A DNA stretch of 64,000 nucleotides from positions 136,317,339 to 136,381,338 of the forward strand of contig NC_068981.1 of assembly GCF_001194135.2 (NCBI RefSeq), read 5' to 3'. The DNA is from Octopus bimaculoides (Eukaryota). The translations under genes and the position numbers were made by a program. Position 1 is the stretch's first letter; each line of letters begins with the position of its first letter. Under the pieces are notes generated by a model that searched no databases, was not told the origin of the DNA, and saw only the letters and a list, made by a program, of their open reading frames with translations. Shown piece after piece: positions 1 through 64,000 of the stretch.

Positions 1-507
1 TAAAGAGATGGCATTTTTCTGGCACTCTGATTTTTCCAGCTCAATGCCTTAATAAAATATAAACTGTGATATTTGATCTTCAACTTGAAGTTAGGCATGT
101 ATTGAATCTGTGTTTATTTTCTTTGTGTCTTGACTTAAAATACACATTTTTCCCCCTTAACATTATTTCATATAAAATTAGTGACCTAATACAGAATAAT
201 TGAATAAATAATTGTTGTCTTTGACTCAATTTCTGATATAATCTAAGGAGTAACCCATTTCCTGTTATTACAAGTGGTGTTACTCTGAAGAATTGTCATT
301 TGGCTTATGAATTTTTTTTTATTTTTGATTAGTTGAAGAAATATGTAGATTAGAGATTAAGTAGAATTTTATGTGTGCATGCGTGTGTGTATGCGCGCGT
401 CTACTTCACGCATGTACACTCTCACACACTTCTAAATTTGAAGTTTTTACACATGAAATTAAACTTCATGTTATTTAAGTGTACTTTCATTGAAGTAGTA
501 CATGCAC

Positions 508-1038
508 ATCATCATGATCACTTAAGCATTTGCTTTCCTATGCTCGCATGGGTTAGATGAGGCAGATTTTCTCTGGTTGGATGCCCTTCCTGTTGCCACC
601 CCTTATTCTGCTTCCAAGCAAGGTAATATTTTCCCATGCCCAAACATGTTTTTGCAGAATATTGGAAATGAATGGCATTCATTTATTAATCATGTGATGT
701 CAGCATAAGGACGGTCACATGCACGCATGCACATGCACACACATTGACATGATCATTGTAAATGTCATGCATTTCCCTTATCCTGTGAAAGCTGATCTGA
801 CCATGAGAAAATATTAGTTAGCTTGGAAACCGGTACTGAGTTCTTCAGTTCAATATTAAACTATATATAAACTTGGTGCATGCATGCATGCAAATGGGTT
901 TCTTCTGATTTGTCTACCCAATCCACTCATAATGCTTTGGTTGGCCTGTAGCTATAGAAGACACTTGTCCAAGGTAATTTGCAGTGTAACTGAACTGGAG
1001 TCCATGTAGTTGTGGAAGTGAACTTCTTAGCCATGCCT
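508..1038 (-). mobile_element. Degenerate SINE: family-A tRNA-like head (893-1038) with an RTE-like tail (508-720)
   Basis: Matches other copies in the window (GGATGCCCTTCC, ATCCACTCA, AGACACTTGTCCAAGG). Boundaries approximate. Confidence 0.65.
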
Positions 1039-1496
1039 GTGTCTATATAGCTATGTGTTTTTATTATAGTATTGAAATATATTAGTCATGTGAGTGATAG
1101 CTAGACATGTTGGCAAGAAACGCATGAAAATATGTTTATTTTTAGTTGTTTTTGATAGATGTAAATTCTTAAGCTTTTTTTTTTTGATTGTGGGGTGAGG
1201 TTGGTTCTTGCCAGAATTTTTAAAGTGTTGCTTAGTTTATTTCATTTTTTTCAAAAAATTCTTTTGCTTACAACTTGATCAGAAACTTAACACAGCTCCT
1301 TGAAATATTGGTATTTCTAGTTCATGCATTTTTCTTTCTGTTTTGCTTCAAAAAGAATAACTCTTTGAACTTCTGTCATGCATCAAGCAACTGTAAATTT
1401 ACTTGATTTTTCTCAAGCATTCTATTAAGTTCAGTTATACTAGTTATTGATTTCATTGACATGGTAGTTTTTTTTCTTTTTCAACCTTCATTTTAG

Positions 1497-1529
1497 GACA
1501 TGTAGTTCATTACCTGTCATCAATATTAG
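1497..1529 (+). CDS. Candidate 33-nt upstream exon (TCSSLPVINI-R), in frame with exon A
   Basis: Strong pyrimidine tract (tttttttctttttcaaccttcattttAG) and donor AG|GTAATC. Phase-2 end gives AG|A = Arg before KLWST. Short, so it could be chance. Confidence 0.35.
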
Positions 1530-2928
1530 GTAATCAATATAGTTTATGGAAGTAGATACCTGCCAATTTCCCATTTTTTTTTCTGTTTGCATTTGTTCTT
1601 CAGTAGCATTCATGAACCACGAACTGGTTTTTTTTACTTGTCTTGAATAAATTTAATATGGTTTTTAGCTCTTACAAATTACCACTATCTGATTCTCTTT
1701 CAAACATATACTCCTGGTTTCATTATAACCTATATTTACACTCCTCCATCACAGTTGTTTGGTATGAAACTTGAACTTCCGTGTATGAATTACTGTTTAT
1801 ATTTTCAGCTTTGACTTAATTATTAAGGATTTTAACAGGCTAAGGGTTAATCTTTGGTGGTAGACTTTATCTATTGCCCAGTTTAACACCACTTCCAAGA
1901 TGCTTTTGTCTCTTCTATTGCAAGTATTTGGTTCAGAGGTTAGGTTTGAGGTCATGGCCTTCCCACTAATCTTTGGAGGCTCTGTTTTCCCTCCTTATGA
2001 AAATGACAAGAGAAAAAGAGGTATGCTTCTCTGGATCACTAAATATTTAGCAAATGTCATTATATTCAAGTTTAATTTTCATGTTTAATGTTTGGAACAG
2101 TTGGTGACAGCTAATCTCTAGTTTACATTTGACTATAAGATGGCAGTAGTTGTCATTTTACTATTGATTTTCTGTTTTCTTCTTGTGGTAAGGCATTGAA
2201 TGTATTCTTGTTTACAGCTGTTTCAAGCTAATTTGATTTGTTCATTTGATATTAATCTTGAGGCTTTGAAATTCTTCAGGCAATTGTTTTCCATTGCCTG
2301 AAACATTTAGCATCTCTATAGAATGTGAGAGGCCTTAATCCTTCTTAAATTGGTTAGAAGTTTCTCAATAGATCTAGACAAATTCTCTTGGAGTTTCCAT
2401 GATTTAAACTGTCATTAAAATTTCCAGACTTAGGATAAGCAGATGAAAACTAAACTGTTGGAAAGCCATTTATTATAGACTTTAATCCGAGGACAGCCTT
2501 CCTTTTCATGTTCATTTTTGATATTCTGCTGGTTTATTAGTATAAAACCATGATAGTATTTATCATTATTGCCTTTTTTGAAGTTAATAGGAATTGACAA
2601 GTTTTAATTTTTTTTTATGCCGAATCTTTGTTTTATTATGCAAATAAACAAGATTGTAACCATCAAGTGTTTTATTACTGTGTCACTGTGGAATTATTTA
2701 GTGCTTCTTTATTTCTATTTTATTTTTAAATTGATCATAATTTTTGTGTTGGAGTGTTGCAATCATTTAGACAAACTGCTGCATTTTATTTTTGATACAT
2801 AGATTTTACATCTTTCTGTGAAAATGGAAATTGGCTTACTGACATATATAGGCATATGTGTACATAAACAAGAATATGCATATATATATATATATATATA
2901 TTTATTTATATATGGGTGCACATACAAA

Positions 2929-3675
2929 ACATTTAATGTCTATCTTCCTGTGCATGCATGGATTAGATGGAACTTGTTGAGCCAGATTTTTCAAGTCTCC
3001 TTCCTTCCTTTCCTGTCTCCAACCCTCACCTGTTTTCAAGAAAGGTAATATTTTCCCATAGCTAAACATGCTTTTTGTGGAAGATTGAAAATGAACATCA
3101 TTCCCCTACAAGATGCACATGTATGTACATGAACATACACATGCATGCATGCACATACATGCACACAATGAGTTTTTCAGTTTTTGTCTATTAAATCCAC
3201 TCACAAGGCTTTGGACTTCATCATAATTTCCTTAGAACTGTTATACATGGTACTAAGGCATTGTCAAAAATGATTTCATAAATTGGACACTCTTAGTTAT
3301 AAGAGAAACTGGCTCTTGGATTCCATCTTTACATTGTAACATCCACTTTTCCATGCTTACATTGATTGAAAGGAATTCTGTTGAGATGAATTTTTTACAG
3401 CCAGATGCTCTTCTTGTTACCAACCCTTGCTTGTTTCCAAGTAATGTAATAGTTTCCCAATAACCAGACATCTTCATCAGAAGAATTGAAACACTGCTTG
3501 CATGACTGACATTCATTTGGACTTCTTTTCATGATGAACTTTGTTTCTAACTATCAAATCCATCAAAAAGCTCTTGTTGGCCCAAGGTTAAAGAAAACCC
3601 TTGCCAGAAGTGGCACATAGTGGGAATGTACCTGAAACCATGCGGTTGAGAAGCAAACTTTTTAACATACAGCTG
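2929..3675 (-). mobile_element. Two adjacent degenerate SINE copies (2929-3215, 3325-3675), family-A head with RTE-like tail
   Basis: Same motifs as 508-1038. Boundaries approximate. Confidence 0.6.
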
Positions 3676-5347
3676 TTGCATTGACAACTTCCTTGGTAGA
3701 AATTGAGCCCTAAAAGAAAATGTGTACACTGCTAATTAATCTCCCATAATGTCTGTAATTAGACTGTAGTCAGATACAATGTATCCTGTAGAAATCTCCT
3801 TTGGTTTTTTTTTTCTTTTTTTTTTTACCTTAAGCTGAAATTTTTACTATTTCATTTGACTTTCTTCTCTGGTGTATAGAAACCGTTCACAATTTTTACA
3901 CTTTTTATAAAAGAAATAAGTTCATCTTCTGGTTTTGTGGTAACAATGATGTTAATTTACTTCTACCATCAGACCACTTTCCTCTTAGCTATAACTTTGG
4001 CACAGTTCTGCTAACATGGGTGACATAACATTCTTTAAAAAAAATATTGTCTTACATAACAGTAACACAATAATAATGGAGTATATAATTGCATTGGTTA
4101 ACAAGTACTTCCAAGAAAGATTTCTGCCAGAAATCAATATAATCTATGATTCGCTCATATTTACTTATTATTTACAAGTATGCATGTTGTTGGATACTAT
4201 TTACTGTTCTTATTTTAGTTATTGACTTTTCTTTCTCTGGAATATGATTTCTATGTTGGATCTGACAACTCGCTCTAGCTATTTGAAAACTTCATTGATT
4301 TTAATCATCTTAGTTTTCCCACCTTCCCAATATAACCACTGAATAATTTTAAATCAGTGCATTCTTGTTGGCATTTACAAGGTGGTATTTTAGTAACAAG
4401 GAAGAATATTCCAACCCCTTACTTAACAGCACTTAACAACTAAGCTGGTCTAGGATAGTCTGTTTTTTTTTTTTTTGGTTTTTCTTTTCTTGAATATAGT
4501 TTTACAAAATGCTGGTAGTAAGACAGCTATTTCTCTATGCTTTACTAATTCTTCTCTTAAAATAAACATCAATCTTGTGAAAATAAATTTGATGCTCAGA
4601 AAGAGAAAATTACGTAAAGCTAAATATTTCAGAATTTCATACACTGTAGTTTTGAAATTCTAATTTTACTTCACTCAAATATACTTTATTTTATGTGTGT
4701 ATTCATTTGCTTATTTCATGCTCAATAAGTACTAGTGATACACAACTGATTACAGCACTTATCTCTTGCAGTTCTTAAGAGGGAATTCTTTTTTTTTTTT
4801 TTTGTTTCAATTGGCTTCATTTTTTTTCTCTTATCTAAATTCTAGAAATTCAAGGAAAATTAACAAAAAAGCAAAAGTATTTTGATATTGAATCTGGTTG
4901 GGTCATTAACTTGCATATCTATTGGCCAAAAGGTTGTTAGATCAGATCAGTTCATCAGCACCAGCTGTTTTCTTTGTAATGGTAGTTCTTAATTACTTTA
5001 AATCATTTGCCTATAAACAGGTTTTGTATGTTCATCTTGTAAGTACTGGTGTCTTCTTTATGACTAAGATTTAATTTAATATTGAACCATTTTATGATCT
5101 ACAGGAATGGAATGGTAACGCTTGATAGATTATCTGCAAAATATTAGAAACAGAACTTAGATAGCTTTCAAATTTATGACAGCAATAAATTTAAAATGTG
5201 GTATTTCATTTGTGTTTGAAAACTTTAGACTTTAGTATAAATCTCCTTTACCTGTCATTCAGTGCTTTTGAAGATTTCATGGGGTACATAGTCAATGCCA
5301 AAGTGATCCCCAGAAAAGTTGGTTTCTACAGTACTGTAACCCAAAGA

Positions 5348-5704
5348 GTGGAGGCGCAATGGCCCAGTTGTTAGGGCAGCGGACTCACGGTTTCGATTCC
5401 CAGACTGGGCGTTGTGAGTGTTTATTGAGCGAAAACACCTAAAGCTCCACGAGGCTCTGGCAGGGGATGGCGGCGAACCCTGCTGTACTCTTTCACCACA
5501 ACTTTCTCTCACTCTTTGTGCCTGTAATTCAAAGGATCAGCCTTGTCACACTGGGTCACGCTGAATATCCCCGAGAACTACGTTAAGGGTACAAGTGTCT
5601 GTGGAGTGCTCAGCCACTTGCATGTTAATTTCACGAGCAAGCTGTTCCGTTGATCAGATCAACTGGAAACCTCGACGTCGTAAGCGATGGAGTGCCAACA
5701 ACAA
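5348..5704 (+). mobile_element. Young full-length tRNA-derived SINE, CpG-rich, (ACA)n tail
   Basis: A box TGGCCCAGTTG, B box GTTTCGATTCC. 11-bp TSD TAACCCAAAGA at 5337-5347 and 5705-5715. Confidence 0.85.
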
Positions 5705-5733
5705 TAACCCAAAGAAACATTTCACAGTTATAC

Positions 5734-6087
5734 NNNNNNNNNNNNNNNNNNNNNNNNNNNNNNNNNNNNNNNNNNNNNNNNNNNNNNNNNNNNNNNNNNN
5801 NNNNNNNNNNNNNNNNNNNNNNNNNNNNNNNNNNNNNNNNNNNNNNNNNNNNNNNNNNNNNNNNNNNNNNNNNNNNNNNNNNNNNNNNNNNNNNNNNNNN
5901 NNNNNNNNNNNNNNNNNNNNNNNNNNNNNNNNNNNNNNNNNNNNNNNNNNNNNNNNNNNNNNNNNNNNNNNNNNNNNNNNNNNNNNNNNNNNNNNNNNNN
6001 NNNNNNNNNNNNNNNNNNNNNNNNNNNNNNNNNNNNNNNNNNNNNNNNNNNNNNNNNNNNNNNNNNNNNNNNNNNNNNNNNNNNNNN
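5734..6087. other. Assembly gap. Others: 6882-7493, 13475-13830, 27739-27838, 32087-32694, 47045-47224, 48764-49532, 62711-63330
   Basis: N runs, most adjoining simple repeats. Confidence 0.99.
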
Positions 6088-6568
6088 AGACCACTTTAAA
6101 GTCGTGCTTTGGTTATGCACAAATCGGTTTTTTGTTTTTTTTCCATAAAGGCAGGAATGTTTATTTTAGCTTGTATTTATTGAAAATCAAATTTGATTTT
6201 TGTAAAATATGAAATACTCAAATCTAATGTTTTTAAGTTTGTAGTTGTGATTCAGCAAACTTATGATCAAAGGAACCCCAGCTTTGAGCATCCTTCCTCA
6301 CACCTAGAATTTTTAGGCAATTTTTTTTTTTTTTTGGTAACTACAATATCTAATGTATTAAGGTAAAAGCAGCAGTCAAGACTTCCTGTCCTAAGTACAG
6401 CATTTAGCTTAAAAAAAAAAAAAAGGTAGGACACATATATTGTAGTTTGTGCGTACCTCTTAAAAACTAACGATTGCTCTTCCTTTTATCAGAACAGCTT
6501 CCTGAGGCTGAACATCGTTTCAATTGATAAGCCATTGATTTATTTCTCTCTTTTCCTTTTATTGACAG

Positions 6569-6675
6569 AAAGTTGTGGTCAACATACCAGAAATACATGA
6601 AGGGAGATTGTATTCCCTTCAATAGTATCCGCGATGCATTCAATGAACTCAACATTTATCCATCACTTACTCAGG
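6569..6675 (+). CDS. Coding exon A of a multi-exon gene for a degenerate EF-hand protein (possibly Raw/OLRN-1-like); KLWSTYQKYMKGDCIPFNSIRDAFNELNIYPSLTQ
   Basis: Polypyrimidine tract plus acceptor (tatttctctcttttccttttattgacAG) and consensus donor G|GTAAGT. 107 nt = 1+35 codons+1, open. The phase-1 end joins exon B as G|TA = Val. Not in the ORF track (no ATG, short). Confidence 0.85.
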
Positions 6676-6804
6676 GTAAGTACTAAAGCCATTACATCAT
6701 TTCAATCCTTTCTCATTCCCTAATGTTGTCTCTCCCATTCATATTTAACTAGCTTCATATATCTACTCACACTTTAACTTTCTATTTTGCCATTGCTCTC
6801 GCTC

Positions 6805-6881
6805 TCCACCCCGTCTCTCTCTCTCTCTCTCCACCCCGTCTCTCTCTCTCTCTACCCCGTCTCTCTCTCTCTACCCCGTCT
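6805..6881. repeat. (CT)-based minisatellite, unit ~C(C/T)ACCCCGTCTCTCTCTCT, running into the gap at 6882-7493
   Basis: Direct reading. Confidence 0.85.
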
Positions 6882-8992
6882 NNNNNNNNNNNNNNNNNNN
6901 NNNNNNNNNNNNNNNNNNNNNNNNNNNNNNNNNNNNNNNNNNNNNNNNNNNNNNNNNNNNNNNNNNNNNNNNNNNNNNNNNNNNNNNNNNNNNNNNNNNN
7001 NNNNNNNNNNNNNNNNNNNNNNNNNNNNNNNNNNNNNNNNNNNNNNNNNNNNNNNNNNNNNNNNNNNNNNNNNNNNNNNNNNNNNNNNNNNNNNNNNNNN
7101 NNNNNNNNNNNNNNNNNNNNNNNNNNNNNNNNNNNNNNNNNNNNNNNNNNNNNNNNNNNNNNNNNNNNNNNNNNNNNNNNNNNNNNNNNNNNNNNNNNNN
7201 NNNNNNNNNNNNNNNNNNNNNNNNNNNNNNNNNNNNNNNNNNNNNNNNNNNNNNNNNNNNNNNNNNNNNNNNNNNNNNNNNNNNNNNNNNNNNNNNNNNN
7301 NNNNNNNNNNNNNNNNNNNNNNNNNNNNNNNNNNNNNNNNNNNNNNNNNNNNNNNNNNNNNNNNNNNNNNNNNNNNNNNNNNNNNNNNNNNNNNNNNNNN
7401 NNNNNNNNNNNNNNNNNNNNNNNNNNNNNNNNNNNNNNNNNNNNNNNNNNNNNNNNNNNNNNNNNNNNNNNNNNNNNNNNNNNNNNNNNNNNNTCTCACC
7501 TTTTGTTCTTTTTCTGTTCCCACATGTTTGCTGCTGGAAATTTTAAAAATAAAATAAAATATTACAAACCCATGGACTTTATTTACCAACCTCAATTTAC
7601 ATTATGCCTTACAGTTTCTTTAATCATCTAACAGCGCCTTGTTTGAACAGTGACTAAACATATGTATGTGTGTGTGTGTGTACTTAGATTGTCAGTAATT
7701 TTGTCTTTTTGAAGGTACATTAAAGTTACTGTACTTAGAAATCTTGGCAATACATCATCTTGAAATAAAAGACTGTGTGCTATAATGTGCACTAGGAATA
7801 AATTACACATTGAAATTTTAGCTTTTGCTAAAATTTGTCTTTTTACATGATTTTCCAATAAGCAAACAAAATAAAATTTTAAAATTAAGTAAACACTGAA
7901 TAATACTTAATTAGATAGAAATCAATTAAAAAAGTATAGGAATTATATTAAAAGCAGATGATTATCAGATTGTTTTCAATCTCTTAAATCTTCTCTGATC
8001 ACAAAAGCGAGAATAATGAGAAGTTGTGATGATCATACTTTTACTAAGGCATTGTCAAAATATGCACCTGTTGTTGTGCATGTTAGAAAAGAGGTATTTT
8101 TGTCTTGTCATTTAAAAAAGATCTTTTCCAAATTTGTTGGTTTTTGTTAGGTTTTCAATGGATTAGTTTATATAAGACTTAGGCAATTTATAAAGGAGAG
8201 GAATACAGTACAGCAATAGTGATGCAAATATTAAATGCATATCTTAAGATGCAATGCCCATGAAAGGAAATATTAAAACCACAGGGAAACACAATGTCTT
8301 CAATGAAGCCAATCGAGAAGCTGTTAATCAATTGCTCAATTTGTTAGAAACAGCACTTACATCCTCTGTTACAATCTGTTTTGAAAAATTAAAGGGGTGA
8401 AAATGCATAGAATTTCATAGACACAGACATAATTTTGCACTTAAATTTCTTTAGCAAACGTGGTTTTTTGGCTTTGTATTCAGTCTCCCTGTGTGGCACC
8501 CTTGACAATTGTCTTCTACTATAGTTCCAGGATGACCAACGCTTTTTAAACCCTTGTGTGTCTCTTTGCATTTCACTCAATACTTAGGATGTAAACAAAC
8601 CAACATCCTATGTAAATTTGGTGGTTCAGCAAAAAAAAAAAAAAAAAAAAAAAAGAAAAGAAATGAATAGAATAAGCATGAAGCCTAAAATCACATTCTA
8701 GTGTTAATTTCATCATGATAACCTTTTGAGGTGATACTCCAACATGGTCACAGTCCAATGACAGAAATAAATAAGAGCGTATTAGAGAAGACAGAACTGG
8801 CCCCAACAGGAAACCTTTGATCATAGGTGTGTTCAATCATGGTTTATTTGGGTGGGGCTAAAGAGTAACTATCATCAGCATTTAATGTCAGTTTTTCATG
8901 CTGGCATGGTTTGGATGATTTGATAGCTGGCAAACCAGATGTCTGCACCAAGCTAAACAGTAACCATGTTCTTAAATATGAATGTATCAGCA

Positions 8993-9071
8993 CATTTAAT
9001 GCATGCTTCATTAAAAACGCTAAAGTAAAATGCATTTAATGCATGCTTCATTAAAAATACTAAAGTAAAAT
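8993..9071. repeat. 40-bp tandem duplication
   Basis: CATTTAATGCATGCTTCATTAAAAA(CG/TA)CTAAAGTAAAAT, two copies. Confidence 0.9.
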
Positions 9072-9960
9072 AAATTTAAATTTTATGACTAGTTTCCATT
9101 TTGGCACGAGTTGGGTAGGTTTTCATGATCTGAGCTCTTATTTGAAATTATTGCTCTCTGAAATAGGTTGAAGGACTCCATCGCTCATTTTTGGCTTGTT
9201 TTCTATAACTGGATATCTTTTATCATTACTGTCACTCTAGTTTTACGAGTACATTGTTGTTGTTGCAGAACTTAAGCTTGTGAGGTTGCTCTGTGGGTGG
9301 AAAAATTAGTTGCTAGCCATAACTCCTGTAGTTACAAAGTGTAAGAACAAGATATAACTGATGACAAGAAATAACTGATAAGAAAGAAAAACAGCTACAA
9401 AGTTGAATATAAACCCAAAACTTTTTTCTAAAGTGGTAACAAGCAAATAAAATACACATATTCAATAATTCTGAAATGCTGTCTACATAACAAACAATAC
9501 TTAAGTAGATATCATGCATATTTAATACATGGAACAAGAACATTTTGCAGTTAAATAAAACCTATAGTTAAGGGGTGGGTAGGAAATTAGATAATTCCTT
9601 CCTACACTATATAATTTTTCTGCAAATAAGGGAGACAACTAAAGACTTTTCTCTTTTGCTCTATATTTTCAATGTTTACTTTCACAGTTGAAATTTCTTC
9701 ATTGTACTTTTGACCTGTCTCTATCATTACCATTCTTTTATTTTTCAAGTATTTACTTTTTCCATAACTGTTTTCTATGAAAAGTCTAAATTTTACTTGT
9801 AGAATGGTTTCTTTATTTGGACTACAATCAATTTCCTACTGCAAATTGACATTTCTATTTGTTGCAGTACCTAAATTGATATAAATGAAAGAATTCTTTA
9901 AATAGTGTATAAATATTGTCTAAATAGATTCTCTTTAAAGCTGTGGGGGTGGGGGGTGGA

Positions 9961-10315
9961 ATATGGTTGTGCGGTTAAGAAGCTTGCTTCCCAACCATTG
10001 TATGGCACTTTGGATAAGTATCATCTACTAAAGCCCTAGGTTGACAAAAACATTGAGTAGATTTGGTTTATGGATACTGAAAGAAGCTTATTGTATGTCT
10101 ACTCTTGTCTTGGCATTGCATAATGGTTAACAAATAACACTATCATACAAGAAATGTTGTTTGACTCTGTTCTGTGAAAAATGTCTTAAGGGAAATATTA
10201 CTTTGCTTCGAAACAGGTGAGGGTTAGTGACTAGAAGATGCAATGCACCCGGCTGTAGATCTGCCTCAAATTTCATCTTCCCCATAAAAGCATAGAAAAA
10301 GTGAATGTTAAAACA
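9961..10315 (+). mobile_element. SINE, family-A head with RTE-like tail
   Basis: GGTTAAGAAGCTTGCTTCCCAACC head; AAACAGGTGAGGGTT...AAAAGTGAATGTTAAAAC tail. Confidence 0.65.
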
Positions 10316-10349
10316 ATATGTCCTCCTTCTCATCATCATTTTAATGCCT

Positions 10350-10498
10350 GCACATACAGGACAAGCTTATTTTGATTTCCATCTACCAAATCTTATTTTT
10401 GACCAGCCTGAGGTTTTAGACGCTTGTCTAAGGTGCCATGTAATGGGAGTGAACCTGAAACCAGATAGGTGGGAAGCAAACTTGACACAGCCATGTCT
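10350..10498 (-). mobile_element. SINE family-A 5' half
   Basis: CAAGGTGCCATG-like, GAACCTGAAACC and GGGAAGCAAACTT..ACACAGCCATG motifs in reverse. Confidence 0.6.
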
Positions 10499-11506
10499 TC
10501 CTGTAGTCATACAATGGGAGTGAATAATTACATATTTTTTCTGATTTTGTCATGAGATTTTTATGATAGATTTTTGATTTATTAATTTTATGATGCTTTT
10601 CTGAATTTATTATTACTCATTATTTCATTAATGATTTATTCTGCTCAGTATTAACTGAAATTTTAATTTCTCTTTTAAAATAAATTGCAATTATATAACT
10701 GAAAATATGGCAATATATTTGTACTTTATCTTACAAAATGTTTTCAGTTGGCTTTTGCTAGTCTGAATCGACTCAGTATATTTTTCACAATTCAACTAGA
10801 AGTTGCTGTAAATGTCAACATTTATTTGGCAAGGTAAATTAGTTAAATTAGTGATTTGGTGCAAAGCTTATTTAATAAAAAATGTTTTATAAAATTTGTT
10901 AATGGAGAAATCCTTTTGTGACTGTTATATAATTTTTCCCCAGTGCTGAAATATTTTGAATACAATTCATTTCATTTGCTGGTCTTGTCTTGTTAAGTAT
11001 CCAATTTAAGAGCCACAGATGGCAAAGTTGATAGGGTGCTAGCTTATCTAAAGGATTGGTGGTTAATTTCCTGTCACCAGCAGTGCACTTTGTTCATGGT
11101 AAAGATACTGAAGTAGACTGTAAAAATGGTACTTATCTTTATTAGCTGTGCAACAGTACTATAAAATCAGCTAATTTAGCTTGTAGAGCTATTTCACTCT
11201 GTCTTGGAGAGGGATGCAGTTCTCGTTAGGCTGGCTTGCTTCAGATACACATGCAGTGTATATGGGTCCTGGGACACATTGCAGCCGTGTAATCACTAGC
11301 TTTGCAGAATCTCCATATCGTTTAGGATACTTCATTTTTCAGTGAAAAGTGAAGTAGTTTATATAAAATTTTTAAAAATAAAAGTTAATTCACGTGAAAA
11401 GGTTAATATAAATAGGCTGATACTTTAATGACAATGTATACATTAACCAATTAAAAAAGATATCAAACACTGATAGCATTATCAACTGATTCTCCTCCAT
11501 AAAGAT

Positions 11507-11660
11507 ATGCACACACACACATACATGCACACACACACACACATAGGGACACGCTCACACACAAGGACACACACACACACACACACAAGGACTCATGCTC
11601 ACACACAGGGACACACGCTCATACACAGGGACACACACACAGGGGCACACACACATGCAC
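11507..11660. repeat. Interrupted (CA)n repeat with GGGACAC/GCTCAC subunits
   Basis: Direct reading. Confidence 0.85.
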
Positions 11661-12867
11661 AAGCAGGCAGATGGACGGGTGGAGGAAGGAAATGTATTTA
11701 TAAAATATTTGGTTTTTATTGATATTCATGAAAATAGGCATGATGGCTTTTCACAGAAAATATCAATCAGATGTAACTGAATTTAAAGGAAAAAAAAACT
11801 GAAAAGAATTTCCAGTTTATTAGCCATTAGACTGTTACCTCCTTTAATTTACCTCTGTACCTGGCCTGATATACCATATTTTAATGTGTATAAGGAACCC
11901 TTTTTGTCAAAAATTAGGTTTAAAAAATATGGGAGTTTCTTATACATGGATAGTATTATAATTCCTTACAAAACCTTTTTTCCAAATTTTAAGCCTCAAA
12001 AACCAGAGGGTTCCTATGCATGTTAAAATATGGTAATTATCTTGCAGGGAAAAAGGTATTCAATAACAGATATTACAATTATTTGTGAGTATTAGTCTGT
12101 TTTAACCCACAAACTTTCATATTCTGGCATTTTTGGGGTGTGAGGTTAAGATGCTTTGACTACAGACCATATAGTCATAAGTTCTAACATTACTGCTGAT
12201 GATCTTGAACATGACTTGTTCCATTTAGTGTTATAGCTGCAGAGTTAACAGAAAATTCATCCAGCTGTGCAAATAATTGCTTCAATAAAAACCATTCCAC
12301 CTGTGCAAATAAACCTATAAACAATTCCCTTGTAATCAATTACAGTATAAGCCTGGTGCCTGTTTTGTTGACCCTGGCTTGGAGAGATTAAAGGGAGAAA
12401 ATCAGCTCGAGACACGTTCCTTAAATGGCTTAGTAATAAGGCCAGTGACCTCCACCATCTGGAGTTTTGTGAAATTGATATTATTTATGTTTAGCTTAAT
12501 ACTGCTAGCCATTTAGTCTAATACTTTGCAGTGTTGTCTTTATGACTGCATATAAGGACAGCTATAATTAATATTAGTTATAGTATTACCTGTTTCAAGG
12601 GGAATAGTTTTTCTGGTAATTTATTCATGTAAATGTTTTTAGCTGTCTACTCAATGTCTTACTTTTATTCCAGTTGAAACAAGGTTGTAATGTACTCAAC
12701 CATAAATGGATTTTATGGCTCTAAACTCAGCCTAAAGCTGTGCAAATGTATTGATTTCATTTCTAGATCTCCTAATGATTCAATGAGAAATTAGTTATAG
12801 TAGGACACAGTTTAAAACAGCTGGTATTGACCCAATGTTCCCTGACCTACAAACACAGGGCCATTAA

Positions 12868-13081
12868 CCCATTAGCATTTAAACTGGCCACTTTGAGTCA
12901 AAATATTCTTGTTTAGTACATAAACTGGCCAGAACCTGACTTTCCCACTAATCCTACAATGTCATTCTAAAAGTAAACAATCACATTATTGAAATCCCAA
13001 AGCTATGAGATTATATATGATTAATTCAAAATGATATGAATAAATAAGTATTACATTTAACATAATCTGAATGCTAAAAGG
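12868..13081. mobile_element. piggyBac-like MITE
   Basis: TTAA|CCCATTAGCATT ... AATGCTAAAAGG|TTTA: TIR 10/12, TTAA-type target with one mismatch on the right. Confidence 0.6.
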
Positions 13082-13456
13082 TTTACACGGTTTTACATCT
13101 GATTTCTCTGCTGGAATGGGTTGTTAAGATTAATTTTATGGTTACTTCCCTCTTTGATGGGCTGGAAGACCACACATTGCCTCTATGCTTCATTTTTGGT
13201 TTGGTTTCTGTGGCTTGATCCCTCTCATCACCAATGCTTTAAAGTTTGTCCTGGGTGCATTTTGTTGTGACAGTAGTTGGGTTACCTTGTACCCTAGAAG
13301 ATTAATCTCCATTATCAAATTTTATGTCTTCTGATTAAATTCCTTTGGGTGTGTATATTGTTGCAGTTAAGTTTTTCACAAACTGCAGCATTGTTTAAGA
13401 ATTGATTTGGCATCCTAGTTTGACCAATGATTTGTGAGCAGGATTTGATATGTGGA

Positions 13457-13830
13457 AGTGTGTGTGTGTGTGTGNNNNNNNNNNNNNNNNNNNNNNNNNN
13501 NNNNNNNNNNNNNNNNNNNNNNNNNNNNNNNNNNNNNNNNNNNNNNNNNNNNNNNNNNNNNNNNNNNNNNNNNNNNNNNNNNNNNNNNNNNNNNNNNNNN
13601 NNNNNNNNNNNNNNNNNNNNNNNNNNNNNNNNNNNNNNNNNNNNNNNNNNNNNNNNNNNNNNNNNNNNNNNNNNNNNNNNNNNNNNNNNNNNNNNNNNNN
13701 NNNNNNNNNNNNNNNNNNNNNNNNNNNNNNNNNNNNNNNNNNNNNNNNNNNNNNNNNNNNNNNNNNNNNNNNNNNNNNNNNNNNNNNNNNNNNNNNNNNN
13801 NNNNNNNNNNNNNNNNNNNNNNNNNNNNNN

Positions 13831-13861
<31 letters not shown>

Positions 13862-13895
13862 CGCGCGTGCGTGCGTGTGCGTGTGCGTGTGTGTG
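13457..13895. repeat. (GT)n-gap-(GT)n(GC)n alternating purine-pyrimidine tract
   Basis: Direct reading; N-gap at 13475-13830. Confidence 0.85.
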
Positions 13896-13899
13896 TAAA

Positions 13900-14040
13900 A
13901 CCATTTAATGTCTGTTTTCCATGTTGGCATGAGTTGGACAGTTTGTTAGGGGCTGGGTAGGCAGAAAACTGCACCAAGTTTCACTTTCTGTTTTGGGAGG
14001 GTTTTAACTGCTGGATGCCTTTCTAACATCAACCACCTTA
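13900..14040 (-). mobile_element. Short RTE 3'-end fragment. Others at ~8870-8950, 24835-24930, 27840-27990, 40280-40460, 47690-47810, 57965-58105 and 61705-61820 (all -), and 41830-41920, 43140-43230 and 57425-57640 (+)
   Basis: Recurrent CATTTAA(C/T)GTC.GTTTTCCATGCTGGCATGGGTTGGA ... GCTGGATGCCCTTCCTAA, the reverse complement of the 3' end of the RTE at 49690-50565. Confidence 0.7.
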
Positions 14041-16651
14041 CTGAGTGCTTTTTTTAAGATTTGCCTTTTCATACTCACATGGATCAGGGAAAATTTGCTG
14101 GAGTGAGTTTTCTATGGCTGGATGCTCTTATCACCAACCCACACTCTTTACTTGTAAGGTTGAAAATAGATGTCACTGTTTGCATGACAGTGACATTCAC
14201 TTGCAGTTACCCACAATGTCAAGACTTTATTTTCAGGATCAGTTTAGTAGAAAGCTGGACTAAATACTTTGCTGTGTCTTGTCATTTTTGGCAGAATATG
14301 GCATGACAATATTGTCACTAATTCCTTGTGGTTTTGATAAAATGATGCCGCTATCCATTCTGTTCTGCAACAGGGTTTTTCTGCTTTGTTGTAAGGAATC
14401 CTTATTACAAGGGGCCTTGCTTACTTGCTGAAAGGAAGCTGGAACTAAAAGTGGGTCAGTGACATTCACCAATTGAAAACTTTTAATTATTTTGCTTGTT
14501 AATTCCCCACCTCATTTTCTACACATCAAGTTGTGTGATAATATAAAGAAAAAAGACTTTGAGGAGGTAAATTTTTGAGACATACTTATGAACAATGTTT
14601 TGCAAGAAGTCTTTTTTTTTCATTTGATTTTATCTTTATTTGTACATATCTGGCTGTTATTTCCTTTGCAAGCAACTTGAATAATTGTTTTATCAAATAG
14701 TCAGATGACTGAAATGATATTTGAAGTACCAAATGGGAATTTCTAGTTTGAAATTAAGGCTTGTCTTATTTTAAAGACTTATACAACAATATATTGTTGT
14801 TGTTGCTATTAGCTGTATCAATATTGGGTTTGGACTAGTATCAAATATGGAGGAAAAAGTGTGTGAAATATATGATGTAATATATCAAAGTGCTGGCTTG
14901 TTTTTAATGATTTTTTTTTTGTTTGTTAGTAAGCTAAATATCAATAATATAGCAAATATGGTTCAATCAACTGCAGTCTATTCAATTTTTGTATATTATT
15001 GATGTTATTTTACTCTACTTGAAAGGAGAAAATGGGTTTGATCTTGGTTGTATTTGAAATTGAGATAATGAAACTATCACATTACTTATTCTAATCAACC
15101 AGGATGGCTCACTAAATTATGTCCATTTTAACTCTACTTCCAGTATTAGTTGCAATTTTTATGCTTAACACTATGCCATCCACTGCCAACAATGAGTGAT
15201 CCTCTATGCAGTCATAAATATGAAGCAGTGGAATGGTAGAATTGTTATGGCACCAGACTAAATAAATTGCTTTGATTTCAAATTCTACCAGTCAGCTTTA
15301 CCTTTCGTCTTTCTAGAGTTGATAAAAGCACTGAGATTGATTTAACTAACCTGCCCGTTCTCACTCATTTCTGATTTATATTGTACCCAATGCTGGATTA
15401 ACCATTTAGCAAAATAAGCACTTGCTTAGAGCATCAGGGGAAAAAAAGCCACAACAGAAATGGTAAATGGTTTACAGCACAAAAGAAATCACTTCAAACT
15501 TGCTAAAATATTTGAAGGGTTTTATATGATTAGAAATATAATTTCGAAGTCTTATGGTGTCAGAATGAGTATCTGATAAGACTTTGCAATTGAAAAAAGT
15601 AGAAAACTCTTCAAAAAAAAAAAAAACATTTTTTCCATCTTACTGAAAGTTTTGTTTCATTTTGAAAAATATTTTATGGCTTATTATTGTTGTTTATAGT
15701 TTAACTTGTATATGTGTGTGTGTGGGGGGGGGGCACCAAAATCTTTTAGATGCTTAGGGCCTCTTTGGGTCTTTATCTGGCCCCAATTGTACCAATGTAA
15801 AAATCATTAATCTAAAACAAAAAGTTTTCAATTGAAAAAAAAAAAAAAATTGTACTCTTCAATGCATTTTATTTGGTTTAAAAGTTTGGATAACAGCTGA
15901 AAAGCCTTGTGTTAAGGTTCAGTCAGTTAGGGCTGGCCTGAGCCTAAACAATAAGCACACATAATTAGATTCTTATTCAGTTGTGTAAGGAGTGGTAATT
16001 AGATTGGGGTTTATTTTCATTTTCCTGTTATTTTTACTCTCCTGTAAACAAATTACAGGTGATACAAGAAGTAAAAATGCAATTAACTCTAGTTGATACT
16101 GCAAAGCAATTTTGTCTGGTATATTATTAAACAAACCATCTTCCTCTTAATTATCCTATAAAATCAATTGATATCGGTTATAGTTTAACTCATCAGTGTA
16201 AATTATCTTTGAAAGGAAGTTCCTCTCTCAATTGTTACCACCTCATTCAGCTGGTGGCTGGAATTTAACTTGTCTCAGACAAATTAGTTTCATATGTGAG
16301 ACTGAATTAATCTAATGGCTGAGCAAGTTTGCTTTCTGATTTATTCATCTTTGTTTCATAAAACCTATCGTGTTTGATTTGTCAAAATTATTCTGTAGGA
16401 TTTTACTTGACATTTTAATGCTTTAAAAACACCTCTGCCATTAAGCGCTTATGAAAATGTAGGTGAATTTCCAAATCTATTGTCATTACTTTTGTCATCT
16501 TTTTCTCAGATTTTACTGTTGTCTAATACACACAACAGCTTCATTTTACTTTAGTTTTTCATTCTCCATATTTCTGTAGATTCTCCAAAGTAGCAATATT
16601 AGAAATCTGTTCAAACACTTTCATTTAATTTTTGACAACCTCTGTAAAAGT

Positions 16652-16683
<32 letters not shown>

Positions 16684-17089
16684 CATACACACATATTCAT
16701 TCACGTTTTCATTGTGTAGTACAGCTATTCCATTCCTTTTAACAGGTTTGACATTTTCTTTTAGTTATGTATTCTAAGTATGTTATACTAGTATTACAAA
16801 AGCAGTAGTCGCATTAATTTAAAGTGAAGTTTGTGAGTTTGGCTAAATTCGTATGCTGTGGATAGAAGAAGAATTTGATGTTTCAACATTGTCCATTTAA
16901 GAGGGAGAGATTTCTCTGAAAGGACAGCTTTGAAATGTCAGATTTCTTTTCTCTTCGTAGCATATAGACTTATTGAAACACTTGAACTTCAGTGTAGAAT
17001 TTTTGCCAACATAGACTACCACTATTTTCTTCAAACTCTTTTAACTTTTCGTATAATTTACACGATGTTTGAGATAACTCGTGTGTTAA

Positions 17090-17360
17090 GTTTACCACAT
17101 TGGACAAATGTTTTCTGGTTACATCCATGGACCAACCACTGCCTTGTGAGTGATCTTGGTAAATGGAGACTGGAAGGAAGCCCATTGTGTTTCTGTGTGC
17201 ATCTGTTTGTTTTCCTTGCCACCACCACTTCACAACTGGTGTTATGTCTTCAGAAGCCAGCTGTTCAGCAAATGATACCAATAGAATAACAATCAAACTT
17301 AAAAATAAGAACTGGTGTCAATCTGTTTGAAGCCTTTCAGTGGCTGCAGTTCAGTGACTA
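17090..17360 (+). mobile_element. Degenerate SINE family A
   Basis: GCCTTGTGAGTG, GGAAGCCCATTG, CACTTCACAACTGGTGTT and ATAGAATAA motifs. Confidence 0.6.
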
Positions 17361-18561
17361 AAATATATCTAGAGGATATATGAAATACTTCTAGACATTT
17401 CAATTTTTGAACATCACATATTTCAATAAACCATTAACACAAAAAGTGAAATCTCTTCTGCATTTGGTTTTCAGGTGTGATTGTAAAACTAGAATTTCAT
17501 ATATTTATTTACATTTTTGGTAAATAAAATGACATTAAGGGTTTTTTTTTTCCTCTGGTGGTTTTATGTCTTAATACATAGATAAGTAAAGATTTGTTGG
17601 AAATTTAGTACTGTTTTAAAAAAATGATATAGGAAGGTAATGGAAGGCAGAAGTAATATCCAGCTCCTATAAATGAAATAAACTTTATCTTTTGTGTGTT
17701 ATTTGTTGTCCATTATTGATTTTGGTTTCTTAAATTTTACACCTGTTCTTACTGGTTACCTGTTTCATTTTTTAATCTCTTAACCAGTTTATCTATTCTT
17801 TCCAGTTCTCTATGTAATCCATTGGGAAAAAACGAACAAGTACATACTCCAGTCATTAAGAAAATTATATCCAGATAAAATATTTTCTATTTTTAGGCTT
17901 AGAATTGCATCTCATCTAATCAACTCAGAAGAGATGGCCACTGTTAGGGAAATGTAATACTTCTAATCTGTTTTTATAGATTTCAATACACTACTCATTT
18001 TTTTAATGTTTTCTGTTAGCATTTCAGTTAGGTTAGTCAATATCTTTACAAGCTTATTCTTTCTCCGCTTGACTCCAGATAATAACGGCACTATAAATCT
18101 TTCTGTAGTAGGTATTGTTGTCTTCATATTGATAAGGTTATGGCTGCCATTCCATTGCAGTAGTTCTCCTGTAAATATCTTGTATAGAATTCTGCTTCTT
18201 TATGGTAAATTGTTTTCTATCTCTTGTATATTGATAGAAATTTTACATTTTGTTTACTTTCAATGTCTGCCTCTCTTGGTCATTGACATTTTACTGTGGA
18301 AACTTAACTAGGAGATAAATTATCTCCTTGCTATAGGGGTTTATTTCAAATTTACTGATCGGTCAACAACCATGCTATTACTCTTGGGTACTTCACAGGG
18401 ATTCTGGTTATTAGTTGATTTATGCATGAAGTAGTTAGTTACCAACAGGAAATTGCTATTAGGAAACAAATCTTTGTTGCCAGTATTTCCATCTCTATAG
18501 CTGTTATTCGGCTGCATGTCATCTAGTTTCTAGTTTTCTTTTTGTCATATACTAAGCACTT

Positions 18562-18912
18562 GCATAACTGTGTAGTTAATAATCTTGCTTTGCAACCATG
18601 TGATTTCAGGTTCAGTTCCATTGTATGGTACTTTGTGCAAGTGTGTACTATAATTCTAGGCTGACCAATGCCATGAGTAAATTTGGTAAACAGAAACTGT
18701 ATGGAAGTCTGTATGTGTGAATGCTTTTGTATTGTCCCTCCACACCACTTGACAACTGGTGTTGGTTTGTTTACATCTCTGTAACTTAGTGATTCAGCAG
18801 ACACGATTGATAGAATACATAAAAACTGCATACTGGTGCCGATTTGTTCAACTGAACTCTTCAAGGCAGTACCCCAGCATCATCACAGTCCAATGGTTGA
18901 AACTGCTAAAAG
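18562..18912 (+). mobile_element. Full-length SINE family A
   Basis: Head GCAACCATGTGATTTCAGGTTCAGTTCC; body CTTGACAACTGGTGTTGGTTTGTTTAC; tail CCCAGCAT..CACAGTCCAATGGTTGAAAC. Confidence 0.75.
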
Positions 18913-19144
18913 CTATACATAAAGCTACTAAATTAAACAGGATGTTGGTCATCAGCTGAAACCTAAGCCCCTTGATATTTCAGTATGTGAAGTATCTTAA
19001 TTCTTTAGAGTCTGTCTATTTAACTACAAGATGATGAAAACATTATCATTCCTGATATCACTGATATCAAGTTAATTGCCTAACTCGCTCACTTTTCTAT
19101 GATCCCTTGGCCTTTTTCTATTCTTACTTCCTTATTTGGGCTCT

Positions 19145-19575
19145 AAAATTGCTGTGTAGTTCAGTTTGCTTCCCAACTATGGTTTTGGTTTCAGTCCTAC
19201 TGCACAACACCTGCGACATGGTTTCTTCTAGAAACTCAAGCTGACCATTATCTTGCAAATAAATTTTGGAGAGAAATTGTAGGAAGCCTATTGAGTATGT
19301 GTGTATGTATGTGTTTGTATGTATGAATACTGAACTCCTATGACTTTGCTTCATATCACCAGAGTGAAATAGTGATATGTTTACATACCTTGTTGCAATG
19401 ACCAGTTGCATTGCACTTTCAAAGACCTGTGGAATAAATCCTTTACTTGAAAAACAGGTGAGTGAGTGAGTGACAAAAGCATTCAGCCATAAAAATCCTC
19501 CCTCAAATAAATCCCGACACAAACCATGCAACCATAAAAAAAAAAAACTAAAAAAAAACGTGGATGTTGAATGAA
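19145..19575 (+). mobile_element. SINE, family-A head with RTE-like tail
   Basis: GCTTCCCAACTATGG head; TACTTGAAAAACAGGTGAG...GTGGATGTTGAATGA tail. Confidence 0.6.
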
Positions 19576-21582
19576 TGAATATTGCAATATGTGCCAAAAT
19601 CAGGTCTTGGAATGTTATCACACACCATTCCATGATGCTGCTGGCTTGATTGGCATTGTCATTTTATCCAAATTACTCTTTCAACAAGGTTAATTAATGT
19701 GCCAGGCAACTAGCCATACAGGGTTATGATTTTAAGAATCTAGACAAATTACTGTTTGTCTTTCTCTACTTCGTTGGAAATAGACGATTTGCTCATTTCA
19801 TGATTGAGTGCTTGCTTTAACAATTTGGATGCAAATAGCTAAATTAGCAGAATCCATCTCGTTTATGTTCTCAATGGATGAAAAAGTAGGTTTTTCTCCA
19901 CCTCCTCTGTTTCCCCATGTTTGATTTGATATATTTGTCAATCAATGCACACAAGCTTCTTAGATGCATTATTGTTCTATTCTGTGTTGTAGAAATAAAT
20001 TTTCATGATGTTTGTCTATTATAACTTGTGCATTGTTACTTCTGTACACCACTGTTTAGGTATATGGACATCTTTGTGTCTATTACGAAGCTGATATGGA
20101 AAGAGTGAGCAAATGCTGCTGCTGAGATAGATAGCAATAATTATGGTGTGGTGTTTAAAAAAAATGCATATACCTACCTTTTATATTGAGCATTAGCAGG
20201 AGATAAAAGAATGGCTGGGGGGAGAGGAGGGTATCTGCACATTCTCTGTTTTTCATTTCTGTAATCTATTACAATGGGAATTCTCTGTTTGTATCCAATT
20301 TTCCTTTCTTTCTATCTGGTCTTTCTTCACTTCAATCTCTTAGCTTTAAAGAAGTGGACAAAAGCAAGTTTTCAAATAAATTTATTATTTAGATAATAAT
20401 AACAATAATAATACACTTCAGTTTTAATTAACTAATCAATATTTTTAATTTCATATCATTTCCTGACTGGATTTTTAAAGATTTCCATGCTTAAACATTG
20501 AATGATCATGACAAGCTGTTCGAGGATATTAACTTCATTATCATTCCTTATGTAAGCTGCAGTCAGATTAAGGTGTTGTCAATGCTGGGAGGAGCTTACA
20601 GTAATAGCTTCTTGTTGATATTTTTTTCTCTTCTGTTTCTGGTTACATCAGAACAAAACAAAACACAAGAAAGAAAAAAATTAGTCTGAAGAAGCCATTA
20701 TTAGTTCACTCCCCTATAATGTGTAACTATCTGATCTCTTTCTATTACATGAACATTACTTGAAGCACTGCCTACAATTTAAATGAACAAGCCCCTTGAG
20801 ATGAGAAATTGCTTCAATCTTCTAAAATTGAAAAAACAAAAACAAAAAAATGTGTAAATGAAAATTTTAATTTTTCAAGAACATTGCAAGGTGTTACCCA
20901 GAATTCATAGTTCTAAATTTCAACAAATAAGAACAAGTCTCTAATCACTGTTTTGCCATCTCTCTCTCCTGTAGAGCCATCATTTCTTTAGCCACTACCT
21001 TCCAAACTACTTCACATCTTCTCCATGGACTCACTGTCACATCCCATTGATTGCTTAAATAAAAGTTGAATTATAATTAATCCAGTTAGAACTAAGAACC
21101 TATAAAAAGGCTATGACTATTCTCTCCCATTTATTTTAAAGATTTTCTTAAAAAGCTCTTGAATTTGAAGAATTAATATAGAGAAACAATAGGGTTTACA
21201 AGAAACTATTAGAAAGCCAGTTTACCATTTTTGTTCAACATTTTTGTAAATACTTGATAATTTTCTGTTTGCTTGAGGTCAGCTTTGATTGACCAAAGAC
21301 TTTCTGGCTGTGACCATCCATCATTTTTTGAAGTGGTAGGGCGTAATTTGAGGGCTGTTTTGCTTCTAATTTTATCAAATCAATTCAACACAAATTTTGT
21401 TTGTGACCTTTTTAAACTTGTCATTCATTATCATCTATCATTTTTAATTAATCTTTGGTAACAAAAAAAGAAAAATAAGTATAGATTCTATTACAACCTC
21501 CATCTCTTCCGTAGTTATGCTTTTGTTTACTTTCCCTCTACCTCACCTGTGTTCCTTAGCATTACAGGTGTATGGACTGTTA

Positions 21583-21948
21583 TTCTTTTACTTGTTTCAG
21601 TCATTTGACTGTGGCTATGCTGAAGCACTGTCTTAAGTCAACCAAATCGACCCCAGGACTTATTGTTTGTAAGCCTAGTACTTATTCTATTGGTCTCTTT
21701 TTCTGAACCTCTAAGTTATGGGGATATAGACACACCAACATTAGTTGTCAAGCGATGGTGGGGGGATACGCACAAATATATACATAAATATATGTATACA
21801 CACATGACAGGCTTCTTTCAGTTTCCATCTATCAAATCCACTTAAGGCTATAGTAGAAGACACTTTCCCAATGTGCCATGCAGAGGGACTGAACCCAGAA
21901 CCATGTGGTTGGGATGCAAGCTTCTTACCACACAGCTACTCCTGCACC
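21583..21948 (-). mobile_element. Full-length SINE family A (well preserved)
   Basis: Reverse complement of head GGTGCAGGAGTAGCTGTGTGGTAAGAAGCTTGCATCCCAACCACATGGTTCTGGGTTCAGTCCC and of tail GTCAAATGACTGAAACAAGTAAAAGAA. Confidence 0.85.
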
Positions 21949-22057
21949 AATTATGTGCATTGGTATTTTTTTTTTTTTCTATCAAAATAAAAGGAGAAAT
22001 ATTCTCTGTGCAAATCACCTGAAGGTATTTGCACATTGAATCAGATTTCTTTGGTTT

Positions 22058-22484
22058 ATCTTTTACTCATTTCAGTCATTCAACTGTGGCCATGTTAGAG
22101 CACTGCTTTGAAGGGTTTTAGTCAATATAAGTGCTCTCCACTATATATATATATATATATATTTATTTATTTAAGCTTGGCATTTATTTTACTAGGCCCT
22201 TTTGTTGAACTGCCAAGTTCAGGAGATGAAACGAACCAACACCAGTTGTCACACACTGATGGAGGAACAAACATACACATCTATGTATATATATATATAT
22301 ATGCGTGCGCGCACACACACACGGTGGACTTCCACACAAATTCCATTTACCAAATCCACTCACAAGACTTTGGTCAGGACAAGGTTATGGTAGACATTAG
22401 CCCAAGGTGTCATGCAGTGGTGCTGAACCTGAAACCATGTGGGTTGCAAAGTGAGTTTCTCAACCATGCAGACATACCTGCACC
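22058..22484 (-). mobile_element. Full-length SINE family A
   Basis: Same head, body and tail motifs as 21583-21948, with a (TA)n insertion. Confidence 0.75.
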
Positions 22485-22503
22485 TATAAAATTTACACAG
22501 ACC

Positions 22504-22575
22504 TGTTTTAACCAGGATTAGAACCTGTGTTACCCTGGCCACAGTATGGGATCCTAACCACTGGATGATTATATC
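22504..22575 (-). pseudogene. tRNA-His(GUG) pseudogene
   Basis: Minus strand reads GATATAATCATCCAGTGGTTAGGATCCCATACTGTGGCCAGGGTAACACAGGTTCTAATCCTGGTTAAAACA. It is colinear over 72 nt, without indels, with an invertebrate tRNA-His as I recall it (~75% identity). The GTG anticodon is kept, but the acceptor and anticodon stems are broken and the B box is mutated (GGTTCTAATCC). Confidence 0.75.
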
Positions 22576-22595
22576 CTCCAGGTTTTTTGTTCTTT

Positions 22596-22634
<39 letters not shown>

Positions 22635-24120
22635 TATAAAACAATTCCATCCCTTCAGAATAGTTGCAGAAAGCAAATGTATTTATGTGTACATACAGCA
22701 ATCCTTATTTCAGAGTTGTTAATTCACATCCCAATAACTGCCACCTGGTTATACTCTTCTGCCGAACAATTTACTACAGTTACAAGCTATCTTCATATAA
22801 CAACTATATTTCGTCACATAAGGTGCACATTTTTTTCCCCTTCAAAAAAAAATCACGCTGCTGGTTTCTAAATGTGAAATTGGGCATAAGCTTCAATGCA
22901 TTAAAACCTTTTCTTGAAAATGTGCTGTTGAAATTGGGGGACATCTAATATGCCTATACATCAAATAAAGATGATAAAGTTATCCAGCAGCAACACAAAT
23001 TTTTGCTTTGCAAATATCAGCCAGTCTGTTTTATCAGGAATATAAAATATTAATTTCTCTTTCAGATCTACTTTAGATCTCTATTTCATTATTTGATTAT
23101 TATTATCTATTTCTTTTTTTTTTTTTTTTTTTTTTTCCCCATAGCTGCTCAATGATGACACTTTCTAATATAGCTGAATGGGAAGGGTTATTATTAGATT
23201 TTGCATATGATCACTTAATATATGAAAGCTTAATAGATGATATAAATTGATCTGTTAGATATCATTTCCAGAAATGGCGTAGTCGTAATGAGCTACTCCT
23301 ATATTTCTTAAAAGTATTTGGCTACTTTCCACTGTCATCGTCATAGTAGTTGTTCAGCTTCAGATCTGCTTGGATCAAAAGTGTTTCATCCCTAACATGT
23401 TTTTTTGGATTATATTATCTAATGTCTTTCTTACTTTTTTTTTTTTGTTTTTAAAGATGGTACTGTGTTATATAAGGGAGATTTGGCTGATCTCTCATAA
23501 GTTGATTCTCTGGACAGAATCTTTTGTCTTGTAGGCCAACTGTTATGATTAATATACTTCCAATTGCTTAGACTTCTTGTTTATAGGTGATGAGGCCCCT
23601 ATATTAGAATTTTATTGGGACGTTTCCATTGACTATGGAAAAAAATTCGCTTTTGTTAGTTTCTATATGTAGGCTGCCGGAAGATCCCATTTTTTTTATA
23701 TTAAACTATACATGCATATATATATATACATACATATATATATATATATGTATATAATTATATATGCTTTATATATAAACACACATAATACACATAAAGA
23801 TACATTCTATTTCAATAATTACTCTTAGAATATCCAGTATGCATGTGATTATACACACCTGCATGCATGCACACACGACTGCATACACACACTACCACAT
23901 GCAAAACCACGCACACACATATTTGTTATTAGTTTCTGAAATATTAGATCTCAAACCTTTTGGAATGATTTAGATTGAATTTAAGAATAGTAAATCTTGC
24001 AATTGGCTGTTTTTATTTTTCTTGTATTATTTCAATCCTACAATCAATGAGAATATAAATTAATTTCTATCAGTAAAATACATGAAGACAAATTGTCATT
24101 CTGTAACTCTTACTCCCACC

Positions 24121-24268
<148 letters not shown>

Positions 24269-26457
24269 TCATGCAATAAGAGGACATGAAAAATGTGTAA
24301 AGAAATATCAAATTCCTTTCTTCCATTCTTTAATGTTCTGATATTTTTGGTATTTCAATTATATTTAAGATGCTAAGTTTTATGTAATTGATTTTCTTTT
24401 ATTGCTAGCTAATATATTTTGTTTACTATAAATGAATTATTATTTTTTTTTTTTGCTCTGTCGCCCTCGCAGTTTCAAGTGAAATAAAAAGATATGAAAA
24501 TAGGTGTAAGGGTAGTTTCATGTTGATCAATGCCGTATGAGTTAAATTTGCAAATGGAAATTCTTAGTTTTTTCTGTGTAAAATCTCTTGAGATAAAACA
24601 GCTCATAACACACAATACCTTGTGGTTTTTTTATTATGGAAGTTACATCTTTTTTTATAAAAGAAGAGGATTTAGTCCTTCAGTTGATTTAATAAGTACA
24701 AGACTCCCATTTGTTCCTCATTTCAAGTGACATCAGAGGATATGAAAAATGTGAGATTAATTCTCATTTAAATTGATAGTTAACCTTGTAAGTTAAATTT
24801 GATAGATGGAAAATGTAAAAGCTTTTTGAGTGTTTATCATTATTTAACATCCATTTTCCATGCTGGCATGGGTTGTATGGTTTGACAAGAGATGGCAAAT
24901 CGTAGGACTGTAACAATCTCTATTGTCTGTGTGTATGAACTCTCTTGCAAGGTTAATCAGTATAGCATCCACATAAATACCTTGCATTTATTTGATGTTA
25001 GTTATATCCTTCTAAACAAAGAAGACTTAGAAATGTAATACAAATGGATAAAGTAAGTGCCAGACAAGAGTAGTTTATATAATTGACTAAAATACCTGAG
25101 TGTGGTATTCCAGTATGATCACAGGCCAGAGACTGAAACCAGTCAATGAATTTTCAGAGAACCTATCCCTTTGTTTTTATATTTTGAAATGTTGCAATAT
25201 TTTGGTTACTCAAAATATTTTTTGATGCTGATTTTCTGAATAGCTTATTTCTTTTACTGTTATTTGATGTTAACTATTAAGGAATCATTTCATTCTCTTT
25301 CACTTGATATATTGGGAAATTTTTTTTAAATTGGAAAAAGCCAACAAACTAATTTTTTCACTTTTTGTGTTCCAGACTGGAATTTGTTTCTCAGGTTAGG
25401 AATATAGAATTTTGATTCTCAAGACCAAATTGCATTCTTGTGAAGATGAAATTTTAATTTACACTGAAGACTTTTTCAGTTGATATATTGTGCAAAATTT
25501 TCTCAGTCTTTCTTTTATCTCTCTCATTCTGTCTCTTTCGTTAATCTGAGTTTATCATTTACTCTCTGCCATAAAGTTACCAATGAAATTTAAATAGCAG
25601 GAAACTCTTGCCTTAGGCACTGTGCAGTGGGACTGAACTCAAAACAGTGTTGCAAACTTTTTAACCACACAGCCATGCCTGCACCTGTTTGTTATTCATA
25701 ATTCACTTATAATTCATTTTGGGTGTATAACTGAGAATTTAAGTGTAGAACTCTTAAATATCCCCCTTCATCACTCTCATTGCAAATCTCGTAAATCTTA
25801 CAGCATAATTTACAACATTACCAATCTACCTATCAATCCCCTTCATAAGACTGTATAATAATTGGGTTTATAATAAATGCTTGCCTTGCTGTTGGTTCTG
25901 AAGCACATTAATCAGGTTATTTGATATATTGCTAATTATATATGTATATACTCACACGCATGCAGGCACAGGCATTCATGCACACATCTATGCATGCACA
26001 TCTGCATTCATATATTCACATATGCATGCACGCACACTATTTAATTCTGAAATTCCCTTCAAGATCTCATAAAGTTGCTATTAAAAATCTGCTCAGCTGA
26101 TGAATTTTGACAGGTTATATAATATTGTGTGTATGTGTGCATATATAATTTTAAACTTGTAATTATCAGTAGAGAAATATCAATTATGATTTCTGCTGCA
26201 GAAAGTATGAAATATTATAATTTAAAATTGCAGGCTACATCATGATGTGTGCATATCCCTCTTTTTACTGTATAGCTCTCATCTTGTTTATATTGTCTGT
26301 GCTTGTAAGAGCAGCTAGTAGTGGTGGTAGTAATGTATATAATGTTGACCAATGACCTGATATTGGATCTGGAACAGCTGACCCTTTCATGTAGGGCCAT
26401 TACTTTGATGAAGCAATAGTGATATGTTATGCAGTATTATAGAACATGTAGGTTATT

Positions 26458-26810
26458 CTCTTACTTGTTGCAGTCATTAGATTGCAGCCATGTTGGAGCA
26501 GTGCCCTTAAAGGGCTAGCTGAACAAACTAACACCAGAACTGTTTTTTTAAGTCTGGTGCTTGTTCTGTAGATTCCTTTTGCCAAACTGCTAAATTATGA
26601 CTAAGTAAACAAACCAACACCAATTGCCAAGCAGTGCTGGAGACACACTGTTCCAGGCTCAGCTCTACTGTGTACCACTTTGGGCAAGTGACATCTGATA
26701 TAACCCTGAGCAGCCCAAAGCCTTGTGAGCAGACTTAGTAGCCGGAAACTGAAAGAAGCTTGGGGGGGGTGTGTGTGTGTGTGGGAGTGGGTGCGCGCGC
26801 GCGCTATATA
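26458..26810. mobile_element. SINE family A with internal inversion (3' half on -, 5' half on +)
   Basis: 26458-26648 is the reverse-complement 3' half; 26650-26810 is the forward 5' half ending in the central (GT)n. Confidence 0.6.
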
Positions 26811-29374
26811 TATAATTATATCGTGTGATAACTTTAGATGACTGTCATAGTCATACAGCAGTGTCATTCATTTCTAGTCTTTTGCGAGGACATGTTTGAC
26901 CATGGGGAAATATTGGTGTGCTTGGAAATAGATGAGGATTGGTGACAGTGAGGGCATCTAGTCATAGAAAAAATGAACAAGAAACTAATATTTCTGGGGA
27001 ATTCTACCCTGTATGTCTATATCATAATCTTTAGTTAAACTAATATAAATTCAGAATTTACATTTACTACATTTTGTAGACATCCTATGCTGTATTATAA
27101 ACAGAAAGCTATGTGAAACATATTTTGAGATAATCCTGGATATGTAATTATTGATTAGCCAAAATATAACATGTACATGTAACTTATGTACTTTTGATCA
27201 CAGATGTCTGGGTAAAACTGAAAATAGACGACCATGTTGAAAGTTTCTGTAAACATTTTTTTTCTGTAAATACCTATTGTTCAGTAATTATTTTTGTCCT
27301 TTTCTTGTTCTGACCCACATACCACCAAGATTGTTGTACAAACATTTAATGACTCAATATTCTGTTTGTGAAAGCCAGAGTAAAGCAAATCATTCTTGGA
27401 GGGAACATTTGTGATTCATAACTTGTCAAACTAGTTTCATACTTAAAGATACTGTCACTTTCTTACCGAATTTAATTATTTTTCTTTTATGAGATTTCTA
27501 TAATAATTTCATTAATACGATCTCACTCTTATTTTCTTTTACTGGTTTAATCATTGGACTGTGCCAATGCTGGGGCAGTGACTTCAAGCTTTTTTGTGAA
27601 TCATACTGATCCTGTACTTATTTCACCCTGGTACATATTTTTTAAATCTCTTTCAACTGTAGTTATTGGAGCAGTCTAAATAAACACTTGCGTGTGTGTA
27701 TGTGTGCGTGTGTGTATATATATGTATATATATATATANNNNNNNNNNNNNNNNNNNNNNNNNNNNNNNNNNNNNNNNNNNNNNNNNNNNNNNNNNNNNN
27801 NNNNNNNNNNNNNNNNNNNNNNNNNNNNNNNNNNNNNNTCATTTAATATGATAGTTTTCCTGTTGGCATGGGTTGTATAGTCTGACAAATAACTGGAAAG
27901 CCAGAAGACTGTGCCATGCTCCACTGTCTGCTTTTGGCATGGTTTTTACAGCTGGACTCCCTTAATGCCGACCACTTTACAGAGTAGACTCCTAACATTA
28001 ACAACAATACTCCTCTCAGAGTTGAGTTTTAATCTTTACCATTCATGTATCATCATAACCCCTTTTCCTGCTGTCATAAACTTGATTAGATATTTTTTGA
28101 AGTGGCTTTTCATAGCCAGATGCCTTCTTGATGCCAACTGTTTTTAGATATATACCTCACAAAAGGTAGGCTCGTATCTCGTTTAGTCTGAAAAACCATG
28201 ATTTTCAAATACTCTTTTGTTAGCCGGTCACCATTTTTATAGCTGCGCTTTGTTACCATTTGTGTAACACTGTTTTTATATGTTTCCTATTTGGAATTAG
28301 ATAATAAATATATTTTACTTTTGAAGTAGGAATATATATTGATAAACTCGTCACTTATAACTTACTTATAAGTGTTATCATTATACATAAGTCCTGATTC
28401 CAGCTACATAAATGCTATAGTGAGAAATATATACTCTGAAATGCTAAGGGACATTGTATGCGTGCATGTATGTTGAAAATAAACAAAATTTGTGTTCTTT
28501 TAACCGCTATAAAAAAAAATACAGTTTCACAATTGCAGAAATAAATTTCATTAATAAATTGAAGAACGTGAAGAAAGAGAAAATAATTACTACATTATTT
28601 TATTTATATACATTTAACATCTATAGTACAATTGGAAAGTAAAATCATTTTGCCGTAGAGAATTACAACTTAAAATTCACACTAGCTAATCCTTCATACC
28701 AACTACTGGAGTTCACAACTATCCAAATAAGCCTTGTTGGATTTTTATCATAGACATGGCATAAAAAATAGCCAATATCTCAATGAGTGTCATGGAGTTT
28801 AGTAACAATCCAATGAACATTGAGTAATTTCCCCCAAAATCAGGGTTTTTATAACTGTTCATATCTGAATTCTAAGAAGTGTATTTCATGAAAATTTCTT
28901 TGACGAAAGTTTAGAATTCCTATATGGGCAGTAAATTTAACCAATGGGATACCAACAATTATGCTTGTTCGGGCAAGCAACCATTACATCATATTGCCAC
29001 CTTTTTTGACTTGCTACAACTCGTACACATATCAGTAATGAACTGAAAGAATGAGTGCTCAAAGAAGTTTGGCCAAGGTGCCTTGCAGAATGGAATTAAT
29101 TGTAAATTTTAGGGTTGCTCATTCTTATCATGCAAATTCTATTGATGCTAGTTTAATGAAGAGCTGCTATAATTTGGTAAATTATTTTAGCAATTTTTTC
29201 CATCCTTTGTACAGTGTGATTTGTATTTAAGTTTATCTTCATGTTGGCATTTAGAATTGTCTTCATTTTTAAAAGAGAAAACCTAATTTTATTCAAAAAG
29301 TTATTGTTTCCCAGTTTAAATATTTTCTGTTTTCAAACTTAAATTGTTAGGTGAGGTTAGTCCATAAGAAACAT

Positions 29375-29583
29375 AGGGCTGGTTTCCTAGTTTCTCTAGT
29401 AAATAAATTCCTCCTTGAATGGGACACCAGTCCATCACAAGATTAACTCCTTTTTACCAGCTGAGTGGACTGGAGCAGCATGAAATAAAATATGTTGCTC
29501 AAGAACACAACGCATTGCCCAGTCCAGGAATTGAAACCATAATCTTACAATCACACCCTAACCACTAAGCCATATACCTCCAC
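29375..29583 (-). mobile_element. tRNA-derived SINE family D; other copies at 33447-33600 (+, internally deleted) and 58694-58789 (-, head only)
   Basis: Head GTGGAGGTATATGGCTTAGTGGTTAGGGTG, then TTCTTGAGCAA..CA..TTTCATG(T)TGCTCCAGTCCA shared among the copies. The core GTGATGGACTGGTGTCCCATTC resembles V-SINE-type cores (from memory). Confidence 0.75.
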
Positions 29584-30662
29584 TCTTCTACCTTAAATAG
29601 TATGGTAATATTGAAGCTATTAAATATATATCTATGCAAAGTGTATCTATCAAGTTACAGAGAGAAACCTTCATCTTTGTTTTATATCCATGCAGTTTTT
29701 TTTCTAATATTCTATGGCTATGTATTAGCAATTACTACGCTGGCATTTACTACGACCAGATTTTTTTTGTAATTCTAATCACCATAGAAAAAAATGATGA
29801 AAATCTGACAATGTGTTAGTAATTTCAGTATAAAAAGAAAATTGTAACATTTTTATACAAACTAAATTCATGGTTTTATAGTTCTTTAATTGGAACTGAA
29901 ATTAATTTTGATGCAGCAGTGATTACTTTTCTATTTGCAAAAGAGTTTGATTTTCCTTTCATTAGATATCAATTATAAATTTAATATTGTGCATGTGTGT
30001 TTGTTGATTGAAAAGCTGAGCATATAGTTTGATGCTTAATGTCTAACAGACAATCCAAACATCAGCATGTAACATTAGTACGTAATATTAGCTGAATAGT
30101 TTTTAAAAATACTCTTTGGAGGATACTGTTTCTTCTAAGCAGAATACATAAAATATCTAGTAAGTTTGATGTGATTTTGGAACTCTAATTTTATTCAGTT
30201 TTGTATCCATAGTTATTACAAAGTCATGAGCAGTTCTGCCTGAACACACATATGTGGTTAATATACATCTGTTTTGCCATGCTAGCATGAGCTGGACAAA
30301 TACTTTTTGTTGAGGTATTATTTTACATCCAGGTGCTCTTCCTGTGGCTAACCTTTAACTGATCTTTAAGATTTTCTTTTTTCCACTTCAAAAGTACAGA
30401 GCTACTAGATTTGTAAACAGGTGATGATAACTTAATATCATTGCTTTTACTCAAAGGATTTCATGCAAAGATGCAGAATATTAGCATAAACATGCATGCA
30501 TGCACATGGCTTCCTTATGGTTACCAATTCCCCTCATGTGACATTAGCCAACCTGAGCCTAGAGTGGAGAATATTTGCCCAAGGTACTGTATAGTGAGAT
30601 AGAACTTGAAACCATAGCTGCAAAGCAAACTCCATATCTACCACTAGGACATGTCAGCATAT

Positions 30663-30663
<1 letters not shown>

Positions 30664-30756
<93 letters not shown>
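30664..30756. repeat. (CA)n microsatellite; another at ~62650-62710
   Basis: Direct reading. Confidence 0.95.
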
Positions 30757-30758
<2 letters not shown>

Positions 30759-32055
30759 CTGTCACATTTCCCATAAGGATTAGTCCACAGGCACTGATCC
30801 TCTCATGCCACTAGATTCACATTCACCATTTGTCCTTTTCTATGGTCAGGTCAGCAGCCATGTGAAATTTAGCATTTGACAAGTTCGTCAGCATCAGCAT
30901 GAAGAATTAATATTTTTCACAGTTATTCTTGCTTAAAATTTTGTAACTCTTATTTTGCAATTCAAAAGATTGGCTTGTGATATAATTTTTCTTACAGTAT
31001 GTCTAAATCAAAATTCATCATTTTTAATATAGAATGCCATCTATTGAAGTCTGTGTTTTGAAATTTATTTCTCAGAAATTAAACATGAATACAAATCCTC
31101 TTCTATTATTATCCATTTCTTACTACTATATAACAAAACTGAGTGAATGTTTTGAAAAGAGACCTTTTAACTTTGTTATTGACTGAATAATTTCATATGT
31201 TTGTCTGGTGCTACCGGAGCCATTGGCATCTTTGTCTAAAAGCATCTCTGGTCTGTCACTCACATTCAAGAAATGATCTACATTTGGTAGAAAAATATGG
31301 AGTTAGTAGCAAAAAATTTGTTGAGTAAGTTAAGTAGATTGGCTGGAAATATTCTGGTTGGTTTGTGTGTGTGGAATCCATTATCTGTAGACTATTCAGT
31401 ATAGTTGCTGGAACCTTGTTTTATAGAATTTCACTCTTTTGTTACTGAGCTTTTGGTGAGTAGGTTCTTGATATTGGGTGTAGCTCTGAGTTCTGATGGT
31501 TTTGGCATTTCTTTTGGCTTCACATTCCAAATTCAAATGCCATTGTGATTGACTTTGCTATTCATCCTTTCGAGGTGGATAAAATATGTACCAGTTGAGC
31601 ACTGGGGTCAATATAACCAAATGAACTCCTCTACTTAAATTTCAGGCCTTGTGCTTTTATTAGAAAGAATTACTATTCCTTTCAAAAAAGTTATGTCACA
31701 CTCTCCTCCCCCCATCCCTCTCAATATGACTGCTTAGAAAAACTTACCTTGAAGATTCAGTTATATATAAAAGACTGATTTAGGACAGTTAGCGATTACA
31801 GCAAGTTATTTCTAGCAAAATACTTTTATTTCTACTGACATATGAAGAGCAATGATAATTTCGCAAATTGTTTGAAGGGGAAGGATGGATCAGGGGTGAA
31901 CATTTGCTTCTGAATATTATCTATTTTCTATTTTGGAAAACTTTTTGTATCATCCAAAGATACTTGAAAAGTTTAATACTTATTCCATTTTGGCGCCCAC
32001 TTATCAGAATGTCTAGATCTGGTCTAGATGGTTTTAGAAAGAAATATTTGTTGTT

Positions 32056-32086
<31 letters not shown>

Positions 32087-34100
32087 NNNNNNNNNNNNNN
32101 NNNNNNNNNNNNNNNNNNNNNNNNNNNNNNNNNNNNNNNNNNNNNNNNNNNNNNNNNNNNNNNNNNNNNNNNNNNNNNNNNNNNNNNNNNNNNNNNNNNN
32201 NNNNNNNNNNNNNNNNNNNNNNNNNNNNNNNNNNNNNNNNNNNNNNNNNNNNNNNNNNNNNNNNNNNNNNNNNNNNNNNNNNNNNNNNNNNNNNNNNNNN
32301 NNNNNNNNNNNNNNNNNNNNNNNNNNNNNNNNNNNNNNNNNNNNNNNNNNNNNNNNNNNNNNNNNNNNNNNNNNNNNNNNNNNNNNNNNNNNNNNNNNNN
32401 NNNNNNNNNNNNNNNNNNNNNNNNNNNNNNNNNNNNNNNNNNNNNNNNNNNNNNNNNNNNNNNNNNNNNNNNNNNNNNNNNNNNNNNNNNNNNNNNNNNN
32501 NNNNNNNNNNNNNNNNNNNNNNNNNNNNNNNNNNNNNNNNNNNNNNNNNNNNNNNNNNNNNNNNNNNNNNNNNNNNNNNNNNNNNNNNNNNNNNNNNNNN
32601 NNNNNNNNNNNNNNNNNNNNNNNNNNNNNNNNNNNNNNNNNNNNNNNNNNNNNNNNNNNNNNNNNNNNNNNNNNNNNNNNNNNNNNNNNNNNNNAAAAAA
32701 AAAAAAAAAAAAAAACTAATGTTGTGAAAGGAGCATCTGTTTTAATATTATTTTATTTGCTTGCCAATCTACCTATTAACAAAGTAGATAATTAAAACAA
32801 TTACCTTTGTTTTCTAGATCAGGTAGACTGTTTCTTCATTCTTTGTCTTACGAAAATTTAATTTTGACTTTACATTTTTTTTTTTTTAATGGATCTTGTA
32901 GTTCCATTTACTGTTCTATGATTGAACTTCACAACTTCAATGTTTTCAAGTAGACAAGGAAGTAACCTAGTTCTCTGATAATGAGGCAAATCAAAAACTA
33001 TATTTAGGATACGGGGCTAAAGATGCTTTGAAACTTATATATAACATTTGTGTTTTCTTAATTTGTCAGAATAATGTAAGATTCCACAATTGCAACAGTA
33101 TTGACAATAATAGAAGTTAGCTCCATTCAAGGAGATAATTTTTTTTTCTTTTTACCGATTGCAACCATTGCACTTTGGATATGATGCAATTTTCTTTTAG
33201 GATAGACATGCATTACATTTCTGTTTATTTTTTCCTATACATACTAAGCTTTTGTTTACGCAATTATTTAACAAATTGTTAGAAATAAATGTTCCTTTCC
33301 AGCTGAGTATAGAACAGTAAAATAACCATCATATAAGACAAGATGTTGGTCCTGATGACAACTATTTATTAAAAAAATTTTGGCAAAATAACAATAGTAT
33401 ATGCAGGTTCAATTCTTTATGGCACATGGGAATTTTGCCACACATATGGAGGTACGTGGCTTAGTGGTTAAGGTGTTGGACTCTTGATCGTAAGATTGTG
33501 GTTTTGATTCCTGGATCTTGAGCAAAACACTTCATTTCATGTTGCTCCAGTCCAGGTGAGGAATATATATGCTATGAAACTGGGAAACCAGCCCTTATGA
33601 GTTGGTATGACTTGAAGTTACTTTTTTTTTTTCCTGCATACCACTCAGTCTCTCTTTTACTTAATGTATTTGATGTAGATATTTGTCATTGTCCAACAAA
33701 ACTTCTGCTAAGGGTAATTATTTGAAGGTTATGTTTCTCAGTTATTCCGAACAATAAAAATCAGTTACTATTAACAGATTTTAATCAATTCTTAAATTTT
33801 AATGAATAGAATAATATAAACAAATTTTTATTCTTTATGAGTGTAAATTAAAGAAGAAAAAAAGCTTGTTACTTACTGCCCTATCCTGTGAAGTAATCCA
33901 TATCCAAACTAAATTATTTTCAGACCCTACTAGTAGGGCATGTGCTCCATCTCGAGTAACACTTATCTGGAATTTGAAAGAGTTTGAGACTTTCCAGAGA
34001 TTATAGACTAAAGTATCAGTGATTTCCTTTTCTCTTCTCCTAAACTATCCTAGAAGTCATTTGGAGAGTTAATTTATCAACCAAATAGAATTGGTTGAAT

Positions 34101-34438
34101 ATGGCTGTGTGGTTAAGACACTTGCTTTGTAGTCTTGTGATTTCAGGTTCAAAACCAGTGTGTCACTTTGGGTAAGTGTCTTTTAATAAAGCCCTGGGCT
34201 GATAATGGCTTGTGAGTAAATTTGGTATATGGAAACTGTGGAAGTTCAGTGTGTTTTTTCTTCACACTACTTGATATCAGGCGTTGGTTTATTACAACCC
34301 TGTGACTTAGCAGTTCAGTGAAAAATCAACAGAATAAGTACCACTCTTGAAAAAAAAGTTCTGGGGTTTGTTCTATTAAAATCCCTCAAGGGAGTGCCAT
34401 AATATGGTTGCAGTTAAATGGCTGAAAAAGTAAAAGCA
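34101..34438 (+). mobile_element. Full-length degenerate SINE family A
   Basis: ATGGCTGTGTGGTTAAGA head; GCAGTTAAATGGCTGAAAAAGTAAAAG tail. Confidence 0.75.
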
Positions 34439-36299
34439 ATAATCACTTGCTTGAATTTTATGAGCCTTTCTATCCAGTTTATCATTTTGTAATACTTTTA
34501 TCCTGAAAATGTGTTAGAGAATTTTGGAAGGAGAAGCACTTTTTCTTACAAAAAAGAATTACAATATTTTTGATTTTATTTCTAGGCTTGTTTGGAGGAA
34601 AATCTAACTTTTAGAAATGAAAGGTACTTCAAAATATTGGAAATCATTTTGATGCTTTGAAGTACATGGTTTTCTATAATTCTTTGAGCTTTAAAATCAT
34701 TTTATATTAAAACATTTTTTCAGTAATATTATTAATCTTGTGATGCATGTTGTCCAGCATGAGAGTAATCTCTTAGCAAGACAAGACTAGGATGGGTTAT
34801 CAATTCCTTCTTCAGGTAATTTCTCTAATACAATGTTTTGGGGAAAATTGAGAACTCCGTTTCTAATTTCTGTGTGTTAGGGATCAAAAATCATTAGTTT
34901 TTTTTTTTTCTTCTCTGTACTGGTGTAGGTTAGGTGAGCCTTATTGAAGGAATATTCTATAGTTGCATGTTCTTTCTGTTACCAATCCTTACCTGCTTTT
35001 CAAACCTCTGAGCTATAGAACATTGTTTAAAGATGCTGACATGACATCACTGTTGCCTAAATGATGTCATGTGAACATACATAGATATAAACACTTGCAC
35101 ATTCAAACATATGCATATATAAGATTCCATGGAGTTTCTTCCTATAAAATTCACTCAAGCTTGAGGCTGTAATAGAAAATGTGTTTCCTAAGGTGCAATG
35201 CTATGGAATGCTACCTGAAAATGCATACTTACAAAGTGAGCTTCATCACCACATAATATCTCCATCTATTTCTACAAAAACAAGCAAAAATAAAGAAGAA
35301 ATCTGGTCTTTTTAATAAAAGAAACGGGATGGGAGGGATAATTAGAATCCTCTTTAAAGAGATTTTAATTTTTTATTTTTCTAATTTGACTAATGAAAAA
35401 TCATACGTCAAAAATTTTAAAATCTGCAAATAGTAACCAATCTTTATTGATAAAATTTATTCAGTTGCTGAAATTCTATCTACCCATCAGCAAAATAGTT
35501 TAAAATTTTTATACAGCAATTCAGATAAAATGTTAGATCTGAAACAAATCTTAAGCAGTGATTTATTAAAAAAATAGACATATCACATTTTTAGCTTTAT
35601 AACTTAATTTTTTAAATGTTTGGATTTTTTTTTTTTTTTTTTTTTTTATGAAGTCAACTTTGTGTTTGAATATCAAGTTTTTCTGGGGGTTTTTTAAAAT
35701 CACAAACACCAATTAATTTTAGTGAAACTAATTTTAACAGACATCATTGGCATAATTTCTCAACCCTTTATTCTGTTGAAATATTTCACTGAAGCTAAAC
35801 TTAATCGAATGAGAATGTTATATTAACCTGATCAAAAGAATGTAGTTCTTAGAATTTTAGTTAAGAAATAAGTCTCACTTGCATTAAGGAAGTAGAATAC
35901 ATAATCTGAAAATATTTAACATTTAAAATTTTTTCTTAAGATTCTGAAATCATTTTTGTGTATAATTTAGTGTTTATAGTATTAAAGATGCTAATATTAT
36001 AGAAATGTTATATAAAAGATGCTTTATTGCTGTGATATTGATTAGTTTAACACTTTCAATGCTCTAATGTTATTAGAGGAAGGTGTGAAATGACAAATGG
36101 TTAAGTGTCACATAATTCTATGCCATATTTAATTATACTGGTTTTCATTTTTTGGCTTACCATCCCCAGAGGGATGACAGGCAAGTAATATACATAATGT
36201 GTGTATAATTGTGTGTGTGTGTTTGTATTTTCATACACAAAGTAATATACTGAATGTTTATTGGTCAACCACGCTTTATAAATTTGTAGACCTATGCAT

Positions 36300-37788
36300 T
36301 TAATTTGAAGAGTAGCAGGACTTGTGACAATTTTTAGGGTCCTGATAGACTCTGTAAGAAAACTTATAAGTAGGTAGTCATTTCTAGGGAGTATAGTTGT
36401 GAAGAAGGATTGAACAGTGTTTAGAAATAGGCAGTAAGAGCAAAAGATGTAGATGTAGCAAACAGTCCTGAAAGGAGTTAAATATTTAGCTTAGTATTTC
36501 AGGAAAGCAGAAGCCATTGTTGTAGATGTTGAACAGACAGTTGCAACCATTTCTTTGTTCTAGTGATTGTAGCAGGTTAGCAAATAAGAATCATTTTGTG
36601 TAGGTAAGCAGGATTGTTCATAAAACCTGAAGCTTAACAAGACAGGTGTCTGTTGGAAATGTTGCCGGGAGATGAATAACAAGCAGACCAAAATGAAACC
36701 TTGGCAGAAGTCCATCATGGGAAATACATATTGTATGTGATTAATAGCAGTGAGCCTAAATTAGTATTCTGTCATAAGAGAAATAGCTTTCAGCTTGAAA
36801 GTTGTCTGGGGAAAAAATCTTGGTGATTTAATGTTGGAGATTCTGTTAGTTTCACACATTTTTCTTTGTAAGATTATTAATATATCTTGTAAATATTAAT
36901 GTGGTTTAACATTTTTGGTCAGGTTGGTTGGATTCAGAATTATGTGTAGTTCCATTATTTACTAAGATATAACGGCTTAGGTTATGGTAATGAGTTTACT
37001 GCTGTTGTGACACTTTCATTTCTTCAATATACATAAAATAAATTCCAGTAGTAGCATGCATATTAATGATAATCCCTTGGGTGGGGGGAATCCATTTTTC
37101 TCAGAAGAAATATAAAGTATTTCATACAATTTAGGTTTTTTTTTTTTCTGTCTTAATCTGAGTCTCTTCTTTGTTTGCAAGACAGAGGTTGCTGGGCTGG
37201 GTAATGTGAGCGTAAGGTTTAGATTAGTTTGGTGCAGATGAGTGACTGAGAAAGATTTCTAAAGGTGTGATTGGGAAAGATACAAAATTAGGGAGTCTGA
37301 TAGATTAGGCACAAAGGTAGTAGGAAGAGATTAGGCACTGAATTTCTAAATAGAGGTAGAATGAGTAAATAGGTTTTAGAGAGTGGGGGATATGTATAAA
37401 AAAGAAAATTAAAAAAAAGGAAATATGCAACTGGTTGTTTACAACCAGTGTTACATATTTATATATTTTTATGGTTTTGGGTGGGAAGAGACCCAGTTCT
37501 CAAGACCTCAGCAGACCCTCCGAAACTGTTATTGGTGTGGTTGATGATCAATTTTATTAGTTATGAGTTGATGCCTGGTGAGAGTACTGGGAATTCTTGA
37601 GAGTTGGCATCTTTATGTGGAAGGACTGGATAAAATAGTAAAAGGTTGGGTTTGAGAAGGGATACAAAATGGGTTGCTCTAGAAAGGGATGAGGAAGGCT
37701 TAGGTGAATGTGGTATGCTGTAGTTTAGTGGTTCCCAACCCTTTTATTTAAATGAGTTTTCTCATGGACCCCTTTTAATATGCTTATC

Positions 37789-37876
<88 letters not shown>

Positions 37877-38520
37877 GAAATTTTGAATTTTGTTCACTGA
37901 CCCCCAGTACTTTGTGGACCCCAGGTTGGAAACCACTACTACAGTTAGTTCTGAGAAGAAATTTGTGGTGTGAGCTAAAGGCTAGAGTTTGTCGGCCAGT
38001 GACACTTTGTTAATCATTTGGTTTCCACTTGAATACAACCAAAGATATTTTCATGTATAGCAGCATCACCACCTTTGCAAATGTGAGGATTATTACCTTG
38101 TGGGATTCATGTGCTTTTCGCATAGCATCAGCAGCTACTTAGAATGAAAGTATCTTTTTGCTTTAGTCTTTGGAATGCAAGTTTTTGCTCTGATGTGAGT
38201 GGAATTACAAAGAGAATCATTGGTGCTTGTGATGCCTTGTATCTGTGGTGATTTGTGGATCTTAATTTTTAACTGTCCATGGTTAGAAAAGCTGAATTTC
38301 CTTGATCTGTGATTCTTTGGATTATTATTGTAGGATATGCTGTTATGTCTCCATTAGAAGAGTCTTTATTCCTGGTAGCAGTGTAGGTTTGACAAAGGAT
38401 ATGAATGATGCCTGTGTTTGTAGAAGGTTAAGGAAGAGTGGGGGTGGGGTTATCTATTGGCGTGAGTATTACTATAACCAATTTAAATTGGATCTTCAGT
38501 ATACAACAGTGGAAACTGAG
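36300..38520 (-). mobile_element. Possible very old Penelope-like retroelement relic, interrupted by the MITE at 37726
   Basis: Sustained G-over-C skew on the + strand. Minus-strand peptides SEQKLAFQRLKQKDTFIL..KGG and ISHDGLL loosely recall PLE motifs. Weak, by-eye only. Confidence 0.3.
37726..37938. mobile_element. hAT-type MITE containing a (GT)n(AT)n microsatellite
   Basis: 15-bp TIRs TAGTGGTTCCCAACC / GGTTGGAAACCACTA (14/15). Degenerate 8-bp TSD CTGTAGTT vs CTACAGTT (6/8). Confidence 0.75.
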
Positions 38521-40672
38521 CAACATAAATTGAACCTTGGGAATACCTAAGTTAATGAAGTGTGGGTCAATGAGTCTCATCTAAATGCATTACAATGATA
38601 CAATGTTAGAAAGCTTCCAACACAAACTAGTTGGATAGAATCCATAGACAAGTAGTTCAGCCAGTGTTATTGAAGTAGAACTTTTTTTTTTCTCCTTAAA
38701 GAATTTAGAGTTACATAACCTATTTAACTTGTTTATTTACTTTTAAACCTTGTCCAGTTATATTGAGCAGTTTATTTCTGGTATTTTAGACGTGTACATT
38801 TTTCTACTAGTAATTTTCTAACGAGAAATTCTTTCTCCTTTGTTTTGAACTTGAACTGTAACCAAAATATAAATTTGCAAACATTTTTACATTGCAGGAG
38901 GAAACCTGTTTTCCTAATTTTAGCCCATACTGTTTTATTATAGTCTATTATTTTAAGGAATTCTTTAGATAGCAAGCTAACCAGTTTTGTGAGTTTCGCC
39001 TTCTAGTTAGCTCAGTAATTTGACTGAGTATCCTCTCGTGAAGATGAGATTTTGGCACATCATGAACTTTTCCCCTAAAAAAAGATCTCCAAATATCACC
39101 CCAGGTCCAATATGCAAAGTTGCTTTATTACATGCTTTAACACTAAACTTTTTCCTGAATATGCATTGCTGAAATTGGCTTCATCTAGTACGATTGTGCA
39201 TCTTTTATGCCATCAAATATGGTAGTTACTAATTATTAGTCTTACATCTTAAATTTTTCTAGGGTTATGCATTTGTTTCTGTTGGATTTTTATATACACT
39301 GAATATTAATGTAGATAGGTTGGAAGTATATAAAATTCTTCATTTTTATTCCATTGAGCTTGGACAAATCATTAGTATCTTAGCTGAAGCACATATACAG
39401 GATAATAAACATTTAATCTTGCCAATGAATAGGTAGTGTGTATCTCTCTCTCTCTCTCTCTCACACAAACATACACAGGTGACCAAGTATAAGCTAAACA
39501 AACAGGTTGATTAAAGAGAAAAACAAACTATAGGGGAAAATGGGTGATGTGATGTTTTTATCTTAAGTAAAATATGGTAATTCTTTGAAGATGAATATAG
39601 TATTTGTGCCTTCAATAAATACTAATAGGATTTCAATAAAACATCAAAGAACATTAGGGAAGTAAAGCATGTTTGATGTGCAGTTACATTGATGAAAAGG
39701 AATACTGAAGCTTAGTTTTCAGATTCTGTTTAGAAAAGATTTTAGTGTGTGTGCTTGTGTGTAGATATTACTTTCCATTATGGATTGTAATTTTGGGGAT
39801 TTCTTTTTTTTTTTGTATAATTAATATAATTGGTTATTTAATAGCCTTGTAGTCTTTGTAAGTATTATTCTCAACCATACCATGTCCCAAAATACATTTA
39901 AAATAACAGATTTGCTTATCATTAACAGTTGAGGATTCATCATATATGTATACTAGGATTTATTATTAACTTTGAATTCCTTAACAGCCTGTGATACTTT
40001 GCAAAATGAACTTTGTCTTTATTGATGATCTCTTAGCATTTTGTGTAAGTAGATGCTGTTTCTAATGAAAAAGTACCTTTGTAATAAATCAGTTTCCTGA
40101 AAAGACTATTGATCTGCTTGTCAATTTAAAAATAATTTTGGGTTTTGATTAGTTTCATAATAATTTTATACTTGCTTGATCTAGTGTTACTTCTAAAATA
40201 TTGATTCTATTGGATTTATAGAGGGACTAAATAGTTATATAGTGTGAAGGTGATTTGACTAAATGGCTGTAGAACATGAAATATTATCACTTATGTTTTC
40301 TATGCTGGCATGAGTTGGATGGCTTGACAGGAGCTGGTGAGGCCAAGGGCTGCACCAGGTTCCATAACCTGTTTTGGCTTGGTTTCTACAGCTGGATGCC
40401 CTTCCTAATGCCAGCCACTTTACAGTGTGTGCTGGGTGCTTTTTACATGGCACCAGTACAAACATGCAATCACTAAATCTGCTCTCCTCCTTTTCATTAC
40501 AAAATGTCAAATTAACTGTAGCTTTTCCCATTTTACTTACTCCAAAGAAAAGCAATGTTAATGATCTGTTTTCTGCAGGCTGAAAGTTACCAGGGGCCAA
40601 AATTTATTGCAGGCTTCAGCACAGCATGGGAGCAGTGTTTTTCACTGACATGTCAATAATATAAAGCAAATA

Positions 40673-41063
40673 ATTATAAAGCAAATACCTGTATAAGCAC
40701 TTGTATACATATTTTGTAAGTCTGTAAAAAGGGCTTTGGCCTGAAACTTTGGTGAGAAAACTTAATCCGGCCCGCACATGGAAAATGGTTGCCCATGCCT
40801 GCTCTACAGTATATCTATAATAGTAATCCTTTAGTTTGGGTTTAAAAAGAAACTATTATAAGAGGCTGCTATAAAACTAACTAACTAGCAGCTCCATGAG
40901 TAGATCTTCTAAGATCATCACTACAATAAACAAGCATTGCATTCAAGAGGAAAATGTTACTTTACACTTCAGGCAGAACTAATTTTGTGAATGGATCCCC
41001 TTTGATGTGTTGATAGAAAACAAATCTAGCATACACAATAGAATGGATGACAAAGAAATTTGA
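40673..41063 (-). repeat. Inverted-repeat arm 1: reverse-complement copy of 43246-43635 (129 bp hAT end plus ~262 bp host flank)
   Basis: Read base by base; about 5 differences (4 substitutions, 1 indel) in ~391 bp. Contains GTTGCCCATGCCTG ending at 40801, followed by CTCTACAG (reverse complement of the TSD). Confidence 0.95.
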
Positions 41064-41964
41064 TGGATACATTAAAAAAATGATTAGAAAAATATCCTGC
41101 ACTGAAGAGAAGCTGGATACCAGACCACATCATGTGATGAAATATAGAACAAGTCCTTCACACGATTGCCATGAACAGGCATGTGACTATTTAGGTGGCA
41201 AATGAGTAAATTAGTTATGGTTCATAGAAATATCAGGGCAAAGCTGGATAACAACACTGAACAAATCTGTAACTTCTGTTCAATAGGTGTATGGCTTGTG
41301 GCATATGAAAGAAATTAGTTATGGCTCTTGATATGAAATAGTCCTTAACAGATAGAACTATAGTTAACATAGCAACAACGACTTGACATTTCAAGTTCTA
41401 ACTCAAGCATCTAGTGGGAGACCACATTACTGATGCCTGGACAACTAATTCTCTCATCAAGAAAATAATAATTATAAGTACTTTGATGTTATTTACTGAC
41501 TCACCTTGTTTCCAATCTGTACATAAACTCTACTATTTGGGAATGTTACTAATTGTCTAATTTAAGGTTTCTCCAGTTGTGTGTGTGTCTCCCTCTCTCT
41601 GTTGTGTGTATATACTCTCTCTCACATACACACGACTGTGTGGTTGAGAAGCTTGGCATCTTGGGCAAATGTCTTCTATGGCACCAGACCAACAAAAAAT
41701 CTTATAGATTTGGTAGACAGAAACTGAAAGAAGCCCAGTATATATGTTTGTACATGTGAGTTGGTGTCCTGTTGTCTTGACATTGCAAGTAGTGTTCATT
41801 ATAACTAATTTTCTATAAAACATATGTTCAGCAACAGGAAGCGTGGGTATCTGGCCGTAGAAAATCTCATTCTGTCCAACTTATGCTAGCATGGAGAAAT
41901 GAACATTTAAAATGACCTTATGTATGTATATGTATTATATGCTTTTTTTCCTTTTCTTCTATAG

Positions 41965-42079
41965 TACATGAGATGGTCTGGAGTACGAAAGAATGTCCAG
42001 CACACAACTCTGGAGAAGGTCTTGGCTTTGGAGAATTCTGTGTATTTGTCAATGAGTTAGAGGAATATTATAAAAAAGG
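41965..42079 (+). CDS. Coding exon B; HEMVWSTKECPAHNSGEGLGFGEFCVFVNELEEYYKK(G), second EF-hand-like helix-loop-helix
   Basis: Acceptor ttttttccttttcttctatAG, donor GG|GTAAGC. 115 nt = 2+37 codons+2, phase-compatible with exons A and C. The joined peptide aligns by eye with the calmodulin-type pattern 'L..lt..ev.eMi...d....g.v.feEF'. Confidence 0.88.
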
Positions 42080-43245
42080 GTAAGCATTATTTTCTTATAT
42101 CAGATATAGCTACAGGGCAATGTACCATTTACTGATGCAAATTTTGCCCATGAGTACTTCAGAACTTTGATAATTTATTCTTTTGGTTTGATTCAACATT
42201 AACCCTTTGCTTCTCCACTGTATCATGTGATATGTCGGACATATTTCCCTGGTATGATATACATTCTCAGTTATTCCTTTCCTTTATTCAGTTACAAGAG
42301 TAACTAGAGAACCTATGAAAGGCAAGTTTTATATTACTCAGAACACACGAAGCAAGGAGTAACTAAAATTCTAAAAGTAAGCATGGATATTTAGGGCAAA
42401 CTTATGAGAGTATTTTGGACAAGTTAAGGGCTAATCTATCTGAACTCACAATTCCTTTTCTATTAGCTACAGAAGGTAGCTTACAAGGCATTAAATTATT
42501 TTTCTTTAGTGCTTTCTTTGTGTGCTCATTTGGTGCATGCAAGTGTGTTTGTGAGACAGAAAGATGTATAACCTTTACTCTTCATTTTAGAATAATCATG
42601 TACTCTGGAATTGAGTGAACTCTTTTAAACTAGTCATTTGAGTTTTTTGTTTCTCTTTTTTTTTTTTCTTTTTTAATTACTTGATGCTGTTTACTTTAAA
42701 ATGCTTAGATTCTGGTAATTAATGCTGTCATTACTAATCTAAATTAATGATGAATATAGAGTACGGTGATAATATTAAAGCCTTTTAAGTAGGTTGCAGG
42801 GCTTGTTGCTCTTAGTCTGAACCCTTGTCCTACTCATTTCTGTCTGTGCAATAACTTGATGTGGAAAGCACAATTGATCCAGAAGTTGACCATCTCTAAC
42901 TGCAATGTAAGGGTTTTCCTGAGTTTTAGTCCAATGAATTGCAGAAACAGGGTTTTCCAGGCCTTCCATTTCTATTTCATTTCTTTCTGAATTGCTTCAC
43001 AATATTTTGTTGATGTTTCTCAGAGCAGCATTTAAAATACTCACTATGCACATGCAAGAGAATGTATAGAAAGTGTTGTGTGTGTATATGTGTGTGTGTC
43101 CATTAGCTGTCTCCTACCTGCAAAGATTTTCATTCTAAAGAAATATATAAGGGTTGATGACAGGAAGGGCATCTGCTTCAGACTTCATCCAACCCATGCA
43201 AGCATGAAAAAGTGGATGTTAAAATGATGATACTTGACACTTCTC

Positions 43246-43635
43246 TCAAATTTCTTTGTCATCCATTCTATTGTGTATGCTAGATTTGTTTTTTATCAAC
43301 ACATCAAAGGGGATCCATTCACAAAATTAGTTCTGCCTGAAGTGTAAAGTAACATTTTCCTCTTGAATGCAATGCTTGTTTATTGTAGTGATGATCTTAG
43401 AAGATCTACTCATGGAGCTGCTAGTTAGTAGTTTTATAGCATCCTCTTATAATAGTTTCTTTTTAAACCCAAACTAAAGGATTACTATTATAGATATACT
43501 GTAGAGCAGGCATGGGCAACCATTTTCCATGTGCGGGCCGGATTAAGTTTTCTCACCAAAGTTTCAGGCCAAAGCCCTTATTACAGACTTACAAAATATG
43601 TATACAAGTGCTTATACAAGTATTTGCTTTATAAT
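43246..43635 (+). repeat. Inverted-repeat arm 2 (host flank, TSD and left end of the hAT element)
   Basis: Reverse complement of 40673-41063. The 2,182-bp spacer contains exon B. Confidence 0.95.
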
Positions 43636-45358
43636 ATAAAAAGGATATTAAAATAAGGGTAAGAAGAAAACAATTTATATAAAAACAAATGTAGTTGAAT
43701 CAGAAAAATAATTCATTCAAATAAGGAGAAAATTGCTATGAAACATTATTCTAATGGGATATTTGGGGTTGATGTTTCTTCAACATCTCGATGTTTGAAG
43801 AAATGCTAGAGGTAGCTACTCTCAAGTTAATTTCAAGATGATTATCAGTTATTCTTGATCTTGCTTTGGATTTAGTAGATTTCATATTTGAGAATAGCCG
43901 TTCACATTTATATGTGCTCCCAAAGGGTGACATTTTCTTTTTAGCAAAATCCACGATCAAGGGGAAATTTTCTCTAGGTAGGCTTTTATAAAAAACTCTA
44001 TTAGTGAATGATCTCCCATTTTAAATCTTCATTCCTTTGGAGTTCAATTAATTCCATCTGTAATTCCTTGGGAACCTGGTTAATATTGATATTAAAAGGT
44101 GAAGAAAATATACATTGATTTGTTTCTTGTGATTATCTTGAAATCTATTATTGAATTTTTCATTGATCAATTTTACCTCATCTGCATAAGAAGTACAATC
44201 AATTTTGCCATGAATTACCAATGTTGGGAAATGGAATGTATTACAATTTCTGAGCTGTTGTTCCCACAATTGCATTATGTTTTGAAATATTTTGATATGA
44301 CTGATGAATGAATTGGCCTTCTCCTTCTAATTTCAAATTAAGGTCATTAAGATATGAAATGAAGTCAACAAGAAAAGCAAGATCACATATCCAGCCATCA
44401 TCACTCAATTCAGACATAGACTTTCTTTTCATTTCCATGAATGTAAAAATTTCACTTCTCAGATCATAAAATAGTTTCAACATTTTTCCTTTGTTCAATC
44501 ATCGCACCTCACAATAGTACACCATATCTCCATACTCTGCCTCGATATCCTCAAGAAATTCTTTAAACTGGTGGTGGTTCAAAGCTCCAGATTTTATAAA
44601 ATCTTTACTTGAAACAACCTTGGACATGACCTGTTCAAATTTGAATGACTTGGCACACAAATTCGCCTGGTGAATTATGCAATGAAAAATGGATAAATCT
44701 TTTGTGTCTATATTCATAGAAGCCAATTCTGATCTGGTTTTAGAAACTAAGCCTGTTTTACAACCATCGCAGGAGCACCATCTGTTGATAAACCATGAAG
44801 GTTTTTGAAATGTAGATTAAATCTGGCCACTAACATTTTCAATTCTTGAAAAATATCCTCTCCAGTGGTGGTGTCTTTCATTCCGCGAAGACCAAGCATT
44901 TCTTCTGTGATATTTAAATCTTCATCAATTCCATGTACAAAATCTGCAAGTTGGGCTGTATTTGACACATCAATGCTCTCATCTTTAGCTACGGAAAAAT
45001 ATTTAAAACGCAAAGAAAGTTTTTGCAAGCCTAATTGTGTTGAGAGGACATAACCTTAAAGATCGAAAGGTAGCTACTCACTGACTAGTAGGGCTTATGA
45101 TGAGTTTCATTTTATTGCTGATGTTTCCTTCTCTTTTCCAGGGAAACATGAGTTTCACTTTCTCTATTTTGATTCTATGCATTTAGTCCTTTCACCTTTC
45201 CTAGAATTTTTGCTAAAGTGCATTCCACAAAAGCTTCTTTCATTTTTGCCTATTTACTCGGAGCCAGCTAGACTAGAAAATTAACCACTTCACGGCCATA
45301 CTGCTACAGGTCTCCATGCGCCAGATCAGGCCCGTGGGCCGTAGGTTGCCCATGCCTG
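43507..45358 (-). mobile_element. Non-autonomous (decayed, probably 5'-internally deleted) hAT DNA transposon, Buster/Charlie/SPIN type
   Basis: TIRs CAGGCATGGGCAAC (from 43507) and GTTGCCCATGCCTG (to 45358). Perfect 8-bp TSD CTGTAGAG at 43499-43506 and 45359-45366, with the central TA typical of Buster-type targets. Internal transposase remnants. Confidence 0.93.
43751..45028 (-). pseudogene. Fragmented hAT transposase (GTF2IRD2/EPM2AIP1-like)
   Basis: Consecutive minus-strand ORFs carry FSVAKDESIDVSNTAQL (D), LSTDGAPAM (D), FHCIIHQANLC (CxxH), YYCEVR* (RW turned into a stop) and FGSTYKCERLFS (E). Broken by stops and frameshifts. Confidence 0.9.
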
Positions 45359-45366
45359 CTGTAGAG

Positions 45367-45716
45367 TATCTTTCAGTCAGTGGACTGCAGCCATGCTGGT
45401 AGACTTCCTTGTAGGGTTTTACTCAAACAGATTGGCCCCAATTCTTACTTTTAAGTCGGGTACTTACACTCTTGGTTTTTATTGCCAAACCAAGTTTTAG
45501 GGGTGTAAACAAACCAGCACTGTCAAACAGTGAGTAGGGGACAACACATACACCCACATATTATACAATGGGCTTCCACAGTTTTCATCTATGAAATTCA
45601 CTCATAAGGTATTAGTCAGCTAAGAGCTATAGTAGGCACTTGTCCTAAGTGCCATGCAGTAGGACTGAATCCTAAACCATGTGGTTAGAAAATAAGCTTA
45701 ACCACACAGCCATGCC
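45367..45716 (-). mobile_element. SINE family A whose tail abuts the right TSD of the hAT element
   Basis: TTTCAGTCAGTGGACTGCAGCCATGCTGG ... ACCACACAGCCATGCC. Confidence 0.75.
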
Positions 45717-47005
45717 AATAGACAAGTACTATAGAATACCAATGTACTATAATAGCTATAGTAGTTAGGCGACTGGTAGGGTTATTACATCAGTAATTTA
45801 ATGTTAACTAAAGAGTGTAAAATCTCCTGGTTATACTTAAACTGAAGTAAATATAATGAAGTGCTTTCACTAAGAATGCAAAATACTGTCTTGACTGCAG
45901 AACATCAGTTTTAATCTATAGATTCTACCCACAAATAAGAATTAATTACAATAATATATGGGACAAGTACAGTGGAAACTGGTAGTCATTTCAAGTTGAT
46001 TTGTTTTAATTAAGCATTCATTTCATTACTAAAAATTAACATTAAAATTTTTCTTTCATCTGGCTGTTTCTAATTTCAAAAATGTTAAATCAATCAGGTT
46101 AAATTTTATTTTGTACCTGGAAATGTTATTTTTATCATTTCATTTTAACGTAAATTAATTTGCGATTGATCGATCTGTATATTCACTTGAGATGCTCTGT
46201 TTAAACAGTTGAAATGCTATGTTTAAACAAATCTAAATTATATACCAATAACTTTGTACTTAGCTGGGTATTTTTTTTCTTTTGAAAGTTTTGTATGCTC
46301 AAATATTGCTGCAGTATTTCCCAAATGTCTTCCTTCATTCCACAGAGAAACTAGAATTCTGTGTTTTGAATTAACGTTGAAACCACTTTGTGAATTTGTG
46401 GTGGATGTAACGTTACATATACTTTCCTGAGCGTTTTCTGCAAGAAATCAAAGAAAAGTATTTCCCTTGCTTAAGAAACCTAAAGAAAACCTAATCTCAA
46501 AAGTGCTTCAACTGGGATGAGATAAAAATGTTTGTGTGTCTGTTTGTTTAAATTCAGTTTCTTATTTACAGTTTGGATTAGTCATTTTTCTTTTTACAAA
46601 GAATCTTAAGTATTATCCAGTTTTTCTTCTCCCTTTCTCTTTATATATCTTTTTTTTGTTTTGTTTTGTTCTTTTTACACTCTTCTTGAGACCCATACTA
46701 TGAAATATTAGCTTTCTATCTTAATATAAACATTTCATCTCGGATGCTTTTGCTATATTGAGCTATTAATCACTATGGCAATAGGATTCGGTTTGTTGGA
46801 AAATTTGGTCAATAAAACCAGACATTAGCATTTACATTAGTTTTTCTTTTATTTTTTATGAAGTTAAAGTTTTGTTTTTATTCAGAAAGTAGATGTCACT
46901 TAGGACTAAAATATATACATATATTTTAATGTATTTTATATACATTCTTTTGAGTTTTTCTTCATATATGAATATTTGTAACTGTGTGTGTATGTGTATA
47001 TATAT

Positions 47006-47044
<39 letters not shown>

Positions 47045-47529
47045 NNNNNNNNNNNNNNNNNNNNNNNNNNNNNNNNNNNNNNNNNNNNNNNNNNNNNNNN
47101 NNNNNNNNNNNNNNNNNNNNNNNNNNNNNNNNNNNNNNNNNNNNNNNNNNNNNNNNNNNNNNNNNNNNNNNNNNNNNNNNNNNNNNNNNNNNNNNNNNNN
47201 NNNNNNNNNNNNNNNNNNNNNNNNTCTTAATTTATTGAAATAATATCTTTACAGAAAGAATGTTTTCTGGTTGTTTCTAAATTCTGTGTCGCTCAAGCAT
47301 AATGGCTCGTATGTCTTGAGGTAATGTAAAACAAGAATTATTGATAGATGTAGTGAATGGATAGCTTTTAGGTTTGTGAAATGAACAATAGCAGGAGTTA
47401 TACATCATTGTTTTGTGTCTACATTTCAGGCTGGCATGGATTGGCTGGATTGTCACAGTCAGTTCTTATTTGGAGTTACTGCTCTCCTAGATGGTGAAGG
47501 GATTGTGTTGTCCTTTATTTATTTTAGTA

Positions 47530-47563
<34 letters not shown>

Positions 47564-48708
47564 CTTGATGCCTTTTCTAATATCAACCATTTTAAATACT
47601 GGGTACATTTTATAGTGAGGCTTGTACTAGAAAGATGTTCCCAGTAAAACTGGAGTATACTCTGACTTACATTGATTCTTCATCATTATCATTGTTTAAC
47701 ATCTGTTTCCCATGCTGGCATGGGTTGGACTGTTTGACAGGAGCTGGCCAACCAGAGAGCTGTCCAGGTCCCAATTTCTTGTTTTGACATGATTTCTACT
47801 GCTGGATAAACTTGCTGGCATGTAAAAAGCTGGGTGCCATAAATCTGCATCCATAAATCTAGATAATCTTGTATGTTTCTATTTATCTAGAATGTAGTAC
47901 TTGAGTGATATTGCAAGGATTTCTCAGTGGCTGGGTGTTGGTTTAAAAACACTTTTGGTGCACCTACCTCAATAAAGAGACTTGATGGGTTAGAAATTGT
48001 TTCCTATCCAGGATTATTCCCTAGGGTTATCTCATTTTTACCCCTACTTCTAACTTTTAGTACCCTTAGGTTTTCAAACAGTTTGTGAGATTGGATAGTG
48101 TTAGAAGTTCAATGCGAATATGTTAAATGATAAAATAATTTCATAAGAGGAAGTGGTTAATATTTAAATAATATTTAATATTTCTACTTGATATTTTAAT
48201 ATAGATACTAAGAAGGGGGATTGGTATTTAAATACTCAAGAAAATGAAAATAAATTTTCTGGAGGAATGAATAGCTATTCAGTGTCTTCTCTTCAGAAAT
48301 GAAGTGGTTTTGATTGTGTAGAAGTGATTTGGATGGGATGATAATGTACTTAAAACTTATCTCTTCAAGATGGATGCCAGAAATAGTTACTTCAGTTCAT
48401 AAAAGCCAAACAGTGAAAATAAATATATCTTCTGTGTGAAAATATTTTCCATTCATTTTCCCATACTATGGGATGGATAAGTCCTTCATCATTTGGTACA
48501 CACAGCAACAAATAAAAGCTGAACATATTTGTGGTGTGTGTCAGATATTTGGTATGGTTTCAATTAATAGTAGCAGTCTACACTGTAGAATGGATTATAA
48601 GAGAAAGTTTGTCTGCGACTGGATGAGAGTCCTCTCGACTTTGCATCAGTAATTTTTTTATTCAGAATTACTATCGTCCTGGATTGTTGTTTGCACTAGG
48701 CTAAGGTT

Positions 48709-48763
48709 TGCCTTCTCTCTTTCTCTCCCTCCCTCTCTTTCTCTCCCTCCCTCTCTTTCTCTC
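48709..48763. repeat. 18-bp pyrimidine minisatellite CTCTCTTTCTCTCCCTCC running into a gap
   Basis: Direct reading. Confidence 0.85.
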
Positions 48764-49689
48764 NNNNNNNNNNNNNNNNNNNNNNNNNNNNNNNNNNNNN
48801 NNNNNNNNNNNNNNNNNNNNNNNNNNNNNNNNNNNNNNNNNNNNNNNNNNNNNNNNNNNNNNNNNNNNNNNNNNNNNNNNNNNNNNNNNNNNNNNNNNNN
48901 NNNNNNNNNNNNNNNNNNNNNNNNNNNNNNNNNNNNNNNNNNNNNNNNNNNNNNNNNNNNNNNNNNNNNNNNNNNNNNNNNNNNNNNNNNNNNNNNNNNN
49001 NNNNNNNNNNNNNNNNNNNNNNNNNNNNNNNNNNNNNNNNNNNNNNNNNNNNNNNNNNNNNNNNNNNNNNNNNNNNNNNNNNNNNNNNNNNNNNNNNNNN
49101 NNNNNNNNNNNNNNNNNNNNNNNNNNNNNNNNNNNNNNNNNNNNNNNNNNNNNNNNNNNNNNNNNNNNNNNNNNNNNNNNNNNNNNNNNNNNNNNNNNNN
49201 NNNNNNNNNNNNNNNNNNNNNNNNNNNNNNNNNNNNNNNNNNNNNNNNNNNNNNNNNNNNNNNNNNNNNNNNNNNNNNNNNNNNNNNNNNNNNNNNNNNN
49301 NNNNNNNNNNNNNNNNNNNNNNNNNNNNNNNNNNNNNNNNNNNNNNNNNNNNNNNNNNNNNNNNNNNNNNNNNNNNNNNNNNNNNNNNNNNNNNNNNNNN
49401 NNNNNNNNNNNNNNNNNNNNNNNNNNNNNNNNNNNNNNNNNNNNNNNNNNNNNNNNNNNNNNNNNNNNNNNNNNNNNNNNNNNNNNNNNNNNNNNNNNNN
49501 NNNNNNNNNNNNNNNNNNNNNNNNNNNNNNNNCATTTCTGGAATCCTATTCCGTAAACAATAAAAATGAAAACTTTTTGTTTACGGTTTTGCGGTAATAT
49601 GGATTCACTTGGATAAAAGTATTGGTAATTTCTCCAATCTTGTGGTAGCCCAAGAAAAGTTGGCGTAAAGGGCTCTGTCCAACTAGACA

Positions 49690-50565
49690 TTTGTACGTAG
49701 TTCAACAGGTGACCAAGTCAGTAGCAAAGGTGGACGCTCAGAGAGCATAACTGTGAGAATAGGCTGGGCAAAGTTCAGAGTGCTCCTACCTCTGTTGGCA
49801 ACAAAGAGCCTCTCCTTCAGAGTGAAAGCAGACTGTATGAGGCCTGTGTGTGTGTGAACAGCAATGCTACATAGCAGTGAAACATGGACTGGGACCGTTG
49901 TTGACATGTGTAGGCTTGTAAGAAATGGAGCTAGAATGCTTCGCTGAATGTGCAATGTCAGTGTACATGTACGGCAGTGTAAGCATCTTGAGAGAAGTTG
50001 GGCATAAGAGACATCAAATGTGGTGTTCAAGAGAGACGACTGCGCTAGTATGGTTATGTGATGCGTACGAATGCTGATTTCTAACTATAGAGGGAACCTG
50101 TGGAAGAGGCAAACCCAGGAAGACATGGGACGAGGTGGTGAAGCATGATCTTCAAATTTTGGGCCTCGTGACAATAACTACTGACCAAGACCTTTGGTGA
50201 TGTGCCATACTGGAGAAGACTTGTCAAGCCAAGTGAAATCAGTTCTGGCTGATGCGAGTGTCACGTAACTGGCACCCATGCTAGTGGTACACAAAAACCA
50301 CCTTTTAAACGCTGGGCTTCATGGCAGCAATGATAAATAACCGAGACCTTTGGCAGCATGCTGTGCTTGAGTAGAAGACCCATTAAGCTTCATAGTCATG
50401 GCACATACTGGTGTTACATAAAAGCACCCATTACACTTTAGTGGTTGACGTTAGGAAAGGCATCCAGCCATAGAAATCATGCCAAATCGGACTGCAGTCT
50501 AGTGCAACCCTGGTCAAACTATACAACCCATGCCAGCATGGATAATGGCTGTTAAATGATGAAGA
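49690..50565 (+). mobile_element. 5'-truncated, degenerate RTE-clade LINE (end of ORF2 plus 3' UTR)
   Basis: Conceptual translation gives RIGWAKFRVLLPLL, MLHSSETW, RRLR*YGYVMR and EGTCGRGKPRKTWDEVVKHDL. The 3' end AGGAAAGGCATCCAGCC...CAACCCATGCCAGCATGG...TTAAATGATGA is shared with many short fragments in the window. Confidence 0.85.
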
Positions 50566-52233
50566 TAAATGAGACTTGTTATATTTCAAGGTTAAATTGA
50601 TTACACAAAGCAATGTTACCTTTGCTTTATTAACTATCACTGTACTAAATTTTTGCTGGTGATATAACACACTAACCCTACACAAATCAATTCTCATAAC
50701 CTCTTTTTTATTGCCCCAGTAAAAATATTATGTTCATACATCATATGAAATGTGGAAAATTCTGGAAAGTATCCCACCATTAAAACCCAATTAATTTGGT
50801 TCCTGTGTCTCAAGTGCACAGAGTATACTTGGTTCCCACACAATAAAGGTTAATACTAGCAATTTCCTAATTATAGAAGTAATTATGTTTTTGATAAGTA
50901 ATGTCTTGCAGCTGTAGGTGATCTGACAACACAGACTCGGGTTTTAGCTGTGACAGTCCTGTTTTTTTAATATTGTAGTGTGTTGAGGGAAATTTTTGTC
51001 TATTTCTAGCAGGTTGAGCAACTGGTTAGAAGCTTTCTCATTGGCTTGTTAATGTCTACAGTAAAATAGGAATACTAGAAACAAGCATTTTTTTTCTTTT
51101 GTACTTTATCTTTCCAGATAATTGTTTTAATTATCACTAGGTCACACCCTGATCAAGTAGATTTATGATCAAAGCATTTCCATGATAATCAATACAATAA
51201 ATTCGAATCCTTCAGCTAGTTGTCTCTTAAGTTACATTATTCTGTCTAGCACTACACATTTACATAGTTTCCTCTCAGCTGTATTAAAAAAACATCCCAC
51301 TTTTAAAAATTACTTTTCACAATTGCATCATCTAAAGCATCCTTGCTTTCCTAAGATAAGGAGAGATTTGGCCTATATTTCTAGCAGGTTGAGCAGTCAT
51401 ATAAAGGTCTTTGTTATTTCCAGATCAACCTTGATTGAAGACTTTTGCAGCCATGGTTATTCCAATTGCTACCATTCTATAGTTTTTTCTTCATATATAG
51501 CACAACAGACTTCATTTCTAATGTTAGTTCTTTTGTGATTCAGGGTGTAACTTTGGGGATATTTGCTTGCTACTTCTAGTATGTTGGATTCCTACACTGA
51601 CTTTTCTTTATTTGTTGATACCAACATCTGTTGATAGGGGTTTCATTTTCAACAAGTTCAGATCATTAAAAAATAAAGTAGTATCAAGTTTCTATAAATG
51701 TAAGTTGTTTTCCAGCAGTTGACTAATTTGATTTTTAGAGTTAACGAAACTGTATCTAACTCTTGCTTATAAAAGGACATTTAGACCACACTGGCTATAT
51801 AAATCTTTTTTATAGTTGCAAGTTGATTTATTTGCAACATAACCCAATATTAATTTGTTATATTAATTTGAATAAAACCTTTCATAGTGTTTTATTAATT
51901 TGAATAAAGCCTTTGTGTATAAGCTGATGATTAATTGCTATTCAATTTAACAGAAAAATTGTTGGAGTAGTGCTAATAGTGTTTTTAAATGAGTTATTAT
52001 AGTAACACAAGGAAACGTTAACATTGATTTGAGAAGCTGCCTAGGAATATTATGAGTCAACTATATTTTTATTGACTGGTTTAAAAAAATGGGATGGGAT
52101 TTGATAAGGGAATAATTGTGAAACATAATCCATTGTCCAGTTTGACACCACCACCTTCCACTTAGATGTTTCTTTAACAAAATGTGTGCAGCTTATTTGT
52201 GAGTGTATACAAATGTGAGTGAAAATATGTATA

Positions 52234-52435
52234 CAGTAATCCCTCACCATATCTCGGTTCACCTATCGCAGTTTATTATTTAAGCTTGTGTCAGTTCCTC
52301 TGTGGTGTTTTGCATTTATAATAATATATAAAAAAATTATAAAAATGTACAGCACAGTACTGTTTCTACTTCATGGATTTTCACTTATCGTGGGGGTTTT
52401 TTGGAACATAACACAGGATAGTTGAAGGATTACTG
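52234..52435. mobile_element. pogo/Tigger-like (Tc1-mariner) MITE
   Basis: Ends TA|CAGTAATCCCTC ... GAAGGATTACTG|CA: Tigger-like CAGT termini and a TA target, mutated on the right. Confidence 0.7.
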
Positions 52436-52552
52436 CATACACATGAGACTTTTCCACTTGTACACTTACAATACTTCACTCATATCTACATACTTTTAAC
52501 CCACTCATATAGATTCAAGTACCATTAATGTCTTATGAATATTTCCTTGCAG

Positions 52553-52626
52553 GCAGGATGGTTTAAAAGCTGTGAAAGAAATTCAAAAGTGTCAAAAAGC
52601 TGAGAAAACAAAATACAAAGATCAAG
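52553..52626 (+). CDS. Coding exon C; QDGLKAVKEIQKCQKAEKTKYKDQ
   Basis: Acceptor atatttccttgcAG, donor AG|GTAAGG. 74 nt = 1+24 codons+1. GG|G gives Gly in frame with exon B. Confidence 0.8.
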
Positions 52627-53194
52627 GTAAGGCTTTTTATTTTAAAATAAATAAAATAAACATATTCAATGTATGTAGCAGTAAAAAGCAAATTGGAATT
52701 ACATACTGAAAAAAAAAGAAAGATGGTATCAGTCTATTTTCATTTTTCTGACAAGTTGATTTTAGACATGTTTTAGTTTTATTGTAACCTCTTCACTCTA
52801 CTACACAAGCTATAATGACAATGAAATAATCAGTAAATTTTATGAAGGATGTGCTATAGCTGAAAAAATGTGTAATGGGTATATGTACTGTGGCTGTATA
52901 CCACATTGCATGGCAAAGCTGTGTCGATATGCATCAGAGGTACCAGTTTTTGTGTGCAAAAGAAGACTCCACTGGTATGGACATACTACCTATGAAGCTT
53001 GACAGTTGGGGGGAAAAGTGTCAATTGATCTTCTGCAGAAGAGGAAGGTTTAGGAAGGACTTGTAAAAGGCTGATTTCAAGATGTGAATCTCCTAAGAAA
53101 AATTATCAGGGACTGTAAGAAGTGGCAAGATGATTGCTGAAGATACACACATTGAAAAAATGGTCTAAAAATAAATTAGTATTTTTTTTTTCTA

Positions 53195-53468
53195 TTCTTT
53201 TACTTGTTTTAGTCATTTGACTGTGGCCAAGCTGCAGCATCACCTTTAGTCGAATAAATGAACCCCAGGACGTATTCTTTGTAAGCCTAGTACTTATTCT
53301 CAGTCTCTTTTTACTGAACTTCTAAGTTATGGGGACATAAACACCAACATTGGTTGTCAAGTGATGATGGGAACACACATACTCGCAAGTATGCGTACAA
53401 GTACATGCGTGCACACACATGCAAGTACATGCACACACACATGCACAAGTACATACGCATACACACAT

Positions 53469-53499
<31 letters not shown>

Positions 53500-53965
53500 T
53501 GATGAGCTTTCAGTTTCCATTTACCAAATCCACTCATAAGGCTTTCGTCAGCCTGAGGCTGTAGTGGAAGACACTTACCCAAGGTGCCACGCTGTGGGTC
53601 TGAACCCAGAACCATGTGGTTGGGAAGCAAGTTTCTTACCACACAGCCACTCCTGTGCCTAAAAATCTATAGTCATATAGATTGTTTTTTCTATCTTGTC
53701 ATATGCTGGGTCACTGCCTCCAAGAATTTTTAGTTGATTGAATCAACCCCAGTACTTATTTCAAGTGTGGTACTTATTCTATCAGTTTCTTTTCCTAAAC
53801 CACTAAGTTATGGAGACATAAACACACCAACACTGGTTGTCAAGTAGTGATGGCACATGCTTCTTCAGTTTCCATTTACCATATCACTCAAAGCTTTGGT
53901 CAGCCCATAGCTATAGTAAAAGATACTTGCCTAAAGCACCAAGCAGTAGGACTGAACTCAGAACC
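53195..53965 (-). mobile_element. Two tandem SINE family-A copies (53195-53660, 53690-53965)
   Basis: Same motifs as 21583-21948; the first has an expanded (CA/CATG) centre. Confidence 0.8.
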
Positions 53966-55929
53966 TTAAGCTCTTTGTAATGAGTAAGGAAAAAAAATGA
54001 AATATGTATAATCTATGCATCTTCTTCCTTGTTCATTGATTTAAAATTTGGACTGATAATTCTACCAAGATGTATCAAGAAATAATTAACTCCTTTGCAT
54101 TAACTGACCATAAGGGTACACTAGGTGTTAAAACTAAAATGCCTGGTTATTAATTTAGAAATTTTCAAGTTTCCACCTATGTCTGATTTACATGAGACTA
54201 TTTCTTGTATTCCAGAATATATCAATAGAACTTGGATGTTAGGTGCCTCCTCTCACAAAACAAACAAACAAAAAAAAAATACAAATCAAATTTTTACTTT
54301 CCACATTTGTTGGGGGAAGAGTGGAAATTTAGATTACAAGTAAATAAAAATAGGACCTTCAGAATACTTCGAGTATGAAGTTCTTTGTTATGCAAATTAA
54401 TGAAAATTTTCTTAATTGTTTGTTTTGGCTTGAAACCAGATTAGAAAATGCATAATATTTTGTTTAGCAAATAAACTTCAAATATATATTAGTTGTTTCA
54501 AATATCCTGACATTTTCTCTTGCTCAAGGCAATTATCAATTCAAATATAACAATATTTGAAAGCATCTCAATTTTCTGGCTTTCGAACAATATTTTCGTG
54601 TATTCTAATTTGTTTTCACCTATTTTTCTTCTCTTACATTCCCTGCTATCTCTCTTTTTCTCTTCTCCATCTTGAAATAGCATGGAAAGTCGTAGATATA
54701 CTTTCAGATGGAGCTTAATAAAAATAAACTCTTTCAGGAAATTATTATAGTGTAATGCCCCATACCCTGCCACATAATTTGTCAATTTGGCTTCGATTGA
54801 AATGTTGCGTGTGATGTTAATTAATTTTCATCTCTTCTTGCCTCATCATGTTATTACCAATACCATTTAAATTTGACATTTGGAGAAACTAACAAAATCA
54901 AATAGGTTTATAATTGCAATATAGTGACATCTTTAGTATTATTCTATTATAATTATCCACTGATATTGTCTTTTTTTCTTTTTGCTGTGTCCTATCATAA
55001 TGGCTTAAGAAAATTATCTATCTTGAAAGAAGCATTCTGTTTGTTTTTTTGTGGTGTTTTAGTTTTTTTTCAAATTTGACTATTTTCCTCTGAATCATTA
55101 ATGTTATTGAATGAGTGCAGTAACAAAAGAATATTATAATTGACAGTTTCATTAATATTTCATTCTTGTTATTTTTTCTGTAAATGACAATCATTTATTT
55201 CTGAGTAGAGATTGCAAAATTAGCCTTCACTGCGATCCATATTTATGGATTTCAATAATTTACCAAAGTGTAAAAGCAAGATAAAAGTAGAAAATGTATC
55301 TTTTGCAAATTACATAAAATGGTTTCATGTGAATTCTTTAGTAAAAGGTTTTTGATTATCACCTCTATTCATGCACACCCCAGTGCATTACATTGCATTA
55401 GACTGCATCACACTGCATCATATATTTGACTGCATTACATCATATTGCAAAGCAGTATATTGCATAACGTGCCTCACTTCATATTTCTACACTGTATGCC
55501 ACATCAGGCATTGCCATACAATGCATAACTACATTGCATCACATGAGCTGAGGAGGTAGCATCTATGCAGTCACTGGATGTGCTAAAAATAGCAGATATT
55601 TCTCTCTCAAATCACACTGTGCCATCTGAAAAGAAAGTAACATTTGCTAATGTAGTCATATATATATATATATATATATATACGCACGCACGCACGCGGT
55701 TAAAAGGTTGTTTCATGGCTTTAGATCAAAGGGCTGATTGGTCAGAGCTGATCTTAACTTCACAACATATCTTTCCACAGTGCCATTGCTGCACACTGTG
55801 ACATCTTAGGGCATTATCTATAATTGTAAATATTTCTGGAGAAATGACCGGTTGCAAAAGTATGGTGTGAAGTTTTGAGAGATTATAGGAAGGGTCAGGT
55901 GTAGTATGGGGGCTTGCAGCATGTTGCAT

Positions 55930-56440
55930 CTACCATTTGTCAATATCTGCTTGTGCCATCCTAGGCAACCTTCCAAGCAGTGTCCAGTCAGCTTGTCTCA
56001 CTGTGAGATACCTCCTCATCCACCACGGCCATGAGGTATATGGCCAATCAGTACAACCTGTCATCCCAACTGGTTCTTTAGACAAGAGAACACTATGTGC
56101 AGGATCCAATTTAGAAAAACCGAGCAGCATAGCCAAACAGTCTAAGCTGACATTCTTGAATTGTACAAGCCACATCTCAGTTTCTGAGTATAGACGTTGG
56201 TTAGTTATGATCAATGGTGACCCATAATTTTGTAAAGTGTCCTGATATCAGAGGAATTCGGGTGGCTACTAAAGACCCTGGACAATGTCCAAGACTTACA
56301 ACTGTAGAACAGGACAGGGAAGACCAGAGACCTGAAAACCCAAACCTTATCTTCTTGTTCAGATATCAGCAATGCCAAATGAAAATTTAATGACGTAGCT
56401 GAAGTCATTTGTATTAAACTTTTGAATGCATCATGTTTTA
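55930..56440 (-). mobile_element. Degenerate RTE-type LINE ORF2 C-terminal fragment (second family)
   Basis: Minus ORFs give KVWVFRSLVFPVLFYSCKSWTLS (cf. RTE 'VLLYGcETWTL') and ITNQRLYSET...LDPAHSVL. Confidence 0.7.
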
Positions 56441-58860
56441 GAGGCATTTGATTTCTACATTGTTTTCGTCAAGTTGTGTACTGTTACATCTATAAACAGC
56501 TAATGGTCAGACATGTTCCAAAACTTGGCTACAATGTCCAGTGTTTAACTGGATATCAATCACTCCAAGTAAATGATTCTTGAGAGAAATGTAAATCTGT
56601 CATTTTGCTTTAATATACTTCAGTTTCCTTGAAGACATTAATCAAAAACCTTTTTACTAAAGAGTATATTGGCTTCCATTTTTATTTTTCAGATTTTGAT
56701 ATCAGGAATAAATTTGGTATTCAGAAACTGAGGCAAAACTATTTATAAAATTAACTGATGTTAGGGATTTTTGTTACATTTTTCATGGCACCAAACCCTA
56801 AATCCTGCCAAAGTAATTTCTTTATTCAACATGACTTACTGGGGAAAAAATTAATAATATTCAATACATATATAGAAATTCTAAATTTATTCTTAAAGGC
56901 TTTATTACTTTTGGGATTAAATGCTAAATTTCTATTCTAGGATCTTATTTTATTTCAACAAATTAGATAACGCTTGTGGTTTAACCTTTTTCTCTTTTTT
57001 TTTTACTGTATGAATAATAGGAGTAATTTTTAGAATTGCAGCTATGACGCATCTATAAATCAAAGTGTGCATGCTTTTGAGTTCAGACTGACCCATGTCA
57101 ATTGAATAACTGAATTTGTAAGCAAGAAAGCTGTTATTTTACAGTGTCACAGAATGAGATGCATTTTAAATGTAAGTAACTAGGACTGGAACAGTTACAC
57201 TTAAGGAAAGTGTATAATGCATAACCATCTTTGTCTCCCTTTCAGTTACTCTCACCCACCCTCACATAATGTGGTGGTATCCATGTATCTCCTCTGTAGC
57301 AATACACTTGTACTTGTCCCTCTATTGTACTTTAGTCTTCAACACCTGCCATACAACCAGCTCCTTTCTCTAGTACCTTTTCACTCGGTCAAGGGTTGAG
57401 ATGTTTCCCCTTTTCCTTTCTTTGCTTTGTCTTGCAAGTTACTTGATGACCTCACTAGTGCTGATGTGATAAAAAAAAAAGCCATGAGATGCACCCTGTA
57501 AAGTGATTGGTATTAGGAAGGGCATCTTGCTGGAGAAACCATACAAAGCTGACATTAGGGCCTGATACAGTTCTGCAGCTCACCAAACTCTGTCAAACCA
57601 TGAAACCCAAGCTGAAATGGACATTAAAAGATAAGATAATAAAATTACAAACAAAACATGTCCCAACATCATGAGATACTTTGTACTTAGAAATCGAACT
57701 CTGAATAGTTTGAACATAGGATACCACTTGGGTTCTTGCTATTTACAGGATATGCAACTGAATTTAGTTTTTCATCTGGTCACATACTCGTATGTTTAAC
57801 TCTGAGAACCTTTTTATTCTTCTTGAATTGAAGATATTAAAATGGTAAGAAAACATTACACACTAAAAGTTAAACATTTTAGTGTTGTGCTACGTGTCCT
57901 GTTACTTGCTCTAAAGTTATTTGTGTTTTCTATTACTAATGCAACATACCCAACTTCTATGAATTCATCATCACTGTTTAACATCTGCTATGCTAGCATG
58001 GGTGGGACGGTTTCAGAAGAGCTGGCCAGGCAGAAGCCTGCACCAGACATCTGTGAATGTTTTGGCAGGACTTTTACAGCTGGATGCCCTTCCTAACACC
58101 AACCAATCTTATCTTCCTCCTTCTTATCCTTACTATTTCATTAACTCTCTGAAATATTTTCCCCTTGCCTACAATTTTTCTATAGGCATTTGAAGTTGTC
58201 CAAACCTAAACATTAACTGCATTACTTTCACCAATGTGAGAGGTGCAACAAAGGTCAGGAATACTGCTTTTACAAGAGTATTGACAGGCTAACAAGTTAA
58301 AACTTCGAAGTCACTTTGTCAGGCTGCAGTCCAAAACTTTGTAGTCGCTGTCACTTTTTTTTGTAAAAGTGTAATAAATATGTACTCTGCAAAAAAGGTA
58401 TTGCATAATTCTTTAATGCTAAATTGCTTTCGTTATAATTCAAGGGAGAGAGATGCATGCACACACGCGCACACACACACACGCACGCACGCACGCACGC
58501 ATGCATGCATGCAGAATTCTCCCATCAAACATAATGTACAAGTGTTCAGCTTTTGCTGAATGATCTGCAGAAATGATTTGTTTATAGTAATCAAATGCAT
58601 GGGCTGTACATTATCTCATTATCTCCATCAAATACATATTGCCTGAACAGGTGCATGGTGTACCACATCAGATTTTGAAGTGATTGCAGACCTGCATGAG
58701 ATGAAGTGTTTTGCTCAAGAACACAACACCCCATTCTAGGAATTAAAACCATGATTGTGAATGCAACACCTTAACCACTAGGCTGTGTGTCGTATATAGA
58801 TTAGTGTTTCATATATCTGAAAAAATGACACACTCTAAAGCATTAGCATAGTAATACTTA

Positions 58861-59050
58861 GGTTGTTTGTTATGACTGGTCAGTGACAAGTGGTTTCACA
58901 CCTATAAGGCACTTAGTTGTATAGGTACATAATCTCTCTACAGTTGTAAAGTTCCTCTGGCCATGTAAGTTTGACAAGTTGCCTATACAGCTAAGTACCT
59001 TATAAGTGTGAAACCAATGGTCACTCTCTGACCAGCCATAACAAACAACC
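58861..59050. repeat. Fold-back element; arms 58861-58925 and 58982-59050 with a 56-bp spacer
   Basis: GGTTGTTTGTTATGACTGGTCAGTGACAAGTGGTTTCACACCTATAAGGCACTTAGTTGTATAGG is the imperfect reverse complement of CCTATACAGCTAAGTACCTTATAAGTGTGAAACCAATGGTCACTCTCTGACCAGCCATAACAAACAACC. Confidence 0.85.
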
Positions 59051-62000
59051 TTCTAAATGATTCAGGCATGGCTGCATGGCAAAGAAGTTTGCTTTGCAAT
59101 GAAGTGGTTTCAGTTCAACTTCACTGATACAAGCAGTTGTTTGTAAGCAGTCTTATGCTAAAACATGGCATAATTGGGGGCAAAATATTACCTTGCATTT
59201 GAAGCAGATGAAGACTGGTAATAGGAAGAGCATATGGTTAAAGAAATCTGTCTCAATGTATCTTGTCTGATTCATGGAAATGTGTATGTGTGAGGGTAAT
59301 GAAGCTGCTTTGGAAAGTTGACCTGCAGCTTTTTTCACTTTTTGCTTCAATTAATTTTTATCAGGTTTCTAGTTGTATGCATTTAATTGGATTATTGCTA
59401 ATTTAATGTATCAGTTCCTTGTATTTACATCTTGATCTTTGTATTTTTTTGAATATTTCTTCAAATCTAACCCCATTTCAAACCTCTACTTTTGGTAGAC
59501 ATTGAGGAAAAGGAGAAAATAAAATGAAGTCTCTTACTGCTTCTTACAGTTTGTTAATGTGGATCACTCTATATCCTGTGGGGAAAATTACTTGGAATGA
59601 TTCTTACTTTAATCAAATCTATTTAAAAAAGAGAAAATTACAGTTACTTTAAAATTAATTATATATAATTCACCTCTTTTACTCAGCATATCTCTAAATT
59701 GATTTTCATGGTGGATGAGCTGTACCTTTCCTGGCAGATAGAATTTAAGAGCAAAAATGAAAATGGAGACTTAGATCTGCTTCACTTTGATCTTTCTATT
59801 ACTGTTCTGCTTGGATAAAACAATCAAAGAAAGGAAAACAACAACAACAACAACAAAAGTTGGAATCTTATTACACATTTCACAATTCGAGAGGTGTTAG
59901 TTTTAATCTATAGCTGTTTGCATTATGACTGTCACATTCAAGTCACATCCAATTTTTCTTGTTGATTCTTATTGATAATGACACTTGTTCAGACATTCTT
60001 TTCACTAGTTCACCAGTTTAGCAATGATTCTTTATACAATCAATCTAACAGCTTCCTCTGATTGTAACTAGTTTCTTTATCAAATTAACTTTTTTTTTTT
60101 CAATCTGTACATGATGCAGCAACAATCTGAAATTTTCAATTTGCTTATCTCAAAACCAGCTGATTGTGTTCTCATCTCCTGCATGTAGTTACTTGCTGAT
60201 ATCACATGCATGCATCTGAATCGGTCACCTTTCAGGTTATGACATCAAAATCATAAGACGACAGCACATTTAACTGCGATCCATTTTTCTACATTGTATA
60301 TGCATATATTTTATCTTGTACATTCCTTACCTCCTCGCTGTCATTGTTTAAAACAGCATGGAGTGATTTTGGTTAGATTAATACAGTGCAGAAGCTGAAG
60401 TATTTTCTCAGACACTATTCAATAATGATATGAGATATAACTGTAGGTAAAAACAATATGGCTTCCATATCTTTTGAAGTATGCTCTTCTAATATTATGA
60501 TGTACAGGAAAAAACATATTTGGTATTTTTAATCATACCATTGTTATATATACTTAGTAGCATACTTATTTGGCTTATTGTAGAAAAAAAATGTTCTGTC
60601 AGAATCTACATCTGTAATGCAGCTTTGATTAGAAATGTTAAAAATATTATGCTTAGAAAAATAAGTTTAGTCCTTTTCATTGCATAATTGTTGATTTGCA
60701 CTTAATAAATTTGAGTGGTTAATACCTTAATTGGTCGTTGCTTAAAAATTATTTCATATACCAAGTTGCCACTTAAAAATTCTGTAAAATTCTCTTTACA
60801 CACCCAGCTGAAATCTATATGAATAGTTTTTGCTTTTAGTCTAACATTTATTGTATTTACTTAACCTATATATTTCTTTTTACTTCATCCTGTTAGAGTT
60901 GCTTCACTGCACCTGTTAACATCACACTTCAAATTGATATGCTTGGTGGAGTTTATTTGTAAACCTAAATTCATACTTCAATACTTGTATTTTAAGGAGT
61001 ACTAAATTAGATAAAAATAGTCATTTTTAAAGTGACCCAAAAGGTTTTATATGTAACTTGTGACAAAATTAACATTTTCTTTTTCTGTGAAACTGATTTT
61101 TTTCCCAATTACAATCAGTTAATATATTTCTGACAAAATTTTGTTGGAATGGAAACTCCTCAGTTAAAATTTAACCACAAGGGAATGGAGAGTGCACAAT
61201 GCACAGATCAGCATTTATTCCTGACATTCAATTTAAAAATTGAATAATATTTCAGTTATTGACTAACCTAACAGATTGATTGACTGAACAATTAATTAAT
61301 TTATTAAATGTTAATGAATTAACTATTAAAAAAATAATAATTATAGAAGTGAAATAGAACCGGTGCATGTTTATCATTGGCATGATGACCCTCCTGAGAT
61401 ACAAAGTCTGTTTCAGCATGAGCCAACATCGAGGATCTTGCAAACCAAATACAAAAATGAAAATTCATTTACCCCTTTCTGCATTTTTCTAGTCTCCTCA
61501 AACTTTTTAGTTGTGTCTATCAGTGGTCCTCACCCAGGTAATGGAAACATACAAGATAGTGCAAGTAGTTTATCAAACAGTCGGGAATAAAATATTTCGA
61601 AGGGAAGGAATAGAGGAAAAGATGAGCAAAATGCCATTATAGCTATGCTTTGAAAAGACTAAATTCATTACCATTTTGTATCTGAAAGATGGCTGATTAT
61701 AATAATCATTAAATGTCCATTTTTCCATGCAGACATGGATTAGATGGTTCGACAGGAGCTGGCAAACCAGAGGGCTGCACTAAGCTGCAATACCTGTTTT
61801 GGCATGGTTTCTACAGCTGTCAATAATAATTAATTCATTTAAGAATATAAAACCATTTACCTTGTTTGTATGAAAGTGGTGAGCTAAGTCAGTTGGATTT
61901 GAACTCATTATCTTTCTTCTTGCCTCTTATATAGTACGCAAACAATATTATTATACTATTCTGTTGATAGATATTTTATCCCCAGTATCATAAATAAGAT

Positions 62001-62060
62001 GTGGTTTCTGAATAATTTTCCCTTCTTGAATTACACTTTGGGATTATTTGAGCACTCCAA

Positions 62061-62277
62061 GGCAACAATCTGGTAGAATTGTTGGAGTGTCAGAGAAAAC
62101 AACTTGTGGTATTCCTCCTGGCTCCTTATGTTCTGAGTTTGAACCCCACTGAGGTCAACTTAGCCTTTCATAGCTCTAGTGTTAAAATAAAGTACTATTT
62201 AAGTGTTTGAGTCAATGGTATCAATTATCCACCTCCTTGCAAAACTACTGGCCTTGTTCCTTAGTTAGAAACCATTA
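62061..62277 (+). mobile_element. SINE family B; related copies at 31520-31675 and 15232-15345
   Basis: Shared GGTAGAATTGTT...TTCTGAGTT..GAGGTCAACTTTAGCCTTTCAT...GGCCTTGT..TTAGAAA motifs. Confidence 0.6.
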
Positions 62278-62426
62278 TGTGGATTCTCTTTTCACACACA
62301 CGCATGCATGCATGACAGCTTTATCTGGATATTTTCTGAATTAAATTTAACATTTACTTAGATCCTTAGCTTTCTGATGCTTGTGTTGCTCTGTATTCAA
62401 AATTGGTAACAAAATCTCTGTTTAAG

Positions 62427-62460
<34 letters not shown>

Positions 62461-62647
62461 GTTACTTTTGAATTAGCTTGTTAGATCACTAAATATAAAA
62501 CCTGAATGGTGCAAATTTTATTCTGAACTGGCGCTTCATGAATCCCAGATGTGTGTGGATGAACCTGTAAACTACAAGGCCATTCTTTTACTACCGACAC
62601 TCAGTTTAGCTGTGACAGAACATGGATATGTTTATCCCCACCACCCA

Positions 62648-62710
<63 letters not shown>

Positions 62711-63899
62711 NNNNNNNNNNNNNNNNNNNNNNNNNNNNNNNNNNNNNNNNNNNNNNNNNNNNNNNNNNNNNNNNNNNNNNNNNNNNNNNNNNNNNNNNNN
62801 NNNNNNNNNNNNNNNNNNNNNNNNNNNNNNNNNNNNNNNNNNNNNNNNNNNNNNNNNNNNNNNNNNNNNNNNNNNNNNNNNNNNNNNNNNNNNNNNNNNN
62901 NNNNNNNNNNNNNNNNNNNNNNNNNNNNNNNNNNNNNNNNNNNNNNNNNNNNNNNNNNNNNNNNNNNNNNNNNNNNNNNNNNNNNNNNNNNNNNNNNNNN
63001 NNNNNNNNNNNNNNNNNNNNNNNNNNNNNNNNNNNNNNNNNNNNNNNNNNNNNNNNNNNNNNNNNNNNNNNNNNNNNNNNNNNNNNNNNNNNNNNNNNNN
63101 NNNNNNNNNNNNNNNNNNNNNNNNNNNNNNNNNNNNNNNNNNNNNNNNNNNNNNNNNNNNNNNNNNNNNNNNNNNNNNNNNNNNNNNNNNNNNNNNNNNN
63201 NNNNNNNNNNNNNNNNNNNNNNNNNNNNNNNNNNNNNNNNNNNNNNNNNNNNNNNNNNNNNNNNNNNNNNNNNNNNNNNNNNNNNNNNNNNNNNNNNNNN
63301 NNNNNNNNNNNNNNNNNNNNNNNNNNNNNNTATGACGGGATTCTAATTAAAAAATTTTCTCTCTGCACTTATGTGAATACTATGCATCCATTTATTTGCA
63401 TAAGTAATGTGTGCATATCTAAACATGTTACAAAAGTTAAAAACAAAAAAGTTAGAATATTTTTCTTATAAAGGGGTTGGGCTTAGATACTGTAATTTTT
63501 AACAGCTGAATCTTTTTTAAATTGAATTTTTAATTCTTCTGAAGAAAGGTTTTTTTTATATAGTTAATGATGAATATATATTTTTTTTAAATGAAACCAA
63601 TGATGACTTCAAGGAAGAAATCATTCTGCACCTAATATAGCTTTTATTTTTTTTTTTTGTGAGAAATGGAGTGCATAAAAACAAGATCAGTGCTCATTAT
63701 GTCACCTCCTAAAAATTGTTAAATTTACATTTTACAAATAATGCAAAAGTGTTGTGTGTATGTAGTTTGTGTACATGCGTACACTTACACAAAGGGTAGG
63801 ACACATTTTAAATGCAACTAGGACTGAAACAAGGATATTTATTACAAATATTAAATATGTATCCCATCAATGAGACGCTCATATAAAAATATTTTACAT

Positions 63900-63939
<40 letters not shown>

Positions 63940-64000
63940 ATTGTGTATATATATATATATAACTTGTGTATATATATATATATATATATAAATTGTGTAT

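Follow-up and report, generated by a model that had tools for sequence, protein, structure and literature searches.

How did a near-perfect inverted repeat come to bracket a single coding exon in an octopus gene, and does the repeat act upon that exon? The question is raised by a 64-kb stretch of the Octopus bimaculoides genome (hereafter the window, meaning the whole stretch that was analysed). An earlier note on this DNA had described the repeat as a recent duplication that may have put the exon under a switch controlled by RNA structure. We suggest, with a probability that we put at roughly 0.65, that the repeat is a young local inverted micro-duplication, formed without a transposase and most likely a neutral by-product of DNA repair.

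Results and discussion

An exon of the raw orthologue lies between two near-identical arms

The repeat, its spacer and the exons concerned are as follows.

40673–41063, no strand: left arm, 391 nt, the probable derived copy
41064–43245, + strand: spacer, or would-be RNA hairpin loop, 2182 bp, made up of intron and exon B
43246–43635, no strand: right arm, 390 nt, the probable template
6569–6675, + strand: exon A, ending in …RKLWSTYQKYMKGDCIPFNSIRDAFNELNIYPSLTQ in phase 1, 35 kb upstream of exon B (tblastn)
41965–42079, + strand: exon B, 115 nt, encoding VHEMVWSTKECPAHNSGEGLGFGEFCVFVNELEEYYKKG (tblastn, splice sites)
52553–52626, + strand: exon C, QDGLKAVKEIQKCQKAEKTKYKDQ, 10.5 kb downstream of exon B

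The arms are reverse complements at 98.7% identity, and the roughly five differences reported earlier over about 390 bp are now counted as four substitutions (40689/43619, 40728/43580, 40866/43442 and 41016/43293) and a 1-nt indel at 40879. Their similarity ends abruptly at both ends of both arms. When the whole 64-kb window was compared with itself by BLAST, no other pair in either orientation reached 100 bp and 85% identity, and the match between the arms is thus far beyond chance. The 2,182-bp loop holding exon B was also described correctly, as the spacer measures 2182 nt and the left and right arms lie 901 and 1166 nt away from the exon, within one + strand transcription unit.

That unit is LOC106880113, the O. 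bimaculoides orthologue of Drosophila raw. Exons A, B and C are co-linear on the + strand and translate to residues identical to O. bimaculoides XP_052826977.1, which confirms that exon B is genuine and that the gene runs in the direction first proposed; exon A was found solely by tblastn with the orthologue. The acceptor of exon B is strong (a polypyrimidine tract, then tatag at the exon boundary), as is its donor (GG/gtaagc), and Argonauta retains the exon at 87% over its length. A representative search gave a match at E=4.5e-24. Although a word-index protein search with exons B and C had returned no match, an exhaustive HMMER search recovered the Argonauta orthologue, so that the earlier negative was a problem of sensitivity. 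The gene ranges over 186 kb in O. sinensis, 174 kb in Argonauta and 191 kb in version 2 of the O. bimaculoides assembly. Scanning the whole window against Rfam and for tRNAs gave no hits.

The host protein is orthologous to a conserved metazoan protein with PF15891 domains, its insect relatives being annotated as 'NDT-like domain-containing protein raw', and the precomputed Pfam matches of the octopus proteins are to PF15891 only. The label of EF-hand that had been attached to this coding region finds only loose support: several more distant orthologues carry EF-hand matches (PF13499/PF13405, at the level of the whole protein), but Pfam assigned exons B and C alone to no family, and regular-expression scans for canonical EF-hand loop patterns gave no relevant match.

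The arms combine the end of a hAT transposon with its flank

Immediately to the right of the exon's downstream arm, and reaching into it, lies a transposon of the hAT superfamily, and the two arms can be divided with reference to its boundary.

~43170–43242, − strand: SINE-like head, inside the spacer and adjoining the right arm
43246–43498: host flank in the right arm, 253 bp
43499–43506, no strand: first copy of the hAT target-site duplication, CTGTAGAG, in the right arm
43507–43635: first 129 bp of the hAT element, in the right arm
43507–45358, − strand: the whole hAT element, 1852 bp, with perfect 15-bp terminal inverted repeats CAGGCATGGGCAACC; degenerate and non-autonomous
45359–45366, no strand: second copy of the hAT target-site duplication, CTGTAGAG
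45367–45720, − strand: SINE-like copy of family D8, its 3' end hit by the hAT insertion
40673–40801: inverted hAT terminal 129 bp in the left arm, tip at 40801
40802–40809: CTCTACAG, the reverse complement of the hAT target-site duplication, in the left arm
40810–41063: inverted host flank in the left arm, 254 bp
40660–40672, no strand: the 13-mer TATAAAGCAAATA, directly outside the left arm, repeating arm bases 40675–40687

The target-site duplication is identical at eight of eight positions on the two sides of the element, and it fits the hAT consensus nTnnnnAn. The terminal inverted repeats agree at 15 of 15 positions and begin with CAG, and identical tips bound a hAT copy of O. sinensis (sequence L001), relative to which the present element is internally shorter by about 820 bp in a DNA alignment. 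It belongs to the GTF2IRD2/FAM200/ZBED5-like (Charlie/Buster-type) group: its translation, once corrected for frame, matched GTF2IRD2-like proteins at E=1.6e-194 and shared 73% identity with a protein of 598 aa, and Pfam searches of its individual ORFs gave DUF4371 and Dimer_Tnp_hAT, both under the curated cut-offs. The element holds no intact transposase, its coding remnants being at least six ORF pieces in different frames with several frameshifts and stops. The SINE-like copy that it struck has matches at 53477–53649, 18562–18790, 21843–21936 and elsewhere in the window.

In the right arm this boundary is undisturbed. The alignment of the window's hAT with the O. sinensis copy starts at the tip (43507) and runs inward without a break past 43635, the end of the arm, and the perfect terminal repeats and perfect duplications on both sides of the element indicate that the right arm sits in its original context. 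It also keeps the state of the O. sinensis copy at both of the arm differences that fall in the hAT part. In the left arm, by comparison, the hAT end is cut at 129 bp and joined to non-hAT sequence, with the target-site duplication present; its hAT portion matches the independent O. sinensis copy (L001 7927–8056) at 91% and ends exactly at the tip. The match to L001 is confined to arm positions 262–390, halting exactly at the hAT tip, and arm positions 1–261 had no match there. Two of the arm differences lie in the hAT part and three in the flank part, evenly spread, which fits a single copying event. The view of the repeat as a recent duplication hence survives as to its youth and its origin by duplication, but it had missed the composition of the arms, and as these consist of a transposon end plus flank the account of how the repeat arose has to change. 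Which arm is the original can be read from the transposon boundary that both arms contain.

The repeat might also be an ordinary dispersed pair, like inverted Alu elements, in which members of one transposable-element family inserted independently and in opposite orientations. The genome is very repeat-rich (66% repeats in O. vulgaris; PMC13282606), several SINE families occur in this intron, and each arm is partly transposon. Nevertheless, the hAT accounts for merely 129 of the 390 bp, and the arms run on through its tip and target-site duplication into 253 bp of common non-hAT flank; independent insertions would share neither this duplication nor the flank. Moreover, the unit itself has neither terminal repeats nor a target-site duplication and is flanked by ATA/ATA only, and no third copy of the arm was found in the 64-kb window or in L001. 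Two separate insertions are accordingly quite unlikely. The flank had no further copy in the 64-kb window, as against four to six occurrences for the true SINE families, and the 261-bp flank may belong to a low-copy repeat.

Two further candidates were considered and rejected. A foldback or long-TIR element comprising the whole unit (40673–43635) was discarded on finding that the unit is flanked by ATA/ATA only, without its own target-site duplication, that it encloses a conserved host exon, and that it has no other copy in the window or L001. A retrocopy was set aside, as the ends of the left arm show neither poly(A) nor a target-site duplication.

A probable local repair event as the source of the left arm

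That the left arm is an inverted copy of exactly this composite of flank, duplication and hAT end points to a young local duplication made without a transposase, and its cause was most likely a fold-back or template-switch repair event. In the order that we propose, a non-autonomous hAT first entered the intron downstream of exon B, where it struck the 3' end of a SINE and duplicated CTGTAGAG. Later, 390 bp spanning the boundary of that insertion (253 bp of flank, the 8 bp, and 129 bp of hAT) were copied in reverse; the copy lies in the intron upstream of exon B, 2.18 kb leftward of its template, at a landing site that was probably reached by chance. As to the mechanism, we infer that a break at 40672/41064 would have been resected. 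Its 3' end would then have folded back onto neighbouring sequence of the same chromatid or the sister, or a stalled polymerase would have switched to such sequence as its template; about 390 nt would have been synthesised from 43246 outward to 43635, after which the end would have come free and been joined to the far side of the break, with the 13-mer stutter left at the outer junction. As the template is merely 2.18 kb off in cis, local fold-back or template switching is favoured over capture of a random fragment. Inverted duplications with kilobase-scale spacers are described for fold-back events (PMC3907307), and templated inverted insertions at breaks have also been described (PMC11724301, PMC8421209).

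The 13-mer TATAAAGCAAATA forms a stutter with a 15-bp period at the outer junction of the left arm, and neither the right arm nor the hAT copy of O. sinensis has it; we estimate from base composition that chance would produce such a stutter with a probability of about 1e-6 to 1e-5. Some microhomology is usual under template-switch models, whereas here the microhomology with the template is 0 nt at each of the two junctions. We take the stutter to be suggestive of template switching but not diagnostic of it.

A different possibility is that one arm is an allelic or paralogous fragment that was misplaced or misoriented in a short-read draft scaffold. The window contains eight runs of N, as befits a draft scaffold, and short reads can hardly resolve a 390-bp near-identical repeat. 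On the other hand, a single gap-free stretch (32695–47044) takes in both arms and the spacer, and each of the four junctions is clean. The right arm runs without interruption into a complete hAT, and a 13-mer stutter peculiar to its junction adjoins the left arm. The arms are also 1.3% apart, including an indel, and were thus assembled as distinct sequences; heterozygosity in the O. bimaculoides genome is reportedly far below this figure, which likewise counts against an artefact. A look-up of small ORFs spanning the left-arm junctions found no matches. On balance we consider an assembly error unlikely.

Since a hAT end is present in each arm, with the tips facing each other across the exon, an aberrant transposition of the Ac/Ds type (between sister chromatids or with reversed ends) might be thought to have made the inverted duplication, and in maize alternative transposition does yield inverted duplications. 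However, hAT transposase cuts at the element tip, whereas the breakpoints here, at 43246 and 43635, lie away from the tip at 43507, and tip and duplication are intact in the middle of the copied segment. The resident hAT, furthermore, encodes no intact transposase, and we regard an origin of this type as highly improbable. In Drosophila, inverted duplications on either side of an inversion are a familiar signature, and staggered breaks could in principle have inverted 2.6 kb and left such duplications at its ends. This would demand that the spacer, exon B included, had earlier been in the opposite orientation, while exon B is a conserved constitutive exon co-linear with A and C, making an inversion exceedingly improbable. 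The fold-back or template-switch duplication is our preferred explanation of the repeat.

A predicted RNA duplex around exon B

Within the LOC106880113 pre-mRNA, base pairing between the arms is predicted to yield a duplex of about 390 bp, with exon B looped out. The minimum-free-energy fold reaches −683 kcal/mol, with 387 of the 391 left-arm bases paired with the right arm, in keeping with the earlier proposal that the repeat could give rise to a long RNA duplex. Folded singly, an arm shows no more RNA structure than shuffled controls do (z = −0.01). A predicted stem of this length is a plausible ADAR substrate. The consequence of skipping the exon had also been foreseen correctly. Exon B being 115 nt, its omission shifts the frame, and translation of the A–C join reads ...LTQ G R M V stop, ending after four codons. 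The predicted duplex could permit a low level of exon B skipping, or the formation of an exon B circular RNA.

A stronger proposal is that of a structure-controlled switch, in which the stem would drive regulated skipping of exon B (with a premature stop and nonsense-mediated decay) or a circular RNA, and ADAR would tune the stem. Several features lend themselves to it: the arms lie in both flanking introns, 901 and 1166 nt from the exon and in one transcription unit, the duplex is predicted to be very stable, and loss of the 115-nt exon would bring a stop after four codons. In minigenes, intronic inverted repeats suffice for circularisation (PMC4201285), and octopus RNA is heavily edited, metazoan editing being concentrated at nearby inverted repeats (PMC9989829). 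Yet the same minigenes showed that stronger hairpins do not necessarily give more circularisation and may inhibit it (PMC4201285), and ADAR can be expected to open stems of this kind. The annotated isoforms of O. sinensis, O. vulgaris and O. bimaculoides all contain exon B and vary in the first exon only; the exon is conserved to Argonauta and its splice sites are strong; and the anatomy of the repeat is that of an accidental product of repair. A regulatory switch is, in our judgement, doubtful. Its more specific form, in which a lineage-specific 390-bp stem would yield a measurable tissue- or temperature-dependent fraction of skipped, decay-targeted or circular exon B set by ADAR hyper-editing, appears a decidedly slim prospect.

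By default we expect exon B to remain constitutive and the repeat to have little or no regulatory role, and on present evidence we view it as an ordinary neutral structural variant rather than a demonstrated regulatory device. If the assembly is right, the locus offers a clean and datable case of intronic inverted repeats that arose without two transposon insertions, 390 bp having been copied backwards across an exon by a single repair event. It would also be a natural test case of whether a near-perfect 390-bp intronic duplex leads to hyper-editing, and of whether it perturbs the splicing of a constitutive, frame-shifting exon in a conserved gene. Were the switch to prove real, it would be a newly born regulatory device whose mutational origin is legible in the DNA.

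Comparison with known systems

As with inverted Alu pairs, complementary sequences lie here in the two introns flanking one exon and are predicted to pair (PMC4201285). The arms differ from such pairs in being a one-off local duplication that belongs to no dispersed family, and at 390 bp and 98.7% identity they far exceed the 30–40 nt that suffice in minigenes.

The element at 43507–45358 resembles non-autonomous hATs of the Charlie/Buster type in its 8-bp duplication, its terminal repeats starting with CAG, and its remnants of DUF4371 and the dimerisation domain. The inverted repeat, in contrast, is not a transposon and is not cut at the hAT ends, the hAT having supplied raw material only. 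The arrangement recalls Ac/Ds alternative transposition in its two oddly oriented hAT termini and in a flank duplicated in inverted order; the breakpoints here are off the element tips, however, and the defining feature of that process is thus lacking.

A further resemblance is to fold-back and template-switch events (MMBIR, synthesis-dependent end joining, 'filler DNA'): an inverted copy in cis, a kilobase spacer, abrupt boundaries and a short stutter at one junction (PMC3907307, PMC11724301, PMC8421209). The present case departs from template-switch products in having no microhomology at either junction, and its mechanism is read from the product only. In size, the 390-bp insert is much larger than templated insertions in yeast, which are mostly 5–34 bp, and much smaller than human fold-back duplications.

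The inverted repeat and its host gene

The repeat lies where the earlier note had placed it, as a repeat finder, MAFFT and BLAST all return the same arms, at 40673–41063 (391 nt) and 43246–43635 (390 nt), separated by 2182 nt. In a global alignment the arms differ by four substitutions and one single-base indel (98.7% identity), and similarity ends sharply at all four arm boundaries. In a self-BLAST of the whole window, no second pair of repeats, in either relative orientation, reached both 100 bp and 85% identity. Other 'long inverted repeats' from the repeat finder (13475–13896 with 62643–63064, and 32066–32715) were N runs matching one another, and its 386-copy direct family was likewise an artefact of N runs.

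The conceptual translation of exons B and C, used as query in an exhaustive HMMER search, retrieved one protein, of 547 aa, from Argonauta hians (E = 4.5e-24, 81% identity). When this protein was compared with the window by tblastn, three exons were located, all with strong splice sites.

Exons placed by tblastn
6569–6675, + strand, exon A
41965–42079, + strand, exon B (115 nt)
52553–52626, + strand, exon C

A search with the Argonauta protein and a cluster look-up identified the family as metazoan proteins with two NDT-like domains (PF15891), the insect members of which are annotated 'NDT-like domain-containing protein raw'; the same cluster holds O. sinensis LOC115214842 and O. bimaculoides LOC106880113. 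The three window exons agree with O. bimaculoides XP_052826977.1 at every residue, against two differences from the O. sinensis protein, so the window is O. bimaculoides DNA. The gene is 191 kb long in the v2 assembly, and both arms are intronic within this one long transcription unit, the left 901 nt upstream and the right 1166 nt downstream of exon B. A word-index protein search with a 62-aa query gave no candidate, though two proteins (P0243 and P0244) hold that exact sequence; both are non-representative members whose cluster representative (P0122) differs by one residue, and negatives from this search are uninformative for short queries.

Exon A, 35 kb upstream of exon B and between two assembly gaps, is present in the newer model XP_052826977.1; an older RefSeq/UniProt model (XP_014785414.1/A0A0L8G063, 493 aa) lacks it and starts at a methionine within exon B. 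The 35-kb intron holds long microsatellites, (CT)n, (CA)n and (GT)n(TA)n, at 24122–24265, 30664–30756 and 37790–37870.

A transposon boundary within the arms

Directly to the right of the right arm, minus-strand ORF fragments (43751–45028) resemble a hAT transposase, and their frame-corrected concatenation matches GTF2IRD2-like/FAM200-like hAT proteins (E = 1.6e-194). An independent family copy in O. sinensis (L001), reached through protein P0056, aligns continuously with the window element from its tip at 43507 inward, with 88% identity and identical tips; the window element is about 820 bp shorter internally. The 296-aa 'GTF2IRD2-like' protein annotated in the O. sinensis copy is probably a piece of the transposon rather than a host gene; the target-site duplication of this copy is degraded (ACATAAAG/ACGTAAAA).

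Only arm positions 262–390 match the O. sinensis copy, the match stopping precisely at the hAT tip, and positions 1–261 have no counterpart in that copy; the right arm therefore consists of flank, target-site duplication and the start of the hAT element. The left arm is an inverted copy of precisely this three-part composite. The five differences between the arms are distributed evenly across the hAT and flank portions, and wherever they fall in the hAT portion (two sites) the state of the right arm is that of the O. sinensis copy.

Mobile elements and arm components
43507–45358, − strand, hAT element with perfect 15-bp terminal inverted repeats CAGGCATGGGCAACC
43499–43506 and 45359–45366, perfect 8-bp hAT target-site duplication CTGTAGAG
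L001 5363–8056 (CM016864.1), O. sinensis hAT copy, 2694 bp, with the same terminal repeats
Right arm, in order: 253 bp of host flank, the 8-bp target-site duplication, the first 129 bp of hAT
40673–40801, left arm, hAT end
40802–40809, left arm, CTCTACAG
40810–41063, left arm, flank
13895–14025, 24834–24911, 40276–40406, 43170–43242 (−), 47686–47816, 57977–58094 and 61701–61831, SINE-like family 1, head …TTTTCCATGCTGGCATGGGTTGGA…
3582–3681, 21581–21944, 26550–26640, 45367–45720 (−) and 53193–53853, SINE-like family 2
5734–6087, 6882–7493, 13475–13830, 27739–27838, 32087–32694, 47045–47224, 48764–49532 and 62711–63330, N runs

In the rebuilt empty site, the 3′ end of a SINE copy (45367–45720) is the point at which the hAT element had inserted, and the head of another SINE adjoins the right arm on its inner side. 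Family 1 has at least six copies in the window, in both orientations.

At the outer junction of the left arm a 13-mer, TATAAAGCAAATA (40660–40672), repeats arm bases 40675–40687. It is absent from the right arm and from the O. sinensis copy, and we take it to reflect polymerase stutter or later slippage. Neither junction has microhomology, and ORFs at the arm junctions returned no match when looked up. The window is draft scaffold with eight N gaps, and both arms and the spacer lie inside a single gap-free stretch (32695–47044); a simple assembly artefact is unlikely, given that the arms differ by 1.3% and an indel, that the junctions are clean and that one of them has a stutter of its own.

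Marine metagenome contigs carry an intact 598-aa transposase, 69% identical to the window remnant, encoded at 768–2564 of a 3090-bp Tara Oceans contig (L002); DNA near the 3′ end of this contig has 72% similarity to the window hAT end. As the transposase is intact and the DNA similar, active members of the family may persist in some marine animal.

Origin of the duplication

The repeat, read in the earlier note as a recent duplication, is reinterpreted here as an inverted micro-duplication across the hAT boundary in which transposase was not involved. The right arm is the original, because the resident hAT element has both target-site duplications and runs unbroken through 43635; the left arm is the copy, because the truncated hAT end there is still joined to target-site duplication and flank, which also places the duplication after the hAT insertion. 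Two independent insertions would not have flank and target-site duplication in common. The breakpoints (43246 and 43635) do not fall at the tip (43507), which rules out cutting by transposase and with it Ac/Ds-type alternative transposition. A staggered-break inversion would mean that exon B once lay in antisense orientation, and the conservation and co-linearity of this exon rule that out. The left arm is not a retrocopy, as no poly(A) tail or separate target-site duplication accompanies it.

A templated inverted insertion is the simplest model. The DNA would have broken at 40672|41064 and been resected, after which the exon-side 3′ end would fold back, or the polymerase switch template, to sequence 2.2 kb away; some 390 nt would then be synthesised from 43246 outward to 43635, and the copied end rejoined to the opposite side of the break. 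Such an insertion accounts for the orientation, spacer and copying direction seen, and a template just 2.2 kb distant in a gigabase-size genome favours a local process over capture of a random fragment. The missing microhomology and the 13-mer fit this model less neatly. Similar products have been described, namely spacer-containing inverted duplications formed by fold-back (PMC3907307), inverted insertions templated at breaks (PMC11724301) and MMBIR templated insertions (PMC8421209).

Predicted consequences for RNA and gene function

When the whole 2963-nt segment is folded to minimum free energy, 387 of the left arm's 391 bases have their partners in the right arm. The predicted energy of arm–arm pairing is −683 kcal/mol, and a single arm alone has no more structure than shuffled sequence. 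As both arms are intronic in one transcription unit, a long duplex looping out exon B would be physically expected. Long intramolecular duplexes are classic ADAR substrates, and hyper-editing of this one is probable. In metazoans, RNA editing clusters at inverted repeats that lie near each other, and in octopus its extent is extreme (PMC9989829). Intronic inverted repeats are able to drive circularisation; stronger hairpins bring no reliable gain, can be inhibitory, and are expected to be unwound by ADAR (PMC4201285).

The earlier note had proposed that exon B may be under a structure-controlled switch, through skipping or back-splicing. The A-to-C join on skipping does read Q-G-R-M-V-stop, as it had predicted; its EF-hand label is loosely supported, by matches in several distant orthologues, but exons B and C alone have no Pfam match, and octopus proteins carry PF15891 alone in the precomputed annotation. 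Exon B is kept in every annotated isoform of O. sinensis, O. vulgaris and O. bimaculoides, which vary in the first exon only, and its conservation reaches Argonauta. Given these isoforms, this conservation and the unreliable effect of hairpin strength, the repeat is most likely neutral: a role as a regulatory switch appears improbable, and any function beyond incidental dsRNA formation unlikely.

If the arms recombined with each other, the 2.2-kb spacer might be inverted, a putative rearrangement that would inactivate exon B. The two hAT tips also face one another across exon B (40802–43506) in a 'reversed ends' geometry. That a compatible active transposase might cut both, deleting exon B, is speculative, as both tips belong to the 3′ end and one of the two hAT portions is just 129 bp long. 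Among known systems, the locus belongs with intronic inverted repeats and with templated inverted duplications.
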